Notes under the pieces: generated by a model | Seen by the model: the letters and a program-made list of their open reading frames with translations, nothing else | The model's database searches: none | Told to the model about the DNA's origin: nothing | Source: Acidobacteriota bacterium | GTDB taxonomy: Bacteria > Acidobacteriota > Thermoanaerobaculia > Gp7-AA8 | Length of the DNA: 64,000 nt | Reading direction: 5' to 3' | Assembly (NCBI GenBank): GCA_016184115.1 | Contig: JACPDH010000050.1 | Coordinates: 1,701-65,700, forward strand | Position numbers and translations under genes: made by a program | Part shown: piece after piece, positions 1 to 64,000 of the stretch | Layout of the letters: each line of letters begins with the position of its first letter | How positions within the stretch are numbered: position 1 is the stretch's first letter

Positions 1-29
1 GCATCGCGGAGTCTCTCGCGCCGGAGGAG

Positions 30-1334
30 ATGCCTCGCGCGGCCGGAGGCAACGAGGTCGTGGAGCGCTTCCTCGCGAGCCGCGATCTTCACGGCGACGA
101 ACGGCGCATGGCGCGCTACTGGTTCGAGCTGCGCCTGGTCGATCCGAGCGCTGACCGGGCCCCGCTCGCCGCGCTCGCCGACCGGAGTCCAACGGTTCGC
201 CACGCCAATGAGCTGCTCGCACGCGCGGCGTTGCTCGACTCGAACCTCGGTGAGGCGGCGCGGCGCTATGAGCGCGAGGGATTCGCATTCCCGGGGCAAG
301 CGGAAGACGACCTTCGCCGCGCGCTCGAGATCTGGAAGAGACTCGATGCCTGGGACGAGATCCGCGCTCGCGTCAGCGATCCGCGGTATCGAGGAGTGAG
401 CGGGCCGAGGTTGCGCGTGGCCCTCGCTGAGCACGATCGCAATTGGGGACCGATTCTGCTTTGGATCTGGCCGGCGAGCTTCGAAGGAGTGACTGCGTGG
501 CCTGTCGGACTGGCGATTCTCTCCGGAGCTCTCTGGTTTTTGATCGTGGGAGGATTAGGCCGCATCGCCGAACCTGAGCGAGGACGTCGCGCGCTCTACG
601 CGTTCGCGTTTGTTCTTGGCGTCTTGAGCGTGTATCCAACCCTGCTGGTCATCACACTGGAGGAGTCGCTCCTCGGCCTTCGCGAAACGGGGGAGGTCAT
701 CCCCGATGCGATCTACTACATCTTCGGTGTCGGACTTCGGGAGGAAGCGTGCAAGCTGCTGCTGTTTCTCCCGTTGATGCCGCTGCTGAGGCGTCGCGGT
801 CAGCGCCTCGAGGCACTGACCTGCGGAGCGCTCGTAGGACTCGGCTTCGCCGCAGAGGAGAATGTCCTCTACTTCCAGAATTTCGATGCATCGGTAGCGC
901 TGACGCGCTTCCTGACCGCGAATCTCCTACACGTCTCACTCACTGCGATCGCGGGTCTTGCCGTCTACGATGCGGCACGGGCGTGGAACAGGTCGGCGGA
1001 GATTCTGAATTCGACATTGCCGATGGTCGTGCTGCTGCATGGAGGCTACGACTTTCTGCTGTCGAGCCCACAGTTCGGAGACCTCTCGTTCCTGGCCATG
1101 ACCCTCTTCGTGCTGATTGCTCAGCGATTCCTTCGCGAGCTCACTGGCCTTTCGACGTCGCAGCAGCAGGAGCGGGTTCTCAGGCTGTTCATCGTCGCGA
1201 TCACGCTCATTGCCGGAGCATCGTACGTCTACGCGACGACTCTCGTCGGCCCGCTGCTCGGTTTCGCGTACGTCGCGACCGGCCTGCTCGGCGTCCTCAT
1301 CTTCGCCTACATGTTCGTGAGGGAGCTCGCGTAG
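30..1334 (+). CDS. PrsW-family intramembrane protease-like membrane protein
   Basis: 434-aa ORF with a soluble N-terminal region followed by multiple hydrophobic helices. PrsW-type motifs are visible (REEACK = EExxK, FAAEENVLYF, HGGYDF). Confidence 0.65.
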   Translation: MPRAAGGNEVVERFLASRDLHGDERRMARYWFELRLVDPSADRAPLAALADRSPTVRHANELLARAALLDSNLGEAARRYEREGFAFPGQAEDDLRRALEIWKRLDAWDEIRARVSDPRYRGVSGPRLRVALAEHDRNWGPILLWIWPASFEGVTAWPVGLAILSGALWFLIVGGLGRIAEPERGRRALYAFAFVLGVLSVYPTLLVITLEESLLGLRETGEVIPDAIYYIFGVGLREEACKLLLFLPLMPLLRRRGQRLEALTCGALVGLGFAAEENVLYFQNFDASVALTRFLTANLLHVSLTAIAGLAVYDAARAWNRSAEILNSTLPMVVLLHGGYDFLLSSPQFGDLSFLAMTLFVLIAQRFLRELTGLSTSQQQERVLRLFIVAITLIAGASYVYATTLVGPLLGFAYVATGLLGVLIFAYMFVRELA

Positions 1335-2518
1335 GTCAGGCTCCGCTTCGCCCGCATCGCCGCCACGAGCCCTGGTACGCCTAACGCCATCGTCATCCAG
1401 AAGAAGGCGACGAATCCCAGGCTTTGAGCGAGGATGCCGCTCGAAGTGCCCGCGAGTGAGCGCGACAGCCCCATGAGTGCCGTGAGGAGCGCGAACTCCG
1501 TGGCAGCATCCTCTTTGTCGCACGACGTCATGAGGTACGAGAGAAAGGCGGCGGTTCCCATTCCGCCCGCGAGATTCTCGACGACGGAAGCCGTGTACAT
1601 GGCACCGCGCTCGGCGCCGGTTGCCGCCGCGATCGCGTAGGTTGCGTTCGACGCGAGCTGGAGCACGCCTACCTCCACGAGCGCACGGCCGAGGCCCCGC
1701 CGGATGACCCAGATGCCTCCCGCGATCGCGCCGACGATAGTGCAGCCGATGCCGATCACCGTGGTCGCGGTCCCGATCTCTGCAACGCCATAGCCGCTAT
1801 CGACCCAGAATGGTTTGATCATGTGCGCAAGCATCGAGTCGCCGAGCTTGTAGAGGAGGGAGACGGAGAGGATCGTTGCCATGTCGGGGCGGGCGAGCCA
1901 ACGGCGGAGCGAGGGGAGAGGCGAGAGCGTCGCGCGCGGCGCCCGCTCGTGACGTAGCCACGCCGTCGAGATGAGGCTCACAATCGCGAGGGCAGATCCT
2001 GCCATGAACGCCGCGTGCCAGCCCCAGTAACCCGCGATTGCGGAGAGCCCACCGCCGGCGACGATGATCGCTGCCCGATAGGTCGCGATGCGCACCGAGT
2101 TCACGAGTCCGACGTTTGCAGGGTTGCTCCTGGCAACCGCGATGGCGTCGATCGCGACGTCCTGCGTCGCAGACGCAAACGCGAGCAGAGTGGCCGCAGC
2201 CCAGAAGAAGGGTGAACCCGCCGCACCGGAGATTCCGATTGCCGCCATTGACCCGGCCACAGCCAGGAGCGAGCCGCGCACCCACATGGCGTAACTGCCG
2301 AGTCCATCCACAAGTGGCGCCCAGAGAAACTTCAGTGTCCAGGCGAGGCCGATCGTTCCGAGGAAGCCGATCTCCGCCAGCGGTACGCCGTGGGCGCGGA
2401 GGTAGAGGGGGAGTAGCTCCGAGACGACTCCGTAAGGCAGCCCTTCTGCGAAATAGAGGGTTCCGATCAGGAGCAGAAGCGGCACGTGCGTCCGGATCTC
2501 CCCTCTCGGATCGTTCAT
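1307..2518 (-). CDS. AmpG-like MFS transporter
   Basis: 12-TM-like hydrophobic ORF with the AmpG/MFS signature LAWTLKFLWAPLVD. Start chosen at MNDPRGE (ATG at 2518); the ORF extends to 2587. The 3' end overlaps the convergent PrsW-like gene by 28 nt. Confidence 0.7.
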   Translation of the reverse strand: MNDPRGEIRTHVPLLLLIGTLYFAEGLPYGVVSELLPLYLRAHGVPLAEIGFLGTIGLAWTLKFLWAPLVDGLGSYAMWVRGSLLAVAGSMAAIGISGAAGSPFFWAAATLLAFASATQDVAIDAIAVARSNPANVGLVNSVRIATYRAAIIVAGGGLSAIAGYWGWHAAFMAGSALAIVSLISTAWLRHERAPRATLSPLPSLRRWLARPDMATILSVSLLYKLGDSMLAHMIKPFWVDSGYGVAEIGTATTVIGIGCTIVGAIAGGIWVIRRGLGRALVEVGVLQLASNATYAIAAATGAERGAMYTASVVENLAGGMGTAAFLSYLMTSCDKEDAATEFALLTALMGLSRSLAGTSSGILAQSLGFVAFFWMTMALGVPGLVAAMRAKRSLTYASSLTNM

Positions 2519-2678
2519 CGGTAGGGCATCCTCGCAGAACCCGCCGACTCCCTGCAACTGATTGGTGCCCGTTCCGTGAATTCCCATTCCTACGGCGCGG
2601 CCCTCGGGGCGAAACAGTGGAAATCCCCGCCTTCCCTGCTAGAATGCGCCGCTGATTCGTCCCCTAGGAAGGGGTAAC

Positions 2679-3419
2679 GTGCCGGAGCGGATATTGAAGG
2701 TAACGGCCGTCGTCGCCGCCTACAACGAGCAGCAGACGATTGCGAACGTACTCGGTTCGCTTCAGCGGAGCCCTCTCATCGACGAGATCATCGTCGTGAG
2801 TGACGGCTCCACAGATGCCACCGTCGAGATCTCTCGAGCTCACGACGTTCGCACGATCGCCCTCCGCAGGAACCAGGGGAAGGGCTACGCGATGCGGCTC
2901 GGAGTCGAGCACGCGTCGAACGACGTGATCTTCTTCGTCGATGCCGACATGCTCGATCTCAGCGAGGAGCACATCTCGGCTCTGGTGGGTCCTGTCCTCG
3001 AGCGGCGATGCGAGATGAACGTCGGGATCCGCCATCGAGGTCCTGTACGCAACTTTCTCCACCTCAAGGCGCGCATGGGCCCGGTCTTGTCGGGAATCCG
3101 CGTGATGCGTCGCGAGGTCTGGGAGTCGGTTCCTGCGATGTACATGGAGCGCTTCAAGATCGAGCTCGCGCTGAATTACTTCTGTGCGATGGCCGGCTAC
3201 AGGCAGCGGAACACGGTCATCTACGAGCTCGGGCACGTCATCAAGGAATCGAAGCGGGGGCTTCTGCGAGGTCTAGCCGCGAGGGTCGAGATGACCCGCG
3301 AGGTCATCCTCCTGCACTTCGACCTGTATCTCTTCCAAACGTGGCGCTGGCCGGTCCAGGGCGACGTCCTTTCGACTGGCCACGAGTACGAGCTGTTCGA
3401 AGCCGAGCTGGTCGACTGA
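2679..3419 (+). CDS. family 2 glycosyltransferase
   Basis: Motifs VVAAYNEQ, VVSDGSTDAT, NQGKGYA and FFVDADM (DxD) are typical of GT2. GTG start. Confidence 0.8.
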   Translation: MPERILKVTAVVAAYNEQQTIANVLGSLQRSPLIDEIIVVSDGSTDATVEISRAHDVRTIALRRNQGKGYAMRLGVEHASNDVIFFVDADMLDLSEEHISALVGPVLERRCEMNVGIRHRGPVRNFLHLKARMGPVLSGIRVMRREVWESVPAMYMERFKIELALNYFCAMAGYRQRNTVIYELGHVIKESKRGLLRGLAARVEMTREVILLHFDLYLFQTWRWPVQGDVLSTGHEYELFEAELVD

Positions 3420-3493
3420 TCGCTCTAGCTGCCCGTTCCGGCGCTCCGCGGCGCTATCATCCGCGCTGTTTTTTGCACTGACGAGGTGAATCG

Positions 3494-4738
3494 ATGACCA
3501 CGAGCGACAGCGCCGCGGCCCTATCTCTCGACGAGGAGCTCGAGTTTCTCCGCAAGGGCTGCGTCGACCTGATCGAGCCGGCCGACCTCAAGGCAAAGCT
3601 GAAGCGCGCCCGGGAACAAGGGAAGCCGCTTCTCGTCAAGGTCGGGTTTGATCCGACAGCACCCGACATTCATCTCGGACATACGGTGGTCATCCGCAAA
3701 ATGCGGCATTTCCAGCAAATGGGCCATCGCGTCGTCTTTCTCATCGGCGACTTTACCGGCATGATCGGCGATCCTAGTGGCAAAAAGGCAACGCGACCGG
3801 CACTTACGCGTGACGAGGTGATGGCGAACGCCGAGACGTATCGGCGACAGATCTACAAACTGCTCGATCCGGTTACGACCGAGGTTCGGTTCAACTCGGA
3901 ATGGCTTGGAACGCTGGGAGCCGAAGGCATGGTGAGGCTCTGCGGCAAGTACACACTCGCGCGGATCATGGAGCGCGACGACTTCCGGAAGCGATGGGAA
4001 AGCCACCAGCCGATCTCCATGCACGAGCTGCTTTATCCGCTCGCACAGGGATACGACTCAGTCGCACTACAGTGTGACGTCGAGATGGGGGGCACCGACC
4101 AGCTGTTCAACCTCCTCGTCGGTCGCGATCTGATGCGCGAGTATGGCCAGGAGCCGCAGGTCGTCCTGACGATGCCGTTGCTCGAAGGACTCGACGGAAT
4201 CGAGAAGATGTCGAAATCGCTCGGCAACTACATCGGAATCGACGAGGCGCCCGATGCGATCTTCGGGAAGGTGATGTCGATCTCAGACGACCTCATGTGG
4301 AAGTACTACCTTCTCTCCACGGATCGCACGCCCGGCCAGATTGAGGAGCTTCGCGCCGAAGTCGCAAACGGGAAGCTCCATCCGATGGACGCGAAACGCT
4401 CGCTCGCGAAGTCGATCATTGCCGACTTCCACGATGCGGAGGCAGCTGAACGGGCGGAGGCGGAGTTTCGTCGCATCTTCAGCGAGCGCCAGGCGCCGAC
4501 CGATATCGAGACGGTGACACTCGAAGCCGGCGAGGGTGTGATGGCAGTCGCGAAGATCGTCGTCGCTGCCGGCCTCGCGCCGAGCAACAGCGAGGCGCGG
4601 CGTCTCCTCGAACAGGGTGGCGTGTATGTCGACGACGCGAAAGTTGCCGACGTCAAGTCGGCGCTCGCGTGCACGGCGGGCAAAAGCTATCTGTTCAAAG
4701 TCGGCAAGCGCCGCTTCGCGCGCATCTCCTTCGCGTAA
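3494..4738 (+). CDS. tyrS: tyrosyl-tRNA synthetase
   Basis: Class I aaRS motifs HLGH (DIHLGHTV) and KMSKS (KMSKSLGN), plus a C-terminal S4-like domain. Confidence 0.95.
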   Translation: MTTSDSAAALSLDEELEFLRKGCVDLIEPADLKAKLKRAREQGKPLLVKVGFDPTAPDIHLGHTVVIRKMRHFQQMGHRVVFLIGDFTGMIGDPSGKKATRPALTRDEVMANAETYRRQIYKLLDPVTTEVRFNSEWLGTLGAEGMVRLCGKYTLARIMERDDFRKRWESHQPISMHELLYPLAQGYDSVALQCDVEMGGTDQLFNLLVGRDLMREYGQEPQVVLTMPLLEGLDGIEKMSKSLGNYIGIDEAPDAIFGKVMSISDDLMWKYYLLSTDRTPGQIEELRAEVANGKLHPMDAKRSLAKSIIADFHDAEAAERAEAEFRRIFSERQAPTDIETVTLEAGEGVMAVAKIVVAAGLAPSNSEARRLLEQGGVYVDDAKVADVKSALACTAGKSYLFKVGKRRFARISFA

Positions 4739-4825
4739 GGGCGCTCCTTGCGGTCCAGCCGCCCCGTTACCACGGAGGCGCGGGAATGGCGTATGCTCCA
4801 TCAATCGAAACGATTGGAGGTACGC

Positions 4826-5443
4826 GTGAAGAGAGATCTCTGGATTCCTGCACTCGTCTGCCTGTTTCTTGCGGTCCCGGCCCTGGCTGGCGATATCGAG
4901 CTGACTCCGACTCTCGGTTACCGCTTCGGCGGTGACTTCGAACACCTCGCGCTGAACGGAACCCCTGCAGACTTGTCGCTCGACGATGGAGAGGAGTACG
5001 GGCTGATCGTCACGCTTCCGGTATCGAGCTGTGTCGACGTCGAATTCCGCTGGACACATCAGGGAACCGATCTCTCGCCGAGTCTCGAGAACGCCATGGG
5101 ACCGACCGAGGTGAGCTCCGACAGCTATCTGGGAGGAGTCGTCGTCTTTTTCCCGGTCGAGAACAAAGCCGTGAAGCCGTTTCTCAATGTGGAGTTGGGC
5201 ACAACCCAGTACGACGTGAACAACGGCTTTTCCGGCGACGCAGGCTTCACGTATGCAGTCGGCGGCGGTTCGAAGTTCTACTTCGGCGAACATTTCGGAG
5301 TCCGCGTCCAGGGGAGCTACCTGTCGGGCAACATCCCGGGCGGGAAGGATGTGTTCTGCAACGCTGATGTCTGCTATACCGGCACGTCCCGCAACTCGGT
5401 CGGGCAGTTCGAGCTCACGACCGGGTTCGTCTTCAAGTTCTGA
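4826..5443 (+). CDS. small outer-membrane beta-barrel protein (OmpW/porin-like)
   Basis: Signal peptide (WIPALVCLFLAVPALAG), alternating beta-strand pattern and C-terminal ...GFVFKF. GTG start chosen because GGAGG lies 5 nt upstream; the ORF opens at 4748. Confidence 0.6.
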   Translation: MKRDLWIPALVCLFLAVPALAGDIELTPTLGYRFGGDFEHLALNGTPADLSLDDGEEYGLIVTLPVSSCVDVEFRWTHQGTDLSPSLENAMGPTEVSSDSYLGGVVVFFPVENKAVKPFLNVELGTTQYDVNNGFSGDAGFTYAVGGGSKFYFGEHFGVRVQGSYLSGNIPGGKDVFCNADVCYTGTSRNSVGQFELTTGFVFKF

Positions 5444-5477
5444 CGCGACTTGCTCGAAATCGAGGTCCACCGACGTG

Positions 5478-5506
5478 AAAAAGCCCGGCGACGCGCCGGG
5501 CCTTTT
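5478..5506. terminator. bidirectional rho-independent terminator
   Basis: Stem GCCCGGCG/CGCCGGGC (5483-5501) flanked by AAAAA upstream and TTTT downstream, between convergent genes. A second 14-bp GC hairpin follows at 5516-5546. Confidence 0.65.
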
Positions 5507-5568
5507 CAGTTGGAGACACCCCGGAGCGCGATGCGCTCCGGGGTGTGATTGGAGCGGATCCTCCGGGG

Positions 5569-6651
5569 CTAGTAGTAGAGAACGGGGATCGTGAAGTCGA
5601 TCGAGTCGATTCCGTCGGAAACCCGGATGACGAGCTTGCCGGTCGTGCCATTGAGCGCCGCGCTCGGCCACCAGGTGATGAGGCCTGCCGAGTCGAGGAA
5701 GCGAACGCTTCCGTCGCTCTCGGCGATCGTGAAGGTCACGTTCGCCTTCTCGGGGTCCGCGGCGAGAATCCTGAAGTCGTTCGGGAAGCGCCCCGTGGCG
5801 ATCTTCAGCGTTTCGTCGAGCACGCCGTCTCCGTTCGCGTCGAGGTAGTCGAGCACGCCGTCACGGTTGGTGTCGATGCCGAGCACCGAAGGAAGCAGGT
5901 TCTCGCGCGTCTTGCCGGACGGAACGTAGGTCGGATCGCCGGTCTGGTTGTTCACGACGCTGCCGTAGATCCAGACCTGGCCGCTGCGAACGAGGGCGTG
6001 AATGACATCGTTGTCCTGCGCGTTGTCGCCGAAGAGTGCGGAGACGCCGCCGTTATACTGCGTGTGAGCTCCCGCCTTATGGCTCTTCAGTACGCTCTTC
6101 GCCATCGTGCCGTCACGACGGATCAGGCGCCACTCGATCGTCGCGTCCTGAGCGACGAACAGACCGAAGTTGAAGCGATTCGCAGCTGCGTTTGCGGGCC
6201 CGTTCAGGATGCCGGTGTCGCCGAGCAGCAACGACTGGGCGGACGTGAGCGCAGGAATGTCCTGGCCGAATTCGCCGGTCGGTGAGAGGTTGAAGGTGCG
6301 GCTCGTGATCGCGAGCTTGCCGCGGAACTCGTCGTCGGTGTCGATGACGATCGCGCCGGTCGACTGCGTCTGTGCGAAGTCGTTCTTCACCGTGTCGTGG
6401 AGCGACTTCGTCGAGCGCGCCGGCATCGGCAGGTCGATCGATTTCAACGCGCCTGTCCCGTCGTGATACGTGAGCTTGAGCAGCAGGACGTTCTGCCCCG
6501 CGTTGTGAATCGTCACCTCAGACTGCCACTGGCTATTGTTGGCACCTGGGCCGGTTCCTGCGGCCGGAATGAGAAAGTCGATGCTGTCGGCCGAGGCAAA
6601 GCCGGCCGTGAGGGCGATGGATGCGGCGATGAGGCTCTTCTTGAAGTTCAT
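5569..6651 (-). CDS. secreted hypothetical protein with EF-hand/thrombospondin-like Ca-binding loops
   Basis: N-terminal signal peptide MNFKKSLIAASIALTAGFASA and tandem DTNRDGVLD / DANGDGVLD loops. No recognisable catalytic motif. Confidence 0.6.
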   Translation of the reverse strand: MNFKKSLIAASIALTAGFASADSIDFLIPAAGTGPGANNSQWQSEVTIHNAGQNVLLLKLTYHDGTGALKSIDLPMPARSTKSLHDTVKNDFAQTQSTGAIVIDTDDEFRGKLAITSRTFNLSPTGEFGQDIPALTSAQSLLLGDTGILNGPANAAANRFNFGLFVAQDATIEWRLIRRDGTMAKSVLKSHKAGAHTQYNGGVSALFGDNAQDNDVIHALVRSGQVWIYGSVVNNQTGDPTYVPSGKTRENLLPSVLGIDTNRDGVLDYLDANGDGVLDETLKIATGRFPNDFRILAADPEKANVTFTIAESDGSVRFLDSAGLITWWPSAALNGTTGKLVIRVSDGIDSIDFTIPVLYY

Positions 6652-6946
6652 GGTTCTTCTCCTGGTCTGATCGTTGTTTGTGTCGCGGGGCTCGATCCGC
6701 CGTCCCGGCCGGTGGCCGGCGTCTCGTCATGCTTCGTTGCGTTGTTTCCCGCGCCATTCGCCCTTTGATACGAGTCGAAGAAATAGGGCGTCTATACGAT
6801 TTATGCTTTTCAGGCATATGAAATACTGCGAATAAATGGGCACACATATGCTTGCTGACAATGATGAGCAATTCCGAGGGCTTCGAGGCGGGAGGCGCGT
6901 ACTGCGCCGTTGTCAGCGATTGATACGACAGTGCGCGGACGAGCGT

Positions 6947-7000
6947 CTAGTGGCCTGTATTGGAGGAACCGGTACCAATTCCTCCAATACAGACCACTAG
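6947..7000. repeat. 54-nt near-perfect palindrome with CTAGTGGCCTGTA termini
   Basis: Arms 6947-6968 and 6979-7000 pair at 21 of 22 positions around a 10-nt loop containing GGTACC. The first 13 nt are identical to the element at 9523. Confidence 0.8.
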
Positions 7001-7079
7001 ACGTGTTAGGGGTCACCTCCACGAGCACTCGACCTGCGATAAGATCCGCGCAGCGTTCGAGTCACGAAAGGTGCCTGCC

Positions 7080-8207
7080 ATGGCTGTTCCTCTTCTCGAT
7101 CTGAAACTCCAGTACCAGCAGATCCGTGACGAAGTCATGACGGTCACGGAGGAGATCTACGAATCGCAGATGTTCATTCTCGGCAAGCGTGTCGAGGAGT
7201 TCGAAAAGGACTTCGCCACGTACTGCCAGACGAAGTACTCGGTTGGTGTCTCGTCGGGTACTGACGCGCTCCTGATCGCGCTGATGGTGCTCGATCTCGA
7301 GCCGGGCGACGAAGTGATCGTCCCGGCGTACTCCTTCTTCGCCACCGCGGGCGTCGTCGAACGGCTCGAGCTGATCCCTGTGTTCGTCGACATCGAGCCC
7401 GACTCCTTCAACATCGATCCGGCGCAGATCGAGTCGCACATGTCGTCGCGTACGAAAGTGATCATTCCGGTGCACCTCTTTGGCCAGGCCGCGGAGATGG
7501 ATCTGATCAACGAGATCGCGACGCGGCGCGGAGCCATGGTCATCGAGGATGCCGCGCAGGCCGTCGGCGCGGAATGGGACAACAGGCGAATCGGCAGCAT
7601 CGGGAAGCTCGGCGCGTTCTCGTTCTTCCCATCGAAGAACCTCGGCGCGTTCGGCGACGCCGGCGCGGTGACGACCGACGACGAGGCGCTGTTCCAGAAG
7701 CTCATCGACTACCGTGTCCATGGGATGCGGCCGAAGTACTTCCATCACTACGTCGGCGGAAACTTCCGGATTGACGCGCTGCAGGCGGCAATCCTTCACA
7801 TCAAGCTCAAGTATCTCGAGGAGTGGCACCTGGGGCGGCAGCGTAACGCCGACATCTACCGTGCGCTTTTCGCCGACACGAAGGTGGGCGATCGCGTGCG
7901 GCTTCCGCACGCGCTGCCTCGCCGGCGGCACATCTACAACCAGTTCTGCCTCCGCTTCCCCGAAGGGCGGGCCGTCCGAGACAAGGTGATGGATCACCTC
8001 AGGGCGAAGGGCATCGGCTGCGACATCTACTATCCGCTCACCCTCCCGCAACAGACCTGCTTCAAGGAGCTGCCGTCGGCGAAAGAGGCATTCCCGCATT
8101 CGGAAGCGGCGGCGGAGCAGTCGCTCGCCGTGCCGATCTTCCCTGAGCTCACGAAAGACCAGATTGCGGAAGTCGTGCGCGAGATCGCACACGGGCTCGG
8201 CGCCTGA
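7080..8207 (+). CDS. DegT/DnrJ/EryC1/StrS-family sugar aminotransferase
   Basis: Start at MAVPLLDLKLQY (typical N-terminus). Fold-type I PLP enzyme layout with an FFPSKNLG lysine motif. The track ORF start at 6960 runs through the palindrome and was rejected. Confidence 0.85.
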   Translation: MAVPLLDLKLQYQQIRDEVMTVTEEIYESQMFILGKRVEEFEKDFATYCQTKYSVGVSSGTDALLIALMVLDLEPGDEVIVPAYSFFATAGVVERLELIPVFVDIEPDSFNIDPAQIESHMSSRTKVIIPVHLFGQAAEMDLINEIATRRGAMVIEDAAQAVGAEWDNRRIGSIGKLGAFSFFPSKNLGAFGDAGAVTTDDEALFQKLIDYRVHGMRPKYFHHYVGGNFRIDALQAAILHIKLKYLEEWHLGRQRNADIYRALFADTKVGDRVRLPHALPRRRHIYNQFCLRFPEGRAVRDKVMDHLRAKGIGCDIYYPLTLPQQTCFKELPSAKEAFPHSEAAAEQSLAVPIFPELTKDQIAEVVREIAHGLGA

Positions 8208-8323
8208 GGCTCTTGAAGAGAGGGCACAATGGGTGCGCCTCCTCCGGCGGCGGTCGCGTGGGAACCGCCGCCCGGAGCTGCCTTGCTCTGCGATAACATT
8301 CCGCCGATTTCGTGGAGGCTCAC

Positions 8324-9337
8324 GTGGGCAAGCGGATTCTCGTTACCGGCGCGGCCGGCTTCATCGGGTATCACCTCTCGCGCCGGCTCGTCGAGCGCGG
8401 CGACGAAGTACTCGGCGTCGACAACGTCAATGACTACTATGACGTCGCGCTCAAGGAAGCGCGGCTCCGGCAGCTCGAAGCGTGCGACGGCTTCACGTTC
8501 CGGCGTCTCGATATTTCCGACACTGACGCGGTCGCCACGCTCTTCAACGACGTCAGGCCCCAGGTCGTCGTGAATCTCGCCGCACAGGCGGGCGTGCGTT
8601 ACTCGCTGCAGAACCCGTACGCGTACGTGCAATCGAATCTTCTGGGCTTTACGAACATCCTCGAAGGGTGCCGCCACCATCCTGTCGAGCATCTCGTCTA
8701 CGCCTCGTCGAGCTCGGTTTACGGCGCCAACACGACGATGCCGTTCTCGGTGCACCACAACGTTGATCACCCGGTGAGCCTCTACGCGGCGAGCAAGAAA
8801 TCGAACGAGTTGATGGCACATACCTACAGCCACCTCTTCGGTATCCCGACGACGGGGCTCCGCTTCTTCACCGTCTATGGTCCGTGGGGGCGGCCCGACA
8901 TGGCCCTCTTCCTGTTCACGAAGGCGATCCTCGAGGGACGGCCGATCGACGTATTCAACCTGGGAAGGATGCGGCGTGACTTCACCTACATCGACGACAT
9001 CGTCGAAGGGGTCGTCCGGACCGCCGACCGCCCCGCGAAGGCCGACCCGGCGTGGCGCGGCGACGCACCCGATCCGGGAGCGAGCGCGGCTCCATATCGC
9101 ATCTACAACATCGGGAACCATGAGCCGGTCGAGCTGATGGAGTTCATCGCGGTACTCGAGTCGAAGCTCGGCATGAGTGCGAAGCTCAACCTTCTGCCGA
9201 TCCAGCCGGGCGACGTGCCCTCAACATGGGCCGACGTCGACGATCTGATGCGCGACGCCGGCTTCAGCCCGTCGACTTCGATCGACGTGGGCATCGAGCG
9301 CTTCGTTGAATGGTACCGAGACTACTACCGCGTTTGA
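8324..9337 (+). CDS. NAD-dependent nucleotide-sugar epimerase (UDP-glucuronate 4-epimerase-like)
   Basis: Rossmann motif ILVTGAAGFIG and SDR catalytic YAASK. GTG start with GGAGG 5 nt upstream. Confidence 0.85.
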   Translation: MGKRILVTGAAGFIGYHLSRRLVERGDEVLGVDNVNDYYDVALKEARLRQLEACDGFTFRRLDISDTDAVATLFNDVRPQVVVNLAAQAGVRYSLQNPYAYVQSNLLGFTNILEGCRHHPVEHLVYASSSSVYGANTTMPFSVHHNVDHPVSLYAASKKSNELMAHTYSHLFGIPTTGLRFFTVYGPWGRPDMALFLFTKAILEGRPIDVFNLGRMRRDFTYIDDIVEGVVRTADRPAKADPAWRGDAPDPGASAAPYRIYNIGNHEPVELMEFIAVLESKLGMSAKLNLLPIQPGDVPSTWADVDDLMRDAGFSPSTSIDVGIERFVEWYRDYYRV

Positions 9338-9348
9338 CGACCATCACG

Positions 9349-9526
9349 CTAGTGTAGTGTTTCATTAATCCCTTGCCTTTCGTTGCGGCGGAATGGAGCC
9401 GATTTCGCGAAGCGCCGACGAGTCGATGTGGTACATCGGCGAGGAGGCGCGACAAAGAAAGCGGCTCCATTCCGCCGCAACCCGGAGGGCTGCGAAAGCC
9501 AAGGGATTAATGAAACACTACACTAG
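9349..9526. repeat. 178-nt highly structured palindromic element (CTAGTGTAGTG termini)
   Basis: Outer arms 9349-9382 and 9493-9526 pair at 33 of 34 positions. Inner arms 9383-9401 and 9462-9480 pair at 19 of 19. An apical mini-hairpin CGATGT-GGT-ACATCG is also present. Confidence 0.8.
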
Positions 9527-9801
9527 TGGCCTGTAACAGTGAATTCGGCACCACCGCTGGTGGCGCTTGCGAGGCGAGGTCAAGGAGTGAGGAGGAGGCG
9601 ATGCGGTGGCATCGTCGACGACGAACGACGCGGAGATCGCCTCGCAACCGCCACCAGCCCGAAGGGTTGCGGGCGGCGCCGGGTCGTCTGCGTCGTTGCC
9701 GCTCCTCGCCGATGCCACCGCATCGACTCGTCGCGGCGCCTTGCATCCGACTCGGCGGCGTCCGCAACGGTGGTACCGAATTCGCTGTTACAGGCCGCTA
9801 G
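9523..9801. repeat. 279-nt long imperfect palindrome / MITE-like element (CTAGTGGCCTGTAACAG termini)
   Basis: 33-nt terminal inverted repeats 9523-9555 and 9769-9801 match at 30 of 33 positions, with further internal complementarity (e.g. CGATGCGGTGGCATCG / CGATGCCACCGCATCG). It shares its left CTAG with the preceding element. Its right CTAG contains the stop codon of the gene at 9798. Confidence 0.75.
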
Positions 9802-10223
9802 TGAGGGAACGGCAGCCCCCAGAAGAAGCGTGAAAGGCGGATAGTCCACGGCTCGACGCCTTCCCTCTCCGCCTCGTTGTATTCGGTGACCTCCTCGCGG
9901 ATTCGCGCGAGCTCCTTGCCGTCGAGCCAGAAGCCACCGCACTTTTCGCAGTAGTCGAGAATGATGTTGCTCTGAATGTTGAACTCGACTTTTTTCATCG
10001 AGTGGGCGGAGTTTGCGGGGCAGGTGATCGGGCCGTAGTCGTCTTCGTGCTCGAACGTGTCGAGGTCGACTGTGGAGAACTCGAGGTCACCCGCGGTCTC
10101 GCCGGCGACTTTGTTGAGCTCACCCGGCTCGAGGAACATTCCTCCACATTGGGCACACCACGCGACTGCTGCGCCACCGAGCTCTCGGTTCGTGAGCATG
10201 CCGTCGTCTTTCGGACAGTTCAT
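9798..10223 (-). CDS. double zinc-ribbon (TFIIB-type zf) protein
   Basis: Two CPxx...C..CGG(M/F)(F/W)L(D/E)xGEL modules (CPKDDG...CAQCGGMFLEPGEL and CPANS...CEKCGGFWLDGKEL). Confidence 0.75.
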   Translation of the reverse strand: MNCPKDDGMLTNRELGGAAVAWCAQCGGMFLEPGELNKVAGETAGDLEFSTVDLDTFEHEDDYGPITCPANSAHSMKKVEFNIQSNIILDYCEKCGGFWLDGKELARIREEVTEYNEAEREGVEPWTIRLSRFFWGLPFPH

Positions 10224-10313
10224 CGCGCACCTCCCTCACCAAGTATAGAAGAGCCAGCGTGACGATGGCGGAGTCCTCCTCGCTTCGACGAAAGAGGAAC
10301 CTCACCCCGCCGG

Positions 10314-11153
10314 TTGAGTAAGATTGACGGGAAGGCGACACGAGTGGACGGCGAGAGACGAACGGGCGGAATCCAGGCGATCCGCGACATGAACCGCGAG
10401 GAGCTTTCCGCTCATCTCGCGGGGAACCTCGCAGAGCTGGGAGAAGACGAGGCTGTGGCGATCCTTGCGAACCGTTTCTGTCCGCTCGCTGTCTGCGTGG
10501 CGATTGCGTCGAGCTCGCGCCTCGCGTCGTATTACGATGTGAAGCTGAAGCTCGTGCTCTGCCGTGCGACGCCGCAGCATCTCGCGCTGAAGTTCGCGCG
10601 CCACCTCTACTGGGCCGATCTTCTTCGATACGCGACCGACGTCCAGATTGCACCGCCGATACGCGCCGCGCTCGACGCGCAACTGCTGAACGCGCTTCCG
10701 AAGCTGACGCTCGGCGAAAAGATATCGACCGCGAAGAGCTGTAGCCGCGATGTCGGCAAGGCGCTCGCCGGCGATCCTGACCTGCGCGTGTTCTCGGGAC
10801 TCCTCAACAACGCGCGGCTGCGCGAGGACGACCTCGTCGGTTTCCTTCAGTCGGATCGAGCCGGTGCCGAGCATCTGAAGCTCGTCGCCGGACACGCCAA
10901 ATGGGGTTTCCGCTATGCGATTCGCTGCGCGCTCGCGAGCAGTTCGCTCACGCCACGCGCGCTCGCCGCCTCGCAGCTCCGCTTTCTTCGTCGGGAGGAC
11001 CTCGACGCACTTTTCCGACACCCCGCGACTTCGGTGTACATCCGCCGATGCATCGAGCGCCTCGTGGGGAATGAGGGGCGTGAAGACGAGAGCTCCGATG
11101 CGGACGAGCCGGCCTCTGGACGAATTGGCTACAATGGCGGGTCGAATGGATGA
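10314..11153 (+). CDS. hypothetical protein (helical-repeat-like), weak paralogue of 11958-13037
   Basis: High GC3 in this frame, and the antisense ORF is Arg-rich noise. TTG start at 10314 in the track; ATG at 10389 (MNREEL) is an alternative. Confidence 0.5.
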   Translation: MSKIDGKATRVDGERRTGGIQAIRDMNREELSAHLAGNLAELGEDEAVAILANRFCPLAVCVAIASSSRLASYYDVKLKLVLCRATPQHLALKFARHLYWADLLRYATDVQIAPPIRAALDAQLLNALPKLTLGEKISTAKSCSRDVGKALAGDPDLRVFSGLLNNARLREDDLVGFLQSDRAGAEHLKLVAGHAKWGFRYAIRCALASSSLTPRALAASQLRFLRREDLDALFRHPATSVYIRRCIERLVGNEGREDESSDADEPASGRIGYNGGSNG

Positions 11154-11961
11154 GCCCGTCAATATCGATGCGCCCCAGCTTGGAGACTCTCTTGGAGCCG
11201 AGTTGCGGAAGCAGCGCGAGATTCGCCACGTCACGCTGAAAGAGATCGCCGACGCAACGAAGATCAGTAAACGCTATCTCGAGGCGCTGGAGCAGGATGA
11301 CTACTCAGGACTTCCCGCCCCGGTGTTCACGCGCGGGTTCGTGCGCGAGTACGCCCGCTACCTCGGCCTGAACGCCGAAGAGATGGCCGCGCGCTACTCC
11401 CAGCTCGTCGGCGCACAACCGGAGACATCTTCGACTCCCGTGCTGCCCCAGACGGAGAAGAAAGCGGAGGGACTTCCCTTCGTCAGGATCGACCGGAACA
11501 TCGTCGGTTTCGCCGCGCTGCTCGTCGTGTTTGGAGCGGTCATGTGGTGGCTCGGAGGGCGCGCAGACCAGCGAAGGCGGGCGGCGACGCCACAGGTGAC
11601 GGCGACCGCGGTTGCGCCTGCGGTGGCGCCGGTTGTCGTGACCGAACCAGTCGTCAGCGCGACAGCACCAGCGGAGTCGTCCGACAGGCTCGAGCTCGAC
11701 GTCAAGGTGATCGAAGACACTTGGGTGATCCTCCAGGTCGATGGCCAGCCCGCGTTGAACCAGGTGCTGCGAGCTGGAGAGACGAGAAAGCTCGAGGCGG
11801 AGAACGAGATTCGTTTCGAGGTCGTCGGAAACGCGGGAGGTCTCGAGCTGACGCTCAATGGTCACCGGGTGCCCGCGATGGGACCGCGCGGCAAAGTCGT
11901 GCGCGGGTTTGGACTGGATTGGGAAGCGCTGAAGCGACTCGAAGGCGGTACGACTCCATGA
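11134..11961 (+). CDS. RodZ-like HTH membrane protein (XRE HTH + TM + DUF4115-like C-terminus)
   Basis: HTH segment LRKQREIRHVTLKEIADATKISKRYLEALE, one TM helix, and a C-terminal LELDVKVIEDTWVILQVDG...LELTLNG. Start at 11134 or 11146; the upstream part of the track ORF was rejected. Confidence 0.7.
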   Translation: MAGRMDEPVNIDAPQLGDSLGAELRKQREIRHVTLKEIADATKISKRYLEALEQDDYSGLPAPVFTRGFVREYARYLGLNAEEMAARYSQLVGAQPETSSTPVLPQTEKKAEGLPFVRIDRNIVGFAALLVVFGAVMWWLGGRADQRRRAATPQVTATAVAPAVAPVVVTEPVVSATAPAESSDRLELDVKVIEDTWVILQVDGQPALNQVLRAGETRKLEAENEIRFEVVGNAGGLELTLNGHRVPAMGPRGKVVRGFGLDWEALKRLEGGTTP

Positions 11962-13037
11962 ACGAAGCTCCCGAACTGAATGCGCGAATGCTGATCGACC
12001 GGATGGAGCGCGGCGAGCTGCCGCGCGACTTTACGATGTTCGCGGCGCAGGGAATGCTGCCTCTTCCGCAGGATGACCTGATCGCCGTGCTTGCCCACCT
12101 TTCGACGAATTCCGACACCGAGGTCGCGGCGCTCTCGACGAAATCACTCCGCGAGATTCCGCCGCGTACCGTGGCAGCGTTTTGCGGCTCGGAGCTCGCC
12201 GACGAAGCGAGCCTCGACGCGATCGCGACGAAGAGTGGCGATCCCGCGATCCTCGAGGCGGTCGTTCGCAGCCGCGGGGTGTCCGACGCAACGATCGAAC
12301 GGCTCGCACGTGCCGTGCAGCCGGGAATTCAGGAGATCATTATCGTCAACCAGGAGCGGATCATCCGCAGGCCTGGAATCCTCGACGCGTTGCTCGAGAA
12401 TCCCGCGATTACGCCCGACGTGAGGCGACGAGTCGGTGAGGCGCGCGAGGAGTTCTTCGAGAAAAAAGCGCGCCGTGCTCTCTCCGCAGAGGCGGTTGCG
12501 GCGCTCGAGATCGAGGAGAGCATCGATATCGGCCCCGTTGCGGATCTTCTCGACGAAGCGGAAAGCGAGCCGCAGCCCGAAAACACGCTTTCGCCTCTCG
12601 AAGGTGACGCGGGCGACAGCGACAAGCTCTCGGTCTGGAGCATGATCGCCGAGATGACTGTCGGCGAGCGGGTGCAAGCCGCATACAAGGGTGGGAAAAC
12701 GGTTCGAGGGATCCTCGTGCGCGATCGGAACAAGCTCGTCTGTACCGCAGTGCTCAAGAGCCCGCGAATCACCGAATCGGAGATCGAAGCGTTTGCCGCG
12801 ATGCGAAATCTCGACGAGGCGGTGCTGCGGTTGATCGGTACGAAGCGCGAATTTCTGAGTAAGTACGTGACCGTCCACAACCTCGTGAAAAATCCGAAGA
12901 CGCCCGCCGGGATTGCTCTGAACCTCACCGGTCGACTAACCTCTAAGGATCTCAAGCAGCTGAGTACGAGCAAGGAAGTTGCCGAGGTCATTCGGGTGCA
13001 CGCGAGAAAGCTGCTTCAGGCGAAGGAAAGACACTAG
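11958..13037 (+). CDS. hypothetical helical-repeat protein
   Basis: ATGA overlap with the preceding stop. 359 aa with repeated alpha-helical units. The C-terminal region resembles the protein at 10314-11153. Confidence 0.6.
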   Translation: MNEAPELNARMLIDRMERGELPRDFTMFAAQGMLPLPQDDLIAVLAHLSTNSDTEVAALSTKSLREIPPRTVAAFCGSELADEASLDAIATKSGDPAILEAVVRSRGVSDATIERLARAVQPGIQEIIIVNQERIIRRPGILDALLENPAITPDVRRRVGEAREEFFEKKARRALSAEAVAALEIEESIDIGPVADLLDEAESEPQPENTLSPLEGDAGDSDKLSVWSMIAEMTVGERVQAAYKGGKTVRGILVRDRNKLVCTAVLKSPRITESEIEAFAAMRNLDEAVLRLIGTKREFLSKYVTVHNLVKNPKTPAGIALNLTGRLTSKDLKQLSTSKEVAEVIRVHARKLLQAKERH

Positions 13038-13043
13038 GCCGCA

Positions 13044-13664
13044 ATGCGAGTCAACTACTACGAAGTCCTTGGAGTCGAGAGAACTGCGACCGAGGACGAG
13101 ATCCGCGACCATTTCCGAAAGCTTGCGCGCGAGCACCATCCCGATCGATACCGAGGAACAGACAAGGCGGAAGCCGAGCGCAAGTTCCAGGTGCTGACCG
13201 AGGCGATGAACGTGCTCACGAATCCGCAGCGACGGAAGGCTCACGATTCGGAGCTTTCCGGAGGTGCGGGCGCGCGCGCGATGAGCGATCCGAAGGAGCT
13301 CGCGAAGGTCTACTTGTCGAACGGAGTGAAGGCGTTCAAGTCAGGCGACGTTCCGGCAGCGATCGAAGCGTTCGATATGGCCGTCAAGCACAATCCCGAC
13401 GACCCGAGAGCGCACCACTATCTCGCGCTCGCTGCGGCGAAAGTTCCCTCGATGCTCCGGCAGGCCGTGCAGGCGGTTGAAACCGCGGTACAAAAAGAAC
13501 CGTACAACCCGCTGTTCCTCAAAGATGCGGGGACACTCTGTCGTAGGGTAGGACTATTCTCAAAAGCTGAGCGATACTTTGAAGAAGCCTTAAAATGGGA
13601 TCAGGGGAACGCGGAGATCGAGACTGCTCTCGCCGAGATACGTCAGGCGAGAGCGAAGAAGTAA
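13044..13664 (+). CDS. J-domain protein with TPR C-terminus
   Basis: YYEVLGV...HHPDRY (HPD motif) followed by TPR-like helices. Confidence 0.8.
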   Translation: MRVNYYEVLGVERTATEDEIRDHFRKLAREHHPDRYRGTDKAEAERKFQVLTEAMNVLTNPQRRKAHDSELSGGAGARAMSDPKELAKVYLSNGVKAFKSGDVPAAIEAFDMAVKHNPDDPRAHHYLALAAAKVPSMLRQAVQAVETAVQKEPYNPLFLKDAGTLCRRVGLFSKAERYFEEALKWDQGNAEIETALAEIRQARAKK

Positions 13665-13697
13665 CTCGCGACGTTCGGATCCTCGAAGGTAGGACGG

Positions 13698-14465
13698 ATG
13701 GAAGTTAAGGCGTGCGGTCTCAGCCATGTCGGCAGGCAGCGCCAGCACAACGAGGATTCGTTCCGCGTTGACGAGGCGACGCGTCTGTTCCTCGTGGCAG
13801 ACGGGATGGGTGGACATGCGGCGGGAGAGATCGCGTCACGGATCGCCGCGGAGTCAGTCGCGGAGTTCGTGACCAACACCGAGCAAGACGACGGCACCTG
13901 GCCGTATGCGTATGACGAGACTCTGACTCGGGCGACGAACCGTCTGATGGCAGCACTCAAGCTCGCGAACACGCGCGTGCTCGAGGCGATGCGCAAGGAC
14001 ACGAGGCTGCGCGGAATGGGCACCACGGTCGTTGCATCGCTCGTCGACGGGAACTCGATCTCGGTGGCTCACGTGGGCGACTCGCGTGCATACCTGGTCA
14101 GAAACGGCGCGATCGAGAGGATCACGGACGACCACTCGTGGGTCTTCGAGCAAGTCCAGGCGGGAATGCTCAGCGCCGACGAGGCAGAGCGCCATCCTCT
14201 CCGAAATGTGATCACACGCGCGCTTGGCGGCGCGCTCACAGTCGTTCCCGACGCGTCGGAGATCGATCTGCGCGACGGCGACATCTTCGTACTCTGTTCC
14301 GACGGGCTCACCGGCATGCTCCCCGAGCCGGAGATCCTCCGAATTGTGAGCGAGAATGCGGGAAACCTCGAGGCGGCGTGTCAGATCCTGATCGACTGCG
14401 CCAATGAGCGGGGCGGCTACGACAACATCACCGCGGTACTCATCAAAGCGACCGAAACCCAATGA
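13698..14465 (+). CDS. PP2C-family Ser/Thr protein phosphatase
   Basis: Motifs NEDSF, VADGMGGHAAGE, GTTV, LCSDGL and DNIT. Confidence 0.85.
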   Translation: MEVKACGLSHVGRQRQHNEDSFRVDEATRLFLVADGMGGHAAGEIASRIAAESVAEFVTNTEQDDGTWPYAYDETLTRATNRLMAALKLANTRVLEAMRKDTRLRGMGTTVVASLVDGNSISVAHVGDSRAYLVRNGAIERITDDHSWVFEQVQAGMLSADEAERHPLRNVITRALGGALTVVPDASEIDLRDGDIFVLCSDGLTGMLPEPEILRIVSENAGNLEAACQILIDCANERGGYDNITAVLIKATETQ

Positions 14466-14689
14466 ACGTCATCATTCACTACTGCGGCGTCTGAAACTAC
14501 CTTCCCCGGGCCTCCAGTCTGGCGGCCGAGATCAAGGCACAACTCGGACACGAGTCGAAACTCGTCCGCGGAAGCGGCGGTATCTTCGACGTCTTCGCCG
14601 ACGATGTTCGCATTTACTCGAAGCACGAGACGGGGCAATTCCCCGACGAGAGCGAGATCATCGCTGCGCTTCGGGCGATTGCGCAGTGA
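14462..14689 (+). CDS. Rdx/SelW-like selenoprotein (in-frame UGA = Sec at codon 11)
   Basis: Translation MNVIIHYCGV-U-NYLPRASSLAAEIKAQLGHESKLVRGSGGIFDVFADDVRIYSKHETGQFPDESEIIAALRAIAQ*. The TGA at 14492-14494 sits at the CxxU redox position of the Rdx fold. The frame stays open and family-like for 64 more codons. ATGA overlap with the PP2C stop. Not in the ORF track. Confidence 0.7.
14509..14527 (+). promoter_or_regulatory. candidate bacterial SECIS hairpin
   Basis: GGCC-UCCA-GUC-UGGC-GGCC begins 14 nt after the UGA (first stem base 15 nt downstream). The GC stem has one U.C mismatch, and the apical loop is GUC (14517-14519). Folded by eye only. Confidence 0.35.
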
Positions 14690-14753
14690 GCCTGCTCGGG
14701 CTCACCACCCTGGCGCTTGCCACCCATTCGCTGATCCCCTACGCTTTTCCCGG

Positions 14754-15041
14754 ATGAAGATCGGCATCGACGAAGTCCGGCGTGTCGCCGCGCTCGCCTG
14801 CCTCGAATTCGAGGCGGGAGGCGAGGCGCAGATGGCTGAGGAGATGTCGCGAATCCTCGACTACGTCGATCAGATCCGCGATGTGCCCTCCGATCCTGAC
14901 GGTTCGTCGTTGCAGCAGCCGCCGGTTCGCCTTCGCGACGACGTCGCGGGCGAGTCTCTTCCTGCGGATGTAGTCGGCGCGTCGGCGCCCCGTTTCTCCC
15001 GGGGGCATTTCATCGTGCCGAAGGTGATCGGCGGTGAGTGA
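14754..15041 (+). CDS. gatC: Asp/Glu-tRNA amidotransferase subunit C
   Basis: 95 aa, MKIGIDEVRRVAALACLEF...ILDYVDQI...FIVPKV, immediately upstream of and overlapping gatA. Confidence 0.8.
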   Translation: MKIGIDEVRRVAALACLEFEAGGEAQMAEEMSRILDYVDQIRDVPSDPDGSSLQQPPVRLRDDVAGESLPADVVGASAPRFSRGHFIVPKVIGGE

Positions 15042-16482
15042 CACCGGACCTGTTGGCGCGAGAAGCGCCGCATCGATCAGTCGCGACGTTAGGCGAGGGA
15101 CACTCGCGCTTCGTACCCTCGGAGGCGACGTCATCGACGCAGTCGAGAAGCGCAACGACGAGCTTCGCGCGTTCGTCCACTTTGACGCCGGCGAAGCGCG
15201 CGCTGCATGCGACGCGTCGCATGCCGAAGGCGCGTTGGCTGGCGTCCCGATCGCGGTAAAAGACAACATCGCGACGCGCGGCACGCTGACGACGTGCGCG
15301 TCGCGGATTCTCTCGAGCTATCGCTCGCCGAACGACGCCACGGTGATCGAGCGCCTCGCGGCGGCGGGTGCGTGGGTCGCGGGGAAGACGAATCTCGACG
15401 AGTTCGCCATGGGATCGTCCACCGAGCACTCCGCGTTCGGCCCGACTTCGAATCCGTGGGACCCGACGCGCGTACCTGGCGGATCTTCCGGCGGTTCCGC
15501 GGCGGCGGTGGCGGCGGGGCTCGTCCCTGTGGCGCTCGGCTCCGACACGGGAGGCTCCGTGCGGCAGCCGGCGGCGTTTTGCGGGGTCACGGGACTGAAG
15601 CCGACCTGGGGGCGGGTCAGCCGGTCGGGGCTCGTTGCATTCGCGTCGTCGCTCGATCAGATCGGCATCTTCGCGCGGTCGGCGCGCGACTGCGCCCGCG
15701 TTCTCGGCGTGATTGCCGGACACGATCCACGAGACGCAACGACATCCATCGAGCCTGTTCCCGATTACGAATCCGCGCTCGAGGGAGGGATCGCAGGGCT
15801 CAGCGTCGGCATCGTCGAAGGAACGTGGGAAACACTCGACGACGAGATGCGCGTCTGCTTCGAGCGCTCGCTCACGATCCTCCGCGACCTCGGTGTGACC
15901 GTCACGCACGTGGCGCTCCCATCGCTCGGCCTTTCGATCGCGGTCTACTACATCATCGCGAATGCGGAAGCGAGCGCGAACCTCGCACGCTTCGACGGTA
16001 TTCGCTATGGCCGCCGCGCGGAGGGCGATCACACGCTGCGGGAGGGCTACGTCCGCTCACGCACGGAAGGGTTCGGCGACGAAGTGAAGCGGCGAATCAT
16101 GCTCGGGACGTTCGCGCTTTCGTCCGGCTACTACGACGAGTACTACGGGCGAGCGCAGCATGCACGCGCGATGATTACGGCCGAATTGCGCGCCGCATTC
16201 GGAGGGGTCGACCTGATCGCGATGCCGACGACGCCGACCGTGGCATTTCGCAAGGGCGAGAAACTCGCGGATCCTCTCTCGATGTATCTTTCCGATGTCT
16301 ATACGGCTCCCGCGAACCTAGCTGGCATCCCGGCAATCTCGGTGCCCGCGGCGCTGTCTTCGGAGGGACTTCCGATCGGTTTGCAGCTGCTCGGCCCGCA
16401 CTTCGCGGAGCCGCTGCTGCTGCGCGCTGCAGCCGCATTCGAGAGCTCTCTCGGCGTGCCGGTAATGGTTCCGCCGCGATGA
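15034..16482 (+). CDS. gatA: Asp/Glu-tRNA amidotransferase subunit A
   Basis: Amidase signature GGSSGGSAAAVAAG...GSDTGGSVRQPAAFCG. Confidence 0.95.
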   Translation: MSDTGPVGARSAASISRDVRRGTLALRTLGGDVIDAVEKRNDELRAFVHFDAGEARAACDASHAEGALAGVPIAVKDNIATRGTLTTCASRILSSYRSPNDATVIERLAAAGAWVAGKTNLDEFAMGSSTEHSAFGPTSNPWDPTRVPGGSSGGSAAAVAAGLVPVALGSDTGGSVRQPAAFCGVTGLKPTWGRVSRSGLVAFASSLDQIGIFARSARDCARVLGVIAGHDPRDATTSIEPVPDYESALEGGIAGLSVGIVEGTWETLDDEMRVCFERSLTILRDLGVTVTHVALPSLGLSIAVYYIIANAEASANLARFDGIRYGRRAEGDHTLREGYVRSRTEGFGDEVKRRIMLGTFALSSGYYDEYYGRAQHARAMITAELRAAFGGVDLIAMPTTPTVAFRKGEKLADPLSMYLSDVYTAPANLAGIPAISVPAALSSEGLPIGLQLLGPHFAEPLLLRAAAAFESSLGVPVMVPPR

Positions 16483-16583
16483 ATCCCATTCTGTGGCGCG
16501 CGCCGCCGCGCTCGCGATTCGCCCGCGACGAAGGAGCTGTTGTAGAATACCGCTGTGTGAGGGTGTGTCGGGTGCGTAGGGTC

Positions 16584-18419
16584 ATGCTGTCCGTCGCGAT
16601 CGCGATGTTTGCCGCGACAGCGGGTGCGGCAGCTCCGCGTCTGAAGGCCATTGTCGAACCGGGCATCGACGCTGTCGTTACATCCGAGCTTCAGATTGAG
16701 CTCGCCGTGTCTCCGCGGCGCTCCGAGGCGTTTTCGACACTTGCCCGGCGGATCACCGGCGACGGCGCGAACTGGAAGGTACTCGCCGAGCTCAATGATC
16801 TTGGTTCCAATCTGCTTCTCGACCGCCGTGTCCGCGTTCCGCTCTCCCTCGTTAGGCCGAAGCTGCAACGCGCGACGATGGACTCGCTCTTCACCCACGA
16901 CCACGCATCCGAGGCTGGTTGGCTCCACCGCGTGACGACAGGTAATACCGTGGAAGGCGAGCCGCTTTGGAAGATCGCGGAGTGGTTTACCGGCGACGGC
17001 GCGAACTACTCTGCGATTCGCGCTGCGAATGGGCGTCAGCAGCTTTCAACCAGGCCGGGTGAGGTCATCCTGGTTCCCGCGTCGCTGTTGTCCGAAGCGT
17101 ACCGCTGGTCGGGGCCGGCGAAAAACGCGCGGCTACCCGAACCGTCGATTGCCGAAGACGATCCCCCCGTCGCACCCGTCGATACGGTCTCTGCCCTCGA
17201 CATGCCGTCTACCTCGCCAACGATCGAGCTTGCCGCGACGAGAACGATCGAGCCTGCCTCGCTGCGCTACGTCCGGACTGGCGAGCGACCGTTTGCAACG
17301 TACAGGTTGAAGAAAGGTGAGGCACTCTACTCGTCCGTCGTCATCCGATTCACCGGCCGGCTTTTCGCGAAGGATGTCAATGAGGTCGTCGACCAGCTCG
17401 TCGCATTTAACGGCATCGCCGATGTATCGAAGCTGCCGGTCGGATACGACGTGAGAATCCCGGTGGATCTTCTCCTGCCGGAGTATCGCCCCCTCGATGA
17501 TCCGCGCCGCGTCGAGATGGAGCAGGTACGCCGCGAGAGCGCGAAGCTCACGCGGCGCGTCGAGGCGAGGAACCTCGAAGGGGTGCACGTCATCCTCGAC
17601 GCGGGCCACGGCGGGCGCGACGTCGGAACGGAGCACAAAGGTATCTGGGAGTCGAGCTACGTTTACGACGTTACCTGCCGTCTCAAGAAGCGCCTCGAAG
17701 AGACGAGCGGCGCAAAGGTCTACCTCACGACGAAGTCGACGTCGAACGGCTGCAAGATTCAGAGTCGCGACAAGCTGAAGAACTACACCGACCACCAGGT
17801 GCTGACGACACCTGCGTACCCGCTCGAGGATTCGATCGTCGGAGTGAACCTCCGCTGGTATCTCGCGAACTCCATCTTCCGCAAAGCGTCGAAGAAGGGC
17901 GAGCCGGAGAAGGTACTGTTTCTCTCGATTCACGCCGACTCCCTCCATCCGTCGATCCGAGGCGCGATGGCCTATGTTCCAGGCGCGCGCTTTACGAAAG
18001 GGACCTTCCAGAAATCGGGTGCGATCTACCTCGCGCGCGCCGAGGTGAAGGAAAACCCCGTCGTGATGCACTCGAAGGAAGATGCACTCCATGCCGAAGG
18101 GCTGTCGACCGAGCTCGCCGAGGCGATCATTGGCGAATTCGGCGAGGCAGGGCTCGGGGTACACCCCTTCAACCCGGTGCGCGACAACGTCGTGCGAGGG
18201 GGGAGGGAGTGGGTTCCCGCGGTGATCCGCTACAACAGCGTGCCGACCCGAGTGCTGCTCGAGATCTGCAACCTCGGGAACGCCGAGGATCGCACGCAGA
18301 TCCAGACACGGAAAAACCGCGATGCGATCGCCTCCGCGATCCATGATGGGATCGTCGCCTACTTCGGCGCGAAGGGGAGCGACGACTCCCGGAGCGTCAT
18401 GACGGTCGCGGGACGCTGA
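16584..18419 (+). CDS. N-acetylmuramoyl-L-alanine amidase with LysM-like repeats
   Basis: Signal peptide MLSVAIAMFAATAGAAA, LysM-like segments, and Amidase_3 motifs VILDAGHGGRDVGT and LFLSIHADS. The upstream 459 codons of the track ORF were rejected. Confidence 0.8.
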   Translation: MLSVAIAMFAATAGAAAPRLKAIVEPGIDAVVTSELQIELAVSPRRSEAFSTLARRITGDGANWKVLAELNDLGSNLLLDRRVRVPLSLVRPKLQRATMDSLFTHDHASEAGWLHRVTTGNTVEGEPLWKIAEWFTGDGANYSAIRAANGRQQLSTRPGEVILVPASLLSEAYRWSGPAKNARLPEPSIAEDDPPVAPVDTVSALDMPSTSPTIELAATRTIEPASLRYVRTGERPFATYRLKKGEALYSSVVIRFTGRLFAKDVNEVVDQLVAFNGIADVSKLPVGYDVRIPVDLLLPEYRPLDDPRRVEMEQVRRESAKLTRRVEARNLEGVHVILDAGHGGRDVGTEHKGIWESSYVYDVTCRLKKRLEETSGAKVYLTTKSTSNGCKIQSRDKLKNYTDHQVLTTPAYPLEDSIVGVNLRWYLANSIFRKASKKGEPEKVLFLSIHADSLHPSIRGAMAYVPGARFTKGTFQKSGAIYLARAEVKENPVVMHSKEDALHAEGLSTELAEAIIGEFGEAGLGVHPFNPVRDNVVRGGREWVPAVIRYNSVPTRVLLEICNLGNAEDRTQIQTRKNRDAIASAIHDGIVAYFGAKGSDDSRSVMTVAGR

Positions 18420-18498
18420 ACGGCGGCGGAAAGCGGGCCGATCACCGCGAATTTGCCACTCTCCCGTTCTCCGGCGTTCCGACTATAATGCGCCTCCC

Positions 18499-18972
18499 GT
18501 GACTGCTCTTTTTACGACGATTGAGGGAGATACGGCGGCGGAAGGACTCCGCGTCGCCGTGGTCGCGAGCCGCTTCAACGACGAGATCGTCTCCGCGCTG
18601 CTCGACGGGGCGGCCGACTGTCTTGCCCGGCACGGGGCGAAAACGGACGACGTGACGATCTATCGCGTGCCGGGAGCATTCGAGATCCCGCAGGCGGTGT
18701 CAAGAATCGGCCGTAAGGGAGAGCTCGATGCAGTGGTCACGCTCGGCGCACTGGTGCGCGGCGAGACGCCTCACTTCGAGCTCATCTCGGCCCAGGTCAC
18801 GGACGAGCTGTCGCGCGTCGCGCGCGAGCTCGGGATTCCGGTCGCGTTCGGCGTGATCACCTGCAACACCATGGAGCAGGCGGTTGCGAGAACGCAAAAG
18901 GGAAGCAACAAGGGCTGGGAAGCGGCGCTCGCCGCCATTGAGATGGCGAACCTCTACCGCAGGCTGGCTTAG
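18499..18972 (+). CDS. ribH: 6,7-dimethyl-8-ribityllumazine synthase
   Basis: VVASRFNDEI...VPGAFEIP...LGALVRGETPHFE. Confidence 0.9.
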   Translation: MTALFTTIEGDTAAEGLRVAVVASRFNDEIVSALLDGAADCLARHGAKTDDVTIYRVPGAFEIPQAVSRIGRKGELDAVVTLGALVRGETPHFELISAQVTDELSRVARELGIPVAFGVITCNTMEQAVARTQKGSNKGWEAALAAIEMANLYRRLA

Positions 18973-18989
18973 GGAGCGGGAGATTCGAC

Positions 18990-19400
18990 ATGGGTGCCCG
19001 ACGCAAGGCAAGAGAGCTCGCTCTGCAAATGCTCTTCCAGCACGATGTTGCTGGCAACGATCCCGATGAGATCATCGAGACGTTCGAGGATATTCAGCGC
19101 GTTCGACCGAACATCCGCGAGTTTGCGATTCGGGTCTTTCGCGGCACGCTCGAGAAGCAGGCCGAAATCGACACGATCGTCGTCGAGCAAACCGAGAACT
19201 GGCGAATCGAACGTATGCCCGTCGTCGATCGCAATCTGATCCGGATGGCGATCTACGAGATGAAGTACCTCGACGACACGCCGAAGCTCGTCATCCTCGA
19301 CGAGGCGATCGAGATCGCGAAGCGATTCGGAACGAACAAGTCGTCGCAGTTCATCAACGGAATACTCGACGGCGTCTTGAAACGCTACAATCTGGTCTGA
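18990..19400 (+). CDS. nusB: transcription antitermination factor NusB
   Basis: RRKARELALQMLFQ...VDRNLIRMAIYE...FINGILD, in the conserved ribH-nusB order. Confidence 0.9.
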   Translation: MGARRKARELALQMLFQHDVAGNDPDEIIETFEDIQRVRPNIREFAIRVFRGTLEKQAEIDTIVVEQTENWRIERMPVVDRNLIRMAIYEMKYLDDTPKLVILDEAIEIAKRFGTNKSSQFINGILDGVLKRYNLV

Positions 19401-19478
19401 ACCAGCGGCCGACCGGCGGCCGGCGCGGAGGAGCCGCGTCCCCGCGGGTGCCGCGTTCGCGCGTGTGAGGAGAGACCG

Positions 19479-21434
19479 TTGAGCCTTCTGGGGCGTCTCG
19501 AAGATCTGTCCCTGACAGACATCGTTCAGATCGTTTTCCTCAGCAGGAGAACGGGCGTCCTCGAGATCATCGATTCTCGCGGCCGTCATTCGGTGATGTT
19601 CCAGCAAGGGCTCATCGTCAACGCGACCTCGCCGAAGACTCCCGACCTCGGCGCCTATCTGCTCGCATGCGGCATGGTCGATGCCGCCACGCTTCAGACG
19701 ATGAAGCAGGCCGAGGATTCAGGAATCCCCCTTGGCACCGCGGTCATCGACATGAATGTCGTGACGGTCGACGCCTTGTCGGACGCGATCCGGCTCCACG
19801 TCCTCGATGTGATGACGCCCCTTCTCTCGAGTCGCGATGGCGAATTCAACTTCATCCTGAGTGAATCGCTCACGGCACTCGACATCGAGTACGAGCCTCA
19901 GCGCATCTTCAAGGAAGGGGGAATCGCTCCGGCGAGAATCCTGGGAGAAGGCGAGAAGCTCAAGCCGTTGAAAGGTCTCGAAGACTCGATGCGCGCCGGC
20001 AAGGAGCTGCTTCGCGGCAACGTGGCGCAGACGACTCCACCAGGCCGTCTCGACCTCACGATGACCGAGGCGCCCCCCGCCCCCAGGTTTGCTCCGCTGC
20101 CGCCGTCGCCGATGGAGCCGCCCGACCTTTCGGAGAACGAGCTGGCCTCGATCGACGACGAGCCGTTCGACCTCGGGCTCGACGCCGCGCTCGAGGCGAT
20201 GGCGCCAACGCCAGGAACGCGTGGCGCGGAGCCGGCTGCTGCTCCTCTCGAGTCTCTCGTCGACTCGGTGCTCGAGCCTCCAGTCACTCCCGAGCCTCCC
20301 GTCGCGGAACTGCCGGCCGACGCAAGGCCTGTTGATTCCTTACCCGCGTCGCACCCTGACGTCGTAGCGCCGAGAGGACCAGCGACCGAGTTTCGAATCA
20401 CCGAGCAGCCACCGATCCAGGACATGGAGCGCGTCGTCGTTCTCTATCAGCAGGACCCGCTGCTCCGCGTCTCGGCACGACGAGCCTTTACCCGGCGCGG
20501 AATGACGACTGCACAGTACGGGGCGATGGAGGATGCCCGCGACGAAGTCGTCGAGCTCTTGAAGAAGAATCGATTCTTCGTGACGTTTCTCGATCTGGGC
20601 CCGCCATCGGGAGGTGGCACTGGTGAGGTGTTGCAGCTGCTCGCGCAGGTCAAAAGGCGGAATCACCGGCTCCCGGTCGTGGTGATCGACCGCGTGGCCG
20701 ATCTCCGCCGCCGTCACGATCTGCTCAAGAGCGGCGCCGACCTCTACCTCACGAAGCCTGCCGAAGGACATCTTCAGCCCGGCATGGTCGAGGAACAGCT
20801 CGCACTCTTCGCCGACGAGCTCGTGCTGTTCGCACAACGCGCCTTCGCCGAGCAGATCGAAGCAGGGGGAGGCGATCCCGATGCGTCGTACCAGATCTCG
20901 GCGCAGGAGAAGAGCGAGCGGAATTCGCAGGTCCTCATGCAGCTGATCAATGAGCTGAGCGACCCGAACGATATCAGCCAGGTGTCGCAGACGATCTTGC
21001 GGCTGACCGGACAGTACCTGGAGCGAGGAGCGATCTTCGCCTCCGCGATGGTGCAGTATGTCGGCATTGGAGGCTTTGGGCCGACAGGCGGTGCGGGCGA
21101 CATGAATGAGCGCGCCCGCGGCATCAAAGTGGGGCGCAACGAGCCCTCGGTGCTCAAAGACGTGACCGAATCGAGGAAGCCGCACCGCGGCAAGCTGCGG
21201 AAGACAGACGCGAACGTGAGGCTGATCGGCGGGCTCGGAACGCTCATGCCGAGCGAGGTGCTCGTTCTCCCGATCCTGAATAAGGACGAAGTGGTCGGTA
21301 TACTCTACGCGGACAACGCGTCGAACCGCGCGCCGATCGAAGAAGTCGCCGGGTTGGAGATTTTCCTTTCGCAGGCGGGGTTCGCGCTTCGGAACGCGAT
21401 GATCGCGAACCGGGGCCGTTACGGGCTCGAATGA
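19479..21434 (+). CDS. DUF4388-like N-domain / degenerate receiver / C-terminal GAF protein
   Basis: N-terminus LEDLSLTDIVQIVFLSRRTGVLEI (DUF4388-type) and a long Pro-rich linker. The receiver-like fold has QQD in place of the DD pair but retains FLDLG and LYLTKP. GAF-like C-terminus. TTG start with GAGGAG upstream. Confidence 0.65.
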   Translation: MSLLGRLEDLSLTDIVQIVFLSRRTGVLEIIDSRGRHSVMFQQGLIVNATSPKTPDLGAYLLACGMVDAATLQTMKQAEDSGIPLGTAVIDMNVVTVDALSDAIRLHVLDVMTPLLSSRDGEFNFILSESLTALDIEYEPQRIFKEGGIAPARILGEGEKLKPLKGLEDSMRAGKELLRGNVAQTTPPGRLDLTMTEAPPAPRFAPLPPSPMEPPDLSENELASIDDEPFDLGLDAALEAMAPTPGTRGAEPAAAPLESLVDSVLEPPVTPEPPVAELPADARPVDSLPASHPDVVAPRGPATEFRITEQPPIQDMERVVVLYQQDPLLRVSARRAFTRRGMTTAQYGAMEDARDEVVELLKKNRFFVTFLDLGPPSGGGTGEVLQLLAQVKRRNHRLPVVVIDRVADLRRRHDLLKSGADLYLTKPAEGHLQPGMVEEQLALFADELVLFAQRAFAEQIEAGGGDPDASYQISAQEKSERNSQVLMQLINELSDPNDISQVSQTILRLTGQYLERGAIFASAMVQYVGIGGFGPTGGAGDMNERARGIKVGRNEPSVLKDVTESRKPHRGKLRKTDANVRLIGGLGTLMPSEVLVLPILNKDEVVGILYADNASNRAPIEEVAGLEIFLSQAGFALRNAMIANRGRYGLE

Positions 21435-21444
21435 GGCGGACAGA

Positions 21445-21828
21445 ATGAAGATACTCGTTGTTGAGGATTCGCCCTCGATGCGCGCGTACGTGACGACGCT
21501 CGTGGAGAGCTTTCACGACGAGGAAGAGGTTGAGATCGTCGAGGCCTCGAGCGGCTTCGAGGCGCTCAAGGTTCTGCCTCACCACAAGCTCGACGCAATC
21601 CTCACCGACATCAACATGCCCGACATCAACGGGCTCGAGCTCGTCAGCTTCATCAAGAACCACCCGGGATACAAAGCGATCCCGATCCTCGTGATTTCCA
21701 CCGAGTCGAGTGAGGAAGACCGGAAGCGCGCGGAGGCGCTCGGCGCCGAAGAGTACCTCGTGAAGCCGTTCGCGCCGGAGGACCTGCTCGACAAACTGCG
21801 TCGGCTGCTCGGGAAACCGTCCGCATGA
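21445..21828 (+). CDS. cheY: CheY-like single-domain response regulator
   Basis: Canonical receiver residues: LVVEDS, ILTDINMPDINGLE, VISTE, YLVKP. Confidence 0.85.
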   Translation: MKILVVEDSPSMRAYVTTLVESFHDEEEVEIVEASSGFEALKVLPHHKLDAILTDINMPDINGLELVSFIKNHPGYKAIPILVISTESSEEDRKRAEALGAEEYLVKPFAPEDLLDKLRRLLGKPSA

Positions 21829-23852
21829 CGAAAGACGACGATCGCGTCAAAGAGGAGTTCACGTCCGAAGCCGAAGAGCTTCTCGACGCGCTGTCGAACG
21901 ACCTGGTCGAGTTCGAGTCGCAGGGACGGAACGTCCGGCCCGAGCTCGTCAACAAGATTTTCCGTGAGATCCACTCGCTGAAGGGTCTTGCCGGGATGCT
22001 CGGCTTCGTCCAGATCTCCGAGCTCTCACACAATCTCGAGGACATGCTCGACAAGCTCCGGATGGGGAAGGTCGAGATCTCGCGTGATCTTCTCGACCTC
22101 CTTTACGACGCGGTCGACAGTCTCAACCGCCTCGTCATCGCGATCCACGATCCCGCGATGGAGGCGCTCGTCGATGTGCCGAAGCTGACGAGCCGCATTC
22201 ATGCGCTCGTCTCGCAAAAGGCTCCCGAGCAGAAAGGCGATCCACTCGCCGGGCTCGAGATCGACGAACAGACGCGCAAGTCGCTGACCGAGTACGAGGA
22301 GCACCGACTCGTCGAGAACGTCAAGAGCGGTCGTGCGATCTATCTCGTCGAAGTCACATTCGACTTCAGCGATTTCGACGAGAAGCTTCGCGCGATTACG
22401 GCCGCGCTCAGCCCGTTAGGCGAGGTGATCTCGACGCTTCCCGCGATCGATTCGAGCGGCGGAAACGGAATCTCGTTCCGCCTCCTCTACGGCTCCGACG
22501 CCGACAAGGCCGCAGTGATCGACACCGCGGGGCGGGAGGCGAACGTCCGTTCACTCCGCACGGGAGCTTCCGCTGTCGCGCCGGCGGACGAAGCCGTCGT
22601 CGCCGAACCGGGCGCCGAAGAGGACTTCACACTTCGATCGATGTCGCGCACGGTTCGCGTCGACATCGGCAAACTCGATCACGTGATGAACATCGTCGGC
22701 GAGCTGATCATCGAGAAGAACCACCTCGAGGGCGTTACGCGCACGCTTCAGCTCCAGAACCAGAGGATGGTCTCGCACGAGCTCGTGAAGATCTCCCGCA
22801 ACTTCGACCGGAAACTCAACGAGCTGCAGAAGTCGGTGATCGAGACGCGCATGGTGCCGATCGGGCAGATCTACTCGAAACTCGGCCGCACGGTCCGCAA
22901 GGTAGCGCGCGAGCTCCGGAAGGAGATCGATCTCGTTCTTCGGGGCGAGGATACCGAGCTCGACAAGATGATGGTCGAGCAGCTGACCGATCCGCTGATG
23001 CACATCATCCGCAACGCGATCGATCACGGGATCGAGCCACCCGAGCAGCGCGTCGCCGCGGGCAAGCCTGCGACTGCACGCGTCGTGCTCAACGCCTACC
23101 AGAAGGGGAACTCGGTCGTCATCGACGTGATCGACGATGGGCGTGGCATCGATCCCGAGAAGGTCAAGCAGGTTGCAGTCAAGCGTGGCCTCATGCAGCC
23201 GAAAGAGCAGATCGACCTGCCGCGCGCCTGCGAGCTTCTCTTCACTCCGGGCTTCTCGACGGCGGCGGAAGTGAGTGAGATCTCGGGACGCGGCGTCGGC
23301 CTCGATGTTGTTCGAAAGAACCTGCAGGAGCTCAAAGGCTCGATCGACATCATCTCCGACATCGGTAAGGGGTCGACGTTTCGGATCATGCTGCCGATCA
23401 CGCTCGCGATCATCCAGGCGCTCGTCGTGCGCGCCGGTGATGAGAACTTCGCGATTCCACTCACGTCGGTCGAGGAGTCACTCCGGATCCGCGGGCGCGA
23501 GATCACCACGGTCGAGAGACGCGAAGTCTTCAGCCTCCGGAACTTCGCGCTGCCGCTGCTGCGGCTCTCCGACGCGTTTCAGGTGCGCGACGGACGAGAC
23601 ACGAGCTCACCCGACACCAAGTGGTTCATCGTCGTCACGCGAGCCGGCGAGCGTATGGTCGGCATCCTCGTCGATGCACTCGTGCGGCAGCAGGAGATCG
23701 TCATCAAATCGATCGGTGACCGTCTCAAGGCGATTCCCGGGATTGCGGGGGCGACCGAGATCGGTGAGAACGAGATCATCCTCGTGGTCGACGTCGGTTC
23801 ACTGATTGACAACTACGGGCCGACCGCACGGATGGCTCGAAGCGGTCGCTAG
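21825..23852 (+). CDS. cheA: chemotaxis-type histidine kinase CheA
   Basis: HPt FREIHSLKGLAGMLGF, dimerisation region, HATPase boxes (HIIRNAIDHG, DDGRGID, GRGVGLDVV, GKGSTF) and a C-terminal CheW-like domain. ATGA overlap with cheY. Confidence 0.9.
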   Translation: MTKDDDRVKEEFTSEAEELLDALSNDLVEFESQGRNVRPELVNKIFREIHSLKGLAGMLGFVQISELSHNLEDMLDKLRMGKVEISRDLLDLLYDAVDSLNRLVIAIHDPAMEALVDVPKLTSRIHALVSQKAPEQKGDPLAGLEIDEQTRKSLTEYEEHRLVENVKSGRAIYLVEVTFDFSDFDEKLRAITAALSPLGEVISTLPAIDSSGGNGISFRLLYGSDADKAAVIDTAGREANVRSLRTGASAVAPADEAVVAEPGAEEDFTLRSMSRTVRVDIGKLDHVMNIVGELIIEKNHLEGVTRTLQLQNQRMVSHELVKISRNFDRKLNELQKSVIETRMVPIGQIYSKLGRTVRKVARELRKEIDLVLRGEDTELDKMMVEQLTDPLMHIIRNAIDHGIEPPEQRVAAGKPATARVVLNAYQKGNSVVIDVIDDGRGIDPEKVKQVAVKRGLMQPKEQIDLPRACELLFTPGFSTAAEVSEISGRGVGLDVVRKNLQELKGSIDIISDIGKGSTFRIMLPITLAIIQALVVRAGDENFAIPLTSVEESLRIRGREITTVERREVFSLRNFALPLLRLSDAFQVRDGRDTSSPDTKWFIVVTRAGERMVGILVDALVRQQEIVIKSIGDRLKAIPGIAGATEIGENEIILVVDVGSLIDNYGPTARMARSGR

Positions 23853-23855
23853 ACG

Positions 23856-24668
23856 ATGTTTCGCGAATTCTTCGGCTTCCGTCACAAGCCGTTCGGCAAG
23901 ACGCCGAACCCGGCGTTCCTTTACGAAAGCCCACAACATCGGGAGGCGCTCGCGCGGTTGGAGTACGCCGTCGAGGAGAAGGAGCTCGCTCTTCTCTGTG
24001 GCGACGTCGGTTCGGGCAAGACGACGCTCTCCCGCGCGCTGATCGACCGGATCGGCGAGGCGCGCCCCGTCATTCTCATCGTCAATCCGGCGCTCTCGCC
24101 CGCGCAACTGCTGCGCTCGATCGCTTCAGGGTTCGGCCTCACGCCGAAGCATCATCGCGCCGACCTGCTCGACCAGCTCTACACGAAGCTCTTCGAGCTC
24201 TACGAGAGCGGGCGCGAGCCGGTGCTGATCATCGATGAAGCGCAATTGATTCCGACGAAAGCGACCTTCGAGGAGATTCGCCTGCTGACGAACTTCCAGC
24301 TCGACGACGACAATCTCCTCTCCATCGTCCTAATCGGACAGCCCGAGCTCAAAGAGCGTCTCGGCCACCGCGCCTATCGGGCGCTGCGGCAGCGCATCGG
24401 AATCCAGTACTCGCTCTCTCCTCTATCCGAGGAAGAGACGGTGCGCTACGTCCAGCATCGCCTTCAGGTGGCGGGCGGCGGCACAAATCCCTTTACCATA
24501 GATGCAATGTCGGCGATCCACCGCTACAGTGAGGGGATTCCCCGCGTCATCAACACGCTTGCGACAACCGCGTTACTCGACGCGTTTGGCGATGAGTCGG
24601 TTACGATCGATGGCGCGAGGATCGCGGCCGCCGCGCGCGAGCACGGCCTCGACGGGAGACAGCGCTGA
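23856..24668 (+). CDS. ExeA/GspA/MshM-like AAA+ (AAA_22-type) ATPase
   Basis: FGF...PF N-terminus, Walker A GDVGSGKTT, Walker B LIIDEAQ, QPEL and GIPRVIN motifs typical of ExeA-like ATPases. Starts 3 nt after the cheA stop, and its stop overlaps the cheW start (TGATG). Confidence 0.75.
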   Translation: MFREFFGFRHKPFGKTPNPAFLYESPQHREALARLEYAVEEKELALLCGDVGSGKTTLSRALIDRIGEARPVILIVNPALSPAQLLRSIASGFGLTPKHHRADLLDQLYTKLFELYESGREPVLIIDEAQLIPTKATFEEIRLLTNFQLDDDNLLSIVLIGQPELKERLGHRAYRALRQRIGIQYSLSPLSEEETVRYVQHRLQVAGGGTNPFTIDAMSAIHRYSEGIPRVINTLATTALLDAFGDESVTIDGARIAAAAREHGLDGRQR

Positions 24669-25537
24669 TGGTCGATCTCGTCAAGATTCGGAAGAAGGCG
24701 AAGAACGCGAAAGAGCCCGCGCCCGAGGTGGCCGAGGCTCCGCCTGTCGCAGTGGGCGCACAGCCTGCCGCGACGCCCGTGACTCCTCCCGCCGTCGCGC
24801 CGCCGTCACCCGACGAATCCGAGCCGGCGGCGACGATTGACGTTGAGCCTGCACCGCTCTCTCCCCCACAGCCGGCGCCCGCGTCGGCGAAACCGAAGAA
24901 GCAGCCGAAGGCCGCGCCGAAGGAGCAGGCACCCGTGCCGCCTCCGCGCGAGGAGTCCCCTCCGACACCGAGTCGGGCAGAAGCTCCTCTTCTCGAGCCC
25001 GAGGACGCAGGCGAAGACCGGCTCGTGAGGTTCAAGCGGCTCGCAGGGAAGCGGCGCAGTTGGGGAGCGGCTTCGAAGGCAGCGGGGCAGGAGGAGACGG
25101 CAGCAGCAGAAGGCGACCTCGAGCTGTTGCGCTTCCGCGTGGCGGGGGAAGACTACGCGGTCGACATCGACAAGATTGTCGAGATCGTGCCACCACGCGC
25201 CACGACACGAGTTCCGAACGCCGACGATGCGATCGTGGGCATCATGTCACTTCGCGGTACGATCGTCACGGTGATCGACTTGCGGCGAAAACTGGGCCAC
25301 CCGAGGGTCGATCTCGACACGCTGAAGGATGCAAGGATGATCGTCGTCGAGCGTGCCGGCGAGACCGCAGGCTTCCTCGTCGACAGGGTGTCTCGCGTCG
25401 TAAAGCTCGATCGCGGTCAGATCGAGAGCCACCCGGTCGTCAGCTCGCAGGAACAGAGCGAGTACGTCTCGGGCGTCTTCCAGTCGAATGACGGTTTGGT
25501 CATCCTCCTCGACATTGAGAGAATACTGGCAGGGTAG
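24668..25537 (+). CDS. cheW: CheW coupling protein with Pro/Ala-rich N-terminal extension
   Basis: The C-terminal ~150 aa is CheW-like (LLRFRVAGEDYAVDIDKIVEIV...SLRGTIVTVIDLRR...GLVILLDI). The N-terminal ~130 aa is low-complexity P/A/E-rich. Confidence 0.8.
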   Translation: MVDLVKIRKKAKNAKEPAPEVAEAPPVAVGAQPAATPVTPPAVAPPSPDESEPAATIDVEPAPLSPPQPAPASAKPKKQPKAAPKEQAPVPPPREESPPTPSRAEAPLLEPEDAGEDRLVRFKRLAGKRRSWGAASKAAGQEETAAAEGDLELLRFRVAGEDYAVDIDKIVEIVPPRATTRVPNADDAIVGIMSLRGTIVTVIDLRRKLGHPRVDLDTLKDARMIVVERAGETAGFLVDRVSRVVKLDRGQIESHPVVSSQEQSEYVSGVFQSNDGLVILLDIERILAG

Positions 25538-25550
25538 GCAACGCACCTTC

Positions 25551-26387
25551 ATGGAAATCACCTGCAAGCAGTGCTCGGCAACGTATCGAGTCAACGTGCA
25601 GCTGCCGCTGACCGGTCCGGTCAGGGTCGCATGTCCGTCGTGCGGGAAGCAGAAGACGTTGCGTCCGGTCGCCGCGGAGCCCGCCGGAGCGGGAAGTGCC
25701 GCGCCTGCGCCACGACCGTCCGGAAGGCGACGGAACGCGGTCATCGCGGACGAGCCACGACCGTTCCGCGAGTTCCTCGTTGCCGAGCTCAGCAAGCTCG
25801 GCTTCGAGCCTCACGTCTTCGAGACGGGCGACAAGGCACTCGAGCGCGTGCGCGAGACGGGCGCGGAGCTCGTGATCCTCAATGTCTACCTGCGTGGCAA
25901 GCTCGGCGTGGAGATCTCCGAAGAGATCAAGGCCGACCCTGATCTGAAGCACTCGAAGGTCGTGCTCATCGGCGCACTCTTCCGCGCAAACCGTTTCCGT
26001 GCGAATCCGACGAATCTCTACGGCGCCGACGAGTACATCGAGGAACAGATCCCGGCGGTCGAGTTTCACCGGATCGTTCGTAAGCTCTTCCCATCGGTGA
26101 GCGACCACGAGGAACCGGAACCTCGCGAGTACGACGAGGCGAAGCGCCTCGCGCGCCTGATCCTCTCCGACATCATCATTTACAACGCGGAGAAAGTAGA
26201 GCGCGGCATCCGCGAAGGTACCTTCTTCGAGCTTCTCCGCGCGGAGATCGAAGACGGTCGCAACTACTACGAGAGCCGTGTGCCTTTCAAGGTCCGCCAG
26301 CGCACCGAGTTCTTCCACGAGACGCTGCAGCATTTCGTCGAAATGAAGCGCGAGGAAGTACTCGGGCCGCGACGAGCGGAAGCGTGA
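25551..26387 (+). CDS. zinc-ribbon + degenerate (pseudo-)receiver protein
   Basis: MEITCKQCSATYRV...VACPSCGKQ zinc ribbon. The receiver-like fold has N at the phospho-Asp position (LVILNVYL) and no conserved KP. Conserved-looking helical C-terminus. Confidence 0.6.
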   Translation: MEITCKQCSATYRVNVQLPLTGPVRVACPSCGKQKTLRPVAAEPAGAGSAAPAPRPSGRRRNAVIADEPRPFREFLVAELSKLGFEPHVFETGDKALERVRETGAELVILNVYLRGKLGVEISEEIKADPDLKHSKVVLIGALFRANRFRANPTNLYGADEYIEEQIPAVEFHRIVRKLFPSVSDHEEPEPREYDEAKRLARLILSDIIIYNAEKVERGIREGTFFELLRAEIEDGRNYYESRVPFKVRQRTEFFHETLQHFVEMKREEVLGPRRAEA

Positions 26388-26391
26388 CGCG

Positions 26392-28617
26392 ATGACGATC
26401 GATCCCCAACTGCTCGAGCAGGCCCGGTCGGCGGATTCCGACGCGCGCCACCGTGTCGCCGCGACCGTCGCGAAGAGCGACGACGGCGAGCATCTCGCAC
26501 TCGCATTCGAGCTTCTGGGCGACCGTGACTGGCGCGTTCGGAAGGCGATCGTCGAGGGGTTCCTGCAGCACACATCGGATGACATCATCCGCGGCTTGAT
26601 CCTCGCGCTTCACGATGACGCGAATGCGGGTAAGCGCAACTCCGCGACCGAGGCGCTCATTCGGATCGGTCAGCGCAGCCTCGAGATCATCCTGCGTGAG
26701 TTTCACCAGGAGCGCGATCCCGACGTCCGGCTCTCACTCGTCAATCTGCTCGGCGACCTCCGGAGCGACGACGGCCTTACATTGCTTCTCCACGTTCTCG
26801 ATGGCGAGGATGACATCAACGTACTCTCCTCGGCGGTCGCGTCGGTCGGCAAGTATCGCGACTCGCGCACGATCTCGAAGCTTCTCCAACTTCTCGGTCG
26901 CGACGATCTCTGGCTGAAGTTTCACGTCGTCGAGGCACTCGGACACATTGGCGACCGTGCGGCGTTGCCGTCGATCCTGCCTCTATACGCGGAGCCGTCG
27001 TTGCGCAAACCGGTGCTCGAGGCGATCGGACGCATCGCCGACGTCGGAACGGTCAACTTCCTGCTCCGGATCCTCAACGAGGAGTCGAAGCTCAACCTGA
27101 CCGCGCTTCGTGCGCTGATTCGCATCGCCCGCTCCGACAAGCCTCGCGTAATCGAGGCCGCGGAGAGGCAGATCATTCAGAGGATGTTCCGCGAGGCGTT
27201 CCCGAAGACCAAGATCGACGCGCTCGTCGACCACCTCGTGTCGACGCCAAAGCGCGACGTGAAAAACTTCATTCTGACGTTCCTTGGCTGGTCGGGCGAT
27301 GTGAGAGCGACGCACCCGCTTCTCGACCACCTCCAGCAGCCTGAGAGCGCCGACCTGGCCGCACAGGCGTTGATCGACCTCGGCGCCGTCGCGTCGCAGC
27401 AGGTGCTCGAAGCGTTGCAGAACAGCGACGACGACGAGATCACAGCGCTACTGATTCGCATCGTGAACATGGCGGGAGGCCCGGAGGCGATTCCGACGAT
27501 CCTCCAGTTCCTCGACCACGACAACTCCATGATCCGGAGGCTCGCGATCGAAGCTCTCGGCGAGATCCTCGATCCCGGCACGGTCGATTACCTCCTCGTC
27601 AAGCTCGACGATCCCGACGTCGCCTGCCAGCAGGCGGCGGTGAACTCCACTTCGGCGCTCGTCGCCGCGTTCCCGGAGATCAAAGCGGACACGCTCGCGA
27701 AGATCCGGCGCCTGCTCGGCTCGAATAACGTCCCGACGAAGCTCAACTCCCTGTCGATCTACGTCAACATCCAGGGCGAGGGCTATCACGACGAGCTTCT
27801 GCTCGCGTCGAAGGACGAGGACGCCGTGATCCGGCAGAAGGCGATCTCGCTGATGGGGAAGTTCAGCGACGAGCGTTTTGCCGACACGATGGTGCTATCC
27901 CTTGCCGACGAGTCGACCACAGTTCGTCTCGCGGCGATCGAGGCCATCCAGACGCTGAAGCCGGAGACGGGCCTGGCACCGCTGATCTCGTCGCTCGAGG
28001 ACACAGACATCTGGCTCCGCACGGCGGCGGCGCAGGCGCTCGGCGAGTACCGCGACGCGGCGATCGTCGAGCCCCTTGTGAGGCACCTCGAGACCGACGT
28101 GACCCCGGTGAAGATTGCCGTGATCGACGCCCTCGGCAAGTCGGAGAGCGAAGGCGCGCGCGACGCATTGCTGCAGCGGCTCGACGAGTCGGACATCGAG
28201 ATCCGTAAGGCGGCGATTCTGGCGCTTTCGCGGATTCCGGGCGAGACCATCTTCGAACGGCTCTCGGGCTTTCTGCTCGATCCTGATTGGCGGCTCCGCG
28301 CCGCCGCGGCGCTTGCGCTCGGGCAACGCGGGGACGAGCGGGCGCTCGGCGCGCTCCACCATGCGATGGAGACGGATCCCGACACCTTCGTGCGGCAATC
28401 GGTCGTCGCCGGCCTGGAGAAAATGGCGAGCCGCTCGTCGTTCCCGTATCTACTCGCGGCGATCGAGGATCAGGCTGTCCTCGACGAGATCTCCCACATG
28501 TTCGTGAAGCACAAGGAGAGCTACAGGGACCTTCTCGAAGATGCGTGGCGTCACGCCGGGAGCCGGCACGAGGTGATCATCGCGGCGATCCTTCAGTCGA
28601 TGCGAGCGACGGTGTGA
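26392..28617 (+). CDS. 741-aa HEAT-repeat (PBS-lyase-type) protein
   Basis: About 20 repeats of the D-x-x-V/I-R-x-x-A-x-x-A-L-G pattern (e.g. DWRLRAAAALALGQRGD, DIWLRTAAAQALGEY, DIEIRKAAILALSRI). Confidence 0.8.
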   Translation: MTIDPQLLEQARSADSDARHRVAATVAKSDDGEHLALAFELLGDRDWRVRKAIVEGFLQHTSDDIIRGLILALHDDANAGKRNSATEALIRIGQRSLEIILREFHQERDPDVRLSLVNLLGDLRSDDGLTLLLHVLDGEDDINVLSSAVASVGKYRDSRTISKLLQLLGRDDLWLKFHVVEALGHIGDRAALPSILPLYAEPSLRKPVLEAIGRIADVGTVNFLLRILNEESKLNLTALRALIRIARSDKPRVIEAAERQIIQRMFREAFPKTKIDALVDHLVSTPKRDVKNFILTFLGWSGDVRATHPLLDHLQQPESADLAAQALIDLGAVASQQVLEALQNSDDDEITALLIRIVNMAGGPEAIPTILQFLDHDNSMIRRLAIEALGEILDPGTVDYLLVKLDDPDVACQQAAVNSTSALVAAFPEIKADTLAKIRRLLGSNNVPTKLNSLSIYVNIQGEGYHDELLLASKDEDAVIRQKAISLMGKFSDERFADTMVLSLADESTTVRLAAIEAIQTLKPETGLAPLISSLEDTDIWLRTAAAQALGEYRDAAIVEPLVRHLETDVTPVKIAVIDALGKSESEGARDALLQRLDESDIEIRKAAILALSRIPGETIFERLSGFLLDPDWRLRAAAALALGQRGDERALGALHHAMETDPDTFVRQSVVAGLEKMASRSSFPYLLAAIEDQAVLDEISHMFVKHKESYRDLLEDAWRHAGSRHEVIIAAILQSMRATV

Positions 28618-28678
28618 GGCGAGCGCCGAGCCCTGGGGCCGACGCGCGGCCTCAGATCCCGGCACTTGGACGACCTGG

Positions 28679-29533
28679 ATGACTAGCGGATTCAACTTGG
28701 GGCTGAACCACCACCTCGATCTGCCGGACGACGTGTTCCGGCAGATGCGGGACGCGATCTACGCGCGCAGTGGCCTCTGGTTTGCCGAAACGTCGAAGTA
28801 CCTCCTGCAAAAGCGGCTCTCACCCAGGGCCCGCGAGCTCAACTTCGACTCGTTTCAGAAGTACTTCTATTTCCTTCAATACGATCCGCGAGCTGCGGCG
28901 GAGTTCGACCACATCTTCGATCTCGTCACCACGAACGAGACCTACTTCTTCCGCGAGCCGGCGCAGCTATCGGCCTTCATCGACGAGATCGTCCCGGAGC
29001 TGATCGCGGCGCGGCAAGTCAAGAAGGTTCGCATCTGGAGCGCTGGCTGCTCCTCAGGCGAGGAGCCATACACGATCGCGATGCTCCTCACCGAGCGCGG
29101 ATACTACGAACAGGCAGCGTTCGAGATATTCGCGAGCGACATTAATCAACAGGTCCTGTCGAAGGCTCGCAAGGGTCACTATCGCGAGAACGCATTTCGC
29201 GCCACGACACCCGAGCTGCGAGAGAAGTACTTCGCAAGAGAGGCCGACGGTTCGTGGCGTGTCGTGGACAGCATCAAGAACAAGGTCTCGTTCGGGCGGC
29301 TCAATCTCTACGACGCGTCGCGTGTTGCGCTCCTCGGTTATCTCGACATCATCTTTTGCCGGAACGTGATCATCTACTTCGACGACTCGTCGAAGAAGGT
29401 GGTGGTGGGGAACTTCTACGGGCGGCTGAACGTCGGCGGCTACCTGCTGCTCGGACATTCTGAATCGTTGATTTCCCTCTCGAGCCAGTTCAAGCTGAAG
29501 CACCTGAAGAACGACATGGTCTACCAGAAGTAA
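28679..29533 (+). CDS. cheR: CheR-type protein-glutamate O-methyltransferase
   Basis: TNETYFFRE, IWSAGCSSGEEPYTIAM, IFCRNVIIYF. Confidence 0.9.
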   Translation: MTSGFNLGLNHHLDLPDDVFRQMRDAIYARSGLWFAETSKYLLQKRLSPRARELNFDSFQKYFYFLQYDPRAAAEFDHIFDLVTTNETYFFREPAQLSAFIDEIVPELIAARQVKKVRIWSAGCSSGEEPYTIAMLLTERGYYEQAAFEIFASDINQQVLSKARKGHYRENAFRATTPELREKYFAREADGSWRVVDSIKNKVSFGRLNLYDASRVALLGYLDIIFCRNVIIYFDDSSKKVVVGNFYGRLNVGGYLLLGHSESLISLSSQFKLKHLKNDMVYQK

Positions 29534-29555
29534 CGGGAGGAAGGGCCCGCGACTC

Positions 29556-30590
29556 TTGATTCGAGCCATAGTCATCGACGACTCCGCGTACAACCGCGTG
29601 ACGATCTCCAGGCTTCTGGAGAAGCAGGGCGACGTTCGCGTGGTCGCAACCGCGGTCAATGGCGAAGACGGGATCAAGCAGGTCCTCAAGCACAAGCCCG
29701 ACGTCATCACGCTCGACCTCGAGATGCCGCTGCTCGACGGCTTTGCCTTCCTGCGCTGGCTCATGGCGAACAACCCGACCCCGGTCATCGTCGTTTCCTC
29801 GCGCGCGAGCGATCGCAGTGTGTTCAAGGCACTCGAATTCGGCGCAGTCGACTTCATCGCCAAGCCCGGCGGCCGCGTCTCCTCGAAGCTCGAAGAGATC
29901 GAACGCGATCTGATCGCCAAGGTGCGTCAGTGCGCCGAGGTGAAGCTCGAGAATGTGAAGTCGAGAATCGTCGAAGAGACGAAGCCGGAGGAACCTCGAC
30001 CGATGGTGGCGGGGCGCGCGGTCGATCTCATCACGATCGGCGCATCGACCGGCGGCCCTCCCGCGCTGCAACTCGTCTTCCAGAAGCTCCCTCTGATGCG
30101 AGTGCCAATCGTCGTGGCGCAACACATGCCGCCTACGTTCACGAGGCTCTTCGCGGAGCGCGTCGACCGGCTCACACAGTACAAGGTCAAAGAGGCCGAG
30201 AACGGAGAGGCGCTCGTGCCAGGTGTCGTTTACATCGGTCCCGGCGGGCGGCAGACCGAAGTCGTCCGCAACGGCGACGTCCTGAGGATCCGCCTCGCCG
30301 ACAAGGCGGGGGACGACCTCTATGCGCCTTCGGTCAATCGGCTCTTCGATTCAGCAAGTGATGCATGTGGCGACCGGCTGCTTGCGATCATCCTCACGGG
30401 TATGGGCGACGACGGATCGATCGCGATCAAAAAAGTCGCAGCGCGCGGCGGAAAGACCGTTGCCGAGGCCGCGGAAACAGCGGTGATCTTCGGAATGCCT
30501 GGGGAGGCAATCCGTACCGGAGTCGTGCAAAAGGTGCTCCCTCTCCCCGAGATTCCGGACGCAATCTTCGAAATCTGCACCACCGCCTGA
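29556..30590 (+). CDS. cheB: CheB-type protein-glutamate methylesterase (receiver + esterase)
   Basis: Receiver (VIDDS, ITLDLEMP, DFIAKP) plus esterase (IGASTGGP, QHMP, LTGMGDDG). TTG start. Confidence 0.9.
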   Translation: MIRAIVIDDSAYNRVTISRLLEKQGDVRVVATAVNGEDGIKQVLKHKPDVITLDLEMPLLDGFAFLRWLMANNPTPVIVVSSRASDRSVFKALEFGAVDFIAKPGGRVSSKLEEIERDLIAKVRQCAEVKLENVKSRIVEETKPEEPRPMVAGRAVDLITIGASTGGPPALQLVFQKLPLMRVPIVVAQHMPPTFTRLFAERVDRLTQYKVKEAENGEALVPGVVYIGPGGRQTEVVRNGDVLRIRLADKAGDDLYAPSVNRLFDSASDACGDRLLAIILTGMGDDGSIAIKKVAARGGKTVAEAAETAVIFGMPGEAIRTGVVQKVLPLPEIPDAIFEICTTA

Positions 30591-30650
30591 AGGCGCAGGG
30601 ATGGTTCGGGCGGTTCCAGTTGTGCTAGATTCTGCAAAAGGGCCGGACCG

Positions 30651-31469
30651 ATGACTACCGACGACTACAACCGTAAGGGTGAGAAGTTCCTCGAGCTCTT
30701 TAACAAGGGGAAGGAATTCACCGAGGAGCTCCTGAAGGAAAACCAGCGACTCCGCTATCGGCTTGCGTCGATGGAAGCGACCGGAACGCCAGTCGCGAAC
30801 CAGGAGGAGATCCAGCAGCTCCGGTCGCAGATCCAGAATCTTGCCGACGAGAATCGACGGCTTCACGAGCGCTTTCGCGAGGTTGAGGAAGAGAACAAGG
30901 ACTTCGCCTCACGCTACGTCGAGATCGAAGAGCAGAACAACAACCTCGCGAACCTCTACGTGGCGAGCTACCAGCTTCACTCCACGCTCGACTTCCGCGA
31001 GGTGATCCAGATCGTTCAGGAGATCGTGATCAACCTCGTCGGTGCGGAAGCGTTCGCGATTCTGCTTCTCGATGAGAAGACGAACGAGCTGAAGACGATC
31101 GCCTGCGAGGAGGAGAAGCCCTGGACGGGGCTCGAGAATCTCACCGTTCGCTGGGGCGAGGGAGTTCTCGGTAAGGTGGCAAAGAGCGGGGAAGCGTACT
31201 ACGTCAACCAGGACATCGAAGGTGGAGAGATCACGTTCGAGAAGCCGCTGGCGGCCGTTCCGCTCAAGATCAAAGAACACGTCATCGGGCTGATCGTGAT
31301 CTACAGCCTGCTGCAGCAGAAGGACTCGTTCTCCGCAGTCGATTACGAGCTCTTCTCGCTGCTCGCCGCGCACGCCGCGACGGCGATCTTCTCGTCGAAG
31401 CTCTATTCGCAGTCCGAGCGGAAGCTCAACACGATTCAGAGCTTCCTCGACCTGCTTACGACCACATAG
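30651..31469 (+). CDS. coiled-coil + GAF domain protein
   Basis: The N-terminal ~110 aa is heptad-rich and E/Q/N/R-rich coiled coil. The C-terminal domain is GAF-like (FREVIQIVQEIVINLVGAEAFAILLLD...VPLKIKEHVIGLIVIY). Confidence 0.7.
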   Translation: MTTDDYNRKGEKFLELFNKGKEFTEELLKENQRLRYRLASMEATGTPVANQEEIQQLRSQIQNLADENRRLHERFREVEEENKDFASRYVEIEEQNNNLANLYVASYQLHSTLDFREVIQIVQEIVINLVGAEAFAILLLDEKTNELKTIACEEEKPWTGLENLTVRWGEGVLGKVAKSGEAYYVNQDIEGGEITFEKPLAAVPLKIKEHVIGLIVIYSLLQQKDSFSAVDYELFSLLAAHAATAIFSSKLYSQSERKLNTIQSFLDLLTTT

Positions 31470-31517
31470 GATGCTGGAGCGCGAGGGCGCTCACGGAACC
31501 CGGGGTCAGAGGACCAG

Positions 31518-31907
31518 TTGATGGAAAATACAACGTTTCTCGTCGTAGAAGACTCGCCAACGATGAGACAGCTCATCTCGTTCTCGCTGAAGCGCTTCAA
31601 GAATGCGCGCATCATCGAGGCCGTCGATGGCGTCGATGCGCTGAAGAAGCTCTCCGGCGAAAGAATTGACCTGATCCTCACCGACATCAACATGCCGGTC
31701 ATGGATGGCCTCAAGCTCGTGTCGCTCGTCAGGCAGAACGCGCAGCTCCAGAGCATTCCGATCATCATCATCACCACGGAAGGCGCCGAGGAGGACCGCG
31801 AGCGCGGTCTCGCTCTCGGCGCCAACGCCTACATCTCGAAGCCCATCCAGTCGTCACACCTGATCAAGACGATCTCCGAGCTCCTCAGTACCGGCGCGAT
31901 CGGCTGA
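31518..31907 (+). CDS. CheY-like single-domain response regulator (second copy)
   Basis: LVVEDSPTMR, ILTDINMPVMDGL, IITTE, YISKP. Confidence 0.85.
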   Translation: MMENTTFLVVEDSPTMRQLISFSLKRFKNARIIEAVDGVDALKKLSGERIDLILTDINMPVMDGLKLVSLVRQNAQLQSIPIIIITTEGAEEDRERGLALGANAYISKPIQSSHLIKTISELLSTGAIG

Positions 31908-31930
31908 GGCTCACTCCCGCCGCGTGAATC

Positions 31931-31965
31931 AACGCCCGCCCTGGACGAGGCGGGCGTTTCGTTTC
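31931..31965 (+). terminator. rho-independent terminator ending the Che-like operon
   Basis: Perfect 10-bp stem AACGCCCGCC/GGCGGGCGTT with an 8-nt loop, followed by TCGTTTC. Confidence 0.7.
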
Positions 31966-32206
31966 AGAGGGGGCTTCGCGCATGTTTCAACTGTTTCAAC
32001 GTTGGCGTCGCGCTGCATTCCGCTGGAATTCGAGTGGCGATTTCTCTATATTCTCGGTTTCTGCGGCCTTGATCAGCCGCTGAACCCCTTAGCGCGAGCG
32101 TGTTTCTGGAACACGCCCGAAGCTCGCGCGGTTGAGATTCCGTAACCGGCGTCACACGCCGATGCGGCGTGCATCACGGCGCCGCATGTCCAGGCGAAAG
32201 GAACCG

Positions 32207-33151
32207 ATGCAACACGAAGACACGCAGTCCACGCCCGCGTGGCTCCGGCGCTTCACGAAGGTGACCGCGTTCTCCACGCTTTTTCTCATCTTCGCGGGCG
32301 CAATGGTCACCAGCACGTCTTCGGGTCTTGCCGTTCCCGATTGGCCGCTTTCGTACGGCAAGCTCTTTCCTCCGATGGTTGGCGGCATCTTGTTCGAGCA
32401 CGGCCACCGGCTCATTGCCGCGACCGTCGGTTTGCTCGTACTGCTGCAGGCATTCATGCTGCAGATGGCCGAGCCGAAACCGGTCGTACGAAACCTCGGC
32501 TGGCTCGCACTCGCCGCGGTCGTCGTGCAGGGCGTGCTCGGCGGTGTGACCGTGATCTTTCACCTCCCGGTCGCCGTCTCCGTCGGCCATGCGTCACTCG
32601 CGCAGATTTTCTTCTGCCTTGCTGTTTCGATCGCGTTCCTCACGTCGCGCTTCAACGACAGTCTCGAAATTGCTCCCGGGCTGACCGGCCTTCGCACGGT
32701 GTCGAAGCTCATCGTCGGAGCGATCTTCATTCAGATTGTGATCGGGGCGCTGATGCGGCACATGGGTGCGGGTCTAGCGATTCCCGATTTCCCACGTTCT
32801 CTCGGCCGGATCGTTCCGGAGTTTGCGAATGCCGCGATTGCGATCAACTTCGCACACCGCGCGTGGGGCGTCGTCGTCGCGATCGCGATTCTCGCGCTCG
32901 GGCCGATGGTGCTTCGGCGCGCCGTCGGACCGCTGCGTAGTATCTATGTGACGATGATGGCTGCCGTGGCCGCGCAGGTTCTCCTCGGTGCGTTCACTGT
33001 CTGGACTGCGAAGTCGCCGATCGTGACGAGCATGCACGTGATGTTCGGTGCCTTCGTTCTGGCGAGCTCACTCATCTTTGCCCTGACTGCCTGGCGAATC
33101 GAGCGCGACGCCGCGAAGCGCGCGCCGATCGGGCAGGAGGCGATGGCTTGA
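32207..33151 (+). CDS. ctaA: heme A synthase (COX15/CtaA family)
   Basis: Multi-TM protein with GLAVPDWPLSYG and HR...A His motifs, upstream of and overlapping ctaB. Start at MQHEDTQ; the track ORF opens at 32132. Confidence 0.8.
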   Translation: MQHEDTQSTPAWLRRFTKVTAFSTLFLIFAGAMVTSTSSGLAVPDWPLSYGKLFPPMVGGILFEHGHRLIAATVGLLVLLQAFMLQMAEPKPVVRNLGWLALAAVVVQGVLGGVTVIFHLPVAVSVGHASLAQIFFCLAVSIAFLTSRFNDSLEIAPGLTGLRTVSKLIVGAIFIQIVIGALMRHMGAGLAIPDFPRSLGRIVPEFANAAIAINFAHRAWGVVVAIAILALGPMVLRRAVGPLRSIYVTMMAAVAAQVLLGAFTVWTAKSPIVTSMHVMFGAFVLASSLIFALTAWRIERDAAKRAPIGQEAMA

Positions 33152-34035
33152 GCGCCGCGATCGCACTGGAGCGCCGTCCAGCGTCGTCCGTCGTACGCGA
33201 CTATCTCGAGCTTTCGAAAGCCCGGATCGTCTTCATGATCCTGATCACGACCGGCGCGGGCTATCTGCTTGCCGAGCCGTTCTCGTGGGCCATTCTCGCG
33301 CACGTCCTCATCGGCACCGCGCTCGTGGCTGGCGGCACGAACGCGCTCAATCAATGCTGGGAGCACGGCCTCGACGCACGCATGGCGCGCACGAAAAGGC
33401 GGCCCCTTCCCGCAGGGCGAATCACGCTTCGCGCAGCGATCGCCTATTCGGTCTCGATCTCCGTGGTTGGCATTGCGTACCTCGCGGTCGCGGTCAATCC
33501 GCTCTCCGCGCTGATCGCATTCATCACGCTCGTGTCTTACGTCTTCATCTACACGCCGATGAAGACGCGCTCGACGTTCTGCACGCTCGTCGGGGCATTG
33601 CCGGGTGCGATGCCGCCGCTCATTGGATGGGCAGGCGCCACGGGAGCGCTTGCGACGCCGGCATGGCTCATGTTCGGCATCATGTTTCTCTGGCAGTTGC
33701 CGCACTTCCTCGCGATCTCGTGGATCTATCGTGACGACTACGCGCGGGCCGGGTTCGAAATGACGTCGGTCCATGATGGCGACGGAAAGGCCACGGGCCG
33801 CCACGCCGTCGGGTACAGCATCGCGCTGTTGACGTTCAGCATGCTCCCCGCACTGCTCGGTCTCGGCACGGTCGCGTACTTTGCCGGTGCTCTTCTCGCG
33901 GGAGGCGCGCTCCTCTGGATCGCCGGCGTGTTTGCCGCGACGCGGACGATCGCGAGCGCGAGGAAGCTCTTCATGGTCTCGAACATCTACCTTCTCGTCA
34001 TCATGGCGCTGATGCTCGTTGGCCGGGTCAGCTAG
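33148..34035 (+). CDS. ctaB: protoheme IX farnesyltransferase
   Basis: UbiA-family motifs NQCWEHGLDARMARTKRRPLP and YTPMKTRS. Confidence 0.9.
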   Translation: MSAAIALERRPASSVVRDYLELSKARIVFMILITTGAGYLLAEPFSWAILAHVLIGTALVAGGTNALNQCWEHGLDARMARTKRRPLPAGRITLRAAIAYSVSISVVGIAYLAVAVNPLSALIAFITLVSYVFIYTPMKTRSTFCTLVGALPGAMPPLIGWAGATGALATPAWLMFGIMFLWQLPHFLAISWIYRDDYARAGFEMTSVHDGDGKATGRHAVGYSIALLTFSMLPALLGLGTVAYFAGALLAGGALLWIAGVFAATRTIASARKLFMVSNIYLLVIMALMLVGRVS

Positions 34036-34058
34036 CGGGCACGGAAAGGACGACCACC

Positions 34059-34631
34059 ATGCGTCGAGCGGCGTTCGCCGCGCTTCTCCTCATCAGCCTC
34101 ACTGCGTCGTCGTGTAAGTCGAGACGCGAGCTTCCGGTTCTCTACCCGGTCCCCGCGGAAACGCTGACGGACGACGCTGGACGCCCGAAGTCGCTCGCTG
34201 AGCTCACGGGACACGCGACGGTCTACGCGTTCATCTTCACGCGATGCGCGGGTGTTTGCCCGACGATGATGCTTTCGATGAAGTCGCTGGCAGCGGAAGT
34301 ACCGCAGAATCTCGCGGTTCGTTACGTCCTGGTCTCCGTCGATCCCGCATACGACTCGCCCGCGGTGCTTGCTGCGTACCGGAAGAAACACGGAGTGGGC
34401 GACGCCTGGACTTTTCTGACCGGAACCCGAGAACAGGTATCGACGCTCTCGATCGGTGGATTCAAGCTTGCCGCGCCACGAGATGGGGGAGAGCCTGACG
34501 AGCCGATCGTGCACAGCACGAAATTCGTTGTCGCGGATAAGAAGGGACAGATCCGCGGATACTACGACTCGTTCGATGCGGAGCAGCTTGCGGCGCTGCG
34601 AGAGGCGGTTGTGGCGCTCGCAAAGGAGTAG
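34059..34631 (+). CDS. SCO1/SenC copper chaperone (lipoprotein)
   Basis: Lipobox LTASSC, CxxxC motif FTRCAGVCP and a conserved downstream His (IVHST). Confidence 0.8.
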   Translation: MRRAAFAALLLISLTASSCKSRRELPVLYPVPAETLTDDAGRPKSLAELTGHATVYAFIFTRCAGVCPTMMLSMKSLAAEVPQNLAVRYVLVSVDPAYDSPAVLAAYRKKHGVGDAWTFLTGTREQVSTLSIGGFKLAAPRDGGEPDEPIVHSTKFVVADKKGQIRGYYDSFDAEQLAALREAVVALAKE

Positions 34632-34635
34632 TGCG

Positions 34636-35067
34636 ATGGATTGGGTGAGCTCGCTTCCGGCAGTGAACGCGTCGCTCAACGGCTTGAGCACGCTTCTGCT
34701 TCTCGCCGCTTACGTGCAGATCCGCCGAGGGAATCGCGAGGTGCACAAGAAGCTCATGCTTTCCGCATGCGCCTCTTCGGTGCTCTTTCTGATCTCCTAC
34801 CTCGTCTACCACAACAGCTCGGGGATGACGAAGTTCCTCGGTGAGGGGTGGAGTCGAACAGCGTACTTCTTCATTCTCGCCACGCACGTTCCTCTGGCCA
34901 TTCTCGTGGTGCCGTTCGCGGTCGCGACGCTCACGTTTGGATTGACGGAGCGTTTCGACAAGCATCGTCGCATTGCCCGGATCACGTTCCCGATCTGGCT
35001 CTACGTATCGGTCACCGGCGTGCTCGTCTATTTCTTTCTCTACCAGTGGTTCCCGTCGACACGCTGA
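34636..35067 (+). CDS. DUF420 membrane protein (cytochrome oxidase-associated)
   Basis: Four TM helices with NASLNGLST...HKKLM...YLVYH, in a cytochrome oxidase assembly gene context. Confidence 0.7.
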   Translation: MDWVSSLPAVNASLNGLSTLLLLAAYVQIRRGNREVHKKLMLSACASSVLFLISYLVYHNSSGMTKFLGEGWSRTAYFFILATHVPLAILVVPFAVATLTFGLTERFDKHRRIARITFPIWLYVSVTGVLVYFFLYQWFPSTR

Positions 35068-35101
35068 ACGCGGGTCGCGCGCCTTACGAGGCTAGTAGAC
35101 A

Positions 35102-35629
35102 CTACACAAGTGAGCGGCTGTTCGACATACGGTCGGCGAGAGACCTTCCGCCCGGCAAGATGCCGGCGACGAAGCCAAGCCCGCACGTCGCGACTGACAC
35201 GAGCATCCACACCCACCGAAGCGTCGCATTCCGGAAGTCGATCGGCGATCCGTCGACGAGCGTAACTCGCGTGTCGAAGATCGAGCCGCCGACGGTGCGG
35301 CCCCAGATCGCCCAGCTCACCACGAAGTAGTGGAACGAGAGCAAGGTGATGAAACCAACGAACGCCAGGAGCGCAGGCCACTCGGCGCGAACCGTTTCCG
35401 TCACGTCGACGCGCAGGTTGAGCAGCGGACTCATCGCGAGCGCTAGCGCGAGGAAGAGCGACGCGTCGGTAGCGAAGGCAAGGGAACGCCGCCATCGCGG
35501 CGCCGGCGCGAGCTCGTGTGCCGTAGCGGCTTTCGGGGCAGGCTCCTCTCGGGTCGCGTTGGCTCGAGCTGTCGCTGGCTCTTCAGCGGGATCCTTGAAG
35601 AGCTCCATCTCGTCGAATCGCACCGTCAT
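35102..35629 (-). CDS. RDD-family membrane protein
   Basis: RRSLAFATDASLF...WGRTVGGSIFDTRV pattern with three TM helices. Confidence 0.6.
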   Translation of the reverse strand: MTVRFDEMELFKDPAEEPATARANATREEPAPKAATAHELAPAPRWRRSLAFATDASLFLALALAMSPLLNLRVDVTETVRAEWPALLAFVGFITLLSFHYFVVSWAIWGRTVGGSIFDTRVTLVDGSPIDFRNATLRWVWMLVSVATCGLGFVAGILPGGRSLADRMSNSRSLV

Positions 35630-35664
35630 CCCTTCCTCCCGTCACCCCGTGCGGTCGTCTCGCC

Positions 35665-37785
35665 TTACCGGATCGGCAGGTACCTCACGTAAATCCTGTA
35701 GAGCAGATCCTTCGGTTCGCCGTCGTAGCGCTCTGCCAGATCTTTCGACCTCTGCGCCAGGTCGTCCTGCGGGTTGAACTCGAGCGCGCGACTGAACTCC
35801 TCGCCCGCCTGTTTGAGCTGTTCGGTCTCGAGCAACGAGCGTCCGAGATTGAAGTGCGCATTTCCGAGAAGGAGGCGCACGCTTACGTTCTCCGGATCCT
35901 CGGCGAGAAGCTGCTCGAGGGCGGCGATTGCTTCGACGTACTTCCCTTCCTTGAAGAGCAACTGTGCGGCGTCGAGCTTCGCAGCCTGTTGCGTGGCAAC
36001 CTGGTAGTTCGTCTGGTCTTCGGGAGGCAGCGCCTTGATCGCCGAGGCTGACTCGTATTGTGTCTTCGCTTCGAGGAAGTTCTTGATGCCGAATGCTTCG
36101 CGCGCCTTCGCGAGCCGGTTGTCGTAATCGGCCTGCGCTGCCTTGTCCCTGGCGCGTGCCTTTTGACCCTGGTACTCGTCGATCATCTCGAGCGCGCGGT
36201 TGTGCAGTGGATCCGCGGGATTGATTCCCTTCAGCACATCGATCGCACGGTCAAACTCGCCGTGCGTCGCATAGGTGCTCGCGCGGTCGAAGTCCGACTG
36301 CGTCGCAGCAGGGTCGAACTTCGGCCCTTTAGGCGTGAACATGAACCAGCCGGCCACCGCGAGGATTGCGACGAGTGCCACGGCCCCGCCAATGATCGCA
36401 ATCTTCGGAATGCCCTTCTTTGCGTGACGCGTCGGCGGCGTCGCCTTGGGCCGCGAGACCGAAGCGGCCGCGGCGGTGCTGTCGGGTGGGGCGAAGGTAT
36501 CTTCGCTTGATTCGTAGCCGTCATCGTAGATGTCATCGAGCGGCGGTGCGGCCGCGGGGGCCGGACGCGCCGGTTCGCTCACGGCAGGACCGGCCTGCAT
36601 CTCGTTGAGCTTCTCGATGTACTCGTTTGCGTTGAAATGCGTCGGGTCGAGCCTCAGGACGTCTTCGAATTTCTCGCGTGCCGTGGCCGAGTCGCGCTTT
36701 TCGAACGCGAGCGTGCCCGCAACCATCAGGTCGTCGATCTGCTGGTCGACCTCGAGCCGCTTCTTCCGCGCGAGCTCGATCCGCTGCGATGCTTCGTCGT
36801 TCGTGACGTCGATGAGGAAGATGCGCGACCAGAGATCGATCGCCTTCTGAAACTCCTGCCTGCCGTACGCAGCGTCGCCCTCGGAGAGGTACTGCTTGAT
36901 CTTTGACGCATCGTCAGGGGAGAGATCGACTGCCGCGGTCGTGAAGTCGAACTCCGTCATTCCGCCTCCACCGAATGGTGAGTCGGATGCGGCGGGAGGA
37001 GGCTCGAAGGCGGCGGGAGGGGCGATGGGAGCTTCCGGAGGCGCCGGTTTCTGCTCCTCTTCAAACGTAAAGCCGAAGTCCGATGCCTGCGCCGTGCTCG
37101 ACGCGGAGGCACCGGACGCGGGGACCGACGGAGCGGGGGAATCGACGACGAATGCGGACGAAAAGTCGAAGCCCGATGGAGCTTCCGCCGGCGGTTGTGC
37201 CTCGAATGACGGCGCAATGCCGCCGCCCGATCGTGCGGCCTCGAGCGATGCGATGGTCGCGGCCACGGCAGGGTGATCGTCATCGAGCGACGACGCCTTG
37301 TCGAGCGCGGCCTTCGCAGAGTCGAGGCGACCGGCGGCGATCTCGTTCCGTGCCTGGTCGACGAACTGCATCACGAACGGTTCCGCCTCGAGTTTCTCTG
37401 TCGCCGCGGCACCAAGCTCGCGCGCTGCCGCATTCGACGGATCGGCGGCGAGGATGCTTCCGCAGAGCTCCATCACGCGGCGGAAGTCGCGCGCGGCGAA
37501 TGCACTCCTTGCGTCTCCGACCGCACCTGTCTCGGCAGTACCGAGGCTCGTGAGGAGCTCGTCGACGTCAACGAGCGAAAACGGATTGTCGAGTTTGTCG
37601 ATCAGCCCCTTGGCTGGATCGAAGAGCGGATCCATCTTCAGCATCAGGTCGCAGCCCGCGCGCACCTCGTCATTCCGTCCCTGTCTGTACAGGTCGACGG
37701 TATGGCGAAAGGTCTGCGCAACGCGCTCCCTGACTTCAGATGGCAGCGAAGCATTGCCTGGGTATGTCACGTGTCCACCTTGCAA
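35665..37785 (-). CDS. large TPR-repeat protein with one TM segment
   Basis: Multiple TPR-like helical pairs, Pro/Ala-rich linkers, and a TM helix IAIIGGAVALVAILAVAGWFMF. Confidence 0.7.
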   Translation of the reverse strand: MQGGHVTYPGNASLPSEVRERVAQTFRHTVDLYRQGRNDEVRAGCDLMLKMDPLFDPAKGLIDKLDNPFSLVDVDELLTSLGTAETGAVGDARSAFAARDFRRVMELCGSILAADPSNAAARELGAAATEKLEAEPFVMQFVDQARNEIAAGRLDSAKAALDKASSLDDDHPAVAATIASLEAARSGGGIAPSFEAQPPAEAPSGFDFSSAFVVDSPAPSVPASGASASSTAQASDFGFTFEEEQKPAPPEAPIAPPAAFEPPPAASDSPFGGGGMTEFDFTTAAVDLSPDDASKIKQYLSEGDAAYGRQEFQKAIDLWSRIFLIDVTNDEASQRIELARKKRLEVDQQIDDLMVAGTLAFEKRDSATAREKFEDVLRLDPTHFNANEYIEKLNEMQAGPAVSEPARPAPAAAPPLDDIYDDGYESSEDTFAPPDSTAAAASVSRPKATPPTRHAKKGIPKIAIIGGAVALVAILAVAGWFMFTPKGPKFDPAATQSDFDRASTYATHGEFDRAIDVLKGINPADPLHNRALEMIDEYQGQKARARDKAAQADYDNRLAKAREAFGIKNFLEAKTQYESASAIKALPPEDQTNYQVATQQAAKLDAAQLLFKEGKYVEAIAALEQLLAEDPENVSVRLLLGNAHFNLGRSLLETEQLKQAGEEFSRALEFNPQDDLAQRSKDLAERYDGEPKDLLYRIYVRYLPIR

Positions 37786-37883
37786 CGGCGTTCAGAGATC
37801 CGATCAAGTATATCAGGGCCGCCGTGGAGGACCGGGCGATATACTCTCGCGTCGGATCCCGCCAGCGGGACAGCGGAGGAATC

Positions 37884-38261
37884 ATGAATTTTTACAGCAG
37901 TGACAAGGCACCCAAGGCGATCGGGCCCTACTCCCAGGCCGTCAGCGTTGGCAACACATACTACCTCTCGGGTCAGACGCCGATCGACCCTGCGACTGGC
38001 AAACTCGTCGAAGGCGGCTTCGAAGCCTCCACGCGTCAGGTTTTCAGAAACCTCGGCGCCGTGCTCACCGAGGCCGGGCTCTCGTATAGCAACGTCGTCA
38101 AGGTGTCGGTCTTCCTGATCGACTTTGCCGACTTCGCTGCGATGAATGCCATCTACGCCGAGTACTTCGGCGATCACAAGCCCGCGCGCAGCACCGTACA
38201 GGTCGCGAAGCTACCGCTCGGCGCACCAATCGAGATTGATTTCATTGCGGTCAAGGAATAG
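37884..38261 (+). CDS. ridA: RidA/YjgF-family reactive intermediate deaminase
   Basis: APKAIGPYSQAV...SGQ...ARSTVQVAKLPLGAPIEID. Confidence 0.85.
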   Translation: MNFYSSDKAPKAIGPYSQAVSVGNTYYLSGQTPIDPATGKLVEGGFEASTRQVFRNLGAVLTEAGLSYSNVVKVSVFLIDFADFAAMNAIYAEYFGDHKPARSTVQVAKLPLGAPIEIDFIAVKE

Positions 38262-38302
38262 GCGAGAGGCGGTGGACGAACGGTGCTGAGCGAGCGAACA
38301 CA

Positions 38303-39475
38303 CTACTCCCCGTCACTCTGACGCATTGCGGCCGCGATCTGCGCCGCGATCCGCGGTGCAGATCGGCGAATGTGGCGAAGCGCCGGTGCTGTGCCGCATA
38401 GCCACAGGTTGGGTTTGTCCGGAACTGCGCCGTCGCGCAGAGGCGAAGAAGACTCGCCTGCGATTCTGAACCGGCTCTCTTCCAGCCCGATCGACGGGAG
38501 AATGGCATCGAACGACTCACGCGTTCCATCGATGAACTCGACTGCCTCGGGTGTGATGCGAGCAATCTCCGCGCGTACGCTCAATGAACCTTCGCGGAGC
38601 AGTCGGGTCCAGGCCCCTCCGACGACCGGCGGATGGCCATTCTTCTGGTCGGCCAGGATCTCCTCGGACGAAGCGAGCTCCAGCCCATAGGCGCGAAGGT
38701 CGCCGAACCCTCGTTCCTGGACTGTCGCCCAGACGATTGCCGAGAGGCGCGCGACACGAGCCGCGACTCCTTCACCGACGCGCCGTGCCGCCGCAACGGA
38801 GAGCTCCGGCAGCCACTGTGCCCATCGGAATACATTGACGCCGACGATCTCGAGCGGCACGGCGTGAACGGGGCCGCGCACCGAGACCGTGACGCGTGCG
38901 CCGCGCCGCGCAAGCTCTGCAATCATGTCCGCGCCGGTGTTGCCTAACCCGACGACGAGAGCCTTGCGGCCATTCAGATCGTTTTCCGCCCCGAGATCGC
39001 CCGGTGAGAGCCAGACTCCCTGAAATTGCTCGCGGCCCGGCCATTCCGGCACACGGGGACCGGAAAAGAAGCCTGTAGCCACGACAACGTGCTGTGCGAA
39101 GTAATCGCCTTGCGACGTCTCGACGCACCAGCGCTCCCCATCGCGTCGCAGTGCCATAACGTCATGGTCCGGAGCCACGTCGAGCGCGAGCTCGCGCGCG
39201 TAGTTCGCGCAATAGCGCAGCAGTTCTTCGCGATCTGGATACGATGTTGCCGATTGGAGAGTGAGGCCGGGGAGCTGCGAGATTGCTCGCGACGTGTGGA
39301 GGCGGAGTGTCGGATAGTGCCCGACCCACGACCAGGCTGGGCTGCCGCCCCGTTCGAAGATCCGCGGCCGAAGTCCGTGCCGCGCGAGCGACGCCGCGAC
39401 GGCGAGGCCTGCCGGCCCCGCACCTACGATGACGATGTCGATGGCCTTCTCCAACGGGTTGCCTTTCGCGCGCAT
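38303..39475 (-). CDS. flavin-dependent monooxygenase / NAD(P)-FAD oxidoreductase
   Basis: Two dinucleotide-binding motifs, IVGAGPAGLA and VVGLGNTGAD. The start ATG at 39475 overlaps the rsmA stop (TGATG); the longer track ORF was rejected. Confidence 0.7.
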   Translation of the reverse strand: MRAKGNPLEKAIDIVIVGAGPAGLAVAASLARHGLRPRIFERGGSPAWSWVGHYPTLRLHTSRAISQLPGLTLQSATSYPDREELLRYCANYARELALDVAPDHDVMALRRDGERWCVETSQGDYFAQHVVVATGFFSGPRVPEWPGREQFQGVWLSPGDLGAENDLNGRKALVVGLGNTGADMIAELARRGARVTVSVRGPVHAVPLEIVGVNVFRWAQWLPELSVAAARRVGEGVAARVARLSAIVWATVQERGFGDLRAYGLELASSEEILADQKNGHPPVVGGAWTRLLREGSLSVRAEIARITPEAVEFIDGTRESFDAILPSIGLEESRFRIAGESSSPLRDGAVPDKPNLWLCGTAPALRHIRRSAPRIAAQIAAAMRQSDGE

Positions 39476-40245
39476 CAACCGCGTGAGCGAATCACGGTCG
39501 CGAGCGCGTCGAACTGCTCGAGCGACAACGCCTCGGCACGGACACGCGGATCGAAGGATGCGGCCTCGATACTCTCCTCCGCGCCCCGCTTGTCGAGATC
39601 GCGAAAGCCCGCAAGATTGTTCGCGAGCGTCTTCCGGCGCATGCGGAACGACCATGAGACGAGGGCGACCAAATCCTCCTTCGCGCTCTGCAGCGGCCGA
39701 TCGACCGGGTCGAGCAGCACCACCGCACTCCACACTTTCGGCTTCGGAAAGAAGGAGTTAGGCGGGAGAGTGAAGAGCTGCCGCGCGTCGGCGTAGATTC
39801 GGACGAAGAGGCTCAGGTAGCCATACTCCTCTTCCGATGGCCGCGCCACGATCTTGTCGACCACTTCCTTCTGCAGCATGAAGACGGCGCGTCTGCAGTT
39901 CGGGTTCGTGATCACGCGCCTCACGATCGGAGTCGCGACGTTGTAGGGGAGGTTTCCCGCGGCACGGAACGGTTCCTCGGGCAGCGGTGCGTCGGTGGCG
40001 TCACCTTCGACGAGGTCGAGCTTGTCACCGAACGTTTTCCGGAGTCTCGCGGCGAGCTCCGGATCGATCTCGATCGCGCGGACCGGCCGGCCGAGGGTGA
40101 CCAGCTCCCGGGTCAGCGCGCCGTCTCCTGGCCCGATTTCGAGCACGATGTCGTCCCCGGCGGGCTGGAGCGCCGCGACGATGTCGCGTGCCGCCCTCGG
40201 GTTGCGAAGGAAGTTCTGTCCCCACATCTTTTTTGGATTCAGCAA
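39475..40245 (-). CDS. rsmA: 16S rRNA (adenine1518/1519-N6)-dimethyltransferase
   Basis: GQNFL, VLEIGPGDGALT, GNLPYNV. Confidence 0.9.
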   Translation of the reverse strand: MLNPKKMWGQNFLRNPRAARDIVAALQPAGDDIVLEIGPGDGALTRELVTLGRPVRAIEIDPELAARLRKTFGDKLDLVEGDATDAPLPEEPFRAAGNLPYNVATPIVRRVITNPNCRRAVFMLQKEVVDKIVARPSEEEYGYLSLFVRIYADARQLFTLPPNSFFPKPKVWSAVVLLDPVDRPLQSAKEDLVALVSWSFRMRRKTLANNLAGFRDLDKRGAEESIEAASFDPRVRAEALSLEQFDALATVIRSRG

Positions 40246-40256
40246 CAGTGACTCCG

Positions 40257-40286
40257 TTGTTCACCTTGAGAACTGGGCGCTAAAAT
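40257..40286 (+). promoter_or_regulatory. candidate sigma70-type promoter for the trxA-moxR-bat operon
   Basis: TTGTTC, 18 nt, TAAAAT, located 55 nt upstream of the trxA ATG. Confidence 0.3.
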
Positions 40287-40340
40287 CGCCCGGGTCGCGG
40301 CCTCGCTGGCCGAGTCGACACGAGAGAGGATACCGAACGG

Positions 40341-40652
40341 ATGCGAGAACTGAACGAAAACGAATTCGACGGCGCGATCGCGCAGGGTTACACGCTGATC
40401 GACTTCAGTGCGGAATGGTGCGGGCCCTGCAAGGCGCTCCTCCCGACGATCCAGAAACTGGCCGGTGAGTACTCCGGCAAGATCAGCGTCTACTCGGTCG
40501 ACATCGACAAAACGCAGTCGATCGCCCTCAAGAGCGGAGTGATGAGCGTTCCGACGCTCATCCTCTACAAAGACGGCAGAGCAGTCGAGCGGGTCGTCGG
40601 CATGGTCTCGGAGAGCGCACTCCGGAAGAAGATCGACGCGGCGCTGTCGTGA
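40341..40652 (+). CDS. trxA: thioredoxin
   Basis: WCGPCK active site, 103 aa. Confidence 0.9.
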   Translation: MRELNENEFDGAIAQGYTLIDFSAEWCGPCKALLPTIQKLAGEYSGKISVYSVDIDKTQSIALKSGVMSVPTLILYKDGRAVERVVGMVSESALRKKIDAALS

Positions 40653-41650
40653 GCGGAGAGAGGACAGAGGTACTCGGCGCCGGGGAGATCGCGCAGGGAC
40701 ACGAGTCGATTGCGCGACTTCGCGCCGAAGTTGCACGCGCGGTCGTCGGCCAGCAGACGCTCGTCGACCGGCTCGTCGTCGCGCTGCTCGTGCGCGGCCA
40801 CGTGCTGCTCGAGGGGGTTCCGGGACTCGCGAAGACGCTCGTCGCGCGGACGATGGCGCGCGCGATCGAAGCATCGTTCAAGCGCGTTCAGTTCACTCCT
40901 GACCTGCTTCCCGCCGACATCACGGGAACGCTGATCTTCGACCCTGCCGGAGGGAAGTTCAATGCCAGGCCCGGCCCGGTCTTCACGAACTTCCTCCTTG
41001 CCGACGAGATCAATCGCGCGCCCGCCAAGGTGCAGAGCGCGCTACTCGAGGCGATGCAGGAACGTCAGGTGACGATCGGCGACCGCTCGTATGCGTTGCC
41101 CGACCCGTTCGTCGTCGTCGCGACGCAGAATCCGATCGAGCACGAGGGAACCTACGCTCTCCCCGAGGCGCAGGTCGACCGCTTCCTGATGAAGCTCGTC
41201 GTCGGTTATCCGACGAAGGACGAAGAGCTGAAGATGCTCGGCATTTACCTCGATCCCTCGAAGGGGGAGGTTCCCGTGTCGCGTGTGGTGCCGCGGGAGG
41301 CGATGCAACAGCTCACGTCGATGGTCGCTCGCGTGCACGTCGATGAGCGGCTCGCGCGCTACATCGTCGACCTCGTCGCGGCGACTCGTAAGCCTGCCGA
41401 GCACAAGCTTCCTCACCTCGCGCCGCTCGTCGAATTCGGGGCGAGCCCGCGTGCGACGATCGCTCTGGCGCATGTCGCGAAGGGGCACGCGTTCCTCCGC
41501 GGGCGTGAGTACGTCGTTCCCGAGGACGTGAAGGAGATCGCTGCCGACGTGATGCGTCATCGGATCATCCTGACGTACGAGGCGGCGGCGGAACGGGTGA
41601 CGCCTGACGACATCCTCCGCCAGGTGCTCGCGTCGGTGCCTGTGCCGTGA
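40649..41650 (+). CDS. MoxR-family AAA+ ATPase
   Basis: LLEGVPGLAKT, LLADEINRA, QNPIE..GTY.LPEAQ.DRF. GTGA overlap with the trxA stop. Confidence 0.9.
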   Translation: MSGERTEVLGAGEIAQGHESIARLRAEVARAVVGQQTLVDRLVVALLVRGHVLLEGVPGLAKTLVARTMARAIEASFKRVQFTPDLLPADITGTLIFDPAGGKFNARPGPVFTNFLLADEINRAPAKVQSALLEAMQERQVTIGDRSYALPDPFVVVATQNPIEHEGTYALPEAQVDRFLMKLVVGYPTKDEELKMLGIYLDPSKGEVPVSRVVPREAMQQLTSMVARVHVDERLARYIVDLVAATRKPAEHKLPHLAPLVEFGASPRATIALAHVAKGHAFLRGREYVVPEDVKEIAADVMRHRIILTYEAAAERVTPDDILRQVLASVPVP

Positions 41651-42555
41651 GGCTGAACCTCTTCAGATCGACACCACCGGTCGAGTGGAAGGTGCCGGTC
41701 GCGCGACGGATGCGCGAGCTGGAGATCGTGACGGCGCGCCTCGTGCGTGCCGGCTTTGCGGGGCAGTACCACAGTGCGATCCACGGACGGGGCGTCGAGT
41801 TCTCACAGGTGCGTGAGTACCAGCCAGGCGACGACATTCGAACGATCGATTGGAACGTCACCGCGCGTAGCGGAGTACCGCACGTGAAGGAGTTCGTCGA
41901 GGAGCGCGACCTCTCAATATTGCTCGCCCTCGACGTCTCGGGCTCGATGACGTTCGGATCGGTCGACCGGCGCAAGATCGACCTCGCGGTCGAGATCGCG
42001 TCCGTACTTGCCTTCAGCGCACTCGAGAACGGCGATCGCGTCGGGCTCGCGCTCGTCGGCGACGGAGTGTCGCGGATGATTCCACCGCGTCGCGGCCGCG
42101 TTCACGCGCAGGCCGTGATCCGCACCGCGCTCGGTGCGTCGCGCGCCGCATCGGGACGAAGCGACCTCGAGAAAGCGGCCGGCTTCATGTCTCGCGCCTT
42201 GCGCAGGCGGACCGTCGTCGTGATCCTCTCCGATTTTCTCGGTAGCGAGGGTTACTCGCGTGCGCTTCGCCGTCTCGCGACGCGACACGATGTCATCGCG
42301 GTCCGCATCGCCGACCCGCGCGAGATGCACTTCCCGCGCAGTGGGATCGTCACCCTCGTCGACGCGGAGTCGGGCGAGGCACGGACGATCGACCTCCGCA
42401 CGGGAGAGCCGGCACGCGCGGCGGCCGCCATGCTCCGAGATTCCGATGAAGCGATCGCGGCGAGCGGCGTCGATGTCGTCGACGTTTCGACCGCGGTTCC
42501 CTATGAGCGCGCCCTCGTTCGCTTCTTCGAGCGGCGGAGTGGGAGGAAGCGGTGA
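41647..42555 (+). CDS. DUF58 (vWA-like) protein, MoxR partner
   Basis: REYQPGDDIRTIDW motif and a vWA-like LDVSGSM. 4-nt overlap with moxR. Confidence 0.8.
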   Translation: MRLNLFRSTPPVEWKVPVARRMRELEIVTARLVRAGFAGQYHSAIHGRGVEFSQVREYQPGDDIRTIDWNVTARSGVPHVKEFVEERDLSILLALDVSGSMTFGSVDRRKIDLAVEIASVLAFSALENGDRVGLALVGDGVSRMIPPRRGRVHAQAVIRTALGASRAASGRSDLEKAAGFMSRALRRRTVVVILSDFLGSEGYSRALRRLATRHDVIAVRIADPREMHFPRSGIVTLVDAESGEARTIDLRTGEPARAAAAMLRDSDEAIAASGVDVVDVSTAVPYERALVRFFERRSGRKR

Positions 42556-43334
42556 TCGCTGTATTGCTTTTCACCCTCGTGGCAGCGCCATTCAATGTCT
42601 CGCCGGCGACGCCGACGATCGGCGATTCGATCACGATCGCGGCTCGAGGCACACCGTTCGAGCTGCGGCCCTCGCCAGAGTTCGAGGTCGTGTCGGCCGT
42701 ACCGGATGAGATCGTGATCCGAACGTTTCGACCAGGGCCGCTCCGCGTCGAATGGTCGACGCATCGTCCGGGCGAACTTCCGGAGTCGGGGACGCTCGAG
42801 ATCGAGGTCGCATCGGTCCTCGCGCGCGATGACAAGCTCGAGCCGGCGCCGCTCCGGCCTCCGAAGCCGCTTCCGAGAGAAGGCACCGCGTGGATCGCGA
42901 CTGGAATCACGGCGGGCATCGCGGTACTCCTCTGGGGGCTGCTTGCGCTGCTGCTACGACGGCAGGCGAATCCTGCCCTCCCCGCGCTTCCGGCGATCGA
43001 GGATCCATCCGCGGCGTTCCGGGCGGCACTCGTGAGGCTGAGGACGTTTCAGGATGACGAGTCGAAGTGGGTGATGCTCTCGGCGGCGACGCGTCGCTAT
43101 CTCGCGGCGACCGATTCTGCGCTCGGCGCGGAGCTGACGAGCTTCGAGCTTCTCGTGGCGATGCGGCGCGCGGCGCGTCGCGAGCCCGACGTCGCGACGG
43201 TGGAGGCAATCCTTCGCGGGGGCGATTGGACGAAGTTTTCGCCGTTCGGTGCGCCGCGGCTCTCGATCGACGATCTGGTTGACGCCGCGGGCGAGTTGAT
43301 TCCGCGCGTAGCCGAAGGCGAGGCCGCGGCATGA
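42552..43334 (+). CDS. hypothetical membrane protein of the Bat operon
   Basis: Position between DUF58 and batA, one TM helix (WIATGITAGIAVLLWGLLALLL), overlapping starts and stops. Confidence 0.5.
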   Translation: MIAVLLFTLVAAPFNVSPATPTIGDSITIAARGTPFELRPSPEFEVVSAVPDEIVIRTFRPGPLRVEWSTHRPGELPESGTLEIEVASVLARDDKLEPAPLRPPKPLPREGTAWIATGITAGIAVLLWGLLALLLRRQANPALPALPAIEDPSAAFRAALVRLRTFQDDESKWVMLSAATRRYLAATDSALGAELTSFELLVAMRRAARREPDVATVEAILRGGDWTKFSPFGAPRLSIDDLVDAAGELIPRVAEGEAAA

Positions 43335-44335
43335 ACCGGCTCGCTGCGCCCGAATGGCTCTTCGCGCTCGTGCCTGTCGCGCTCTGGTGCGTCGTTGCGT
43401 TTCACGCACGGCGGCGGGGAATCGCGGCCTTCCGGATCTCGTCGTTAGGCCTCGCGGGTGAGCGACGCGGGATCCTCGTGCGCTTCGCCTGGTTGCCCTC
43501 ACTGCTCGGAGTCGTGGGACTGGCACTGATCGCGTTCGCGCTCGCGCGGCCCCAGCGCATCTTCACGTTCTCGACCGAACGTCGTGGAATCGACATCGTC
43601 GTCGCGCTCGACGCGTCGGGAAGCATGGGAGCCGAGGACTTCCGTCCGCGCAACCGATTCAGCGTCGCGAAGCAGCTGATCGCCCGGTTCGTCGAGAAAC
43701 GTGTCGACGACCGGATCGGAATCGTCACGTTCGGAGCGCGCGCTGCGACGCGCGTTCCCGTTTCGTTCGATCACCGAATCGTCATCGCCGCGCTCGAGCG
43801 ATGCGACCTGGGTGACCACGGCGACGGGACGGCGATCGGCCACGCGCTCGCGACCGCCGTGAACCGTCTTCGCACGTCGCGCGCAAAGAGCCGCGTCATC
43901 ATCCTTCTCACGGATGGGATCAACAACGCCGGCTCGGTCGACCCGGCGACTGCCGCCGAGCTCGCGAAGACGCTCGGAATTCGTATCTACGCGATCGGAG
44001 TCGGAAGCCGCGGAATCGTGCAGATGCCGGTGCGCGTGCAGAACCGTCTTACCGGTGACGTCGAGACGATCTACCGTCCGATGCGTGCCGACATCGATGA
44101 AGCGATGCTCACGTCGATCGCCGGCTCGACTGGCGGCGCCTACTTCCGCGCAACCGACGAACAGGCGCTCGAGTCGATCTTCGCGCGCATCGACGAAATG
44201 GAACGGACGAGCCTCGAGGCGCCGAAGACGACGAGTATCGACGAGCTTTACCAGGCGCCGCTCGCTGCGGGGCTCGCGCTGATCGCCATCGCGCTTCTGG
44301 CCGGAGAGACGATATGGATGCGTTTGGCGGCTTGA
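43331..44335 (+). CDS. batA: vWA-domain membrane protein BatA
   Basis: N- and C-terminal TM helices with a vWA MIDAS motif (ALDASGSM...LLTDGINN). Confidence 0.8.
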   Translation: MNRLAAPEWLFALVPVALWCVVAFHARRRGIAAFRISSLGLAGERRGILVRFAWLPSLLGVVGLALIAFALARPQRIFTFSTERRGIDIVVALDASGSMGAEDFRPRNRFSVAKQLIARFVEKRVDDRIGIVTFGARAATRVPVSFDHRIVIAALERCDLGDHGDGTAIGHALATAVNRLRTSRAKSRVIILLTDGINNAGSVDPATAAELAKTLGIRIYAIGVGSRGIVQMPVRVQNRLTGDVETIYRPMRADIDEAMLTSIAGSTGGAYFRATDEQALESIFARIDEMERTSLEAPKTTSIDELYQAPLAAGLALIAIALLAGETIWMRLAA

Positions 44336-45288
44336 GCTTCGCCGAGCCGCAACGGCTCTGGCTACTCGTCGCGGCTCCGGCCGTGGCGATGCTTCTCGTC
44401 GCTGCGGAACGGCGCCGTGCGGCCGCAGCGGAGCTATTCGTCTCCACGCGCGTGCGGGGCAGCTCGAATGGTTTGCGTCCCCTCCGTCCCTGGCTGCTCG
44501 TCGTCGCGCTCACGTTAGGCGTAGCTGCATCGGCGGGCCCGAGATTCGGCGACGAGCTGCGCGAGCTGCCCGCGATCGAGTCGAACCTCGTCGTCGCCCT
44601 CGACCTTTCCCAGAGCATGGATGCGCGCGATGCGGGCACGTCTCGCCTCTCTGCCGCCAAGGCGATCGCGCGAGGGTTGACCGAGTCTTCCGACGCGCGC
44701 GTCGGCTTGATCGTCTTCGAGTCGACGGCCGAGACGGTCTCGCCGCTCACCGAGGATCATGCGGCGGTGGCGACGCTCATCGACTCGCTCGAGACGGGAG
44801 AGCTCGCCGAATCGGGGAGCGATTTCGCGAAGGCGATCGACGAGTCGATCGAGCTCGCCAAGAGCGTGGGCGACCGTGCGGTCGATGTCGTGATCATCAG
44901 CGACGGTGAGCATCGGGGCGGCCGATGGGAGGAGTCGCTCGGGGTCGCGCGGGCGCGCGGCCTTCGAATCTCGGCGGTCGTCGTCGGGACCTCGCAGGGG
45001 GCGGCGATCCCCGCAGAGGATGGCGCCAGCCTCGAGGACGCATCGGGCAACGTCGTGAAGACGCGCGCGAGCGAGGAACCTCTCCGGACGATCGCGAAGG
45101 AGTGCGGCGGGCGTTTCTGGGCGAATCCTTCGGAGCCGGTCACCGCGCAATTGGTCGTCGCCGCGGAGGCCGCGAACGCGGGCAAGGGACGAGTCGAGCG
45201 GATTCCGATCGAGCGCTATCAGTGGCCGTTAGGCGCGGCCTTCGTCCTCTTCCTCGCCGGGATGGTCGTGAACAGGGGGGCGGAATGA
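44314..45288 (+). CDS. batB: vWA-domain membrane protein BatB
   Basis: ALDLSQSM vWA motif and terminal TM helices. Confidence 0.75.
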   Translation: MDAFGGLSFAEPQRLWLLVAAPAVAMLLVAAERRRAAAAELFVSTRVRGSSNGLRPLRPWLLVVALTLGVAASAGPRFGDELRELPAIESNLVVALDLSQSMDARDAGTSRLSAAKAIARGLTESSDARVGLIVFESTAETVSPLTEDHAAVATLIDSLETGELAESGSDFAKAIDESIELAKSVGDRAVDVVIISDGEHRGGRWEESLGVARARGLRISAVVVGTSQGAAIPAEDGASLEDASGNVVKTRASEEPLRTIAKECGGRFWANPSEPVTAQLVVAAEAANAGKGRVERIPIERYQWPLGAAFVLFLAGMVVNRGAE

Positions 45289-45923
45289 ACGGCGCCGCGG
45301 CCCTCCTTGCGCTCGCCCTCGTCGCGATACCTCCGGCGCTCCAGGCGTGGATACGCTCTTCGAATTCGCGGGCGAGCACGCAGAAGGGGATCGGACAGTA
45401 CGAAGCGAAGAAGCATGCCGAGGCTGCGTCGTCTTTCGCCGAAGCGGAACGAATCGATCGCAGCGCGATCGCGCGCTACAACCTCGGAACTGCGCGCATT
45501 GCCGCGGGAGAGGGCTCGCGGGCGACCGAAGACTTTGGCGATGCGATCAAAGACGATGCGCTGGCGACCGATGCGTTTTACAACCGAGGCTCTGCCTCGT
45601 TGCAGGCATCGTCGTGGGACGACGCCATCCGCGACTTCTCCGATGTCCTCCGACGGAATCCCGCCGACGCCGACGCGAAGCGGAATCTCGAGATCGCCCT
45701 GCGAAAAAAGAAACAGGCAGAAGACAAGCGTCGCGAGCAGCAACAGCAGTCGAGTCGGGGCAACGACCGGAAGCAGGAGCAGCCTAAAGCGGGTGAGAAG
45801 GGCGAACAGCAGCCGGGCGGCGAGGTCGACGTCGAGTCGCTTCTCCGTTCGGTCAGCCAGCAGGAGCAGGAAGAGCTCTCTCGCATGCGCCGCTCGGCCG
45901 CGACGAGGGGACGCAACTGGTGA
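45285..45923 (+). CDS. batC: TPR protein BatC
   Basis: Signal/TM segment, TPR units (YNLGTA, FYNRGSA) and a charged K/E/Q-rich tail. Start at MNGAAALL; the upstream part of the track ORF was rejected. Confidence 0.7.
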   Translation: MNGAAALLALALVAIPPALQAWIRSSNSRASTQKGIGQYEAKKHAEAASSFAEAERIDRSAIARYNLGTARIAAGEGSRATEDFGDAIKDDALATDAFYNRGSASLQASSWDDAIRDFSDVLRRNPADADAKRNLEIALRKKKQAEDKRREQQQQSSRGNDRKQEQPKAGEKGEQQPGGEVDVESLLRSVSQQEQEELSRMRRSAATRGRNW

Positions 45924-47503
45924 TGGCGCGGCGGGCGCTACGGCTCCTGATCGTCGCGAGTCTCGCGCTCTCCGCGCGCGGAGAGAACGAGCTCAGGGTC
46001 GAGCCGCGCCGCGTTCCACTCGACGAATCGGTCAAGATCACCGTAGTCTTGCGCGACGCATTCGCCGGGATCGATGTGGTCGATCTTCCTCTCGAGAATC
46101 TCGAACTGCGGGGGGCCGCGGCGACGTCGGTCGAGATGTCGTTCATCAACGGAACGGGATCGAAACGCAAGACTCTGACCTGGTGGGCATCGCCGAAGAG
46201 AGAGGGAGCTGCGCGCGTGGGCCCGGTCGTGCTCAGAACGAAGGACGGAGCGCGCGACGAGTTGCCGGCGGTGGAGATCGTCGTGGCGCCGCAGCCCGCG
46301 ATTGATTCGTCGAACCTCGCGCAGGCATTCGACCAGCTCTACATGGCGGGTCGCGACCAGGTGCTGCTCGCGGTCGACACACCAAAGCTCGAGGTCTGGC
46401 AGGGCGAGGCGATCGACGTCGACTGGAGCCTCTATACGGCGGCATCGATCCGGCGCTATGCGATCACGTCGAGCCCGAAGCTCGACGGTTTCTGGATCGA
46501 AGAAGACCCGATCCGCGACGCGATGCCGGTGGACGTGACCCTAGGCGGCCACGCCGCGCAGAGGATCGCGATACGGCACGCGACGCTTTTTCCGCTCAAG
46601 TCCGGCACGGTCGAGATTCCCCCGCTCGAGGCCGGCATCGAAGTGATCCGGCCGTTGAACGATCCGTTCGGCGGGTTCAGCCTGCTGGAGGGGCGCGTCG
46701 TCGACGTTAGGCGGCGGACCGCGGCGACGACACTCGTCGTCAAGCCGTTGCCGGGTGCGTTCGACGCGGTCGGCCGCTTCACGATGAAGCGTTCCACGCC
46801 GCAGGTCTCGCCCTCCGGAACCGTCGTGCTCGACGTCACCGTGAGCGGAGCGGGGAACCTCCGTTCGACGAGCCCTCCCCGTTGGATCGAGCCGGTCGCC
46901 GGCGACGTGGAGGTCGAGGAGCTCGGCACGGAGATCACCTCGCGCGCGCCGCTGTCGATGTCACGCCGCTGGCGCTACGTCGTGTTTCCCCGTTCCGACG
47001 GCGCGATGCAGCTTCCCGGCCTCGAGCTTCGCACGTTTGATCCCGTCACCGCGACTCCCACATCTGTTTCATGCGCCGCGGCACGTGTCGTCGTACGGCG
47101 GGCGGTTGCGAAGGAGTTAGGGAGCGAGGGCAACGCGGTCGCGCGGCCGGCGGAGCGCTCGAACGACATGGCAGCGATTGTCGCGGCGCTCGCGGGCCTT
47201 CTCGGCTGCACTCTCGTCGCCGCGTGGCTGCTTCGAGGGCGCGGGCACGACGCGCGGGAGCTCGCGTCGCTTCTCTCGCGAGCCGACCAGCCTCGCGAGC
47301 TTCGCCGCGCACTTACCGACCTGGCAACCAGGCACGGCCGCGATCCGCGTGCGCTCTTCCACGAGGCAGGCGAGCTCGGAGACGCCTGGCGTTCGGTCCA
47401 TTCGCTCGCCGATCTCGTCGAGAAAGAGCCGGCATCGGTCGACGACGCACGGCGCGAGCTCGAGCGACGTGCGCGCCGGCTCCTGCAACTGCTGCCGAAT
47501 TGA
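45920..47503 (+). CDS. batD: BatD-like oxygen-tolerance protein
   Basis: Signal peptide, large beta-rich ectodomain, C-terminal TM helix and cytoplasmic tail, in the position after batC. Confidence 0.65.
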   Translation: MMARRALRLLIVASLALSARGENELRVEPRRVPLDESVKITVVLRDAFAGIDVVDLPLENLELRGAAATSVEMSFINGTGSKRKTLTWWASPKREGAARVGPVVLRTKDGARDELPAVEIVVAPQPAIDSSNLAQAFDQLYMAGRDQVLLAVDTPKLEVWQGEAIDVDWSLYTAASIRRYAITSSPKLDGFWIEEDPIRDAMPVDVTLGGHAAQRIAIRHATLFPLKSGTVEIPPLEAGIEVIRPLNDPFGGFSLLEGRVVDVRRRTAATTLVVKPLPGAFDAVGRFTMKRSTPQVSPSGTVVLDVTVSGAGNLRSTSPPRWIEPVAGDVEVEELGTEITSRAPLSMSRRWRYVVFPRSDGAMQLPGLELRTFDPVTATPTSVSCAAARVVVRRAVAKELGSEGNAVARPAERSNDMAAIVAALAGLLGCTLVAAWLLRGRGHDARELASLLSRADQPRELRRALTDLATRHGRDPRALFHEAGELGDAWRSVHSLADLVEKEPASVDDARRELERRARRLLQLLPN

Positions 47504-47669
47504 GCTCTCCGCCGGGCCGCGGGTAAAGCGCCGTGAGCGGGGATCGCTGAGGTCACGCGAGGGCGCTGCTTCCGTTCCGACGGCTGAGGCAGTTGTCCGA
47601 TTCGTGACGGTGCGGTCGCGGTCGGCGTCCCCTCGATCTCACGTCGGCGCGTTGCGTCTACGCTGCGGC

Positions 47670-47697
47670 TTGACTCCCCGCACGGCGGGCATATTGT
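47670..47697 (+). promoter_or_regulatory. candidate sigma70-type promoter
   Basis: TTGACT, 16 nt, TATTGT. GAGGAGG Shine-Dalgarno sequence before the ATG at 47730. Confidence 0.3.
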
Positions 47698-47729
47698 GGA
47701 CGTAGCGTCACACAGAGGAGGCTGCGTCG

Positions 47730-48215
47730 ATGATTGAACAGAAGACGGAAATCGCTCCTATTGTCGTGAACACAGTCGTCAACCTCTCCGCATCCGAGGC
47801 CTTCAAGCTCTTCACCGACGGGATGGCGGAATGGTGGCCGCTCCAGTCGCACTCGGTTGCTCCCGGATCATCGAAGACTTGTGTCTTCGAAGCGAAGGAG
47901 GGGGGCGAGATCTACGAAGTTGCTGCGGACGATGAGCAGCATCTCTGGGGTACGGTCGAGGAATGCGCCGAACCGGAGAGCATCGCCTTCAGCTGGCACC
48001 CAGGCCGCGAAGCGGCGACAGCGCAGCAGATCGAAGTGCTCTTCGATGCCGATGGCGACGTCACACACGTGGAGCTGGTCCATTCGGGCTGGGAGAGCTA
48101 CGGTGAGGGCGCAGAGGAAATGCGCGATAACTACGACGGTGGCTGGCAGTACGTACTCGGCGAGTGCTTCCGCAGCGCGGCGGCGAGGGCGGGAACGCTG
48201 GACGCTGAGCGCTGA
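47730..48215 (+). CDS. SRPBCC/AHSA1-like (START-fold) protein
   Basis: V.N.V.NLSASEAFKLFTD....WWP and WG.V.E..P...IAFSW pattern of Aha1/BPI-like SRPBCC proteins. Confidence 0.7.
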   Translation: MIEQKTEIAPIVVNTVVNLSASEAFKLFTDGMAEWWPLQSHSVAPGSSKTCVFEAKEGGEIYEVAADDEQHLWGTVEECAEPESIAFSWHPGREAATAQQIEVLFDADGDVTHVELVHSGWESYGEGAEEMRDNYDGGWQYVLGECFRSAAARAGTLDAER

Positions 48216-48484
48216 ACGCGAAACGCTGAACCGACTGGTCGCGCGAGTGCTACGGGAGGCGCCGCTCGTGCAGACTGTCGTCCCGAGCCCGCGAAGCGGG
48301 AGAGGGACCTCTCAGGCTGGTGCGGTCAGGCCACGGGGCAGTAGAAGCGCGCGGCTCAAGTTCACGATGGTAGAAGGCTGCGAGGTCCTTCGTCGCTCTT
48401 CCGCTTCGCGAAGTCGCTCCTCAGGGCGACCGGGCAAGCGGGTTGCGCATGAACCTGCAGCAGCGCGGCGTTACAGGTTCGCGG

Positions 48485-49156
48485 TTACTTCATTCCCGCC
48501 AGCATCTCCTTCGCGAGCGGCCTAACGCCATCGATGATGAACTGGACGCCGATGGCGCCGACGAGGAGGCCCATGACCTTGTCGAACACGACGCGGCCTC
48601 GCACGCCGATGAAGCGCGAGATCGGAAGAGCGGCGAGAAGCACGAGGTAGCTGGCGACGCCGATCGCGGCAATACCTCCGAGGACTGCGAGCCTGGCCTC
48701 GAACGTCTTGTGGAGCGCGACGAGGAGCATCACCGACGTGATCGCGCCGGGTCCCGATAGGAGCGGAATCGCGAGCGGCACGACGGCGACGCTGAATGCG
48801 TCCTGCGCCTCGGCTGCGTGCACCATCTTCTCGTCGGGCGCGCGATTCGATCGCGTAGTCTCCGGACGTGACTCGTCTTCGAGGAGCGACATCACCGAGC
48901 TCGCGAAGAAGTAGACGCCGCCCATGATCTGGAACGCCGGTAGCGTGATCCCGAAGAACTTGAAGACGACATTGCCGAAGAAGAGAAATATCGTCAGAAC
49001 CGCGGTCGTCGCGAGGCCGGCGATGAGCGCGACACGCGCTCTCGTCCCCTTCGTCATATTTCCCGTCATCGCAACGAACGATGGAACGACGGAAAGAGGG
49101 TTCACCATCGCGAAGAGCGCGGTGAATGTGACGAGAGAGATCTCCCAGAGCGGCAT
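48485..49156 (-). CDS. MarC-family (UPF0056) membrane protein
   Basis: FAMVNPLS, PLAIPLLSGPGAI, six TM helices. Confidence 0.85.
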   Translation of the reverse strand: MPLWEISLVTFTALFAMVNPLSVVPSFVAMTGNMTKGTRARVALIAGLATTAVLTIFLFFGNVVFKFFGITLPAFQIMGGVYFFASSVMSLLEDESRPETTRSNRAPDEKMVHAAEAQDAFSVAVVPLAIPLLSGPGAITSVMLLVALHKTFEARLAVLGGIAAIGVASYLVLLAALPISRFIGVRGRVVFDKVMGLLVGAIGVQFIIDGVRPLAKEMLAGMK

Positions 49157-49290
49157 GCCTGTGGAACTTTAGCAGGGGAGTTGATGGAAGGGGAAAGGGC
49201 CGGGCTCGGGCTCGCTCAGGAAGAGGGTTCGGAGTGACAGTGCGTCGCCGAGGGGCGTAGGACGAATACCCACGAGCTACCCGACGGAAA

Positions 49291-49392
49291 CCCTGAATTT
49301 AGAAGTTAGAACGCTGAAGGTTGAATCCAGAAAGAGAGGCGCGCAGTTCTTTCTGGATTCAACCTTCAGCGTTCTAGCTGCTAAATTCAGGG
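49291..49392. repeat. 102-nt palindromic repeat element (GTTAGAACG...TTGAATCCAGAA family)
   Basis: 44-nt arms 49291-49334 and 49349-49392 pair at 42 of 44 positions around a 14-nt loop. The core is about 85% identical to the element at 57571. The right arm encodes the last 6 codons and stop of addA. Confidence 0.8.
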
Positions 49393-52300
49393 TCTCGAGC
49401 CTCGATCATGCGTTCGGTGTCCGCGGATACGTACCAGAGAAGCCCGCGGCATGGTTCGCCGGCGAGATCGGTGACGATCTCGCAGTAGCGCCGCACCTGC
49501 GACTTGTCCTTTTCAAGTCGCCACTCATCAGCGCGTCCACTCTTGTAGTCGAGAACGACAAGCTGGTCTCCATCGCGGAGGAGCCTGTCGATCCGCAGCT
49601 CCTCGACCGCGCCACCCTTTGCGACATGGATGACGACCTCGCGGCCGAGCGTCTCGATGGAGCTCAGCCACTGCCAGTTGTCCGACGCGCAGAGCGCCAC
49701 GACGCGGTCACGGACGATCGCGGCGTCGTTCGCGCCGAGTGCGGCCTCGACGCGCAGAGCCTCAACGAGCGGTGCGAGCGTCGCCGCGTCGCCGTCCCAC
49801 CGCTCGAGCACGCGGTGAAGCATCGAGCCGCGCTCGCGGTAGCGAGCGGCGGCGAGCCGTTGTTCGACGACCTCGGCTGCAAGGCGATCGGGCTCCGATG
49901 GTGGAGGACGGAGCGCAGCGCAGAGCGCGTCGGTGATCGACGACGGCGCCGAGTGCGCGTCGACAATCGCTCGTGCGTCGTCATTCGCGAAACGCGAAGG
50001 CTCAGCCGCGTCTGCCGGGGCCGCGCATCGCTCGAACGCAACCTCAATCGACTGCCCGCCAATCGCGAGAGACTCGATGCTCTCACCCGGCGCATCGGGA
50101 AAGTGATCCGGCAGCTGCCCCTTGTCGATGCAGAGGCAAAGTCGAAGTCGCTTGAGGAAGTTCTGGTCCTTCTGAGAGCTTTTTCCCGGATGCGTGACGA
50201 AGACGACACGCGAGGCGGCTCGCGTGACCGCGACATAGAAGAGGCGATCGGTCTCTCCGCTCATCCGGTCGCTCATGACGCTCGCAAGCGTCGCGTCGTC
50301 ATGCCCGGGTCTCTCTTCGCCCGACGAGACCGTCGCCGCGCTGCCCGTCATGACGAGGCGCTTCGGCTCCGCCGTCGCGAAGGCGGGACGCGATCCTCCG
50401 CCTACCTGTGATGAGAGATCGGGGAGAAGAACCGTATCGAATTCGAGCCCCTTCGAGCCGTGTACCGTCATGATCCGGACCGCGTCGGCGTCGTGGTCGG
50501 CGAGGTTAGGCTCAGACTCGACCTCCTCTTCGCGTCGGACCGCGAGGTCGTCGACGAACTGCGCGAGGGAGCCGCCGGACGTTCGGTCGTACGACACGGC
50601 GATCTCGCGGATCCTGTCGAAATGCGACAGCCGCGAGCCTGCATCGCGCAGTAGCGATGCCGTTGCCGCGACATCGGTCTCCGCGAGCACGAAGTCGATG
50701 ACGTCACCGACGCTGCTGCGCCGTGCGACCTCGCGCCAGGCGTCGAGGCGCGCCTCGAACGCGCTCCAGATGCACGCGCATTCTCGTTCGCATGCAACGT
50801 GATGGGCGCCGATCTCGTCGTCGGTGATCGCGAAGAGCGACGAGCGCGCGGCCGACACGCGGGCCGCGAGGTCGAACGGATGTGCGACTGCGCGCAGCGT
50901 TGCCATCAAGTCGACGATCGCTGGCTGCTCGAGTAGTGAGCCCGCCGACTGCGTCACGCTCGCAATCCCGCGCGCGGCGAGCGCAGCGGCAATCGCCGCG
51001 ATCGGCTTGTTCTTTCGCGGCAGGATCGCATAGCGCGACAGCGCACCCGGCCTTACGGCGAGGTCGCGCGCGATCCACTCCGCCATCGCGGCTGCCTCGT
51101 CGTCAGTTGCGTCGCTCTCCGAGTCGTGGGAGAGAAGAATGCGAACGACGGGGCCGTCTTCGTCGCCGTCTTCCCGCCTCGCCTCGAGCGGCTGATAGAC
51201 GGGATGGACGACGTTCGGGTCGCGCTCTCGTTCGGCGAGAAGCACACCGAACATCGCGTTGATCGCAGCGACGAGGCGCGGCGCGCTCCGGAACTGCCCC
51301 CCGAGGAATTCCTTGGTCGCGCCGGCCTCGACGAAACCCTCAACGGTCGCGCGATAGGTCTCCGGGTCGGCGCTGCGGAACGCGTAGATCGACTGCTTCG
51401 GATCGCCGACGACGGTCACACGCCCAGGGACGAGATTCCCCGCGCTTTCGCGCGCAAGGAGGTCGACGATCTTCGCCTGTACGCGATCGGTGTCCTGGAA
51501 CTCGTCGACGAAGATGTGGTCGTACCGTGCGCGAACCTGTGCCAGCACCCGAGGGTCGTCGAGGAGCGCCGCCGACAGTGTCAGCAAATCGTCGAAGTCG
51601 ACCGCGCCGAGCTCCTCTTTCGCGCGTTCGCGGAAGGTCGCGAAGCGGACCGCAACCTCGCGAAGCGCTTCGCCGACACGATGGCTGCGAAGCAGCGCGA
51701 ACGGAGAAGGACGCTTGCCCTCCTTGCCGTCGGTGCCGCGGAGTTGCTGCAGCTCCGCGCGGCCGGTGTAGGTCCTGGGCCCCTTCTGAAACGAGAGGAG
51801 GTCGAGGAGCTTCTCGAACGGACGCGACCATTCGAGCCAGTCGCCGATCGAATCGGAGGCGGGAGGTTCGTGTGTCCGGAGCCATTGCGCTGCGTCGAGC
51901 GCTTCCCTCGGTACCTTTCCCAAGGGGTCGGCTCGAAGCTCGCAGACGACGGCCAGCATCGCGCGCAGCGACCCGATCAGCACGCCGGGATCGCCGAGCG
52001 TCAGCTCCTCGTCGCGCAAGAGCTCAGCGCGCGACGAAAGCTCGAAGACTTCCTCGCGAATCGAGTCGAGTTTTGCGAACTGGCGAAAGAGGGTCGTCCA
52101 CTCGCCGATCCACCCAGGGTCGGCAGTTGCCGAGAGCTCCTCCTCGAGCCAGTCACTCCAGATCTCGTCGAGCACGCGGTTCTTCTCGTATCCCTCGATG
52201 ATTCGGAACTGTGCCGGCAGGCCTGCTTCGATCGGGTAGAGGCGGAGCAGAGACTGGCAGAACGAGTGAATCGTCTGTGAGCGGAGACGATCGATCTGCT

Positions 52301-52604
52301 GAAGGTGCCGCGCGCAGGCGACGCGCGCCGTTGCCACGTCTTCAGGTGCGACGCGATATGCGGGTGAGTCGCGATTCGATGGCCAGCGAGGATCGTCGTC
52401 CATCGTCGCGTCGATGTCGGTCAGCGCCTCGCGGATTCTGTCTGCGATCTCCGCCGCGGCCTTTTCGGTGAAGGTCGTGAGGACGATCCGCTCGGGATCG
52501 GCGTCGGGATCGCGCAGCAGCAGGTCGAGCACGTGGCGGACGATCGTGGTCGTCTTCCCTGTACCGGCTCCCGCCTCGATGACGCGGTTGGCGCGCGCGG
52601 TCAC
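49374..52604 (-). CDS. addA: AddA-like UvrD/Rep helicase-nuclease
   Basis: Walker A AGAGTGKTTT, UvrD motifs (FTEKAA, DEFQDT, VGDPKQSIY, TVHGSKGLEF) and a C-terminal PD-(D/E)XK motif (VVLDYKSG). GTG start at 52604 overlaps the addB stop (GTGA). Confidence 0.8.
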   Translation of the reverse strand: MTARANRVIEAGAGTGKTTTIVRHVLDLLLRDPDADPERIVLTTFTEKAAAEIADRIREALTDIDATMDDDPRWPSNRDSPAYRVAPEDVATARVACARHLQQIDRLRSQTIHSFCQSLLRLYPIEAGLPAQFRIIEGYEKNRVLDEIWSDWLEEELSATADPGWIGEWTTLFRQFAKLDSIREEVFELSSRAELLRDEELTLGDPGVLIGSLRAMLAVVCELRADPLGKVPREALDAAQWLRTHEPPASDSIGDWLEWSRPFEKLLDLLSFQKGPRTYTGRAELQQLRGTDGKEGKRPSPFALLRSHRVGEALREVAVRFATFRERAKEELGAVDFDDLLTLSAALLDDPRVLAQVRARYDHIFVDEFQDTDRVQAKIVDLLARESAGNLVPGRVTVVGDPKQSIYAFRSADPETYRATVEGFVEAGATKEFLGGQFRSAPRLVAAINAMFGVLLAERERDPNVVHPVYQPLEARREDGDEDGPVVRILLSHDSESDATDDEAAAMAEWIARDLAVRPGALSRYAILPRKNKPIAAIAAALAARGIASVTQSAGSLLEQPAIVDLMATLRAVAHPFDLAARVSAARSSLFAITDDEIGAHHVACERECACIWSAFEARLDAWREVARRSSVGDVIDFVLAETDVAATASLLRDAGSRLSHFDRIREIAVSYDRTSGGSLAQFVDDLAVRREEEVESEPNLADHDADAVRIMTVHGSKGLEFDTVLLPDLSSQVGGGSRPAFATAEPKRLVMTGSAATVSSGEERPGHDDATLASVMSDRMSGETDRLFYVAVTRAASRVVFVTHPGKSSQKDQNFLKRLRLCLCIDKGQLPDHFPDAPGESIESLAIGGQSIEVAFERCAAPADAAEPSRFANDDARAIVDAHSAPSSITDALCAALRPPPSEPDRLAAEVVEQRLAAARYRERGSMLHRVLERWDGDAATLAPLVEALRVEAALGANDAAIVRDRVVALCASDNWQWLSSIETLGREVVIHVAKGGAVEELRIDRLLRDGDQLVVLDYKSGRADEWRLEKDKSQVRRYCEIVTDLAGEPCRGLLWYVSADTERMIEARDPEFSS

Positions 52605-55564
52605 GCCGAGCCTCCGCGGAGAACGTCGAGCACTTTTCGCTGTTCGCCTGCCTGCACATGCCGTTCGCGGCACCAGTGCCGAATGAGACAGTACTTGCAG
52701 GCATCGATTGACGGGACGGCAGGGAAACGGCCGTCCATCGCTGCGCCGACGAGCGTATCGAGCACGCCAGTCAGCGTCTCCTCGACTGCGCCGAGATTGA
52801 ACGAGAACTTTTCTGGTTTCGCCTCCGGATCGCGCAGTGGCAAGATCCGCGCGCTGACCTGCGCTGGATCGAGACCGAAGACCCGCCTAACGACGAGCGC
52901 ATAGATCGCGGTCTGCAGATGTTCGCCAGCGGCGATCTTCTTCTCGAGGTCCTTCAGATGGTTGCCTTTGCCCGACTTGTAGTCGACGACGCGAAGGCTT
53001 CCGTCAGTGCGACGATCGATCCGGTCGATCCTCCCGCGAACGCCGATGGCAACGCCAGCGGCATCGATCCGAGCCGCGGAGTCGCGACTGTCGATCTCCT
53101 TCTCGTACTCCTGCGGCAGCCAGTCGCCTTCCGCGAGCTGCCGCATGTCGGAGCGGACGAGCTCCGCGAGCGAGGCAAGCGTCTCGGCTCGTTCGATCGC
53201 GCGGAGTGTGCGATTCTGCGGCGGAGTCTTCGCGTCCAGCTCATCGAATGCACGTCCGACCTCCTCCGCGAGACGGGCGCGAAGCGCGGGGGAGAGAGCG
53301 TCGGCCGTCGCCGCTGCGAAGTCGGAGCTCGCGAGAGAGCGGTAGAAGCGCTCGAGGATCAGGTGGTCGAGCGTTCCCTTCTCGCGCGACTCGATTGCGA
53401 TTCCGGCATCGGGCTCCTCGAGCTCTCTCGCGCCGATGAGTGCCGCGAGGAAGAAGCGCTGCGGACACTCACCGAGCTGCTCGATGATCGACGGAGAGAT
53501 CGAAGCGAAGAGCGAGCGTACGCGTGCCTCGAGCGCGCTGCCGGGTGCCAGATAGCCGTCAAAAGGCGTATCGCCTCCATGCATCGCCGCGAGCTGCAGT
53601 TGGCGGACGAACTGCGGCGTTGGGTGCGCGAGGAGCTCGCCGGCGCGGCGCTCCGAGGCGTTCTGTGGCCCGGCAGGCGGGGTGTGACGAGTACGAAGCC
53701 ACTTGCTGAAATCGTGTAGGATCTCGCGTCGCTCCGTCGGGAGGTGATCGATCGCGAAGTCCTTGAGCATCGCCGACGGGCGAAGCGCCTTGCCGACGCC
53801 GTCTGCCGCGGGGAACGAGAAATGGATCGACCCACGGGCGCTCGCAACGAGCGATTCAAAGAGGAATCGCTCTTCCTCGCGCCCATCGCCGACGGTGCGG
53901 ACGCCTAACCGCACCCGGTCGGAATCGGTGAGGAGAGGGTCGTCGACGCGGCGCTGGGGGAGCTTGTCGTGCGTTGCGCGCAGCACGAAGAGGTGCTCCG
54001 CGGTGCGCCCGCGAAAACGCATCACGTCGCCGGCCCAGATTGCCGCTGCGTTCTCGTCGCGGCCGAGCTCGCCCGAGCCGTCGATTGCGCGCCGTACGTC
54101 GTCGGCGTCGAGGCGCGACGCGGCAAACGGGTCACGTTCGAAGAGCGAGGCGACACGTCGCAGTCGGATCGCTGATGCGACGTCGTCCTCGGTCTCCACT
54201 TCGAAAAGGTTGATCCATCGCTCGATCTCCTCGGCCCAGGCGGAGCCGCGCAACTGCGTCGACGCCTTCTTCGTGAGGCGTGCGAGGCGCTCGACGAGCA
54301 ACGCGTAGCCGAGAAGATCGCCGTCAGGCCCAGGGCGCTCGCTTCCCGTGTGATCGGATATCGCGATCGCCCGAACTTCTTCCGCACTCGCACGCGCGAT
54401 CTTTGCTCTCCGTGTTGCACGCTCGAGCCGGGAAAGCTCCGGGATCGTGCCAAGCGCACCGGGGCGCACGCCGCTCCGCACGACTTCCATCACATCGCGC
54501 CGCTGCATGCCACCGCGGGCGATCCGAAGCAGGGAGAGTATGCCGCGGACGATCCTGTTGCCGGCCAGAGGAGGGCCCGGCGTGCCGCGAAAGCTGAGTC
54601 CGAAGTCGTTGCCCGCTCGTTCGATCAGCTCGAGATCGGTCGTGTCGGCCGAACGCATGACGACGGCGCAGGACGACGATGGCACACCCGCATCGAGCAG
54701 GCGCTTGATCTCGCGGCAGACTTCACGAATCTCGCTCGCCGGCGAACGATAGCTCCGAATGTCCCAGGCCGGCTTGGCGGACTCGGCCGCAGCCGCACTC
54801 ATCCGTGAAACGGCGTGCGCCGAGAACGCCTCGATGAACGGCCTGGCATACGACGATGCCGCTGCCTTGCTGCCTGCCGGCGCTTCGAGCGGTGCCGGTA
54901 TCCACACCGAATCGACCCGACCCGCTGCTGCAAGCGTTCGAAGCAGATCGAGCTGCGCCTCGGTTGCATCGTAGAAGCCGAAAACGATCTGCGGAGCGAC
55001 GAGCGCTCCCGCGCGAATCCGCGCCGCCGCTTCAGTCAGCGCGTCGGCCTCGACGGTTGCGCCCGCGTCAGAGAGGAGCGACTCGTAGCGCTTCCAGACG
55101 GCGAGAGCCGCAACGAGTCGATCGCGATTGTGGAGTCCCTTGTGCTTCGTGATCCGTCGCGAGAGCTCGGCGAGCGACACGCCGCTGTCGCGCACGTCGC
55201 GATGCGTGCGAAGCAGCATTGGAGCCGCGCCGTGGATCGACGAGAGATCGCCGCCCGCCGATCGCAGCGCAAGCTCCATCGCCAGCGACGCCTCCGTGCT
55301 TTCCGCCAGGCGGGGATAGATCCCCCCGTCGTTGAGGACGCGCAGCGCGAACTGCTCGACCTGGAGTGCGCGCAGCCCTGCGATCGCTCCGCCGTCGCCG
55401 ATTGCCCTGCGCGCTACTTCTTCCGCGGCCGAGCGCGACGGAACGATGATCTCGACCGGCTCTCCGGGCCGCGCGCCGGGTTGCTGCGCCGCGATCCGCG
55501 CGCCGAGCGCCGCGGCGATCTCGGCGTATGTGCCGTGGTAGATCGGCGCACCGGTCGGAAACAT
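52601..55564 (-). CDS. addB: AddB-like PD-(D/E)XK nuclease subunit (no Walker A; Fe-S Cys cluster)
   Basis: 987 aa upstream of and coupled to addA. C-terminal nuclease motif VVDYKSGKG. Cys quartet GECPQRFF...CKYCLIRHWC. No GxxxxGK[ST] motif found. Confidence 0.7.
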   Translation of the reverse strand: MFPTGAPIYHGTYAEIAAALGARIAAQQPGARPGEPVEIIVPSRSAAEEVARRAIGDGGAIAGLRALQVEQFALRVLNDGGIYPRLAESTEASLAMELALRSAGGDLSSIHGAAPMLLRTHRDVRDSGVSLAELSRRITKHKGLHNRDRLVAALAVWKRYESLLSDAGATVEADALTEAAARIRAGALVAPQIVFGFYDATEAQLDLLRTLAAAGRVDSVWIPAPLEAPAGSKAAASSYARPFIEAFSAHAVSRMSAAAAESAKPAWDIRSYRSPASEIREVCREIKRLLDAGVPSSSCAVVMRSADTTDLELIERAGNDFGLSFRGTPGPPLAGNRIVRGILSLLRIARGGMQRRDVMEVVRSGVRPGALGTIPELSRLERATRRAKIARASAEEVRAIAISDHTGSERPGPDGDLLGYALLVERLARLTKKASTQLRGSAWAEEIERWINLFEVETEDDVASAIRLRRVASLFERDPFAASRLDADDVRRAIDGSGELGRDENAAAIWAGDVMRFRGRTAEHLFVLRATHDKLPQRRVDDPLLTDSDRVRLGVRTVGDGREEERFLFESLVASARGSIHFSFPAADGVGKALRPSAMLKDFAIDHLPTERREILHDFSKWLRTRHTPPAGPQNASERRAGELLAHPTPQFVRQLQLAAMHGGDTPFDGYLAPGSALEARVRSLFASISPSIIEQLGECPQRFFLAALIGARELEEPDAGIAIESREKGTLDHLILERFYRSLASSDFAAATADALSPALRARLAEEVGRAFDELDAKTPPQNRTLRAIERAETLASLAELVRSDMRQLAEGDWLPQEYEKEIDSRDSAARIDAAGVAIGVRGRIDRIDRRTDGSLRVVDYKSGKGNHLKDLEKKIAAGEHLQTAIYALVVRRVFGLDPAQVSARILPLRDPEAKPEKFSFNLGAVEETLTGVLDTLVGAAMDGRFPAVPSIDACKYCLIRHWCRERHVQAGEQRKVLDVLRGGSA

Positions 55565-55602
55565 GAAGGTGATTGTAAACGCGATCGAAACGCGGCAAGT
55601 CA

Positions 55603-55812
55603 GTGCGGAATGCGGAGTGCGGAACGCGGAATGCGGAGTGCGGAATTCGGAGTGCGGAGTGCGGAACGCGGAGTGCGGAGTGCGGAACGCGGAACGCGAA
55701 ACGCGAAACCCGAATCGCGGAGTGCGGAGTGCGGAACGCGGAACGCGAAACGCGAAACCCGAATCGCGAAACCCGAATCGCGGAATGCGGGATGCGGAGT
55801 GCGGAATGCGGA
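55603..55812. repeat. 30-unit heptanucleotide tandem array (RYGCGGA/ACGCGAA variants)
   Basis: Exact 7-nt periodicity for 210 nt, including a 49-bp higher-order repeat (55673-55721 versus 55722-55770, one mismatch). Starts 38 nt upstream of the addB start codon. Confidence 0.9.
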
Positions 55813-55893
55813 GTGGGACGCGGCGAGAATGCTACCTGGTTGGCTGCTCCTGCGCCGTTGGTTTCACGCCAGGCTCTGTTCGGGGCCCTTCAT

Positions 55894-55956
55894 TTCGCAT
55901 TCCCCGTTTCGCGTTTCGAATTCCGCGTTTCGCGTTTAGCAATCGGCATTCCGCAC
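55894..55956. repeat. 9-unit inverted heptamer array (TTCGCGT/TCCGCAC variants)
   Basis: Reverse complement of the unit types at 55603-55812, so the two arrays form a long potential hairpin. Ends 33 nt before the vanZ-like ATG. Confidence 0.85.
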
Positions 55957-55989
55957 TCACTTCTCGCGCCTCAAGTACAATCGCCGAGC

Positions 55990-56466
55990 ATGGCCCGCAC
56001 AGTTCGAACGGTCACAATCAGTCGTCCGACGACGATTGCACTGCTCGTCTTCGCCACCGTCGTGATCGCATTGATCACGCTTTGGGCGTCGGGAAAGGCC
56101 TACGCGAAGGTCGATCCCGTGCCGTTTCACGACCTGCGACTGCTGGGTGACAAGCTTGCCGAAGGTCCGGTGCCGTTTCCGACGTTCGTGGCGCTGATCT
56201 CGCCGATGATCCTCAACATGCTCCTCTTCATGCCCTGGGGATTCCTGGCATTCATCGCGCTCGACACCCCTGCGCGACCGGCGCTGCAAAGCTACCTGTT
56301 GACGATCCTGCTCGCGCTCGGGCTCAGCTTCGCCGTGGAGGCGACGCAATACTTCCTTCCTGACCGGGTAACCGATGTGAACGACGTGATCTGGAATTCG
56401 GCCGGGGCGCTCGCGGGCGCCTTCTTCGGACATCTGCGCAAGCGGGTGCGCGTCGCATTCGAGTGA
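55990..56466 (+). CDS. VanZ-like membrane protein
   Basis: Four TM helices with FMPWGFL and EATQYFLPDRVTDVNDVIWNSAGALAG motifs. Confidence 0.7.
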   Translation: MARTVRTVTISRPTTIALLVFATVVIALITLWASGKAYAKVDPVPFHDLRLLGDKLAEGPVPFPTFVALISPMILNMLLFMPWGFLAFIALDTPARPALQSYLLTILLALGLSFAVEATQYFLPDRVTDVNDVIWNSAGALAGAFFGHLRKRVRVAFE

Positions 56467-56473
56467 GGCCGCG

Positions 56474-57553
56474 ATGACGTTGCCGATACTCCCCGGCGAG
56501 ATGTGTGACGAGCTCCGCAAGACCGTGCTCGGACAGGACGAGGCGACGCGCGAGATCGGCGTCGCGATCGTGAAGCACGTCGCAGGACAAGGGGGAGACA
56601 ACATCCTCCTGATCGGGAACTCCGGTTCGGGGAAGACGACGTTGATGCGGGCTGTCGAGCAGGTCTTGCGCGGCCGTCCCGATCTCGCCCGGTACTCGAA
56701 CGTGGTCCGGATCAACGCGAACGTGCTCGCCGAATCGCGCGAAGGCTATGGCCGCTCGGTGTTGACGCGGCTTTACGCGAACGCGCAGAAGGCGCTCGGT
56801 CCCGGCGCGCCGCTCGAAGAGCTGCTCCGCTGGGTAGAAGGAGGCATCGTCTTCATCGACGAGGTCGACAAGATCAGGGCGAGCGTCGGCGAGAGCGCGC
56901 ACGTCAAAGGTATCGTCGCCCAGGAAGCACTGCTCACGCTGATGGAGAACGAAAACGTCGAGCTCGAGATCGACCTACCCGAGCGCCGCACCGTCGCGAT
57001 CAACTCCTCGCAAATTCTCTTCGTTGCAGGCGGCGCATTCGAAGAGATGTACGACACCGTCTACCGGCGCGCGGTGTTAGGCACGGACGTGGCGCCGCTG
57101 CGGCCGGTCGTCGTCGTCTCGTCGACCGGCGTCGTCCGCGAAGAGACGACATTCCATCTGCGCGACTACATGAAGTACGAGGACTTGTTTCGTTATGGAA
57201 TGACGCCCCAGTTCGTCTCGCGATTCGAGTCGATCATCGTGTTGCGCGACCTTGGTGAAGAGGAGCTTGCAAAGATCTTCATCGAACCGGAAGGATCGAT
57301 CTTCAGGCGCTCGCGCGGCTGGTTCGCGAAGTTCGGACTCGACCTTCAGATCACACGAGGTGCGATGAAGATGATCGCGTGGGAGGCCGCGCGCCAGAAA
57401 CGCCTCGGCGCGCGCGCTCTCAAGGAAGTCTGGCGGCGGGTGATCCGCGATGCCGAATTCGACCCCGCGGCTGCCAACCCGACGCGAGGCGCCGACGGAC
57501 GTGGCGTGTTGACGGTGGACGAGGCGATGGTCAAGCGGGCAGTCGGGGGGTGA
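56474..57553 (+). CDS. ClpX-like AAA+ ATPase lacking the N-terminal zinc-binding domain
   Basis: Walker A LLIGNSGSGKTT, Walker B IVFIDEVDK, ClpX-like QEALLTLME and FVAGGAF segments, sensor-2 region. No Cys-cluster N-domain. Confidence 0.65.
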   Translation: MTLPILPGEMCDELRKTVLGQDEATREIGVAIVKHVAGQGGDNILLIGNSGSGKTTLMRAVEQVLRGRPDLARYSNVVRINANVLAESREGYGRSVLTRLYANAQKALGPGAPLEELLRWVEGGIVFIDEVDKIRASVGESAHVKGIVAQEALLTLMENENVELEIDLPERRTVAINSSQILFVAGGAFEEMYDTVYRRAVLGTDVAPLRPVVVVSSTGVVREETTFHLRDYMKYEDLFRYGMTPQFVSRFESIIVLRDLGEEELAKIFIEPEGSIFRRSRGWFAKFGLDLQITRGAMKMIAWEAARQKRLGARALKEVWRRVIRDAEFDPAAANPTRGADGRGVLTVDEAMVKRAVGG

Positions 57554-57570
57554 GGGGCATTCAGGAAAGG

Positions 57571-57660
57571 CTGAGGTGAGAGGTTAGAACGGCGAACGTT
57601 GAATCCAGAAGCCGGGCCTTTCTGGATTCAACGTTCGTCGTTCTAACTTCTCACTTCAAG
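57571..57660. repeat. 90-nt palindromic repeat element (second copy of the GTTAGAACG...TTGAATCCAGAA family)
   Basis: Arms 57571-57610 and 57620-57660. The only three substitutions are G (left) opposite T (right), giving G.U pairs in a + strand RNA. Lies 18 nt after the AAA+ gene stop. Confidence 0.8.
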
Positions 57661-57707
57661 ACGAAGTGGGCAGCTGGTTACAACCAGCAACCAACAACCG
57701 CCCCGGC

Positions 57708-57736
57708 TTGACCCCCGCTCCCCGATCGACTACAAC
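57708..57736 (+). promoter_or_regulatory. candidate sigma70-type promoter for ftsY
   Basis: TTGACC, 17 nt, TACAAC, located 19 nt upstream of the ftsY ATG. Confidence 0.35.
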
Positions 57737-57754
57737 CCGCCGCGGGAGACGCTG

Positions 57755-58684
57755 ATGGCCGAGAGATCATTTTTCCAGAAGCTGAAGCGCGGCCTTTTCA
57801 TGACCCACACCGAGGTCATCGAAAAGGTGAAGGAGGCGTTCACACCCGAGCTCGGCGTCGACCAGGGAGTGGTCGATGCGCTCGAGGAGGGGCTGCTGGG
57901 GGCTGATGTCGGCGCGGAGCTGACCGGCGAGATCATTGGCAAACTCGAAGGGCGGATTCGCGACAAAAAGATCAGCGACATGGACGAGCTCGCTCGCGTC
58001 GTCAAGGAAGAGACGCGCGCGCTGATCCCGCAGCACGTGATGCAAACGATCGATACGACGAAGGCGAAGCCATTCGTCATTCTCGTCGTCGGCGTGAATG
58101 GCACCGGCAAGACGACGACGATCGCGAAACTCGCAACGCGATGGAAGAACGAAGGAAAGAGCGTGCTACTCGGTGCGGCCGACACCTTCCGCGCCGCGGC
58201 GATCGAACAGCTCCAGATGTGGGCCGATCGCGCGGGTGTGCCGATGGTCAAGCACAAGACGGGCTCCGATCCGGCGGCAGTCGCGCACGACACAGTGGCG
58301 GCCGCGAAGTCGCGTGGCGTCGACGTGGCGATCATCGACACGGCGGGACGGCTTCACAACAAATCGCATCTGATGCAGGAGCTCGCAAAAGTCCATCGAG
58401 TCATCGACAAGGAGCTTCCGGGTGCGCCGCACGAGACGATCCTCGTCATCGACGGGACGACGGGCCAGAACGGCGTCAGCCAGGCGAAGGCGTTTCTCGA
58501 AGCCGCGAAGGTCACCGGACTCGTCGTGACGAAACTCGACGGCACGGCGAAGGGGGGCGTAATCCTCTCGATCATGCGTCACTTCAACATTCCGGTGAAG
58601 TTCGTCGGCGTCGGTGAAGGAGCCGACGACCTCATCCCGTTCGACCCGAACGACTTCGTCGACGGGCTATTCGACGCGGATTAG
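57755..58684 (+). CDS. ftsY: signal recognition particle receptor FtsY
   Basis: NG domain motifs GVNGTGKTTT, DTFRAAA, DTAGR, TKLDGTAKGG. Confidence 0.9.
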   Translation: MAERSFFQKLKRGLFMTHTEVIEKVKEAFTPELGVDQGVVDALEEGLLGADVGAELTGEIIGKLEGRIRDKKISDMDELARVVKEETRALIPQHVMQTIDTTKAKPFVILVVGVNGTGKTTTIAKLATRWKNEGKSVLLGAADTFRAAAIEQLQMWADRAGVPMVKHKTGSDPAAVAHDTVAAAKSRGVDVAIIDTAGRLHNKSHLMQELAKVHRVIDKELPGAPHETILVIDGTTGQNGVSQAKAFLEAAKVTGLVVTKLDGTAKGGVILSIMRHFNIPVKFVGVGEGADDLIPFDPNDFVDGLFDAD

Positions 58685-58689
58685 CGAGG

Positions 58690-58720
58690 GAGTGCTGAGT
58701 GCTGAGTGCTGAGTGCTGAG
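58690..58720. repeat. 4.4-unit heptamer array (GAGTGCT)n
   Basis: Perfect 7-nt tandem repeats starting 6 nt after the ftsY stop codon. Confidence 0.9.
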
Positions 58721-58860
58721 TTTGGCGAGTCTTCCGGGCGAAGCAAGAGAAAAGAGAAGAGATTCGAGTTGCGTCGCAGCGTGGCGCCTCGTCGTAGGTA
58801 GGTCGACCTCGTTCAAATCTCATTACTGTTCTCTTGTCTCTCGCTCCGGCACCGGTTACA

Positions 58861-58919
58861 ACTCAGCACTCAGCACTCAGCACTCAGCACTCAGCACTCA
58901 GCACTCAGCACTCAGCACT
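58861..58919. repeat. 8.4-unit inverted heptamer array (ACTCAGC)n
   Basis: Perfect repeats that are the reverse complement of (GAGTGCT)n. Ends 7 nt before the EamA-family ATG. Confidence 0.9.
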
Positions 58920-58926
58920 ACGTCCG

Positions 58927-59814
58927 ATGGCCCGCCCCTCCCACATCGCGTCGCTGACGATCGCCCTGCTCGCCGTCTCGGTCAGTGCGATCCTCATCAG
59001 GCTCTGCATCTCACCTCCGACGACGATCGCATTCTGGCGGCTGCTGATGGCGGGCGCGGTGTTCCTCGCCTGGTCGGGCGCCACCGGTCAGTGGCGCCCG
59101 TCGCGCCGCGACCTCGGGATCGCATTCGTCGCAGCGATTTTTCTCGCGGCGCATTTCTATCTCTGGATTGGATCGCTCTTCATGACGTCGATCAACTCGT
59201 CTGTCGTCCTTCTCGCGACGCAACCGCTTTTTGCCCTCGTACTCCAGGTGATCTTCGAGAGGGTTCCCGCGGCAGCGCGCAACATTCTCTCTCTCGTCGG
59301 CGGCCTCACCGGCGCCGCGATCCTCGCGCACGGCGACTTCCTCAAAGGGGGGCTCGCCGGTAAGGGCGATCTCTATTCGATCGCGGGGACGGCGATGGTT
59401 GCCGTCTATCTGCTCGTCGGAACGAAACGACGCGGGGCGCTCGTTCCGTACCTTGGCGCGGTCTACACGATGTCGGGGCTGATGCTCGCGCTGGTCGCTG
59501 CCGTCAGTGGCGACACGCTCGTCGCCGCGCGCCCCATCGACTGGCTCTGGCTCGCGCTCCTCGCGGCGGTGCCGACGCTGCTCGGCCATACGCTGCTCAA
59601 TCGCGCAATGCAGCACTTCCCGTCGTACGCGGTGAACCTCTCGATCCTCGTCGAGCCGCTGCTGACGAGCGTGCTCGCCTTCTTCGTATTCTCGGAAGTT
59701 CCGACCGGGAACGTCATCCTTGGCGCCGCGCTCATCATTGCCGCGGTGCTGGTGGAGCTGTTAGGCGGGCGCAAAGAAGCCAGGGCGAATGGAGCATCGA
59801 GTATTCTGAAATGA
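58927..59814 (+). CDS. EamA/DMT-family transporter
   Basis: Ten TM-like helices in two EamA-like halves. Start at MARPSH; the track ORF reads through the heptamer array and was rejected. Confidence 0.8.
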   Translation: MARPSHIASLTIALLAVSVSAILIRLCISPPTTIAFWRLLMAGAVFLAWSGATGQWRPSRRDLGIAFVAAIFLAAHFYLWIGSLFMTSINSSVVLLATQPLFALVLQVIFERVPAAARNILSLVGGLTGAAILAHGDFLKGGLAGKGDLYSIAGTAMVAVYLLVGTKRRGALVPYLGAVYTMSGLMLALVAAVSGDTLVAARPIDWLWLALLAAVPTLLGHTLLNRAMQHFPSYAVNLSILVEPLLTSVLAFFVFSEVPTGNVILGAALIIAAVLVELLGGRKEARANGASSILK

Positions 59815-59897
59815 GATTCGTGCGGAGGGGCGGCGCCCGCGCTCGCGTCGCAGGGGCGACCCGCCGGATCGCCCGATCTCGCGCCTTCCTGCAAATG

Positions 59898-59923
59898 AAA
59901 ACGGGCGACATGTCTCGTCGCCC
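59898..59923 (-). terminator. rho-independent terminator for the minus-strand pgm-ferredoxin unit
   Basis: 7-bp stem GGGCGAC/GTCGCCC, followed on the minus strand by TTTT. Confidence 0.55.
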
Positions 59924-59967
59924 CTACGGATGCCTGCTTTGACCTTCGGCCTCTCTCCTGCTTTGAC

Positions 59968-60297
59968 CTATGACCTTTGACCTTCGTCCTGAATCACCAG
60001 CTTCTTGTCCTCCGCGACCGGCCCGTCGCCCATCTCTCCTTCGTAGGCTCGCTTGGCCGACTCGCGGTCGAGGTGCGAATAGACCTCGCCGGACGGGTAG
60101 TGGATCATGTTAGGTCCGTGATCGCAGAGGTCGAGGCAGGAGACCTTGCAGACTCGGACGGTGCCCTTGCGCCCCTTCTCGCGATTGAGATCCTTGAGCG
60201 TCTCCTGGATCCGCTCGCCCCGCTCCTCGCCGCGCTCTTCCTTGTTGCAGCGGCCGCCGATGCAGACGAGGAAATGGTGCTCGAACTTGTATTTCAT
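59968..60297 (-). CDS. thioredoxin-like [2Fe-2S] ferredoxin
   Basis: HFLVCIGGRC...VSCLDLCDHGPN Cys pattern. Confidence 0.75.
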   Translation of the reverse strand: MKYKFEHHFLVCIGGRCNKEERGEERGERIQETLKDLNREKGRKGTVRVCKVSCLDLCDHGPNMIHYPSGEVYSHLDRESAKRAYEGEMGDGPVAEDKKLVIQDEGQRS

Positions 60298-60346
60298 CGG
60301 TATCGACTCTCCAGGTCGTGGCGTCGTGCGCCGCGTCGTGCGAGGC

Positions 60347-61831
60347 TCAGGAAAAGACCAGTCGGCGCCCGATGCCGACGAGGCTCTTCAGTTCCTTCGG
60401 GCTACCCGCTTCCGCGTACATGCGCGCGACGGGCTCAGTACCCGACGAACGGACGAGCAGCCAGCGGTTGCCCTCGAAGATCAACTTGACGCCGTCGGTC
60501 TTGACGACCTGCACCACCTTCAGTCCTTCGATCTCTCGCGGCGGATGCTTCAGCTTTCCCGCGAGCGCGTCGTCGAGCTGTGGCGTGAGCTTCACGTCGA
60601 CGCGTGCCGAGTAATGCGGTCCGAACTCTTCAAAGAGCTCGGAGGTCAGTTCGCTGATCCGTTTGCCGGATGTCGCCACCATCTCGGCGACGAGAAGGCA
60701 CGCAAGGATGCCGTCCTTCTCGGGCAGGTGTTTGTGAATCGAGAGCCCCGCGCTCTCCTCGCCACCCAGGGCAATCTTGTCCTCGAGGATCAGCTCGCCT
60801 ATGTACTTGAAACCGACGGGAGTCTCGTAGAGCGGCACGTCGAGTTTCTCGGCGATCTGGTCAATGACGTGCGTCGTCGCGACCGACCGCGCGAGGCCGC
60901 CGGGGAACTGACGCTGTCGCTTCAGGTAGAGCGCGACGAGGGCGATGACGTTGTTGGCGGGTACGAACCGGTCGCGCTCGTCGATGATGCCGAAGCGGTC
61001 GGCGTCACCGTCGGTCGCAAGACCGAGGTCGAGCTTCTCGTCGGCAACGAGCTTGCGGAGCTCGAGCAGGTTCTTCTGGTTGCACTCGGGGGAGTAGCCT
61101 CCGAAGTAGGGGTCGCGGTAATTGTGAATGCTTTTGATGGGGATGCCGGCACCGAGAAGAAAGAGATCGAGGTATTCGCGCGACGTGCCGTAGAGACAGT
61201 CGATGGCGATGCGAAGTCCCGACTTTCGGATCGCCTCGAGGTCGATCCGGTCGCGCAGCGCCGCGAGGTAGCGCTCGCGCGGGTCGATCGTCTCGATGAG
61301 CTCCTGCTTCGCATAGACGTCGAGGTTCGCCGCGTCCGCCTGCACTGCGTGGATCTCGCGCTCGATCGCCTGCGTGACTTCGGGGAGTGCCGGGGCTCCA
61401 CTCGCCGTCGAGAACTTCAGACCGTTCCACTCGGGCGGGTTGTGCGACGCGGTGAAGTTGATCGTGCCGTCGAGCCTGCGCCGTATCGCCTCGAACGCGG
61501 CGCATGGCGTCGGCACGTCACGATTGCAGAGATGCGCGCGAACGCCGTTCCACGAGAGGACCTTTGCGGCCTCCGCCGCGAACTTTTCCGAGAGGAATCG
61601 CGTGTCGTACGCGATCAGGATCCCCTTCTTGTCCTGACCCATGTGCCGCAGGTAGTTCACGATTCCCTGCGCGGCGATTCGCACGTTCGCAAACGTGAAG
61701 TCTTCCCCGATGATGCCGCGCCACCCTGAGGTGCCGAACCTGATCTTCTTCGTGGGCTGATGGGTCGCAGGAGACATAGGTGCAAGATTGCCCGCCGCCG
61801 CGGACATCGCTGACCCTTGAAAATACCCCAA
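60347..61831 (-). CDS. alpha-D-phosphohexomutase (phosphoglucomutase/phosphomannomutase)
   Basis: Active-site TASHNPPEWNG, GTSGWRG N-terminus, DGDADR Mg loop. Alternative starts lie at internal Met residues near the N-terminus. Confidence 0.9.
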   Translation of the reverse strand: MGYFQGSAMSAAAGNLAPMSPATHQPTKKIRFGTSGWRGIIGEDFTFANVRIAAQGIVNYLRHMGQDKKGILIAYDTRFLSEKFAAEAAKVLSWNGVRAHLCNRDVPTPCAAFEAIRRRLDGTINFTASHNPPEWNGLKFSTASGAPALPEVTQAIEREIHAVQADAANLDVYAKQELIETIDPRERYLAALRDRIDLEAIRKSGLRIAIDCLYGTSREYLDLFLLGAGIPIKSIHNYRDPYFGGYSPECNQKNLLELRKLVADEKLDLGLATDGDADRFGIIDERDRFVPANNVIALVALYLKRQRQFPGGLARSVATTHVIDQIAEKLDVPLYETPVGFKYIGELILEDKIALGGEESAGLSIHKHLPEKDGILACLLVAEMVATSGKRISELTSELFEEFGPHYSARVDVKLTPQLDDALAGKLKHPPREIEGLKVVQVVKTDGVKLIFEGNRWLLVRSSGTEPVARMYAEAGSPKELKSLVGIGRRLVFS

Positions 61832-61963
61832 AGCGAGAACGAAGTCACCGTTGCGGGACCTGGAGGAGCCCGGCCGGTCCCGCGGGATTTCGCCGCGCGG
61901 TCGTGGCGTTTCGGCTTTCGAAGGCGTTTCACTCGTAACACCCGTCGTCGAGAGAGGTGAGCG

Positions 61964-62521
61964 ATGAGGCTGTCTGCCCTGCCGTGGTTCGTCGCAGCGT
62001 TGATCGCATTCCCTGCGGCGGGCGAGTCCCGCATCCGCCTCGAGAACACTTCAGATCCATCGTCTCGCGTGACGATCGGCTTCGCGGACGCAGCTCGGAA
62101 TCCGGCGCGAGTCGAGGTCCGAGCCGATGGCGTCGCCGTGCTCGTGGTCGAGGCGCCATCGCCCAGGCTTCGCCTGCGCGGCGGCACGCTTCAAACCGAC
62201 CCGATGATCGACCTGATCGCGCGGCGGCAACTTCGCGAAGAATCGCACGCAGCGGTCCTCCACGTCGTCGACAGCTACGACACTCCGCCGCGGTTTTACG
62301 CGTTCGATGGGCCACTCGTGTACGACGACTGGGCTGGTTACCCGGCTGGCGGCGCGTGTTGTGGCGCCTACTTCGCGCCGGCGGGTGGCCATCGCGACTA
62401 CCGCTGGAGTGGAAGCCGGACGAGCGGTGGCAACCGCGGCGCGCCTACGCGGCCTGCGCGCCCTTCGACCTACGGCGGCTCGTTCCGCACGCAAGGCGTG
62501 ATCGCCCATCCGCGACACTGA
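61964..62521 (+). CDS. hypothetical secreted protein
   Basis: Signal peptide MRLSALPWFVAALIAFPAAGES, with an Arg/Gly-rich low-complexity C-terminal third. Coding status is moderately supported by GC3 only. Confidence 0.45.
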   Translation: MRLSALPWFVAALIAFPAAGESRIRLENTSDPSSRVTIGFADAARNPARVEVRADGVAVLVVEAPSPRLRLRGGTLQTDPMIDLIARRQLREESHAAVLHVVDSYDTPPRFYAFDGPLVYDDWAGYPAGGACCGAYFAPAGGHRDYRWSGSRTSGGNRGAPTRPARPSTYGGSFRTQGVIAHPRH

Positions 62522-62669
62522 CCGGGCGGCCGGCTTCGACTGAATTCCAGGCTCCGAAATCCGAATTCTTCTTTTCGCGTTACCCGCCCTGCCGCATGAC
62601 GCGGCAGATGACTTCAGCCCCGATGATTCATGAGGCTTCATGGATGACCGGGGCCAGCGTGGCGGGCCA

Positions 62670-64000
62670 ATGATCTCGTTTACAGACGTCTCGAAGCAGC
62701 ACGGCAAGCAGATTCTCTTCATCGACGCCTCGTTCCAGTTGAATCCGGGCGAGCGCATCGGCCTCGTTGGGCCTAACGGTGCCGGCAAGTCGACACTGTT
62801 CCGGATGATCGTCGGCGAGGAATCGCCCGACGACGGCGACGTGTCGATCCCGAAGAAGCTCTCGATCGGCTACTTCCGCCAGGAAGTCGATGAAATGCAG
62901 GGGCGCAGCGTCCTCGACGAGGCGATCGCCGGCTCCGGGCGCCTCGGCGACCTCCATCACGAGCTCGTCGACCTCGAGCACGCGATGTCCGATCCCGACC
63001 GCGCCGAGGAGATGGACACGATCCTCGAACGATTCGGCCACGTCCAGGAGGAGTACCAGCACCTCGGTGGCTATGAGCTCGAGGCCCGGGCACGCGAGTG
63101 CCTGCTCGGGCTCGGATTCGCGGAAGAGCAGGTCGACGGCGACGTTGGCGCACTCTCGGGCGGATGGAAGATGCGCGTCTCGATGGCGAAAGTACTTCTC
63201 GGCAGGTTCGATGTGCTGCTGCTCGACGAGCCGACGAACCATCTCGATATCGAGTCGATTCTCTGGCTGGAGAACTTCCTCAAGTCGGTCAGCTCGACGC
63301 TCTTCATGACCTCGCACGACCGCGACTTCATGAACCGGATCGTCTCGAAAATCGTCGAGATCGATGGCGGCGAGATCGTCACCTACTCGGGCAACTACGA
63401 CTTCTACGTTCGCGAGCGCGAGGTTCGTGAGGCGAACCAGGAGGCGGCGTACGCGCGCCAGCAGGCGAAGCTCGCGAAGGAACAGCGCTTCATCGAGCGA
63501 TTCTCCGCCCACGCCGCGAAGGCAGCGCAGGTGCAGAGCCGCGTCAAGGCGCTCGAAAAGATCGAGAAAGTCGAGCCGCCGAAGAAACGGCGTGTGGTGA
63601 AGTGGGACTTCCGTACACCGGGACGCTCGGGTGACGACGTCGCGATGCTCGAGAAGGTCTCGAAGAGCTTCGGCAAGCGGACGATCTATGAGTCGTTCGA
63701 CTTCCACGTCCGTCGCGGCGAGCGTTGGTGCGTGATGGGAAAGAACGGCGCGGGCAAATCGACCCTCTTGAAGATGGTCGCGGGGGCGCTCGCACCTGAC
63801 AGTGGCTCGGTCCGTCTCGGCGCGAGTCTCAGGCTCGGCTACTTCGCGCAGCAGGCGCTCGACCTCCTCGACCCGGAGCTGACGGTGATCGACCAGTTGC
63901 AGAAGGACTTTCCGATGGAGGGGCTGGGAACGATCCGCAACCTTCTCGGCGCGTTCCAGTTCTCGGGCGATGATGTCGACAAACGGGTCCGGACGCTCTC
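62670..64000 (+). CDS. ABC-F family ATPase (3'-truncated by the window end)
   Basis: Not in the ORF track because it is open-ended. Read from the sequence: MISFTDVSKQHG..., first NBD GPNGAGKST, LSGGWKMR, LLLDEPTNHLD, a coiled linker, and a second Walker A GKNGAGKST. Confidence 0.9.
   Translation, partial: MISFTDVSKQHGKQILFIDASFQLNPGERIGLVGPNGAGKSTLFRMIVGEESPDDGDVSIPKKLSIGYFRQEVDEMQGRSVLDEAIAGSGRLGDLHHELVDLEHAMSDPDRAEEMDTILERFGHVQEEYQHLGGYELEARARECLLGLGFAEEQVDGDVGALSGGWKMRVSMAKVLLGRFDVLLLDEPTNHLDIESILWLENFLKSVSSTLFMTSHDRDFMNRIVSKIVEIDGGEIVTYSGNYDFYVREREVREANQEAAYARQQAKLAKEQRFIERFSAHAAKAAQVQSRVKALEKIEKVEPPKKRRVVKWDFRTPGRSGDDVAMLEKVSKSFGKRTIYESFDFHVRRGERWCVMGKNGAGKSTLLKMVAGALAPDSGSVRLGASLRLGYFAQQALDLLDPELTVIDQLQKDFPMEGLGTIRNLLGAFQFSGDDVDKRVRTL

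Follow-up and report, generated by a model that had tools for sequence, protein, structure and literature searches.

Does the TGA at codon 11 of a short reading frame on an Acidobacteriota contig end a gene, or is it read as selenocysteine (Sec)? The frame lies on the forward strand of the window, the whole 64-kb stretch of DNA that was analysed, and its ATG overlaps the stop codon of a gene for a PP2C-type phosphatase (Table 1). From this ATG it reads MNVIIHYCGV, is interrupted by TGA at 14492-14494, and resumes with NYLPRASS...AQ, staying open for 64 codons up to a terminal TGA at 14687-14689. Translation through the internal TGA gives a gene of 75 codons, including Sec11, with a GGIFDV...YSKHETGQFP pattern. 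The start and its overlap, the frame, the TGA positions, the 64 codons, the Rdx pattern and the coordinates of a nearby hairpin had all been given in a preliminary description of the sequence, and all match on re-reading. That description also proposed that the UGA encodes selenocysteine, a proposal now supported by family alignment, conservation of the UGA and a conserved hairpin. The UGA almost certainly encodes selenocysteine, and the locus very probably specifies a 75-residue SelW-like (Rdx) selenoprotein with the hairpin as its SECIS.

Table 1. Features of the SelW-like locus and its neighbours, in window coordinates.
Feature	Position	Strand	Evidence
DnaJ-domain and TPR protein gene, first of the conserved three	13044-13664	+	Pfam DnaJ and TPR; upstream in 69 of 80 related loci
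PP2C-type Ser/Thr phosphatase gene	13698-14465	+	Pfam PP2C; directly upstream of the SelW-like gene in 74 of 80 related loci
ATGA overlap of SelW-like start (14462-14464) and PP2C stop TGA (14463-14465)	14462-14465	+	Sequence; start codon at the aligned position in 81 of 81
SelW-like (Rdx family) selenoprotein gene	14462-14689	+	Translation; Pfam Rdx and TIGR02174 scores; same architecture in 80 orthologous loci
CxxU redox motif: Cys8 (TGC 14483-14485), Gly, Val, Sec11 (TGA 14492-14494)	14483-14494	+	Cys8 and TGA invariant in 81 of 81; aligns with CxxC of solved Rdx proteins; between strand 1 and helix 1 in structure model
Candidate bacterial SECIS hairpin inside the reading frame	14509-14527	+	RNAalifold consensus; covariation; synonymous constraint
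gatC (14754-15041) and gatA (15034-16482)	14754-16482	+	Pfam GatC; gatCA within 3 kb downstream in about 30 loci (tblastn synteny)

This frame is absent from the mechanical ORF list, there being no in-frame ATG, GTG or TTG downstream of the TGA. The earlier claim that the gene had been missed holds for this list and fails for the protein database, where a truncated 56-aa call from the same contig (P0001) already stands; it starts at Leu20, of necessity at a CTG codon. Metagenome-assembled genomes (MAGs) at NCBI carry 'Rdx family protein' calls of 60-62 aa, and public gene calls overall span 55-64 aa.

Family membership and conservation of the UGA codon

Profile searches place the full protein in the Rdx family. 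PF10262 (Rdx) reaches 65.6 bits, its cut-off being 22.6, pairing residues 2-71 with profile positions 1-73 of 74, and the score drops by 21 bits, to 44.5, when the ten codons preceding the UGA are left out. TIGR02174 ('CXXU_selWTH') scores 49.9 bits (cut-off 34.2). The best-scoring NCBIfam model, NF041051 (SelTWH_Campy), aligns over nearly its full length at 79.5 bits, under its curated cut-off of 88, and the protein is not a member of that equivalog. Alignment to the family, proposed in the preliminary description as a check on the Sec column, bears the proposal out: with both the PF10262 and TIGR02174 thresholds passed, a gap-free alignment pairs YCGV-U-NYLPRA with YCTQCNWLLRA and YCTQCRWLPRA of solved bacterial structures (PDB 2fa8, 3dex, 2oka), so that the UGA occupies the column of the second Cys of their CxxC motif.

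The fold was examined through the AlphaFold model of a homologue, P0002, which is 68% identical to the window protein and carries Arg at the Sec position. The model (pLDDT 92.5) comprises strand 1 (residues 3-8), helix 1 (14-28), three strands and helix 2; Cys8 ends strand 1, and position 11 falls in the loop just ahead of helix 1, which begins at residue 14. Foldseek comparison of this model gives TM scores of 0.89-0.92 against bacterial SelW-related crystal structures (2fa8, 2obk) and 0.65 against mouse SelW. The window protein is accordingly predicted to share this thioredoxin-like topology, strand-helix-strand-strand-strand-helix. What bacterial SelW-like proteins do is called unclear in the literature (PMC1088965).

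Relatives of the gene were confirmed by a tblastn screen in 141 stretches of species-representative genomes. Close relatives with the gene include a MAG containing JBAZBK010000011.1 and the chromosomes OY970284.1 and OY970380.1. The genome set used for conservation analysis comprises 81 sequences, made up of the window and 80 orthologous loci in other genomes, which belong for the most part to Thermoanaerobaculia. All 80 related loci repeat the split frame, its TGA likewise at codon 11, and TGA is retained at that codon in 121 of 121 metagenome matches; the sense-codon variants AGA, CGA and GGA do not occur at the Sec position in the JGI metagenome collection. Two variants with AGA at this codon come from the assemblies ERZ27285802 and ERZ27315235. 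The terminal stop, by contrast, is variable among the 81 sequences (TAG 33, TGA 32, TAA 16). A start further downstream in the homologues had been named in the preliminary description as a possible refutation. All 81 instead begin ten codons 5' of the TGA (ATG 59, GTG 18, TTG 4), and the intervening codons are conserved at the protein level, with I5, Y7 and C8 at 100% and G9 and V10 at 95%, while varying synonymously throughout, which counts against a late start. The ten codons before the UGA appear to be translated and the UGA at codon 11 appears to be under selection; as judged from these alignments, the split-frame pattern is far beyond chance.

The hairpin downstream of the UGA

The candidate SECIS has the sequence GGCC-U-CCA-[GUC]-UGG-C-GGCC. 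It consists of a GGCC/GGCC lower stem, a U.C mismatch (14513/14523), a CCA/UGG upper stem and an apical GUC loop at 14517-14519. Bacterial SECIS elements were recognised here as stem-loops with a small, G-containing apical loop (PMC1088965; PMC10778597). The hairpin starts 14 nt and its loop 22 nt past the UGA, the latter within the published range of 16-37 nt for the distance between loop and UGA (PMC10778597), in agreement with the earlier remark that the distance is about right for a bacterial SECIS. The apical motif CCAGTYTGG occurs once in the window.

Comparative evidence singles out the same nucleotides. The hairpin put forward in the preliminary description is exactly the RNAalifold consensus of the 81 sequences and the sole conserved structure in the 60 nt after the UGA, with 97.6% of its cells paired in the genome alignment. 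Between 75 and 80 of the 81 sequences share the hairpin codons GCC, TCC, AGT and GCG, at a synonymous entropy of 0-0.1 bit (codons 17-21 are near zero), compared with 1.2-2.1 bits for Gly, Pro, Ser and Arg codons of equal conservation at other places. An independent metagenome set agrees, and the sequence GCCUCCAGUYUGGCGGC is almost invariant across the class. The closing pair, 14509/14527, joins two wobble positions. Among 134 distinct sequences it is A-U in 53, G-C in 49 and C-G in 10, and it is paired in 85% compared with 56% expected under independence. None of 500 shuffles reached the observed covariation score. The closing pair is one of seven base pairs, the other six being invariant and silent on pairing as such. 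Selection on the hairpin is evident from the frozen synonymous sites and the covarying closing pair.

Folding energy proved uninformative. Single-sequence folding of this G+C-rich sequence is not significant (z = 0.03 over 75 nt, -0.53 over 27 nt), and it was dropped as a SECIS criterion because the proven E. coli fdhF SECIS is also non-significant (z = -0.91). An extended lower stem, CCUU/AAGG, that appears in the single-sequence fold was rejected as not conserved in the alignment. A scan of positions 14440-14620 against Rfam at E <= 10 returned chance matches only and no SECIS family, a result that does not bear on whether the hairpin works as a SECIS.

Proposed decoding of the UGA and its alternatives

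In the proposed mechanism, translation would begin at the ATG overlapping the PP2C stop. With the ribosome at the UGA, the hairpin would recruit SelB-GTP with Sec-tRNA(Sec) by means of its small GUC loop closed by A-U and the unpaired U beneath its 3-bp upper stem, and Sec would be inserted in place of termination. The product would adopt a thioredoxin-like fold in which Cys8 closes strand 1 and Sec11 immediately precedes helix 1. These two residues would cycle between selenol/thiol and selenenylsulfide, and the protein is for that reason proposed to act on a redox substrate as a small thiol-dependent oxidoreductase or antioxidant.

The machinery for such decoding was sought in the surrounding DNA. 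A six-frame motif scan and Pfam detected no selA, selB or selD in the 64-kb window; Pfam covered nearly all of the 52 GC3-selected ORFs, and the few others were inspected visually or took their annotation from the contig. ARAGORN found no tRNA genes of any kind in the window, and ARAGORN (on 60, then all 204 loci) with a SelB/SelD/SelA motif scan gave no hits across some 1 Mb of flanking sequence from related loci. Selenoproteins are on record for the phylum Acidobacteria (PMC1794560), and no paper linking Thermoanaerobaculia to selenocysteine was found in the library searched. Reassignment of TGA in the genetic code was rejected because ordinary genes of the window end in TGA more often than in any other stop codon (32 of 51 genes). 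Candidates for further selenoprotein genes in the window (TGA-split frames with coding signal on both sides, and abutting ORFs in the same frame) all turned out to be ordinary adjacent genes.

That the Sec machinery was not found in the window or the related flanks favours a very unlikely alternative, in which the UGA is read through without selenocysteine and codon 11 is decoded by a suppressor tRNA as Ser, Cys or Trp; the candidates would be the allo-tRNAs known from Acidobacteria or a tRNA(Cys) that mimics tRNA(Sec). General opal suppression would, however, be costly where TGA is so common a stop, and insertion of Cys predicts TGY codons among the more than 200 homologues, of which none is seen. 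Suppression also leaves unexplained why a hairpin at SECIS distance has a GU loop, frozen synonymous sites and a covarying closing pair, and the Rdx/SelW-like family is documented as using Sec. Harder still to credit, and the least probable of the alternatives, is that the TGA is a true stop, either in a decayed gene or ahead of a real protein that starts past it. Automated annotation does yield truncated products of this kind (P0001 and the NCBI MAG calls), yet P0001 needs its CTG start and a truncated product is left without strand 1 and the active-site Cys, with the attendant loss in Pfam score. That all 81 sequences keep the start codon, the ten codons ahead of the TGA and the TGA itself, with synonymous variation, is unexpected for a dead or untranslated stretch, and a true stop should switch freely between the three stop codons, as is seen at the gene's end.

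A selenoprotein gene might also be real while the hairpin is not its SECIS, its conservation being due to another RNA-binding factor or to mRNA stability and SelB recognising something else. The invariance of six of the seven pairs, which leaves direct support for pairing at one pair, is compatible with this highly improbable reading, as are the Rfam result and the folding energies. It sits poorly with RNAalifold finding no other conserved structure in the 60 nt after the UGA, with the lack of conservation of the CCUU/AAGG stem, with a position and a small G-containing loop that agree with the published description of bacterial SECIS elements, and with the likeness to the fdhF element. Decoding of the UGA as selenocysteine through the hairpin at 14509-14527 is the preferred reading.

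Genomic neighbourhood and known systems

Upstream of the SelW-like gene, the conserved order DnaJ-TPR, PP2C, selW-like is the one notable extra of the locus. The PP2C gene is a probable operon partner, with which the SelW-like gene would be co-transcribed, and the ATGA overlap suggests translational coupling of the two. Downstream, gatC begins 64 nt 3' of the SelW-like gene, and a scan of the intervening gap revealed no promoter-like or terminator-like site. The ATGA overlap and the retained gene order also prompt a speculative and rather unlikely reading, in which the selenoprotein would serve the upstream PP2C as its dedicated redox partner and not act as a free-standing antioxidant. If true, the pairing would constitute a selenium-dependent redox switch on Ser/Thr phospho-signalling; to our knowledge, such a link is undescribed for any bacterial SelW-like protein. 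The conserved PP2C linkage is in any case a testable hint on the role of the bacterial SelW-like family.

The gene is a further member of a known bacterial selenoprotein family, and what changes is its annotation, not the catalogue of systems. Family and decoding mechanism are already textbook matter (PMC1088965; PMC1794560), and the understanding of selenocysteine decoding is unchanged by these results. The corrected call restores the active site to a gene miscalled as a 55-64 aa fragment in public MAG records. It also marks Thermoanaerobaculia, a widespread class of soil and sediment Acidobacteriota, as probable selenocysteine users. The near-invariant SECIS, with its one clean covarying pair, could serve as the seed of a covariance model, there being no counterpart in Rfam.

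Mammalian selenoprotein W (2npb) and MIEN1/C17orf37 (2ljk) share the Rdx fold and the position of the CxxU/CxxC motif, and are more distant, with TM scores of 0.65 and 0.76, respectively. Eukaryotic SelW relies on a 3'-UTR SECIS with SBP2/eEFSec, not on an in-frame SelB hairpin (PMC10778597). Closer in structure are the bacterial Rdx proteins in Cys form (2fa8 Atu0228, 2obk, 2oka, 2ojl, 2p0g, 3dex), which have the same fold (TM 0.88-0.92, with 30-38% identity over aligned residues of the P0002 model) and the same redox motif position. They differ in carrying CxxC in place of CxxU, in their longer chains (about 103-108 residues compared with 75 here) and in needing no recoding.

For the RNA element, the E. 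coli fdhF SECIS, whose comparison sequence is confirmed by 5419 of 5426 E. coli genomes, is likewise an in-ORF hairpin soon after the UGA, with an A-U pair closing a small GU-containing loop and, beneath a short upper stem, a U left unpaired on the 5' strand. The fdhF apex is CA-GGUC-UG, a 4-nt loop with a bulged U below, whereas the hairpin here has CA-GUC-UG, a 3-nt loop with a U.C 1x1 mismatch below. Counting the U of the UGA as 1, the loop GU lies at +26/+27 here and at +23/+24 in fdhF (a count made for this analysis), and unlike fdhF, the hairpin here has no conserved extended lower helix.

The nearest known system is that of the bacterial SelW-like selenoproteins, an established family with a CXXU motif (PMC1088965) and few Cys-form homologues in Sec-using organisms (PMC1794560). 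As in the members described in the surveys of Zhang and Gladyshev (PF10262, TIGR02174), the protein has about 75 aa, with CxxU straight after strand 1 and an in-frame UGA; the SECIS hairpin lies within the ORF just 3' of the UGA, and the Sec form predominates. In contrast to those members, the clade of Thermoanaerobaculia and other Acidobacteriota stands in public records only as a truncated 'Rdx family protein', and it is set apart by its own near-invariant SECIS sequence and by a clade-specific order of DnaJ-TPR, PP2C and selW-like genes.

Reading frame and protein family

The selW-like frame opens with an ATG that overlaps the PP2C stop (ATGA). It reads MNVIIHYCGV, an in-frame TGA and 64 open codons (NYLPRASSLAAEIK...RAIAQ) before a terminal TGA, exactly as the preliminary description had it. 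That description also held that the gene was missed by the ORF track. This is true of the mechanical ORF list, which has no entry in the frame because the first piece falls below the listing size and the TGA has no ATG, GTG or TTG after it. By contrast, a truncated 56-aa call on the same contig (P0001), with Leu20 as its first residue, is present in the protein database. Dozens of homologues are similarly cut short, at 55-64 aa, and some orthologues are already labelled 'predicted Rdx family selenoprotein' by JGI. In database protein P0014 the Sec position is occupied by Trp although the DNA has TGA (L083:301-303), the contig having been translated at source with TGA read as Trp; a 'full-length' database homologue can conceal a Sec codon in this way.

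Coordinates of the selW-like gene, its hairpin and its conserved neighbours
Feature	Position	Strand	Details
PP2C gene	13698-14465	+	stop TGA 14463-14465
selW-like gene	14462-14689	+	ATG 14462-14464; in-frame TGA 14492-14494; terminal TGA 14687-14689
Candidate SECIS hairpin	14509-14527	+	G14509-G-C-C, U14513, C-C-A, loop G14517-U-C, U-G-G, C14523, G-G-C-C14527
Conserved DnaJ-TPR/PP2C/selW-like block	window 13044-14689; relatives L002-L078		gene order

With the UGA taken as Cys, the 75-residue product matches essentially the whole Pfam Rdx model (PF10262) at 65.6 bits; the part after the UGA alone scores 44.5 bits, so the ten upstream codons contribute 21 bits. NCBIfam TIGR02174 ('CXXU_selWTH') gives 49.9 bits, above its cut-off of 34.2, and the Campylobacter equivalog NF041051 gives 79.5 bits, below its cut-off of 88. 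The top PDB sequence matches are Cys-form bacterial SelW-related proteins (2fa8, 3dex, 2oka, 2p0g, 2obk, 2ojl) and also human MIEN1. YCGV-U aligns without gaps to the YCTQC of the PDB homologues and the UGA falls on the second Cys, bearing out the proposed family.

A structure model was built on P0002, a full-length homologue with 68% identity to the window protein and Arg (AGA) at the Sec position. The model (pLDDT 92.5) runs from strand 1 (3-8) and helix 1 (14-28) through three strands and a short helix to helix 2. In Foldseek it superposes on crystal structures of bacterial SelW-related proteins at TM 0.89-0.92 and on mouse SelW at 0.65; thioredoxins come next. Cys8 lies at the end of strand 1 and residue 11 in the loop directly ahead of helix 1, a predicted placement that is the classic thioredoxin-fold redox geometry.

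The in-frame UGA and the hairpin

Scanning GTDB at one genome per species yields 141 tblastn-confirmed relatives; the best 80 of these, nearly all Thermoanaerobaculia or other Acidobacteriota MAGs, were used. All of the best 80 align from residue 1 and carry TGA at codon 11. Among the 81 sequences that include the window gene, the terminal stop varies freely (TAG 33, TGA 32, TAA 16), so an ordinary stop at codon 11 should be expected to drift too. A start codon stands at the aligned position in 81/81 (ATG 59, GTG 18, TTG 4), and the ten codons before the UGA are conserved as protein (I5, Y7 and C8 at 100%, G9 and V10 at 95%) while varying synonymously, which shows that they are translated in the selW-like frame and argues against homologues that begin downstream of the TGA, an outcome envisaged in the preliminary description. 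An independent DNA-pattern scan of JGI metagenomes gives at least 120 loci, with TGA in 121/121 among the matches listed.

From the 81 aligned sequences, RNAalifold recovers exactly the hairpin with a GUC loop that had been proposed from the sequence, and no other structure. Pairing is found in 97.6% of cells and drops to 16-45% when the 3' partner is slid by 1-3 columns; the observed covariation score is reached in 0/500 shuffles. Six of the seven pairs never vary and hence give no test of pairing. The closing pair joins two wobble positions (Arg16, Ala22) that covary. With all sources pooled, 134 distinct sequences have A-U in 53 cases, G-C in 49 and C-G in 10; the two positions pair in 85% of them, where independence would predict 56% (chi-square p = 2e-31, without correction for phylogeny). 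Codons 17-21 are near-exclusively GCC, TCC, AGT, YTG and GCG, at an entropy of 0-0.1 bit (0.66 bit at the loop Y) against 1.2-2.1 bits at other four-fold and six-fold codons of the gene that are just as conserved, and the Ser codon AGT ends in A/T although window genes are G+C-rich at third positions. Such synonymous freezing points to an RNA constraint on top of the protein constraint. The loop begins 22 nt past the UGA, a distance earlier judged about right and within the published 16-37 nt for bacterial SECIS elements (PMC10778597). The single-sequence folding energy of the region is no better than that of shuffles, a test without power since the E. coli fdhF SECIS fails likewise (z = -0.91). 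Rfam gives no SECIS family match to the hairpin region.

A reassigned genetic code is ruled out, as TGA ends 32/51 window genes and is their commonest stop. The main rival reading is that a nonsense suppressor, and not selenocysteine insertion, decodes the UGA. It is motivated by a study of tRNA-Sec-like allo-tRNA suggesting that some Acidobacteria may have nonsense suppressors (PMC5389517), but suppression leaves unexplained both the hairpin and the absence of any TGY (Cys) variant. The 64-kb window has no tRNA genes and, in six frames, no SelA, SelB or SelD motifs; the corresponding Pfam domains are absent among the window ORFs scanned, and no Sec machinery turned up in ~1 Mb of sequence flanking the gene at 204 related loci. 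Selenoproteins are on record for the phylum Acidobacteria (PMC1794560). Selenocysteine, the original proposal, is supported by the TGA conservation, the translated upstream codons, the Cys column and the constrained hairpin; very probably the product is a SelW-like protein that contains Sec, its UGA being recoded by way of this hairpin.

In two ENA metagenome contigs from different clades (L082:1105-1107, L084:905-907; proteins P0002 and P0006) the Sec codon reads AGA (Arg), not TGA; the hairpin is intact in both. AGA, CGA or GGA at this codon is absent from the JGI metagenome collection. The pair may reflect errors in sequencing; dead alleles, which come to light only because a gene with a sense codon here is called at full length; or natural recoding of a sense codon to Sec, for which ten such codons are documented (PMC10778597).

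Gene neighbourhood

PP2C is kept in 74/80 loci and DnaJ-TPR in 69/80, in the order DnaJ-TPR, PP2C, selW-like, and gatC and gatA lie downstream within 3 kb in ~30 loci. The ATGA overlap was read directly in the window only; in L002, L004 and L031 the PP2C protein aligns by tblastn as far as the selW-like start. Promoter-like or terminator-like sites are absent between the DnaJ-TPR, PP2C, selW-like and gat genes of the window, which are weakly consistent with a single transcript. PP2C is absent in 6/80 loci. The linkage is specific to the class Thermoanaerobaculia, since the four PP2C-less loci scanned have other neighbours: MsrA with a sulfite-oxidase-type molybdoenzyme, MurB with DPP-IV, or an AhpC/TSA-like protein. 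In Vicinamibacterales (L079:1518-4486), the selW-like gene sits between methionine sulfoxide reductase A and sulfite-oxidase-type molybdoenzyme genes. This setting is one of redox repair and differs from the window's PP2C context.

Elsewhere in the window, 19401-31907 contains a chemotaxis-like signalling cluster (in gene order: DUF4388/receiver protein, receiver, CheA, AAA_22 ATPase, CheW, zinc-ribbon receiver, 757-aa HEAT-repeat protein, CheR, CheB, GAF protein, receiver) with no methyl-accepting chemotaxis protein among its genes. The genes at 40469-47503 (MoxR AAA ATPase, DUF58 protein, an ORF without Pfam match, two VWA-domain proteins, BatD-like protein) resemble a Bat/aerotolerance-type operon. 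An AddAB-type end-processing pair is suggested by two large adjacent genes at 49374-55831 (-), which encode a 1170-aa UvrD-type helicase carrying a PD-(D/E)XK nuclease domain and a 1076-aa PD-(D/E)XK nuclease protein. A coding-like G+C pattern without a Pfam match at E <= 1e-5 marks the frames at 5572-6726 (-), 10314-11150, 11958-13034, 38588-38944, 42507-43331, 59971-60387 (-) and 62054-62869 (-); the 359-aa frame at 11958-13034, between RodZ-like and DnaJ-TPR genes, is also called on the related contig L001.

Relation to known selenoproteins and SECIS elements

Few bacterial selenoprotein families are as well known as the CXXU SelW-like proteins, which formed the largest family in the Sargasso Sea data, at 48 genes (PMC1088965), and one of 25 families in a genome survey in which their Cys homologues were scarce in Sec-using organisms (PMC1794560). 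The family and decoding mechanism of the window gene are already textbook knowledge. The gene is truncated by annotation pipelines, and the clade's selenocysteine use is not discussed in the literature searched, in which no paper pairs Thermoanaerobaculia with selenocysteine. The gain lies in a corrected annotation, a very clean SECIS alignment and a conserved PP2C linkage.

The E. coli fdhF SECIS, ...GG-U-UGCA-[GGUC]-UGCA-CC..., serves as the reference element; it occurs at 100% identity within fdhF in 5419/5426 complete E. coli genomes. In both the fdhF element and the window hairpin, GGCC-U-CCA-[GUC]-UGG-C-GGCC, A-U closes a loop that contains GU, and a U on the 5' side is unpaired beneath a short upper stem. 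The window loop is one nucleotide smaller, the U beneath the upper stem lies opposite a C and is not bulged, unlike that of fdhF, and the hairpin stands one codon farther from the UGA.

Follow-up and report, generated by a model that had tools for sequence, protein, structure and literature searches.

Chemosensory gene clusters of the delta-proteobacterial beta-group contain cheA, cheW, cheB, and cheR and lack an mcp gene (Tran 2008, PMC2577667). In Geobacter sulfurreducens, GSU2220 encodes the CheW protein EsnB, GSU2221 an ATPase, and GSU2222 the CheA kinase EsnC (Chan et al. 2017, PMC5585712), and the adjacent numbers belong to a CheY (GSU2223), a response regulator (GSU2224), and EngA (GSU2225) (PMC8242959). 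Tn-seq insertions in GSU2220, GSU2221, and GSU2222 impaired growth on electrodes, as did the deletion of esnB or esnC, and two-hybrid assays showed that EsnA, an unlinked GAF-containing MCP, bound both EsnB and EsnC (PMC5585712). The phenotype was a defect in electrode colonisation rather than in motility, and the authors proposed that it is linked to c-di-GMP and to growth in biofilms (PMC5585712). Genome order suggests that GSU2212-2224, including EsnB and EsnC, is the Geobacter member of the beta-group and corresponds to cluster 5 of Tran 2008.

The window, a 64-kb stretch of DNA from an Acidobacteriota bacterium, was analysed as a whole. An ORF check recovered 11 tightly packed ORFs (hereafter g1 to g11) on the plus strand at 19479-31907, each exactly where the original prediction had placed it. 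Pfam and NCBIfam profiles likewise bore out its gene order and domain calls, namely a Che core with AAA+, HEAT, GAF, and pseudo-receiver partners. The intergenic distances are 10, -4 (ATGA), 3, and -1 (TGATG) nt from g1 to g5 and -50 (with the longest ORF of g6), 4, 61, 22, 60, and 48 nt from g5 to g11. The two predicted overlaps and the maximum gap of 61 nt were retained, but the start of g6 was moved: it most likely lies at ATG 25551 (MEITCKQC..., 278 aa), because an independent gene call on Logan contigs picked the same start, and the gap between g5 and g6 then becomes 13 nt.

A GAGGAG Shine-Dalgarno sequence sits 5' of the TTG start of g1 (19479). The unit is closed by an intrinsic-terminator-like hairpin (31931..31965, plus strand) with a GC stem of 9-10 bp, ACGCCCGCC-N8-GGCGGGCGU, followed by UUCGUUUC. 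Folding gave a dG of -21.1 kcal/mol (z = -3.15), in agreement with the hairpin and T-tract originally placed there; the consensus terminator scan missed this site because the T-tract is interrupted. The spacing of the genes suggests that g1 to g11 are co-transcribed. The immediate upstream neighbours of g1 are ribH and nusB (18499..19400, plus strand; Pfam DMRL_synthase and NusB). No terminator-like site was predicted on the plus strand in the 78-nt gap between nusB and g1, and read-through from ribH-nusB into g1 is possible. About 40 other ORFs in the window have housekeeping functions, and among them Pfam revealed no flagellar, pilus, or CheZ/C/D/X/V domain, as had been foreseen. For the window itself this is an ordinary annotation, a signalling operon flanked by housekeeping genes in a soil acidobacterium.

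The Che core comprises six proteins, and the catalytic residues of CheA, both CheYs, CheB, and CheR are all retained, as are those of the AAA+ ATPase described below. The g2 gene (21445..21828) encodes a CheY-type single-domain response regulator (Pfam REC, 98 bits) that keeps E12, D13, D57, S87, Y106, and K109, with a phospho-acceptor Asp invariant in 53 of 53 orthologues. The CheA histidine kinase g3 (21825..23852) shows P1, P3, P4, and P5 (Pfam Hpt, H-kinase_dim, HATPase_c, and CheW, all above cut-off) and no P2 match in Pfam; its phospho-accepting His50 (HSLKG) is invariant in all 73 orthologues, and it shares 45% identity with a Desulfuromonas CheA. In the CheW protein g5 (24668..25537), the CheW domain (residues 152-287, 124 bits in Pfam) is preceded by a Pro/Ala-rich N-terminal extension of about 150 aa, which is of low complexity and poorly conserved; the Desulfuromonas counterpart is likewise long (273 aa). 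The CheR methyltransferase g8 (28679..29533; Pfam CheR_N and CheR, 200 bits) carries no TPR, 68-69 of the 69 orthologues share each of its conserved motif residues, and its median identity inside the class is 79%. The CheB methylesterase g9 (29556..30590; Pfam REC and CheB_methylest) has a phosphorylatable receiver, exceeds the NCBIfam CheB cut-off (357 vs 293 bits), and keeps S164, H190, and D286 invariant among orthologues. Both g8 and g9 have intact active sites and evolve under strong purifying selection. The second CheY, g11 (31518..31907; Pfam REC, 98 bits), has every catalytic residue, sharing D13, D57, S/T87, and K109 with g2, and is the operon's most conserved gene product, being 89-99% identical between Thermoanaerobaculia species and 63-68% identical between phyla.

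Five accessory proteins accompany this core. The first, g1 (19479..21434, 651 aa), consists of a PATAN domain (DUF4388/PatA_N, 64 bits), a Pro-rich linker, a degenerate receiver, and a GAF domain. The receiver (29.6 bits) and GAF (21.2 bits) matches lie slightly below the Pfam cut-offs; the isolated C-terminal GAF domain of the window protein scored 24.7 bits against a cut-off of 22.4, and 10 of 13 orthologues match GAF_2. The receiver has QQ at D12/D13 and D at T87 and retains D57 and K109. In PatA-type (PATAN-REC) response regulators, an N-terminal PATAN domain precedes a phosphorylatable receiver; in g1 the receiver after PATAN is altered at D12, D13, and T87, and an extra GAF domain is present. 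By position, it is the counterpart of a Desulfuromonas PatA_N-REC gene and of the 'response regulator' GSU2224. The g10 protein (30651..31469, 272 aa) combines N-terminal coiled-coil-type matches with a GAF domain (GAF_3, 58.7 bits; GAF_2, 50 bits) and is 56% identical to its Desulfuromonas counterpart. The g7 protein (26392..28617, 741 aa) is built of HEAT/PBS-lyase-like repeats (Pfam HEAT_2, 263 bits over 11 stretches, and HEAT_PBS); in NCBIfam it comes nearest to NblB and CpcE, scoring below the cut-off of each, and its slot is filled by a HEAT protein in every related cluster.

The g4 gene (23856..24668, 270 aa) encodes a stand-alone ExeA-like AAA+ ATPase (Pfam AAA_22, 87 bits), in which K55 of Walker A and D127/E128 of Walker B are unchanged across 87 of 87 homologues. 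Its AF2 model (pLDDT 89.8) is nearest in fold to MuB, TnsC, ORC/Cdc6, and RuvB. ExeA/GspA and the PEP-CTERM-associated ATPases of TIGR03015 belong to the same AAA_22 family, and the source databases label g4 homologues 'ExeA'. Unlike ExeA/GspA, g4 has only the ATPase domain, with no peptidoglycan-binding C-terminus and no ExeB or T2SS gene nearby; unlike the TIGR03015 ATPases, it scores 238 bits against a cut-off of 324 and is surrounded by che genes, with no EPS genes nearby.

The g6 protein (25551..26387) was originally described as a Zn-ribbon pseudo-receiver. Its MJ0042-type Zn-ribbon (Zn_ribbon_4, TIGR02098) is followed by a weakly scoring receiver with the substitutions D57 to N and K109 to E, and the new detail is a C-terminal three-helix domain of the RomX fold. 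About 72 C-terminal residues align with Myxococcus xanthus RomX (PDB 8ZNA, E=3.7e-13), and the helix-1 R, R, and D are kept. 'Zn-finger + REC + RomX-like' response regulators have been noted before, exemplified by a Desulfuromonas protein of the same three-domain architecture (bioRxiv 10.1101/2024.02.20.581209). In contrast to the RomR/RomX module, in which RomR is a separate partner, g6 is a fusion with its own pseudo-receiver and lies inside a che operon with no MglA/MglB nearby; neither Ras-like GTPase nor Roadblock genes were seen in the window or the related loci, an additional MglA check with an approximate query sequence being a weak test.

The block of g1 to g11 is real and conserved far beyond chance. 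A scan of genome contigs yielded Thermoanaerobaculia only, and the gene order was collinear in 80 of 80 genomes of this class, 26 of which hold all 11 genes, and ribH-nusB is kept 5' of the cluster in about 48 loci. A Deltaproteobacteria MAG carries the identical 11-gene order without an MCP, and ribH-nusB is again upstream, with two genes separating nusB from the cluster. In a Desulfuromonas MAG (locus L088), each of the 11 genes has a counterpart, with order and strand unchanged and 25-63% identity to the proteins of the window, and one additional REC and CheW pair is present; Era and EngA flank this cluster, which contains no MCP. More distant collinear relatives carry MCPs inside the cluster, and one such MCP-inserted variant was seen on a contig whose ATPase groups with a protein of Thermodesulfovibrionales (Nitrospirota). 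At least 571 of the species genomes in GTDB carry the ATPase marker.

The Desulfuromonas locus connects the window with Geobacter, since its order EngA-RR-CheY-CheA-ATPase-CheW reproduces the published numbering GSU2225-2220. Like the window, the Geobacter beta-group/Esn cluster groups cheA, cheW, cheR, and cheB without mcp, places an ATPase gene between cheA and cheW, and has a CheY and a large 'response regulator' (of PATAN type in the Desulfuromonas orthologue) 5' of cheA; the Zn-ribbon-REC, HEAT, CheR, CheB, GAF, and CheY genes then follow downstream in the Desulfuromonas MAG with equal order and strand. The window differs from the Desulfuromonas cluster in having no extra REC and CheW pair and in its ribH-nusB rather than era-engA flank, and from Geobacter in phylum and in that EsnA and EsnD are the partner MCP and output regulator of the latter. 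Through the Desulfuromonas MAG and the GSU numbering, the block is quite likely the Thermoanaerobaculia version of a widespread 'alternative cellular function' cluster known as the delta-proteobacterial beta-group. The original view that this combination matches no described system is therefore not supported: the cluster type is already described, though poorly understood, and an Acidobacteriota member is added here.

For this beta-group version, at least one unlinked long-class MCP would assemble with CheW (g5) and CheA (g3). CheA would autophosphorylate at H50 and pass phosphate to the CheYs g2 and g11 and to CheB, and receptor adaptation would proceed via CheR and CheB. Both CheYs would bind operon-encoded partners instead of a flagellar motor, the GAF domains of g1 and g10 may provide modulation by cytoplasmic small molecules, and g4, resembling MuB/TnsC/ORC and always adjoining CheA, may help to assemble or position the signalling complex in an ATP-dependent manner. 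The roles suggested for the AAA+, HEAT, RomX-fold, PATAN, and GAF proteins are analogies. By comparison with Geobacter, the output likely controls surface-associated behaviour, such as attachment, matrix, biofilm, or pilus-type polarity. The original reading is supported in that the pathway is Che-derived and non-flagellar, has conserved AAA+, HEAT, GAF, and pseudo-receiver partners, and probably signals through protein-protein contacts.

A narrower output, in which the operon strictly controls motility or polarity by steering type IV pili or an MglA-like GTPase module, as in the cyanobacterial Tax and the M. xanthus Frz and RomRX systems, seems unlikely. The operon does combine PATAN, a RomX-fold domain, and two CheYs, and PATAN is an output domain that binds the pilus motor proteins PilB1/PilC in Synechocystis (bioRxiv 10.1101/2021.06.11.447907). 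In addition, the residues by which RomX contacts MglA-GTP (R11, R14, and D19) are kept as RLARxIxSD in helix 1 of g6 orthologues, and the high identity of g11 across species would be expected of a protein docking on a very conserved machine. However, the helix-1 motif may be conserved simply for structural reasons, pilus, gliding, and Ras-like GTPase genes were absent from the window and the fetched flanks (the MglA query being approximate), and the Geobacter phenotype concerns electrode colonisation with a proposed c-di-GMP/biofilm link (PMC5585712).

The original prediction had favoured a cytoplasmic Che machine whose input may come from GAF domains (those of g1 and g10) and whose output may run through the HEAT and AAA+ proteins; in such a receptor-less machine, CheR and CheB would act on a non-MCP substrate. 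Its observation that the window holds no MCP signalling domain stood: tblastn queries with the signalling domain of Tsr and with six MCPs of related clusters returned nothing from the 64 kb, while the six MCPs recovered one another, and no MCP was found within 10 kb on either side of the cluster in 80 related genomes, nor at the loci of the Deltaproteobacteria and Desulfuromonas MAGs. Moreover, no protein with a Thermoanaerobaculia name was present among the best 120 matches to a profile of the EsnA-like MCP class, a weak indication since roughly one protein in four is named; two GAF proteins are a conserved part of the block; and a CheA lacking Hpt forms a minimal stand-alone pair with an AAA_22 ATPase in another genome. 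On the other side, the MCP-less Geobacter cluster of the same type was reported to use an unlinked MCP (PMC5585712), and genomes rich in receptors often have their mcp genes scattered (PMC2577667). The in-cluster MCPs of the collinear relatives can be aligned over their full length with the Geobacter long-MA group, to which EsnA belongs, and EsnA-like long-class MCPs were also found as orphan genes. The MCP-bearing clusters still keep the PatA_N/GAF-type first gene, and one of them (L085) also the coiled-coil-GAF gene, so the GAF proteins are not substitutes for a receptor. Given the unlinked EsnA, the EsnA-class MCPs of collinear relatives, and the invariant catalytic residues of CheR and CheB, an unlinked receptor is far more likely, and a receptor-less machine appears quite improbable. 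It is very improbable that the Thermoanaerobaculia cluster lost its receptor, so that a GAF-driven CheA-CheW pair with a MuB/TnsC/ORC-like AAA+ organiser and CheR/CheB acting on a non-MCP substrate would signal through RomX-fold, HEAT, and PATAN proteins to a polarity or surface-behaviour machine, though this would amount to a chemosensory derivative that works independently of receptors and is conserved across phyla.

The cluster type extends well beyond its 2008 'delta-proteobacterial' label, since it occurs in Acidobacteriota as well as in the Deltaproteobacteria and Desulfuromonas MAGs. Its five conserved accessory proteins, the AAA+ ATPase, the HEAT protein, and the Zn-ribbon-pseudoREC-RomX, PATAN-pseudoREC-GAF, and coiled-coil-GAF proteins, have no known mechanism anywhere; because Geobacter is genetically tractable and the genes are probably orthologous, they become testable candidates for wiring Che signalling to non-flagellar outputs. 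The RomX-fold domain in a che operon also joins two separately studied fields, Che signalling and RomR/RomX-type polarity adaptors.

Among the M. xanthus systems, Che7 (CheY7-Mcp7-CheA7-CheW7-Cpc7-Des7-CheR7-CheB7) resembles the window in having a HEAT/PBS-lyase-like gene between cheW and cheR and a CheA with P1, P3, P4, and P5 and no fused receiver. The single-domain output protein CheY7 binds the HEAT protein Cpc7 (PMC11514114). Unlike the window, the Che7 cluster includes genes for a cytoplasmic MCP of its own, Mcp7, and for the desaturase Des7; Pfam detected no desaturase domain among the 11 window proteins, and the published gene list of Che7 has no slot for the AAA+, PATAN, Zn-ribbon-REC-RomX, or coiled-coil-GAF proteins.

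Che8 (MXAN_4751-4759) is the sole M. xanthus che cluster without an MCP, and its CheA is receiver-less (PMC3945109). Compared by gene list, and in contrast to the window, Che8 has no gene number to spare between CheA and CheW for an ATPase, nor ahead of the final CheY for a GAF protein, whereas its order CheY-CheA-CheW-CheW-(two unlisted genes, MXAN_4754 and MXAN_4755)-CheR-CheB-CheY resembles that of the window. As the only che cluster of M. xanthus that lacks an MCP, Che8 is probably the beta-group representative that Tran 2008 cited for this species.

The eleven ORFs of the original prediction were borne out as a tight row on the plus strand, with junctions lying between the extremes of a 4-nt overlap and a 61-nt gap. 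The first gene, g1 (19479-21434), encodes a PATAN-pseudoreceiver-GAF protein, and its TTG start is preceded by a GAGGAG Shine-Dalgarno sequence. It is followed by genes for CheY (g2, 21445-21828), CheA (g3, 21825-23852), an ExeA-like AAA+ ATPase (g4, 23856-24668), CheW (g5, 24668-25537), a Zn-ribbon-pseudoreceiver-RomX protein (g6, ending at 26387), a HEAT protein (g7, 26392-28617), CheR (g8, 28679-29533), CheB (g9, 29556-30590), a coiled-coil-GAF protein (g10, 30651-31469), and a second CheY (g11, 31518-31907). The start of g6 most likely lies at 25551 rather than at the other candidate, 25488, because independently made gene calls for identical proteins, on three Logan metagenome contigs, use 25551. 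Many long antisense ORFs within the operon (e.g. 25500-26588 on the minus strand) were discarded as high-GC artefacts.

The hairpin plus T-tract predicted to close the operon, ACGCCCGCC-N8-GGCGGGCGU followed by UUCGUUUC, was confirmed by folding (-21.1 kcal/mol, z = -3.15) and had been missed by a consensus scan because the T-tract is interrupted. Directly upstream of the che block lies ribH-nusB (18499-19400), an arrangement also found immediately 5' of the block in about 48 of 80 related Thermoanaerobaculia/Acidobacteriota loci (most Thermoanaerobaculia) and, with two genes intervening, upstream of the che cluster of a Deltaproteobacteria MAG (ribH-nusB at 3528-4421 of that locus, L084). Since the gap between nusB and g1 in the window is just 78 nt and no terminator-like site was found in it, transcriptional read-through from nusB into g1 is possible. 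The remaining genes of the window are housekeeping ones, encoding PrsW, TyrRS, DegT, RodZ, PP2C, amidase, RibH, NusB, CtaA/CtaB, and FtsY as well as two larger units. A Bat/aerotolerance-type operon on the plus strand (40649-47503) has the order MoxR (AAA_3)-DUF58-unknown-VWA-VWA-BatD, and two large overlapping minus-strand genes (49374-55564) form an AddAB/RecBCD-like pair, the first product (1099 aa) joining a UvrD-type helicase to a PD-(D/E)XK nuclease and the second (987 aa) being a PD-(D/E)XK protein. Two of the plus-strand genes encode a 1070-aa protein whose sole Pfam match is a C-terminal amidase_3, leaving ~790 N-terminal residues without a match (15207-18419), and a 497-aa product without any Pfam match that adjoins RodZ and the PP2C phosphatase (11544-13037).

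Profile-HMM annotation with Pfam and NCBIfam agreed with every domain assignment made earlier for the operon, and two that fell below threshold were examined in more detail. At the C-terminus of g1, the domain passes the GAF cut-off when isolated and matches GAF_2 in 10 of 13 orthologues. The receivers of g1, in which QQ replaces the acidic pair, and of g6 (D57N, K109E) are degenerate, and those of g2, g11, and CheB are fully canonical. Residues invariant across orthologues include H50 of CheA, K55, D127, and E128 of the AAA+ ATPase, and S164, H190, and D286 of CheB; the CheR motifs and the CheY Asp likewise show no variation.

A new finding of this analysis is the RomX-fold domain at the C-terminus of g6, whose last ~72 residues match the RomX crystal structure 8ZNA (E=3.7e-13) and whose orthologues keep the RomX helix-1 residues R11, R14, and D19 in the motif RLARxIxSD. 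Uncharacterised 'Zn-finger + REC + RomX-like' regulators, exemplified by a Desulfuromonas protein, were already noted in the RomX preprint (bioRxiv 10.1101/2024.02.20.581209). The assignment of g6 as a RomR/RomX module was rejected, the common feature being the domain alone. The AF2 model of g4 (pLDDT 89.8) has MuB, TnsC, ORC/Cdc6, and RuvB as its nearest folds, all of which are oligomerising ATP-dependent loaders and matchmakers. Neither TIGR03015, the PEP-CTERM ATPase, nor ExeA proper was accepted as its identity, given a score below the cut-off and the wrong context.

A homologue search with the g4 ATPase gave over 6,800 proteins at E<1e-10, with Thermoanaerobaculia names on the top matches, and a scan run with an ATPase alignment found a relative in at least 571 GTDB species genomes. 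The 80 closest were kept, all Thermoanaerobaculia/Acidobacteriota and the nearest 94% identical. In this neighbourhood comparison anchored on the ATPase, as the original prediction had proposed, whatever genes a locus contains follow the order of the window in all 80 cases, and all eleven occur in 26. The constant core is g3-g8, and no other genes are invariably contiguous. Unrelated genes part g1-g2 or g9-g11 from this core in a few genomes (after g8 in L029, L039, and L083; before g3 in L011 and L022), encoding Usp, radical SAM, Na/H exchanger, FG-GAP/Ig, and DyP peroxidase proteins. Loci without g1-g2 or g9-g11 were not accepted as alternative architectures, the unrelated gap genes marking synteny breaks rather than new partners. 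Median identity over the related loci is 93% for g11, 79% for g8 and g10, 77% for g2, 71% for g3 and g4, 65% for g9, 64% for g7, 61% for g6, 50% for g5, and 49% for g1. The terminal CheY is thus far more conserved than CheA or the CheY of g2, being 89-99% identical across the Thermoanaerobaculia species and 63-68% across phyla, and such high conservation suggests that g11 may dock on a very constrained partner.

For other phyla, the contigs of 50%-identity ATPase representatives were inspected for gene context. In the Deltaproteobacteria MAG all eleven genes stand in the order of the window and no MCP is present. A JGI metagenome contig keeps this order and has gained, after CheW, a further CheW and a HAMP-MCP of 784 aa. 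Another contig (L087), with an ATPase that groups with a Thermodesulfovibrionales protein, reads PatA_N-CheY-CheA-AAA_22-CheW-MCP-PBP-MCP-CheW-HEAT-CheR-CheB. One of its MCPs (7906-10755) combines the Pfam domains Mcp40H-20_sensor and phosphonate-binding (PBP) and is followed by a separate PBP_like_2 gene; these domains hint at the kind of ligand that the cluster type may sense in that lineage. In another relative the gene order is shuffled and three short-class MCPs are present. In the 2.16-Mb genome CP070682.1, a Hpt-less CheA and, directly after it, an AAA_22 ATPase 56% identical to g4 (8231-10810 of locus L089) stand alone amid unrelated genes, and CheA paired with the ATPase may represent the ancestral core. 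A second homologue search, seeded with the Deltaproteobacteria protein, reached Desulfuromonas and Desulfuromonadaceae proteins named 'ATPase'. The Desulfuromonas locus runs Era, EngA, PatA_N-REC, CheY, CheA, AAA_22, CheW, REC, CheW, Zn-ribbon-REC, HEAT, CheR, CheB, GAF, CheY, and its proteins are 25-63% identical to those of the window in the same order.

The absence of an MCP from the operon and the window held in tblastn searches of the 64 kb with seven queries, the Tsr signalling domain and six MCPs of related clusters, the latter detecting one another. Nor was any MCP found within ±10 kb of the 80 related loci. The in-cluster MCPs of collinear relatives align over their full length, at 31-42% identity across ~380 aa, with the long group containing EsnA, the unlinked Geobacter receptor, and match 34H and 36H receptors clearly more poorly; Geobacter MA-domain sequences for comparison came from the supplement of Tran et al. 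(PMC2577667). A profile of this long class gave no Thermoanaerobaculia-named match among its best 120, in which only about a quarter of the proteins carry names, Nitrospirota, Geobacterales, and Myxococcota among them; two of its matches on long contigs are orphan MCP genes.

The original interpretation of a receptor-less, undescribed Che-derived machine was partly supported, namely in the Che-derived character of the block. The block fits a known cluster type, and an unlinked receptor is the more economical reading, because the Geobacter precedent works through an MCP encoded away from the cluster, MCPs are found in collinear relatives, both CheR and CheB have been conserved in intact form, and long-class MCPs also exist as orphan genes. 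By analogy, the AAA+ ATPase could act as an assembly or positioning factor of the signalling array, the HEAT protein and the RomX-fold domain of g6 as CheY/REC-binding adaptors, the PATAN domain of g1 as an output or localisation domain (bioRxiv 10.1101/2021.06.11.447907), and the GAF domains as cytoplasmic modulators. M. xanthus Che7 is a precedent for a HEAT protein bound by a CheY (PMC11514114). The main interest lies in the unexplained accessory protein set common to several phyla and in the RomX-fold link.

By gene content and order, the window block appears to be a member of the known Geobacter-type kind of cluster, for which the phylum, Acidobacteriota, and the slightly reduced gene set are new. 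In Geobacter, GSU2220, GSU2221, and GSU2222 encode CheW (EsnB), the ATPase, and CheA (EsnC); growth with an electrode was impaired by Tn-seq insertions in each of these genes, deletion of esnA, esnB, esnC, or esnD impaired electrode colonisation, and the unlinked GAF-containing MCP EsnA (GSU1704) associated with EsnB and EsnC in two-hybrid assays (Chan et al. 2017, PMC5585712). GSU2223, GSU2224, and GSU2225 encode CheY, a response regulator, and EngA (PMC8242959). The literature searched gave no useful information on GSU2216/2219 and MXAN_4754/4755. The beta-group che cluster, which has cheA/W/R/B but no mcp, shows conservation across Geobacter, Anaeromyxobacter, Stigmatella, Plesiocystis, and M. 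xanthus (Tran et al. 2008, PMC2577667), and we infer that the GSU22xx cluster is cluster 5 of G. sulfurreducens, because the numbering follows genome order and GSU3195-3202 make up cluster 6. M. xanthus Che8 (MXAN_4751-4759), the sole cluster of that species without an MCP, has a comparable order (PMC3945109), and the Desulfuromonas locus exactly reproduces the six-gene order of GSU2220-2225, known on the Geobacter side from published numbering.

Follow-up and report, generated by a model that had tools for sequence, protein, structure and literature searches.

The gene between cheA and cheW in the window (the whole 64-kb stretch of DNA that was analysed) encodes an AAA+ ATPase of the AAA_22/ExeA-like lineage, and the order cheA-ATPase-cheW is kept in about 170 related loci from at least two phyla. 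Given its position between cheA and cheW and the conserved peptide carried by the CheW that follows, the ATPase looks like an ATP-driven accessory part of the chemosensory array. In full, our reading is that it has acquired a permanent place as an accessory in one class of chemosensory system (PatA_N response regulator, CheY, CheA, ATPase, N-extended CheW, optionally an MCP and a CheW2, HEAT protein, CheR, and CheB), where it docks on the peptide of this CheW and serves to assemble, position or remodel the array; on this reading as a whole we are evenly divided. The accessory module itself is real and apparently undescribed, that is, the literature that we searched on ExeA-type or AAA+ ATPases with chemotaxis, including a paper on the che clusters of Geobacter, does not describe the association.

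Few bacterial signalling machines have been studied as thoroughly as chemosensory arrays; to our knowledge, every ATPase with an established part in their organisation is of the ParA family. An AAA+ ATPase with a peptide-bearing CheW would amount to a new class of array accessory factor; if the two-part system proposed further below exists, bacterial chemosensory arrays would have in it their first known integral AAA+ motor or scaffold. A role in arrays would also give the poorly understood ExeA-like ATPases a new cellular role; the pair of ATPase and CheW, being soluble and membrane-free, makes the action of an ExeA module on its partner testable.

The genes of the cluster are the following (matches are to Pfam unless noted):

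19479..21434, + strand: PatA_N (DUF4388/PATAN)-receiver-GAF protein, first gene of the cluster (DUF4388, 1.5e-17; GAF match; Response_reg, 29.6 bits, just below its cut-off)
21445..21828, + strand: CheY-like single-domain response regulator (Response_reg, 3.8e-28)
21825..23852, + strand: CheA histidine kinase (Hpt, H-kinase_dim, HATPase_c, P5/CheW-like)
23856..24668, + strand: soluble ExeA-like AAA+ ATPase, 270 aa (ATG start; AAA_22, 1.6e-24)
24668..25537, + strand: extended CheW, 289 aa (parts given below)
25488..26387, + strand: zinc-ribbon and receiver-like protein (Zn_ribbon_4 and Response_reg, both just below their cut-offs)
26392..28617, + strand: HEAT-repeat protein, 741 aa (HEAT_2, 9.2e-80)
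28679..29533, + strand: CheR methyltransferase (CheR, 2.2e-59)
29556..30590, + strand: CheB methylesterase with a receiver domain (CheB_methylest, 7.2e-57; Response_reg)
30651..31469, + strand: coiled-coil and GAF protein (GAF_3, 1e-15)
31518..31907, + strand: second CheY-like response regulator (tblastn; homologues in loci L001 and L003 match Response_reg)

The cheA stop codon (TAG, 23850-23852) is followed by acg and then by the ATPase start codon at 23856, and the ATPase stop codon (TGA, 24666-24668) has one base in common with the cheW start codon (ATG, 24668-24670), giving TGATG. The sequence-only reading had described both junctions in this way, an ORF 3 nt past the cheA stop whose own stop shares a nucleotide with cheW; the end coordinate that it gave, 24670, runs two bases further, to the end of the cheW start codon. 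A Shine-Dalgarno-like site (GGGAG) lies within the ATPase gene, 9 nt 5' of the cheW ATG. Overlap and abutment support co-transcription of cheA, the ATPase gene and cheW, and their translation is probably coupled; the stoichiometric co-expression that had been proposed does not follow, and in the Thermoanaerobaculia the median spacing is 75 nt between CheA and ATPase as compared with −8 nt between ATPase and CheW. The ATPase-to-CheW junction is at most 20 nt in 74 of 78 loci and an overlap in 56; the start codon nearest the ATPase stop was taken as the gene start, so these distances are biased to small values. In Nitrospirota the overlap of ATPase and CheW genes is 20 nt.

It had been left to other genomes to say whether the ATPase is recurrently sandwiched between cheA and cheW, and it is: CheA is directly 5' of the ATPase in 132 of 134 testable loci (73/75 and 59/59), CheW is directly 3' in 129 of 133, and the HEAT-repeat protein is downstream in 82 of 85 (54/55 and 28/30). 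The loci, collected with a 9-sequence alignment (an 18-sequence alignment was too diverse), belong to Thermoanaerobaculia (Acidobacteriota), to Thermodesulfovibrionales (Nitrospirota) and to metagenomic lineages of greater divergence; the carriers are uncultured MAGs or metagenomic contigs throughout. Within the Thermoanaerobaculia the ATPase is approximately 70-75% identical, a conservation equal to that of CheA, and the che association persists at 44-55% identity.

The assignment of the ATPase to the ExeA/GspA-like AAA_22 family was borne out by an HMM search (87 bits, cut-off 27), and 6,897 of 8,000 scored database candidates are matches at E ≤ 1e−10. The segments on which the assignment had been based (Walker A, Walker B, QPEL and GIPRVIN) are all read directly from the sequence; QPEL lies in GQPEL, residues 161-165, and the others are located as follows, together with a segment that sets this class apart:

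24000..24026, + strand: Walker A / P-loop, GDVGSGKTT, residues 49-57
24225..24245, + strand: Walker B, LIIDEAQ, residues 124-130
24246..24314, + strand: class-specific segment, residues 131-153, including a predicted beta-hairpin, LTNFQLDDDN (residue conservation and model)
24534..24554, + strand: GIPRVIN, putative sensor-2-type motif of the lid domain, residues 227-233

Across 166 che-linked homologues, G49, G52, G54, K55 and T56 of Walker A, D127 and E128 of Walker B, and G227, P229, R230 and N233 of GIPRVIN are invariant, as are R142, N146, Q162, Q179-R180 and R202. An AF2 model of the ATPase (pLDDT 90; a single-sequence AlphaFold run of the monomer gave pLDDT 37 and was not used) has an AAA+ core plus lid, with GIPRVIN opening the lid helix 229-245. 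By position in this model Q162 is a candidate sensor 1, R180 a candidate arginine finger and R230 a candidate sensor 2, the last in keeping with AAA+ topology, from which we infer that GIPRVIN is the sensor 2 motif. With the Walker, candidate sensor and arginine-finger residues intact, the ATPase is predicted to be catalytically competent.

The nearest solved folds are TnsC, MuB and ORC/Cdc6 (TM about 0.7 by Foldseek; top matches 7ufi, 8xvb and 7m99 with TMq 0.69-0.71, probability 1.00 and E down to 5e−11), all of which are ATP-dependent oligomers; MuB is also the sole sequence match in the PDB. With TnsC/TniB and MuB the ATPase shares the core-plus-lid fold and the Pfam clan and family neighbourhood, and in those systems a terminal peptide of the partner regulates the ATP-dependent oligomers; it differs from them in being acidic and in having neither transposase, transposon ends nor a Pfam TniB match. 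One relative of the ATPase, 44% identical, adjoins a Mu-type transposase.

The family identity needs one restriction: the protein is an AAA_22 ATPase, but only the cytoplasmic module of an ExeA/GspA protein. It has in common with ExeA/GspA (Aeromonas and Vibrio, where the partner is ExeB/GspB) and with MshM-type proteins the whole ATPase module (AAA_22, N-terminal PF..TPDP, Walker A/B, GQPEL and GxPRxxN); it is 43-47% identical to long-form ExeA proteins over their ATPase domain, and it shares its catalytic and motif residues with 49 long-form homologues. However, it has no transmembrane segment (maximum 19-residue hydropathy 1.38), no peptidoglycan-binding domain (no PF01471 match in Pfam) and no GspB partner. 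A hydrophobic, TM-like stretch follows the ATPase module in approximately 80% of its closest long-form relatives, and all four examined with Pfam carry PG_binding_1. The che-linked ATPases also group apart from the canonical long ExeA proteins in a neighbor-joining tree calculated without bootstrap values.

The residues peculiar to the che-linked class cluster in segment 131-153, in which N146, F147, Q148, D150 and N153 are invariant and short strands are modelled at 147-148 and 151-152. Canonical long ExeA proteins carry NLETxxxK at this position; in the che-linked class an acidic hairpin, FQLDD, replaces LETxxxK, and we regard the segment as a candidate partner-specificity surface.

The downstream CheW is where we found something beyond the sequence-only reading. 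Its Pfam CheW domain (4e−36, residues 152-287) is preceded by two further parts:

24668..24712, + strand: basic N-terminal peptide, MVDLVKIRKKAKNAK, net charge +5 (motif conservation across loci)
24713..25120, + strand: Pro/Ala/Glu-rich low-complexity linker (composition)
25121..25537, + strand: CheW domain

The peptide has the consensus M(V)D[IL]xK[IL]RKKxK over 12-15 aa and is followed by a variable Pro/Ala/acidic linker (in the window, residues 16-120 contain 29% Pro, 20% Ala and 12% Glu). In 156 of 166 loci the ORF starting at the ATPase stop opens with a K[IL]RKK-type motif, which is present in the lineages of 44-55% identity as well, and 149 of the 151 matches to the strict motif in 1.84 Mb of six-frame translation are at the N-terminus of this CheW. 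The linker varies in both length and sequence by locus; the CheW has 115-307 aa in Thermoanaerobaculia and reaches 365 aa outside them. The architecture (peptide, linker, CheW domain) is specific to the CheW next to the ATPase: CheW2 of the Nitrospirota locus L083 has 159 aa, with the CheW domain starting from residue 4 and no extension.

In its layout this pair resembles ExeA and its partner: the ATPase gene runs up to or into the gene for the partner, and the partner has a conserved peptide at its extreme N-terminus. The partner of a canonical long-form ExeA relative is encoded by a T2SSB gene downstream; here it is CheW instead of GspB/ExeB (PF16537) or T2SSB, its peptide differs in sequence, the hairpin segment 131-153 of the ATPase is class-specific, and the context is chemosensory, not secretory. 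As comparators we used a long-form ExeA of 47% identity and its T2SSB neighbour in place of E. coli K-12 GspA and GspB, the first being too diverged (BLASTP E = 0.047) and the second having an N-terminus unlike the CheW peptide. Against the invariant GspB N-terminus (MSLILEALKRSE) the CheW peptide has no likeness beyond chance (PSSM p = 0.13, 0.16 and 0.57 with three null models); homology of the two peptides is thus unsupported, and the analogy with ExeA-ExeB is positional, not sequence-based.

A second likeness is to ParC-ParP of Vibrio and PpfA-TlpT of Rhodobacter, in which the gene for an ATPase in a che operon is followed by that for an array-integrating protein. In ParP, a ParC-binding domain at the N-terminus is joined by a proline-rich linker to a CheW-like domain (PMC5706961); by analogy, the downstream CheW would consist of an ATPase-interaction peptide, a Pro-rich linker and a CheW domain. 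The ATPases themselves have no sequence relationship: this one is an AAA+ protein of the ExeA/TnsC/MuB kind, not a ParA/MinD protein with a deviant Walker A. Its Walker A is GDVGSGKTT instead of KGGxxK[ST], the ParA, CbiA and MinD families are absent among the Pfam matches, the Foldseek matches listed are AAA+ proteins, and nothing ParA-like is encoded in the cluster, so the contrast that had been drawn with ParA-type ATPases was correct.

On these likenesses the following mechanism can be proposed. The ATPase would oligomerise on ATP binding, like its structural relatives, and would dock on the basic N-terminal peptide of the adjacent CheW; the charges are complementary (median pI 5.7 for the che-linked ATPases, 6.3 for that in the window, vs +5 for the peptide). 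The flexible Pro-rich linker would join the peptide to a normal CheW domain that inserts in the MCP-CheA-CheW lattice, and the pair would tie an ATP-driven oligomer to the array for its nucleation, positioning or disassembly, by analogy with ParC-ParP in Vibrio and with ExeA-ExeB in type II secretion. A narrower version, that the ExeA-like ATPase and the peptide-bearing CheW are an unrecognised two-part, AAA+-driven system for assembling, positioning or recycling arrays that arose independently of ParC/ParP and PpfA/TlpT, with hairpin 146-153 docking the KIRKK peptide, we put forward tentatively and think somewhat more probably wrong than right.

The sequence-only reading had proposed, side by side, an array-assembly or remodelling ATPase and an ATP-dependent input to CheA; the conserved CheW peptide favours the former and gives it a more concrete form. 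A version of the latter, in which the ATPase acts mainly on CheA as an ATP-dependent regulator, loader, chaperone or extra input and its adjacency to CheW is secondary, would account for the near-constant CheA upstream (132/134), for an 8-nt overlap of cheA and ATPase genes in the Nitrospirota lineage and in 16 Thermoanaerobaculia loci, and for five loci (L080, L124, L126, L128 and L144) that keep CheY-CheA-ATPase without a downstream CheW, a hint that the ATPase is tied to CheA. We consider it unlikely, however: the ATPase of locus L170 is approximately 6 kb from CheA yet directly 5' of a 338-aa motif-bearing CheW, locus L071 lacks CheA between CheY and the ATPase, the CheA-ATPase spacing in Thermoanaerobaculia is the looser of the two, and the CheA in the window has no distinctive feature by Pfam.

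The resemblance to the DNA-filament formers TnsC and MuB, the best structural matches, raises a different possibility, that the ATP form of the ATPase binds the nucleoid non-specifically, tethering or spacing cytoplasmic arrays as an AAA+ analogue of PpfA/ParA, with the CheW peptide stimulating hydrolysis. The single PDB sequence match (MuB) and the relative beside a Mu-type transposase are in its favor, as is the lack of an MCP gene both in the Thermoanaerobaculia cluster and, by motif scan, in the 64-kb window. The acidity of the che-linked ATPases is unfavourable to non-specific DNA binding, no DNA-binding residues were identified in the ATPase, and the MCP encoded by the Nitrospirota clusters has an N-terminal sensor domain followed by HAMP, the typical layout of a membrane chemoreceptor; we judge the tether improbable. 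(Two gaps checked for MCP genes proved to be an inserted restriction-modification pair, in L020, and a 2-kb insert with no Pfam match, in L004.) The basic N-terminal peptide of CheW could also bind DNA or anionic lipid by itself.

The ATPase might also have the canonical ExeA/MshM job in a machine for pili, secretion or exopolysaccharide, for instance by aiding the assembly of a secretin or pilus, and be co-transcribed with che genes only as the che system controls that machine. The PatA_N response regulator, which is kept upstream in related loci, recalls the pilus-controlling Tax/Pix systems and presumably counts for this explanation, and the best NCBIfam match is TIGR03015, the XrtA/PEP-CTERM-associated ATPase, which like the che-linked ATPase is a short, soluble form and aligns end to end (1-257 against 1-260 of 269 model positions). 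Known roles of the ExeA-like family are in the T2SS and type IV pili (PMC4098917), and PA5037/PA14_66580 is a family member that acts in twitching (PMC6321873). We nonetheless find the canonical job very doubtful. The TIGR03015 score is below the cut-off (237.9 vs 324.5 bits), with no PEP-CTERM or exosortase function among the Pfam-annotated cluster genes; the membrane segment and peptidoglycan-binding domain are missing; GspB and secretin are absent among the cluster genes and the ten largest other window ORFs scanned with Pfam, and pilus genes from the examined parts of the window and the Pfam-annotated genes of related loci; and an output factor is not expected to stay between cheA and cheW across phyla.

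That the ATPase is a hitch-hiking or decaying mobile-element protein (TniB/IstB-like) or an ORF-calling artefact of GC-rich DNA, as membership of TniB in the AAA_22 family and the Mu-type transposase beside one relative might suggest, is effectively refuted by the conservation of position and catalytic residues in 166 sequences from different phyla, with no transposase near the gene, no Pfam TniB or IstB match at E ≤ 0.01 and a negligible NCBIfam IstB match (17.5 bits vs a cut-off of 200); a PADLOC scan for defence systems gave weak, generic P-loop matches only.

In databases the ATPase is named "ExeA" or "GspA", and the names 'type II secretory pathway ATPase ExeA' and 'general secretion pathway protein A' probably assign hundreds of Acidobacteriota and Nitrospirota entries to the wrong pathway. 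The HEAT/PBS-lyase-like repeat protein beside CheR and CheB recalls Che7 of Myxococcus xanthus, whose clusters reportedly include a HEAT-repeat protein, Cpc7; we know of neither an ExeA-like ATPase nor a motif-bearing extended CheW in Che7. The zinc-ribbon/receiver-like gene is conserved in Thermoanaerobaculia loci, and its translation probably begins at the ATG at 25551 (MEITCKQC...). The second CheY-like regulator is the most conserved protein of the cluster (84-99% identity by tblastn in Thermoanaerobaculia loci).

The ATPase gene is real, conserved and under selection, and its product is almost certainly a dedicated component of the chemosensory system. In the window (63.7% G+C), cheA ends with TAG at 23852 and is separated by a 3-base gap from the ATG of the ATPase gene; the ATPase TGA (24666–24668) and the cheW ATG have an A in common (TGATG), and a Shine-Dalgarno-like GGGAG lies 9 nt upstream of that ATG. 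The ORF, both junctions and every motif quoted in the sequence-only reading are borne out, that is, GDVGSGKTT (residues 49–57), LIIDEAQ (124–130), GQPEL (161–165) and GIPRVIN (227–233), all read from the sequence; the ORF ends at 24668, not at 24670 as first given. The flanks are indeed cheA and cheW, with a complete CheA domain set upstream and a CheW match downstream. The genes of the cluster are:

19479–21434, PatA_N-REC-GAF protein
21445–21828, CheY (first)
21825–23852, CheA (Hpt, H-kinase_dim, HATPase_c, CheW-like)
23856–24668, + strand, ExeA-like ATPase (ATG start, 270 aa; from sequence)
24668–25537, CheW (E = 4e-36)
25488–26387, Zn-ribbon-REC protein
26392–28617, HEAT-repeat protein
28679–29533, CheR
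29556–30590, CheB
30651–31469, coiled-coil GAF protein
31518–31907, CheY (second)

A motif scan found no MCP gene in the 64-kb window, and none is present in the Thermoanaerobaculia cluster (loci L004–L079); because the cluster includes CheR and CheB, its receptor gene must lie elsewhere. The ten other large window ORFs that were scanned are housekeeping (including TyrRS, AddAB-like nucleases and the Bat operon). The receivers of the Zn-ribbon-REC (29.2 bits) and PatA_N-REC-GAF (29.6 bits) proteins may be atypical or pseudo-receivers, since both scores just miss the Pfam cut-off of 30.2 bits. From its listed start, the Zn-ribbon gene shares 50 nt with cheW; translation more likely begins at the ATG at 25551 (MEITCKQC).

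The description of the protein as ExeA/GspA-like stands for its chemistry (Pfam AAA_22, E = 1.6e-24), but it lacks what defines ExeA/GspA: a membrane span, a PG-binding domain, a GspB partner and a T2SS setting. The window protein is a lone ExeA ATPase module, soluble and cytoplasmic, since hydrophobic segments are absent (19-residue hydropathy peaks at 1.38) and a Pfam scan identifies no domain besides that module. The top NCBIfam match, the XrtA/PEP-CTERM-associated ATPase TIGR03015, aligns end to end but scores under the family cut-off (237.9 vs 324.5 bits). By sequence, the sole relative with a solved structure is MuB (E = 0.006). An AlphaFold model built from 67 homologues (pLDDT 90, pTM 0.83) has an AAA+ alpha/beta core and a helical lid; its nearest folds in Foldseek are TnsC, MuB and archaeal ORC/Cdc6, then RuvB (TM about 0.7). 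When 1.84 billion cluster representatives were searched exhaustively, 30,453 proved to be relatives, of which the nearest beyond the protein's own lineage are a handful of short proteins (44–55% identity) and many proteins of 400–850 aa (43–47% identity); the four long relatives examined by Pfam are all canonical ExeA/GspA that carry PG_binding_1 at the C-terminus. In some relatives a single polypeptide has two AAA_22 modules in tandem (e.g., P0122, 674 aa, and P0135, 599 aa). Public records name the ATPase 'AAA family ATPase', 'ExeA family protein', 'type II secretory pathway predicted ATPase ExeA' or 'general secretion pathway protein A'.

The placement between cheA and cheW is recurrent. 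Scanning one genome per GTDB species gave 561 confirmed relatives and, from these, 80 loci, 77 of them labeled Thermoanaerobaculia or Acidobacteriota (60–94% identity) and three Nitrospirota/Thermodesulfovibrionales (57–59%); scanning metagenome contigs with the Nitrospirota protein as query added another 80 (73–100% identity to the query). Among loci with enough flanking DNA, CheA is immediately upstream of the ATPase in 73/75 (genome set) and 59/59 (metagenome set), CheW immediately downstream in 73/74 and 56/59, and the HEAT protein further downstream in 54/55 and 28/30. By tblastn with eleven window proteins, the gene order of the window is kept almost everywhere in the genome set; the order common to the Nitrospirota lineage is CheY-CheA-ATPase-CheW1-MCP(-MCP)-CheW2-HEAT-CheR-CheB, where CheW1 is the CheW directly 3' of the ATPase and CheW2 a second one. 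All carriers are uncultured. The short representatives at 44–55% identity were examined one by one, and most are also found in che clusters:

L164, full Thermoanaerobaculia-type cluster (NCBI label of members 'Deltaproteobacteria bacterium')
L165, CheA-ATPase-CheW-MCP
L166, CheA-ATPase-CheW
L167, ATPase after an MCP-signal fragment
L169, CheA-ATPase-CheW(365 aa)-HEAT-CheR-REC
L170, MCP...CheW-ATPase-CheW(338 aa)-CheB-CheR-HEAT...CheY-CheA
L171, REC-CheA-ATPase-CheW(304 aa)-CheW-MCP-ZnR-REC-HEAT-CheR-CheB

Two relatives have no che linkage: L168, on a 1.6-kb contig, adjoins glycerate kinase, and the short AAA_22 protein of L174 (L174:2-1781, 44% identity) overlaps the preceding gene for a Mu-transposase C-terminal domain. 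Because it lies directly behind a Mu-type transposase, the L174 protein is TniB/MuB-like, and it shows the che-linked clade to be close, as judged by sequence, to TniB/MuB-type transposition ATPases. The root of a midpoint-rooted NJ tree separates every che-linked ATPase from every long PG-binding ExeA protein; having no bootstrap values, the tree does no more than suggest that recruitment into che clusters happened once. A mobile-element or artefactual origin of the ORF was considered and is excluded. ribH (DMRL synthase) and nusB are directly upstream of the che cluster (window 18499–19400; also L001, L003 and L164), and because this neighborhood is common to the window, other Thermoanaerobaculia and the L164 lineage (55% identity), the site on the chromosome appears stable.

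The ATPase-to-CheW junction is the tightest of the cluster (≤20 nt in 74/78 loci, with overlap in 56; typically −8, −1 or +4), and the two genes overlap by 20 nt in the Nitrospirota lineage. These distances use the start codon nearest the ATPase stop and are biased to small values; the chosen starts are supported because a conserved N-terminal peptide begins there. In Thermoanaerobaculia, cheA and the ATPase gene are a median of 75 nt apart; an 8-nt overlap occurs in 16 of the 78 measured loci (three of these 78 are from Nitrospirota) and in the Nitrospirota lineage generally. The downstream CheW is never plain: the conserved peptide is followed by a low-complexity linker, with the CheW domain last. 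The peptide is MVDLVKIRKKAK in the window, MDIAKIRKKLK in Nitrospirota, MDILKARKKAK in L169, MDIAKLRKKAK in L171 and VVDILKLRKLQKK in L170. A K[IL]RKK-type core opens the ORF that starts at the ATPase stop in 156/166 loci; in a six-frame translation of 1.84 Mb, D[ILV]x[KR][ILV]R[KR]K has 151 matches, 149 of them at the N-terminus of the downstream CheW. The linker (29% Pro, 20% Ala and 12% Glu in the window) is acidic in other lineages, and its widely varying length gives CheW proteins of 115–365 aa. CheW2 of the Nitrospirota locus L083 (159 aa) is without the extension, since its CheW domain begins at residue 4. A second motif, KLE(R/K)FKxxAGKRR, ends the linker in Thermoanaerobaculia (residues 118–131 of the 24668–25537 product, LVRFKRLAGKRR); it is conserved and lineage-specific, and was not seen in Nitrospirota CheW proteins.

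Across 166 che-linked ATPases the invariant residues include G49, G52, G54, K55 and T56 (Walker A), D127 and E128 (Walker B), and R142, N146, F147, Q148, D150, N153, Q162, Q179, R180, Y198, R202, G227, P229, R230 and N233. Judging by their places in the model and by AAA+ topology, Q162 (end of beta-4) would be sensor 1, R180 (between beta-4 and beta-5) the arginine finger and R230 (start of the lid helix) sensor 2. Within Thermoanaerobaculia the ATPase and CheA are about equally conserved (roughly 70–75% vs roughly 70% identity). When 27 che-linked and 49 canonical long-form sequences are compared, the catalytic residues are the same; the class-specific differences concentrate in residues 131–153, including a predicted beta-hairpin (NFQLDDxN in che-linked vs NLETxxxK in canonical ExeA), which makes this segment a candidate partner-specificity surface. 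The CheW peptide has a net charge of +5, and the che-linked ATPases are acidic (median pI 5.7).

We propose that the ATPase would bind the N-terminal peptide of the downstream CheW and that the flexible linker would thereby connect an ATP-dependent oligomer with the array, to serve array assembly, positioning or turnover, because the ATPase-CheW pair is laid out like two precedents. In the first, the gene after that of a canonical ExeA (47% identity) encodes a T2SSB/GspB protein, as the gene after the ATPase encodes CheW here; the extreme N-terminus of the GspB protein, MSLILEALKRSENER, is invariant across homologues that are 26–68% identical overall. A PSSM test gave no significant similarity between the GspB and CheW peptides (p = 0.13–0.57), so this analogy is one of position and character only. 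In the second, Vibrio ParP joins an N-terminal domain that binds ParC, through a long proline-rich linker, to an array-integrating CheW-like domain (PMC5706961); the downstream CheW appears to have the same layout, although the window ATPase is not of the ParA type. Whether the ATPase works via the CheW peptide in array assembly or positioning, its candidate role, we regard as evenly balanced. Alternatively, the ATPase could be tied primarily to CheA, as five loci retain just CheY-CheA-ATPase, or it could tether arrays to the nucleoid like MuB, which its fold fits but its acidity does not. A canonical envelope-assembly role is disfavored because the needed domains and context are missing. We found no paper tying ExeA-like/AAA_22 ATPases to chemosensory clusters, which, with incomplete full-text coverage, is absence of evidence only; we rate the ATPase as an accessory factor of a new class for a chemosensory system and its surroundings as a new cellular setting for an ExeA-like ATPase.

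Several loci are variant or broken. L124, L126 and L144 are truncated to CheY-CheA-ATPase; in L144 the truncated cluster faces convergent genes, one for a Ras-like GTPase and one for a GAF-GGDEF protein. In L128 (8849–9510) a DUF433/DUF5615 (PIN-like) toxin-antitoxin-type pair is directly 3' of the ATPase and the remaining che cluster is missing. One Thermoanaerobaculia MAG contig (L071:3754-5008) has no CheA between CheY and the ATPase gene, which could reflect deletion or mis-assembly. In 'Candidatus Gilichinskyi gelida', cheY and cheA are separated by an inserted type II restriction-modification pair (a C5 cytosine methylase and an EcoO109I-like endonuclease; L020:1599-3942), and L027, L048, L051 and L058 have similar gaps of 2–5 kb. 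In the relative nearest to the window (94% identity; L004:5998-8001), 2 kb of DNA is inserted after cheA and ahead of the ATPase gene; the ORFs of this insert have no Pfam match. Nitrospirota clusters encode one or two MCPs; one of 965 aa (L083:9459-12356 and L084–L163) has a Mcp40H-20-type sensor, HAMP and MCP signaling domains and, in an unusual architecture, a phosphonate-binding (periplasmic-binding-protein-like) domain C-terminal to the signaling domain.
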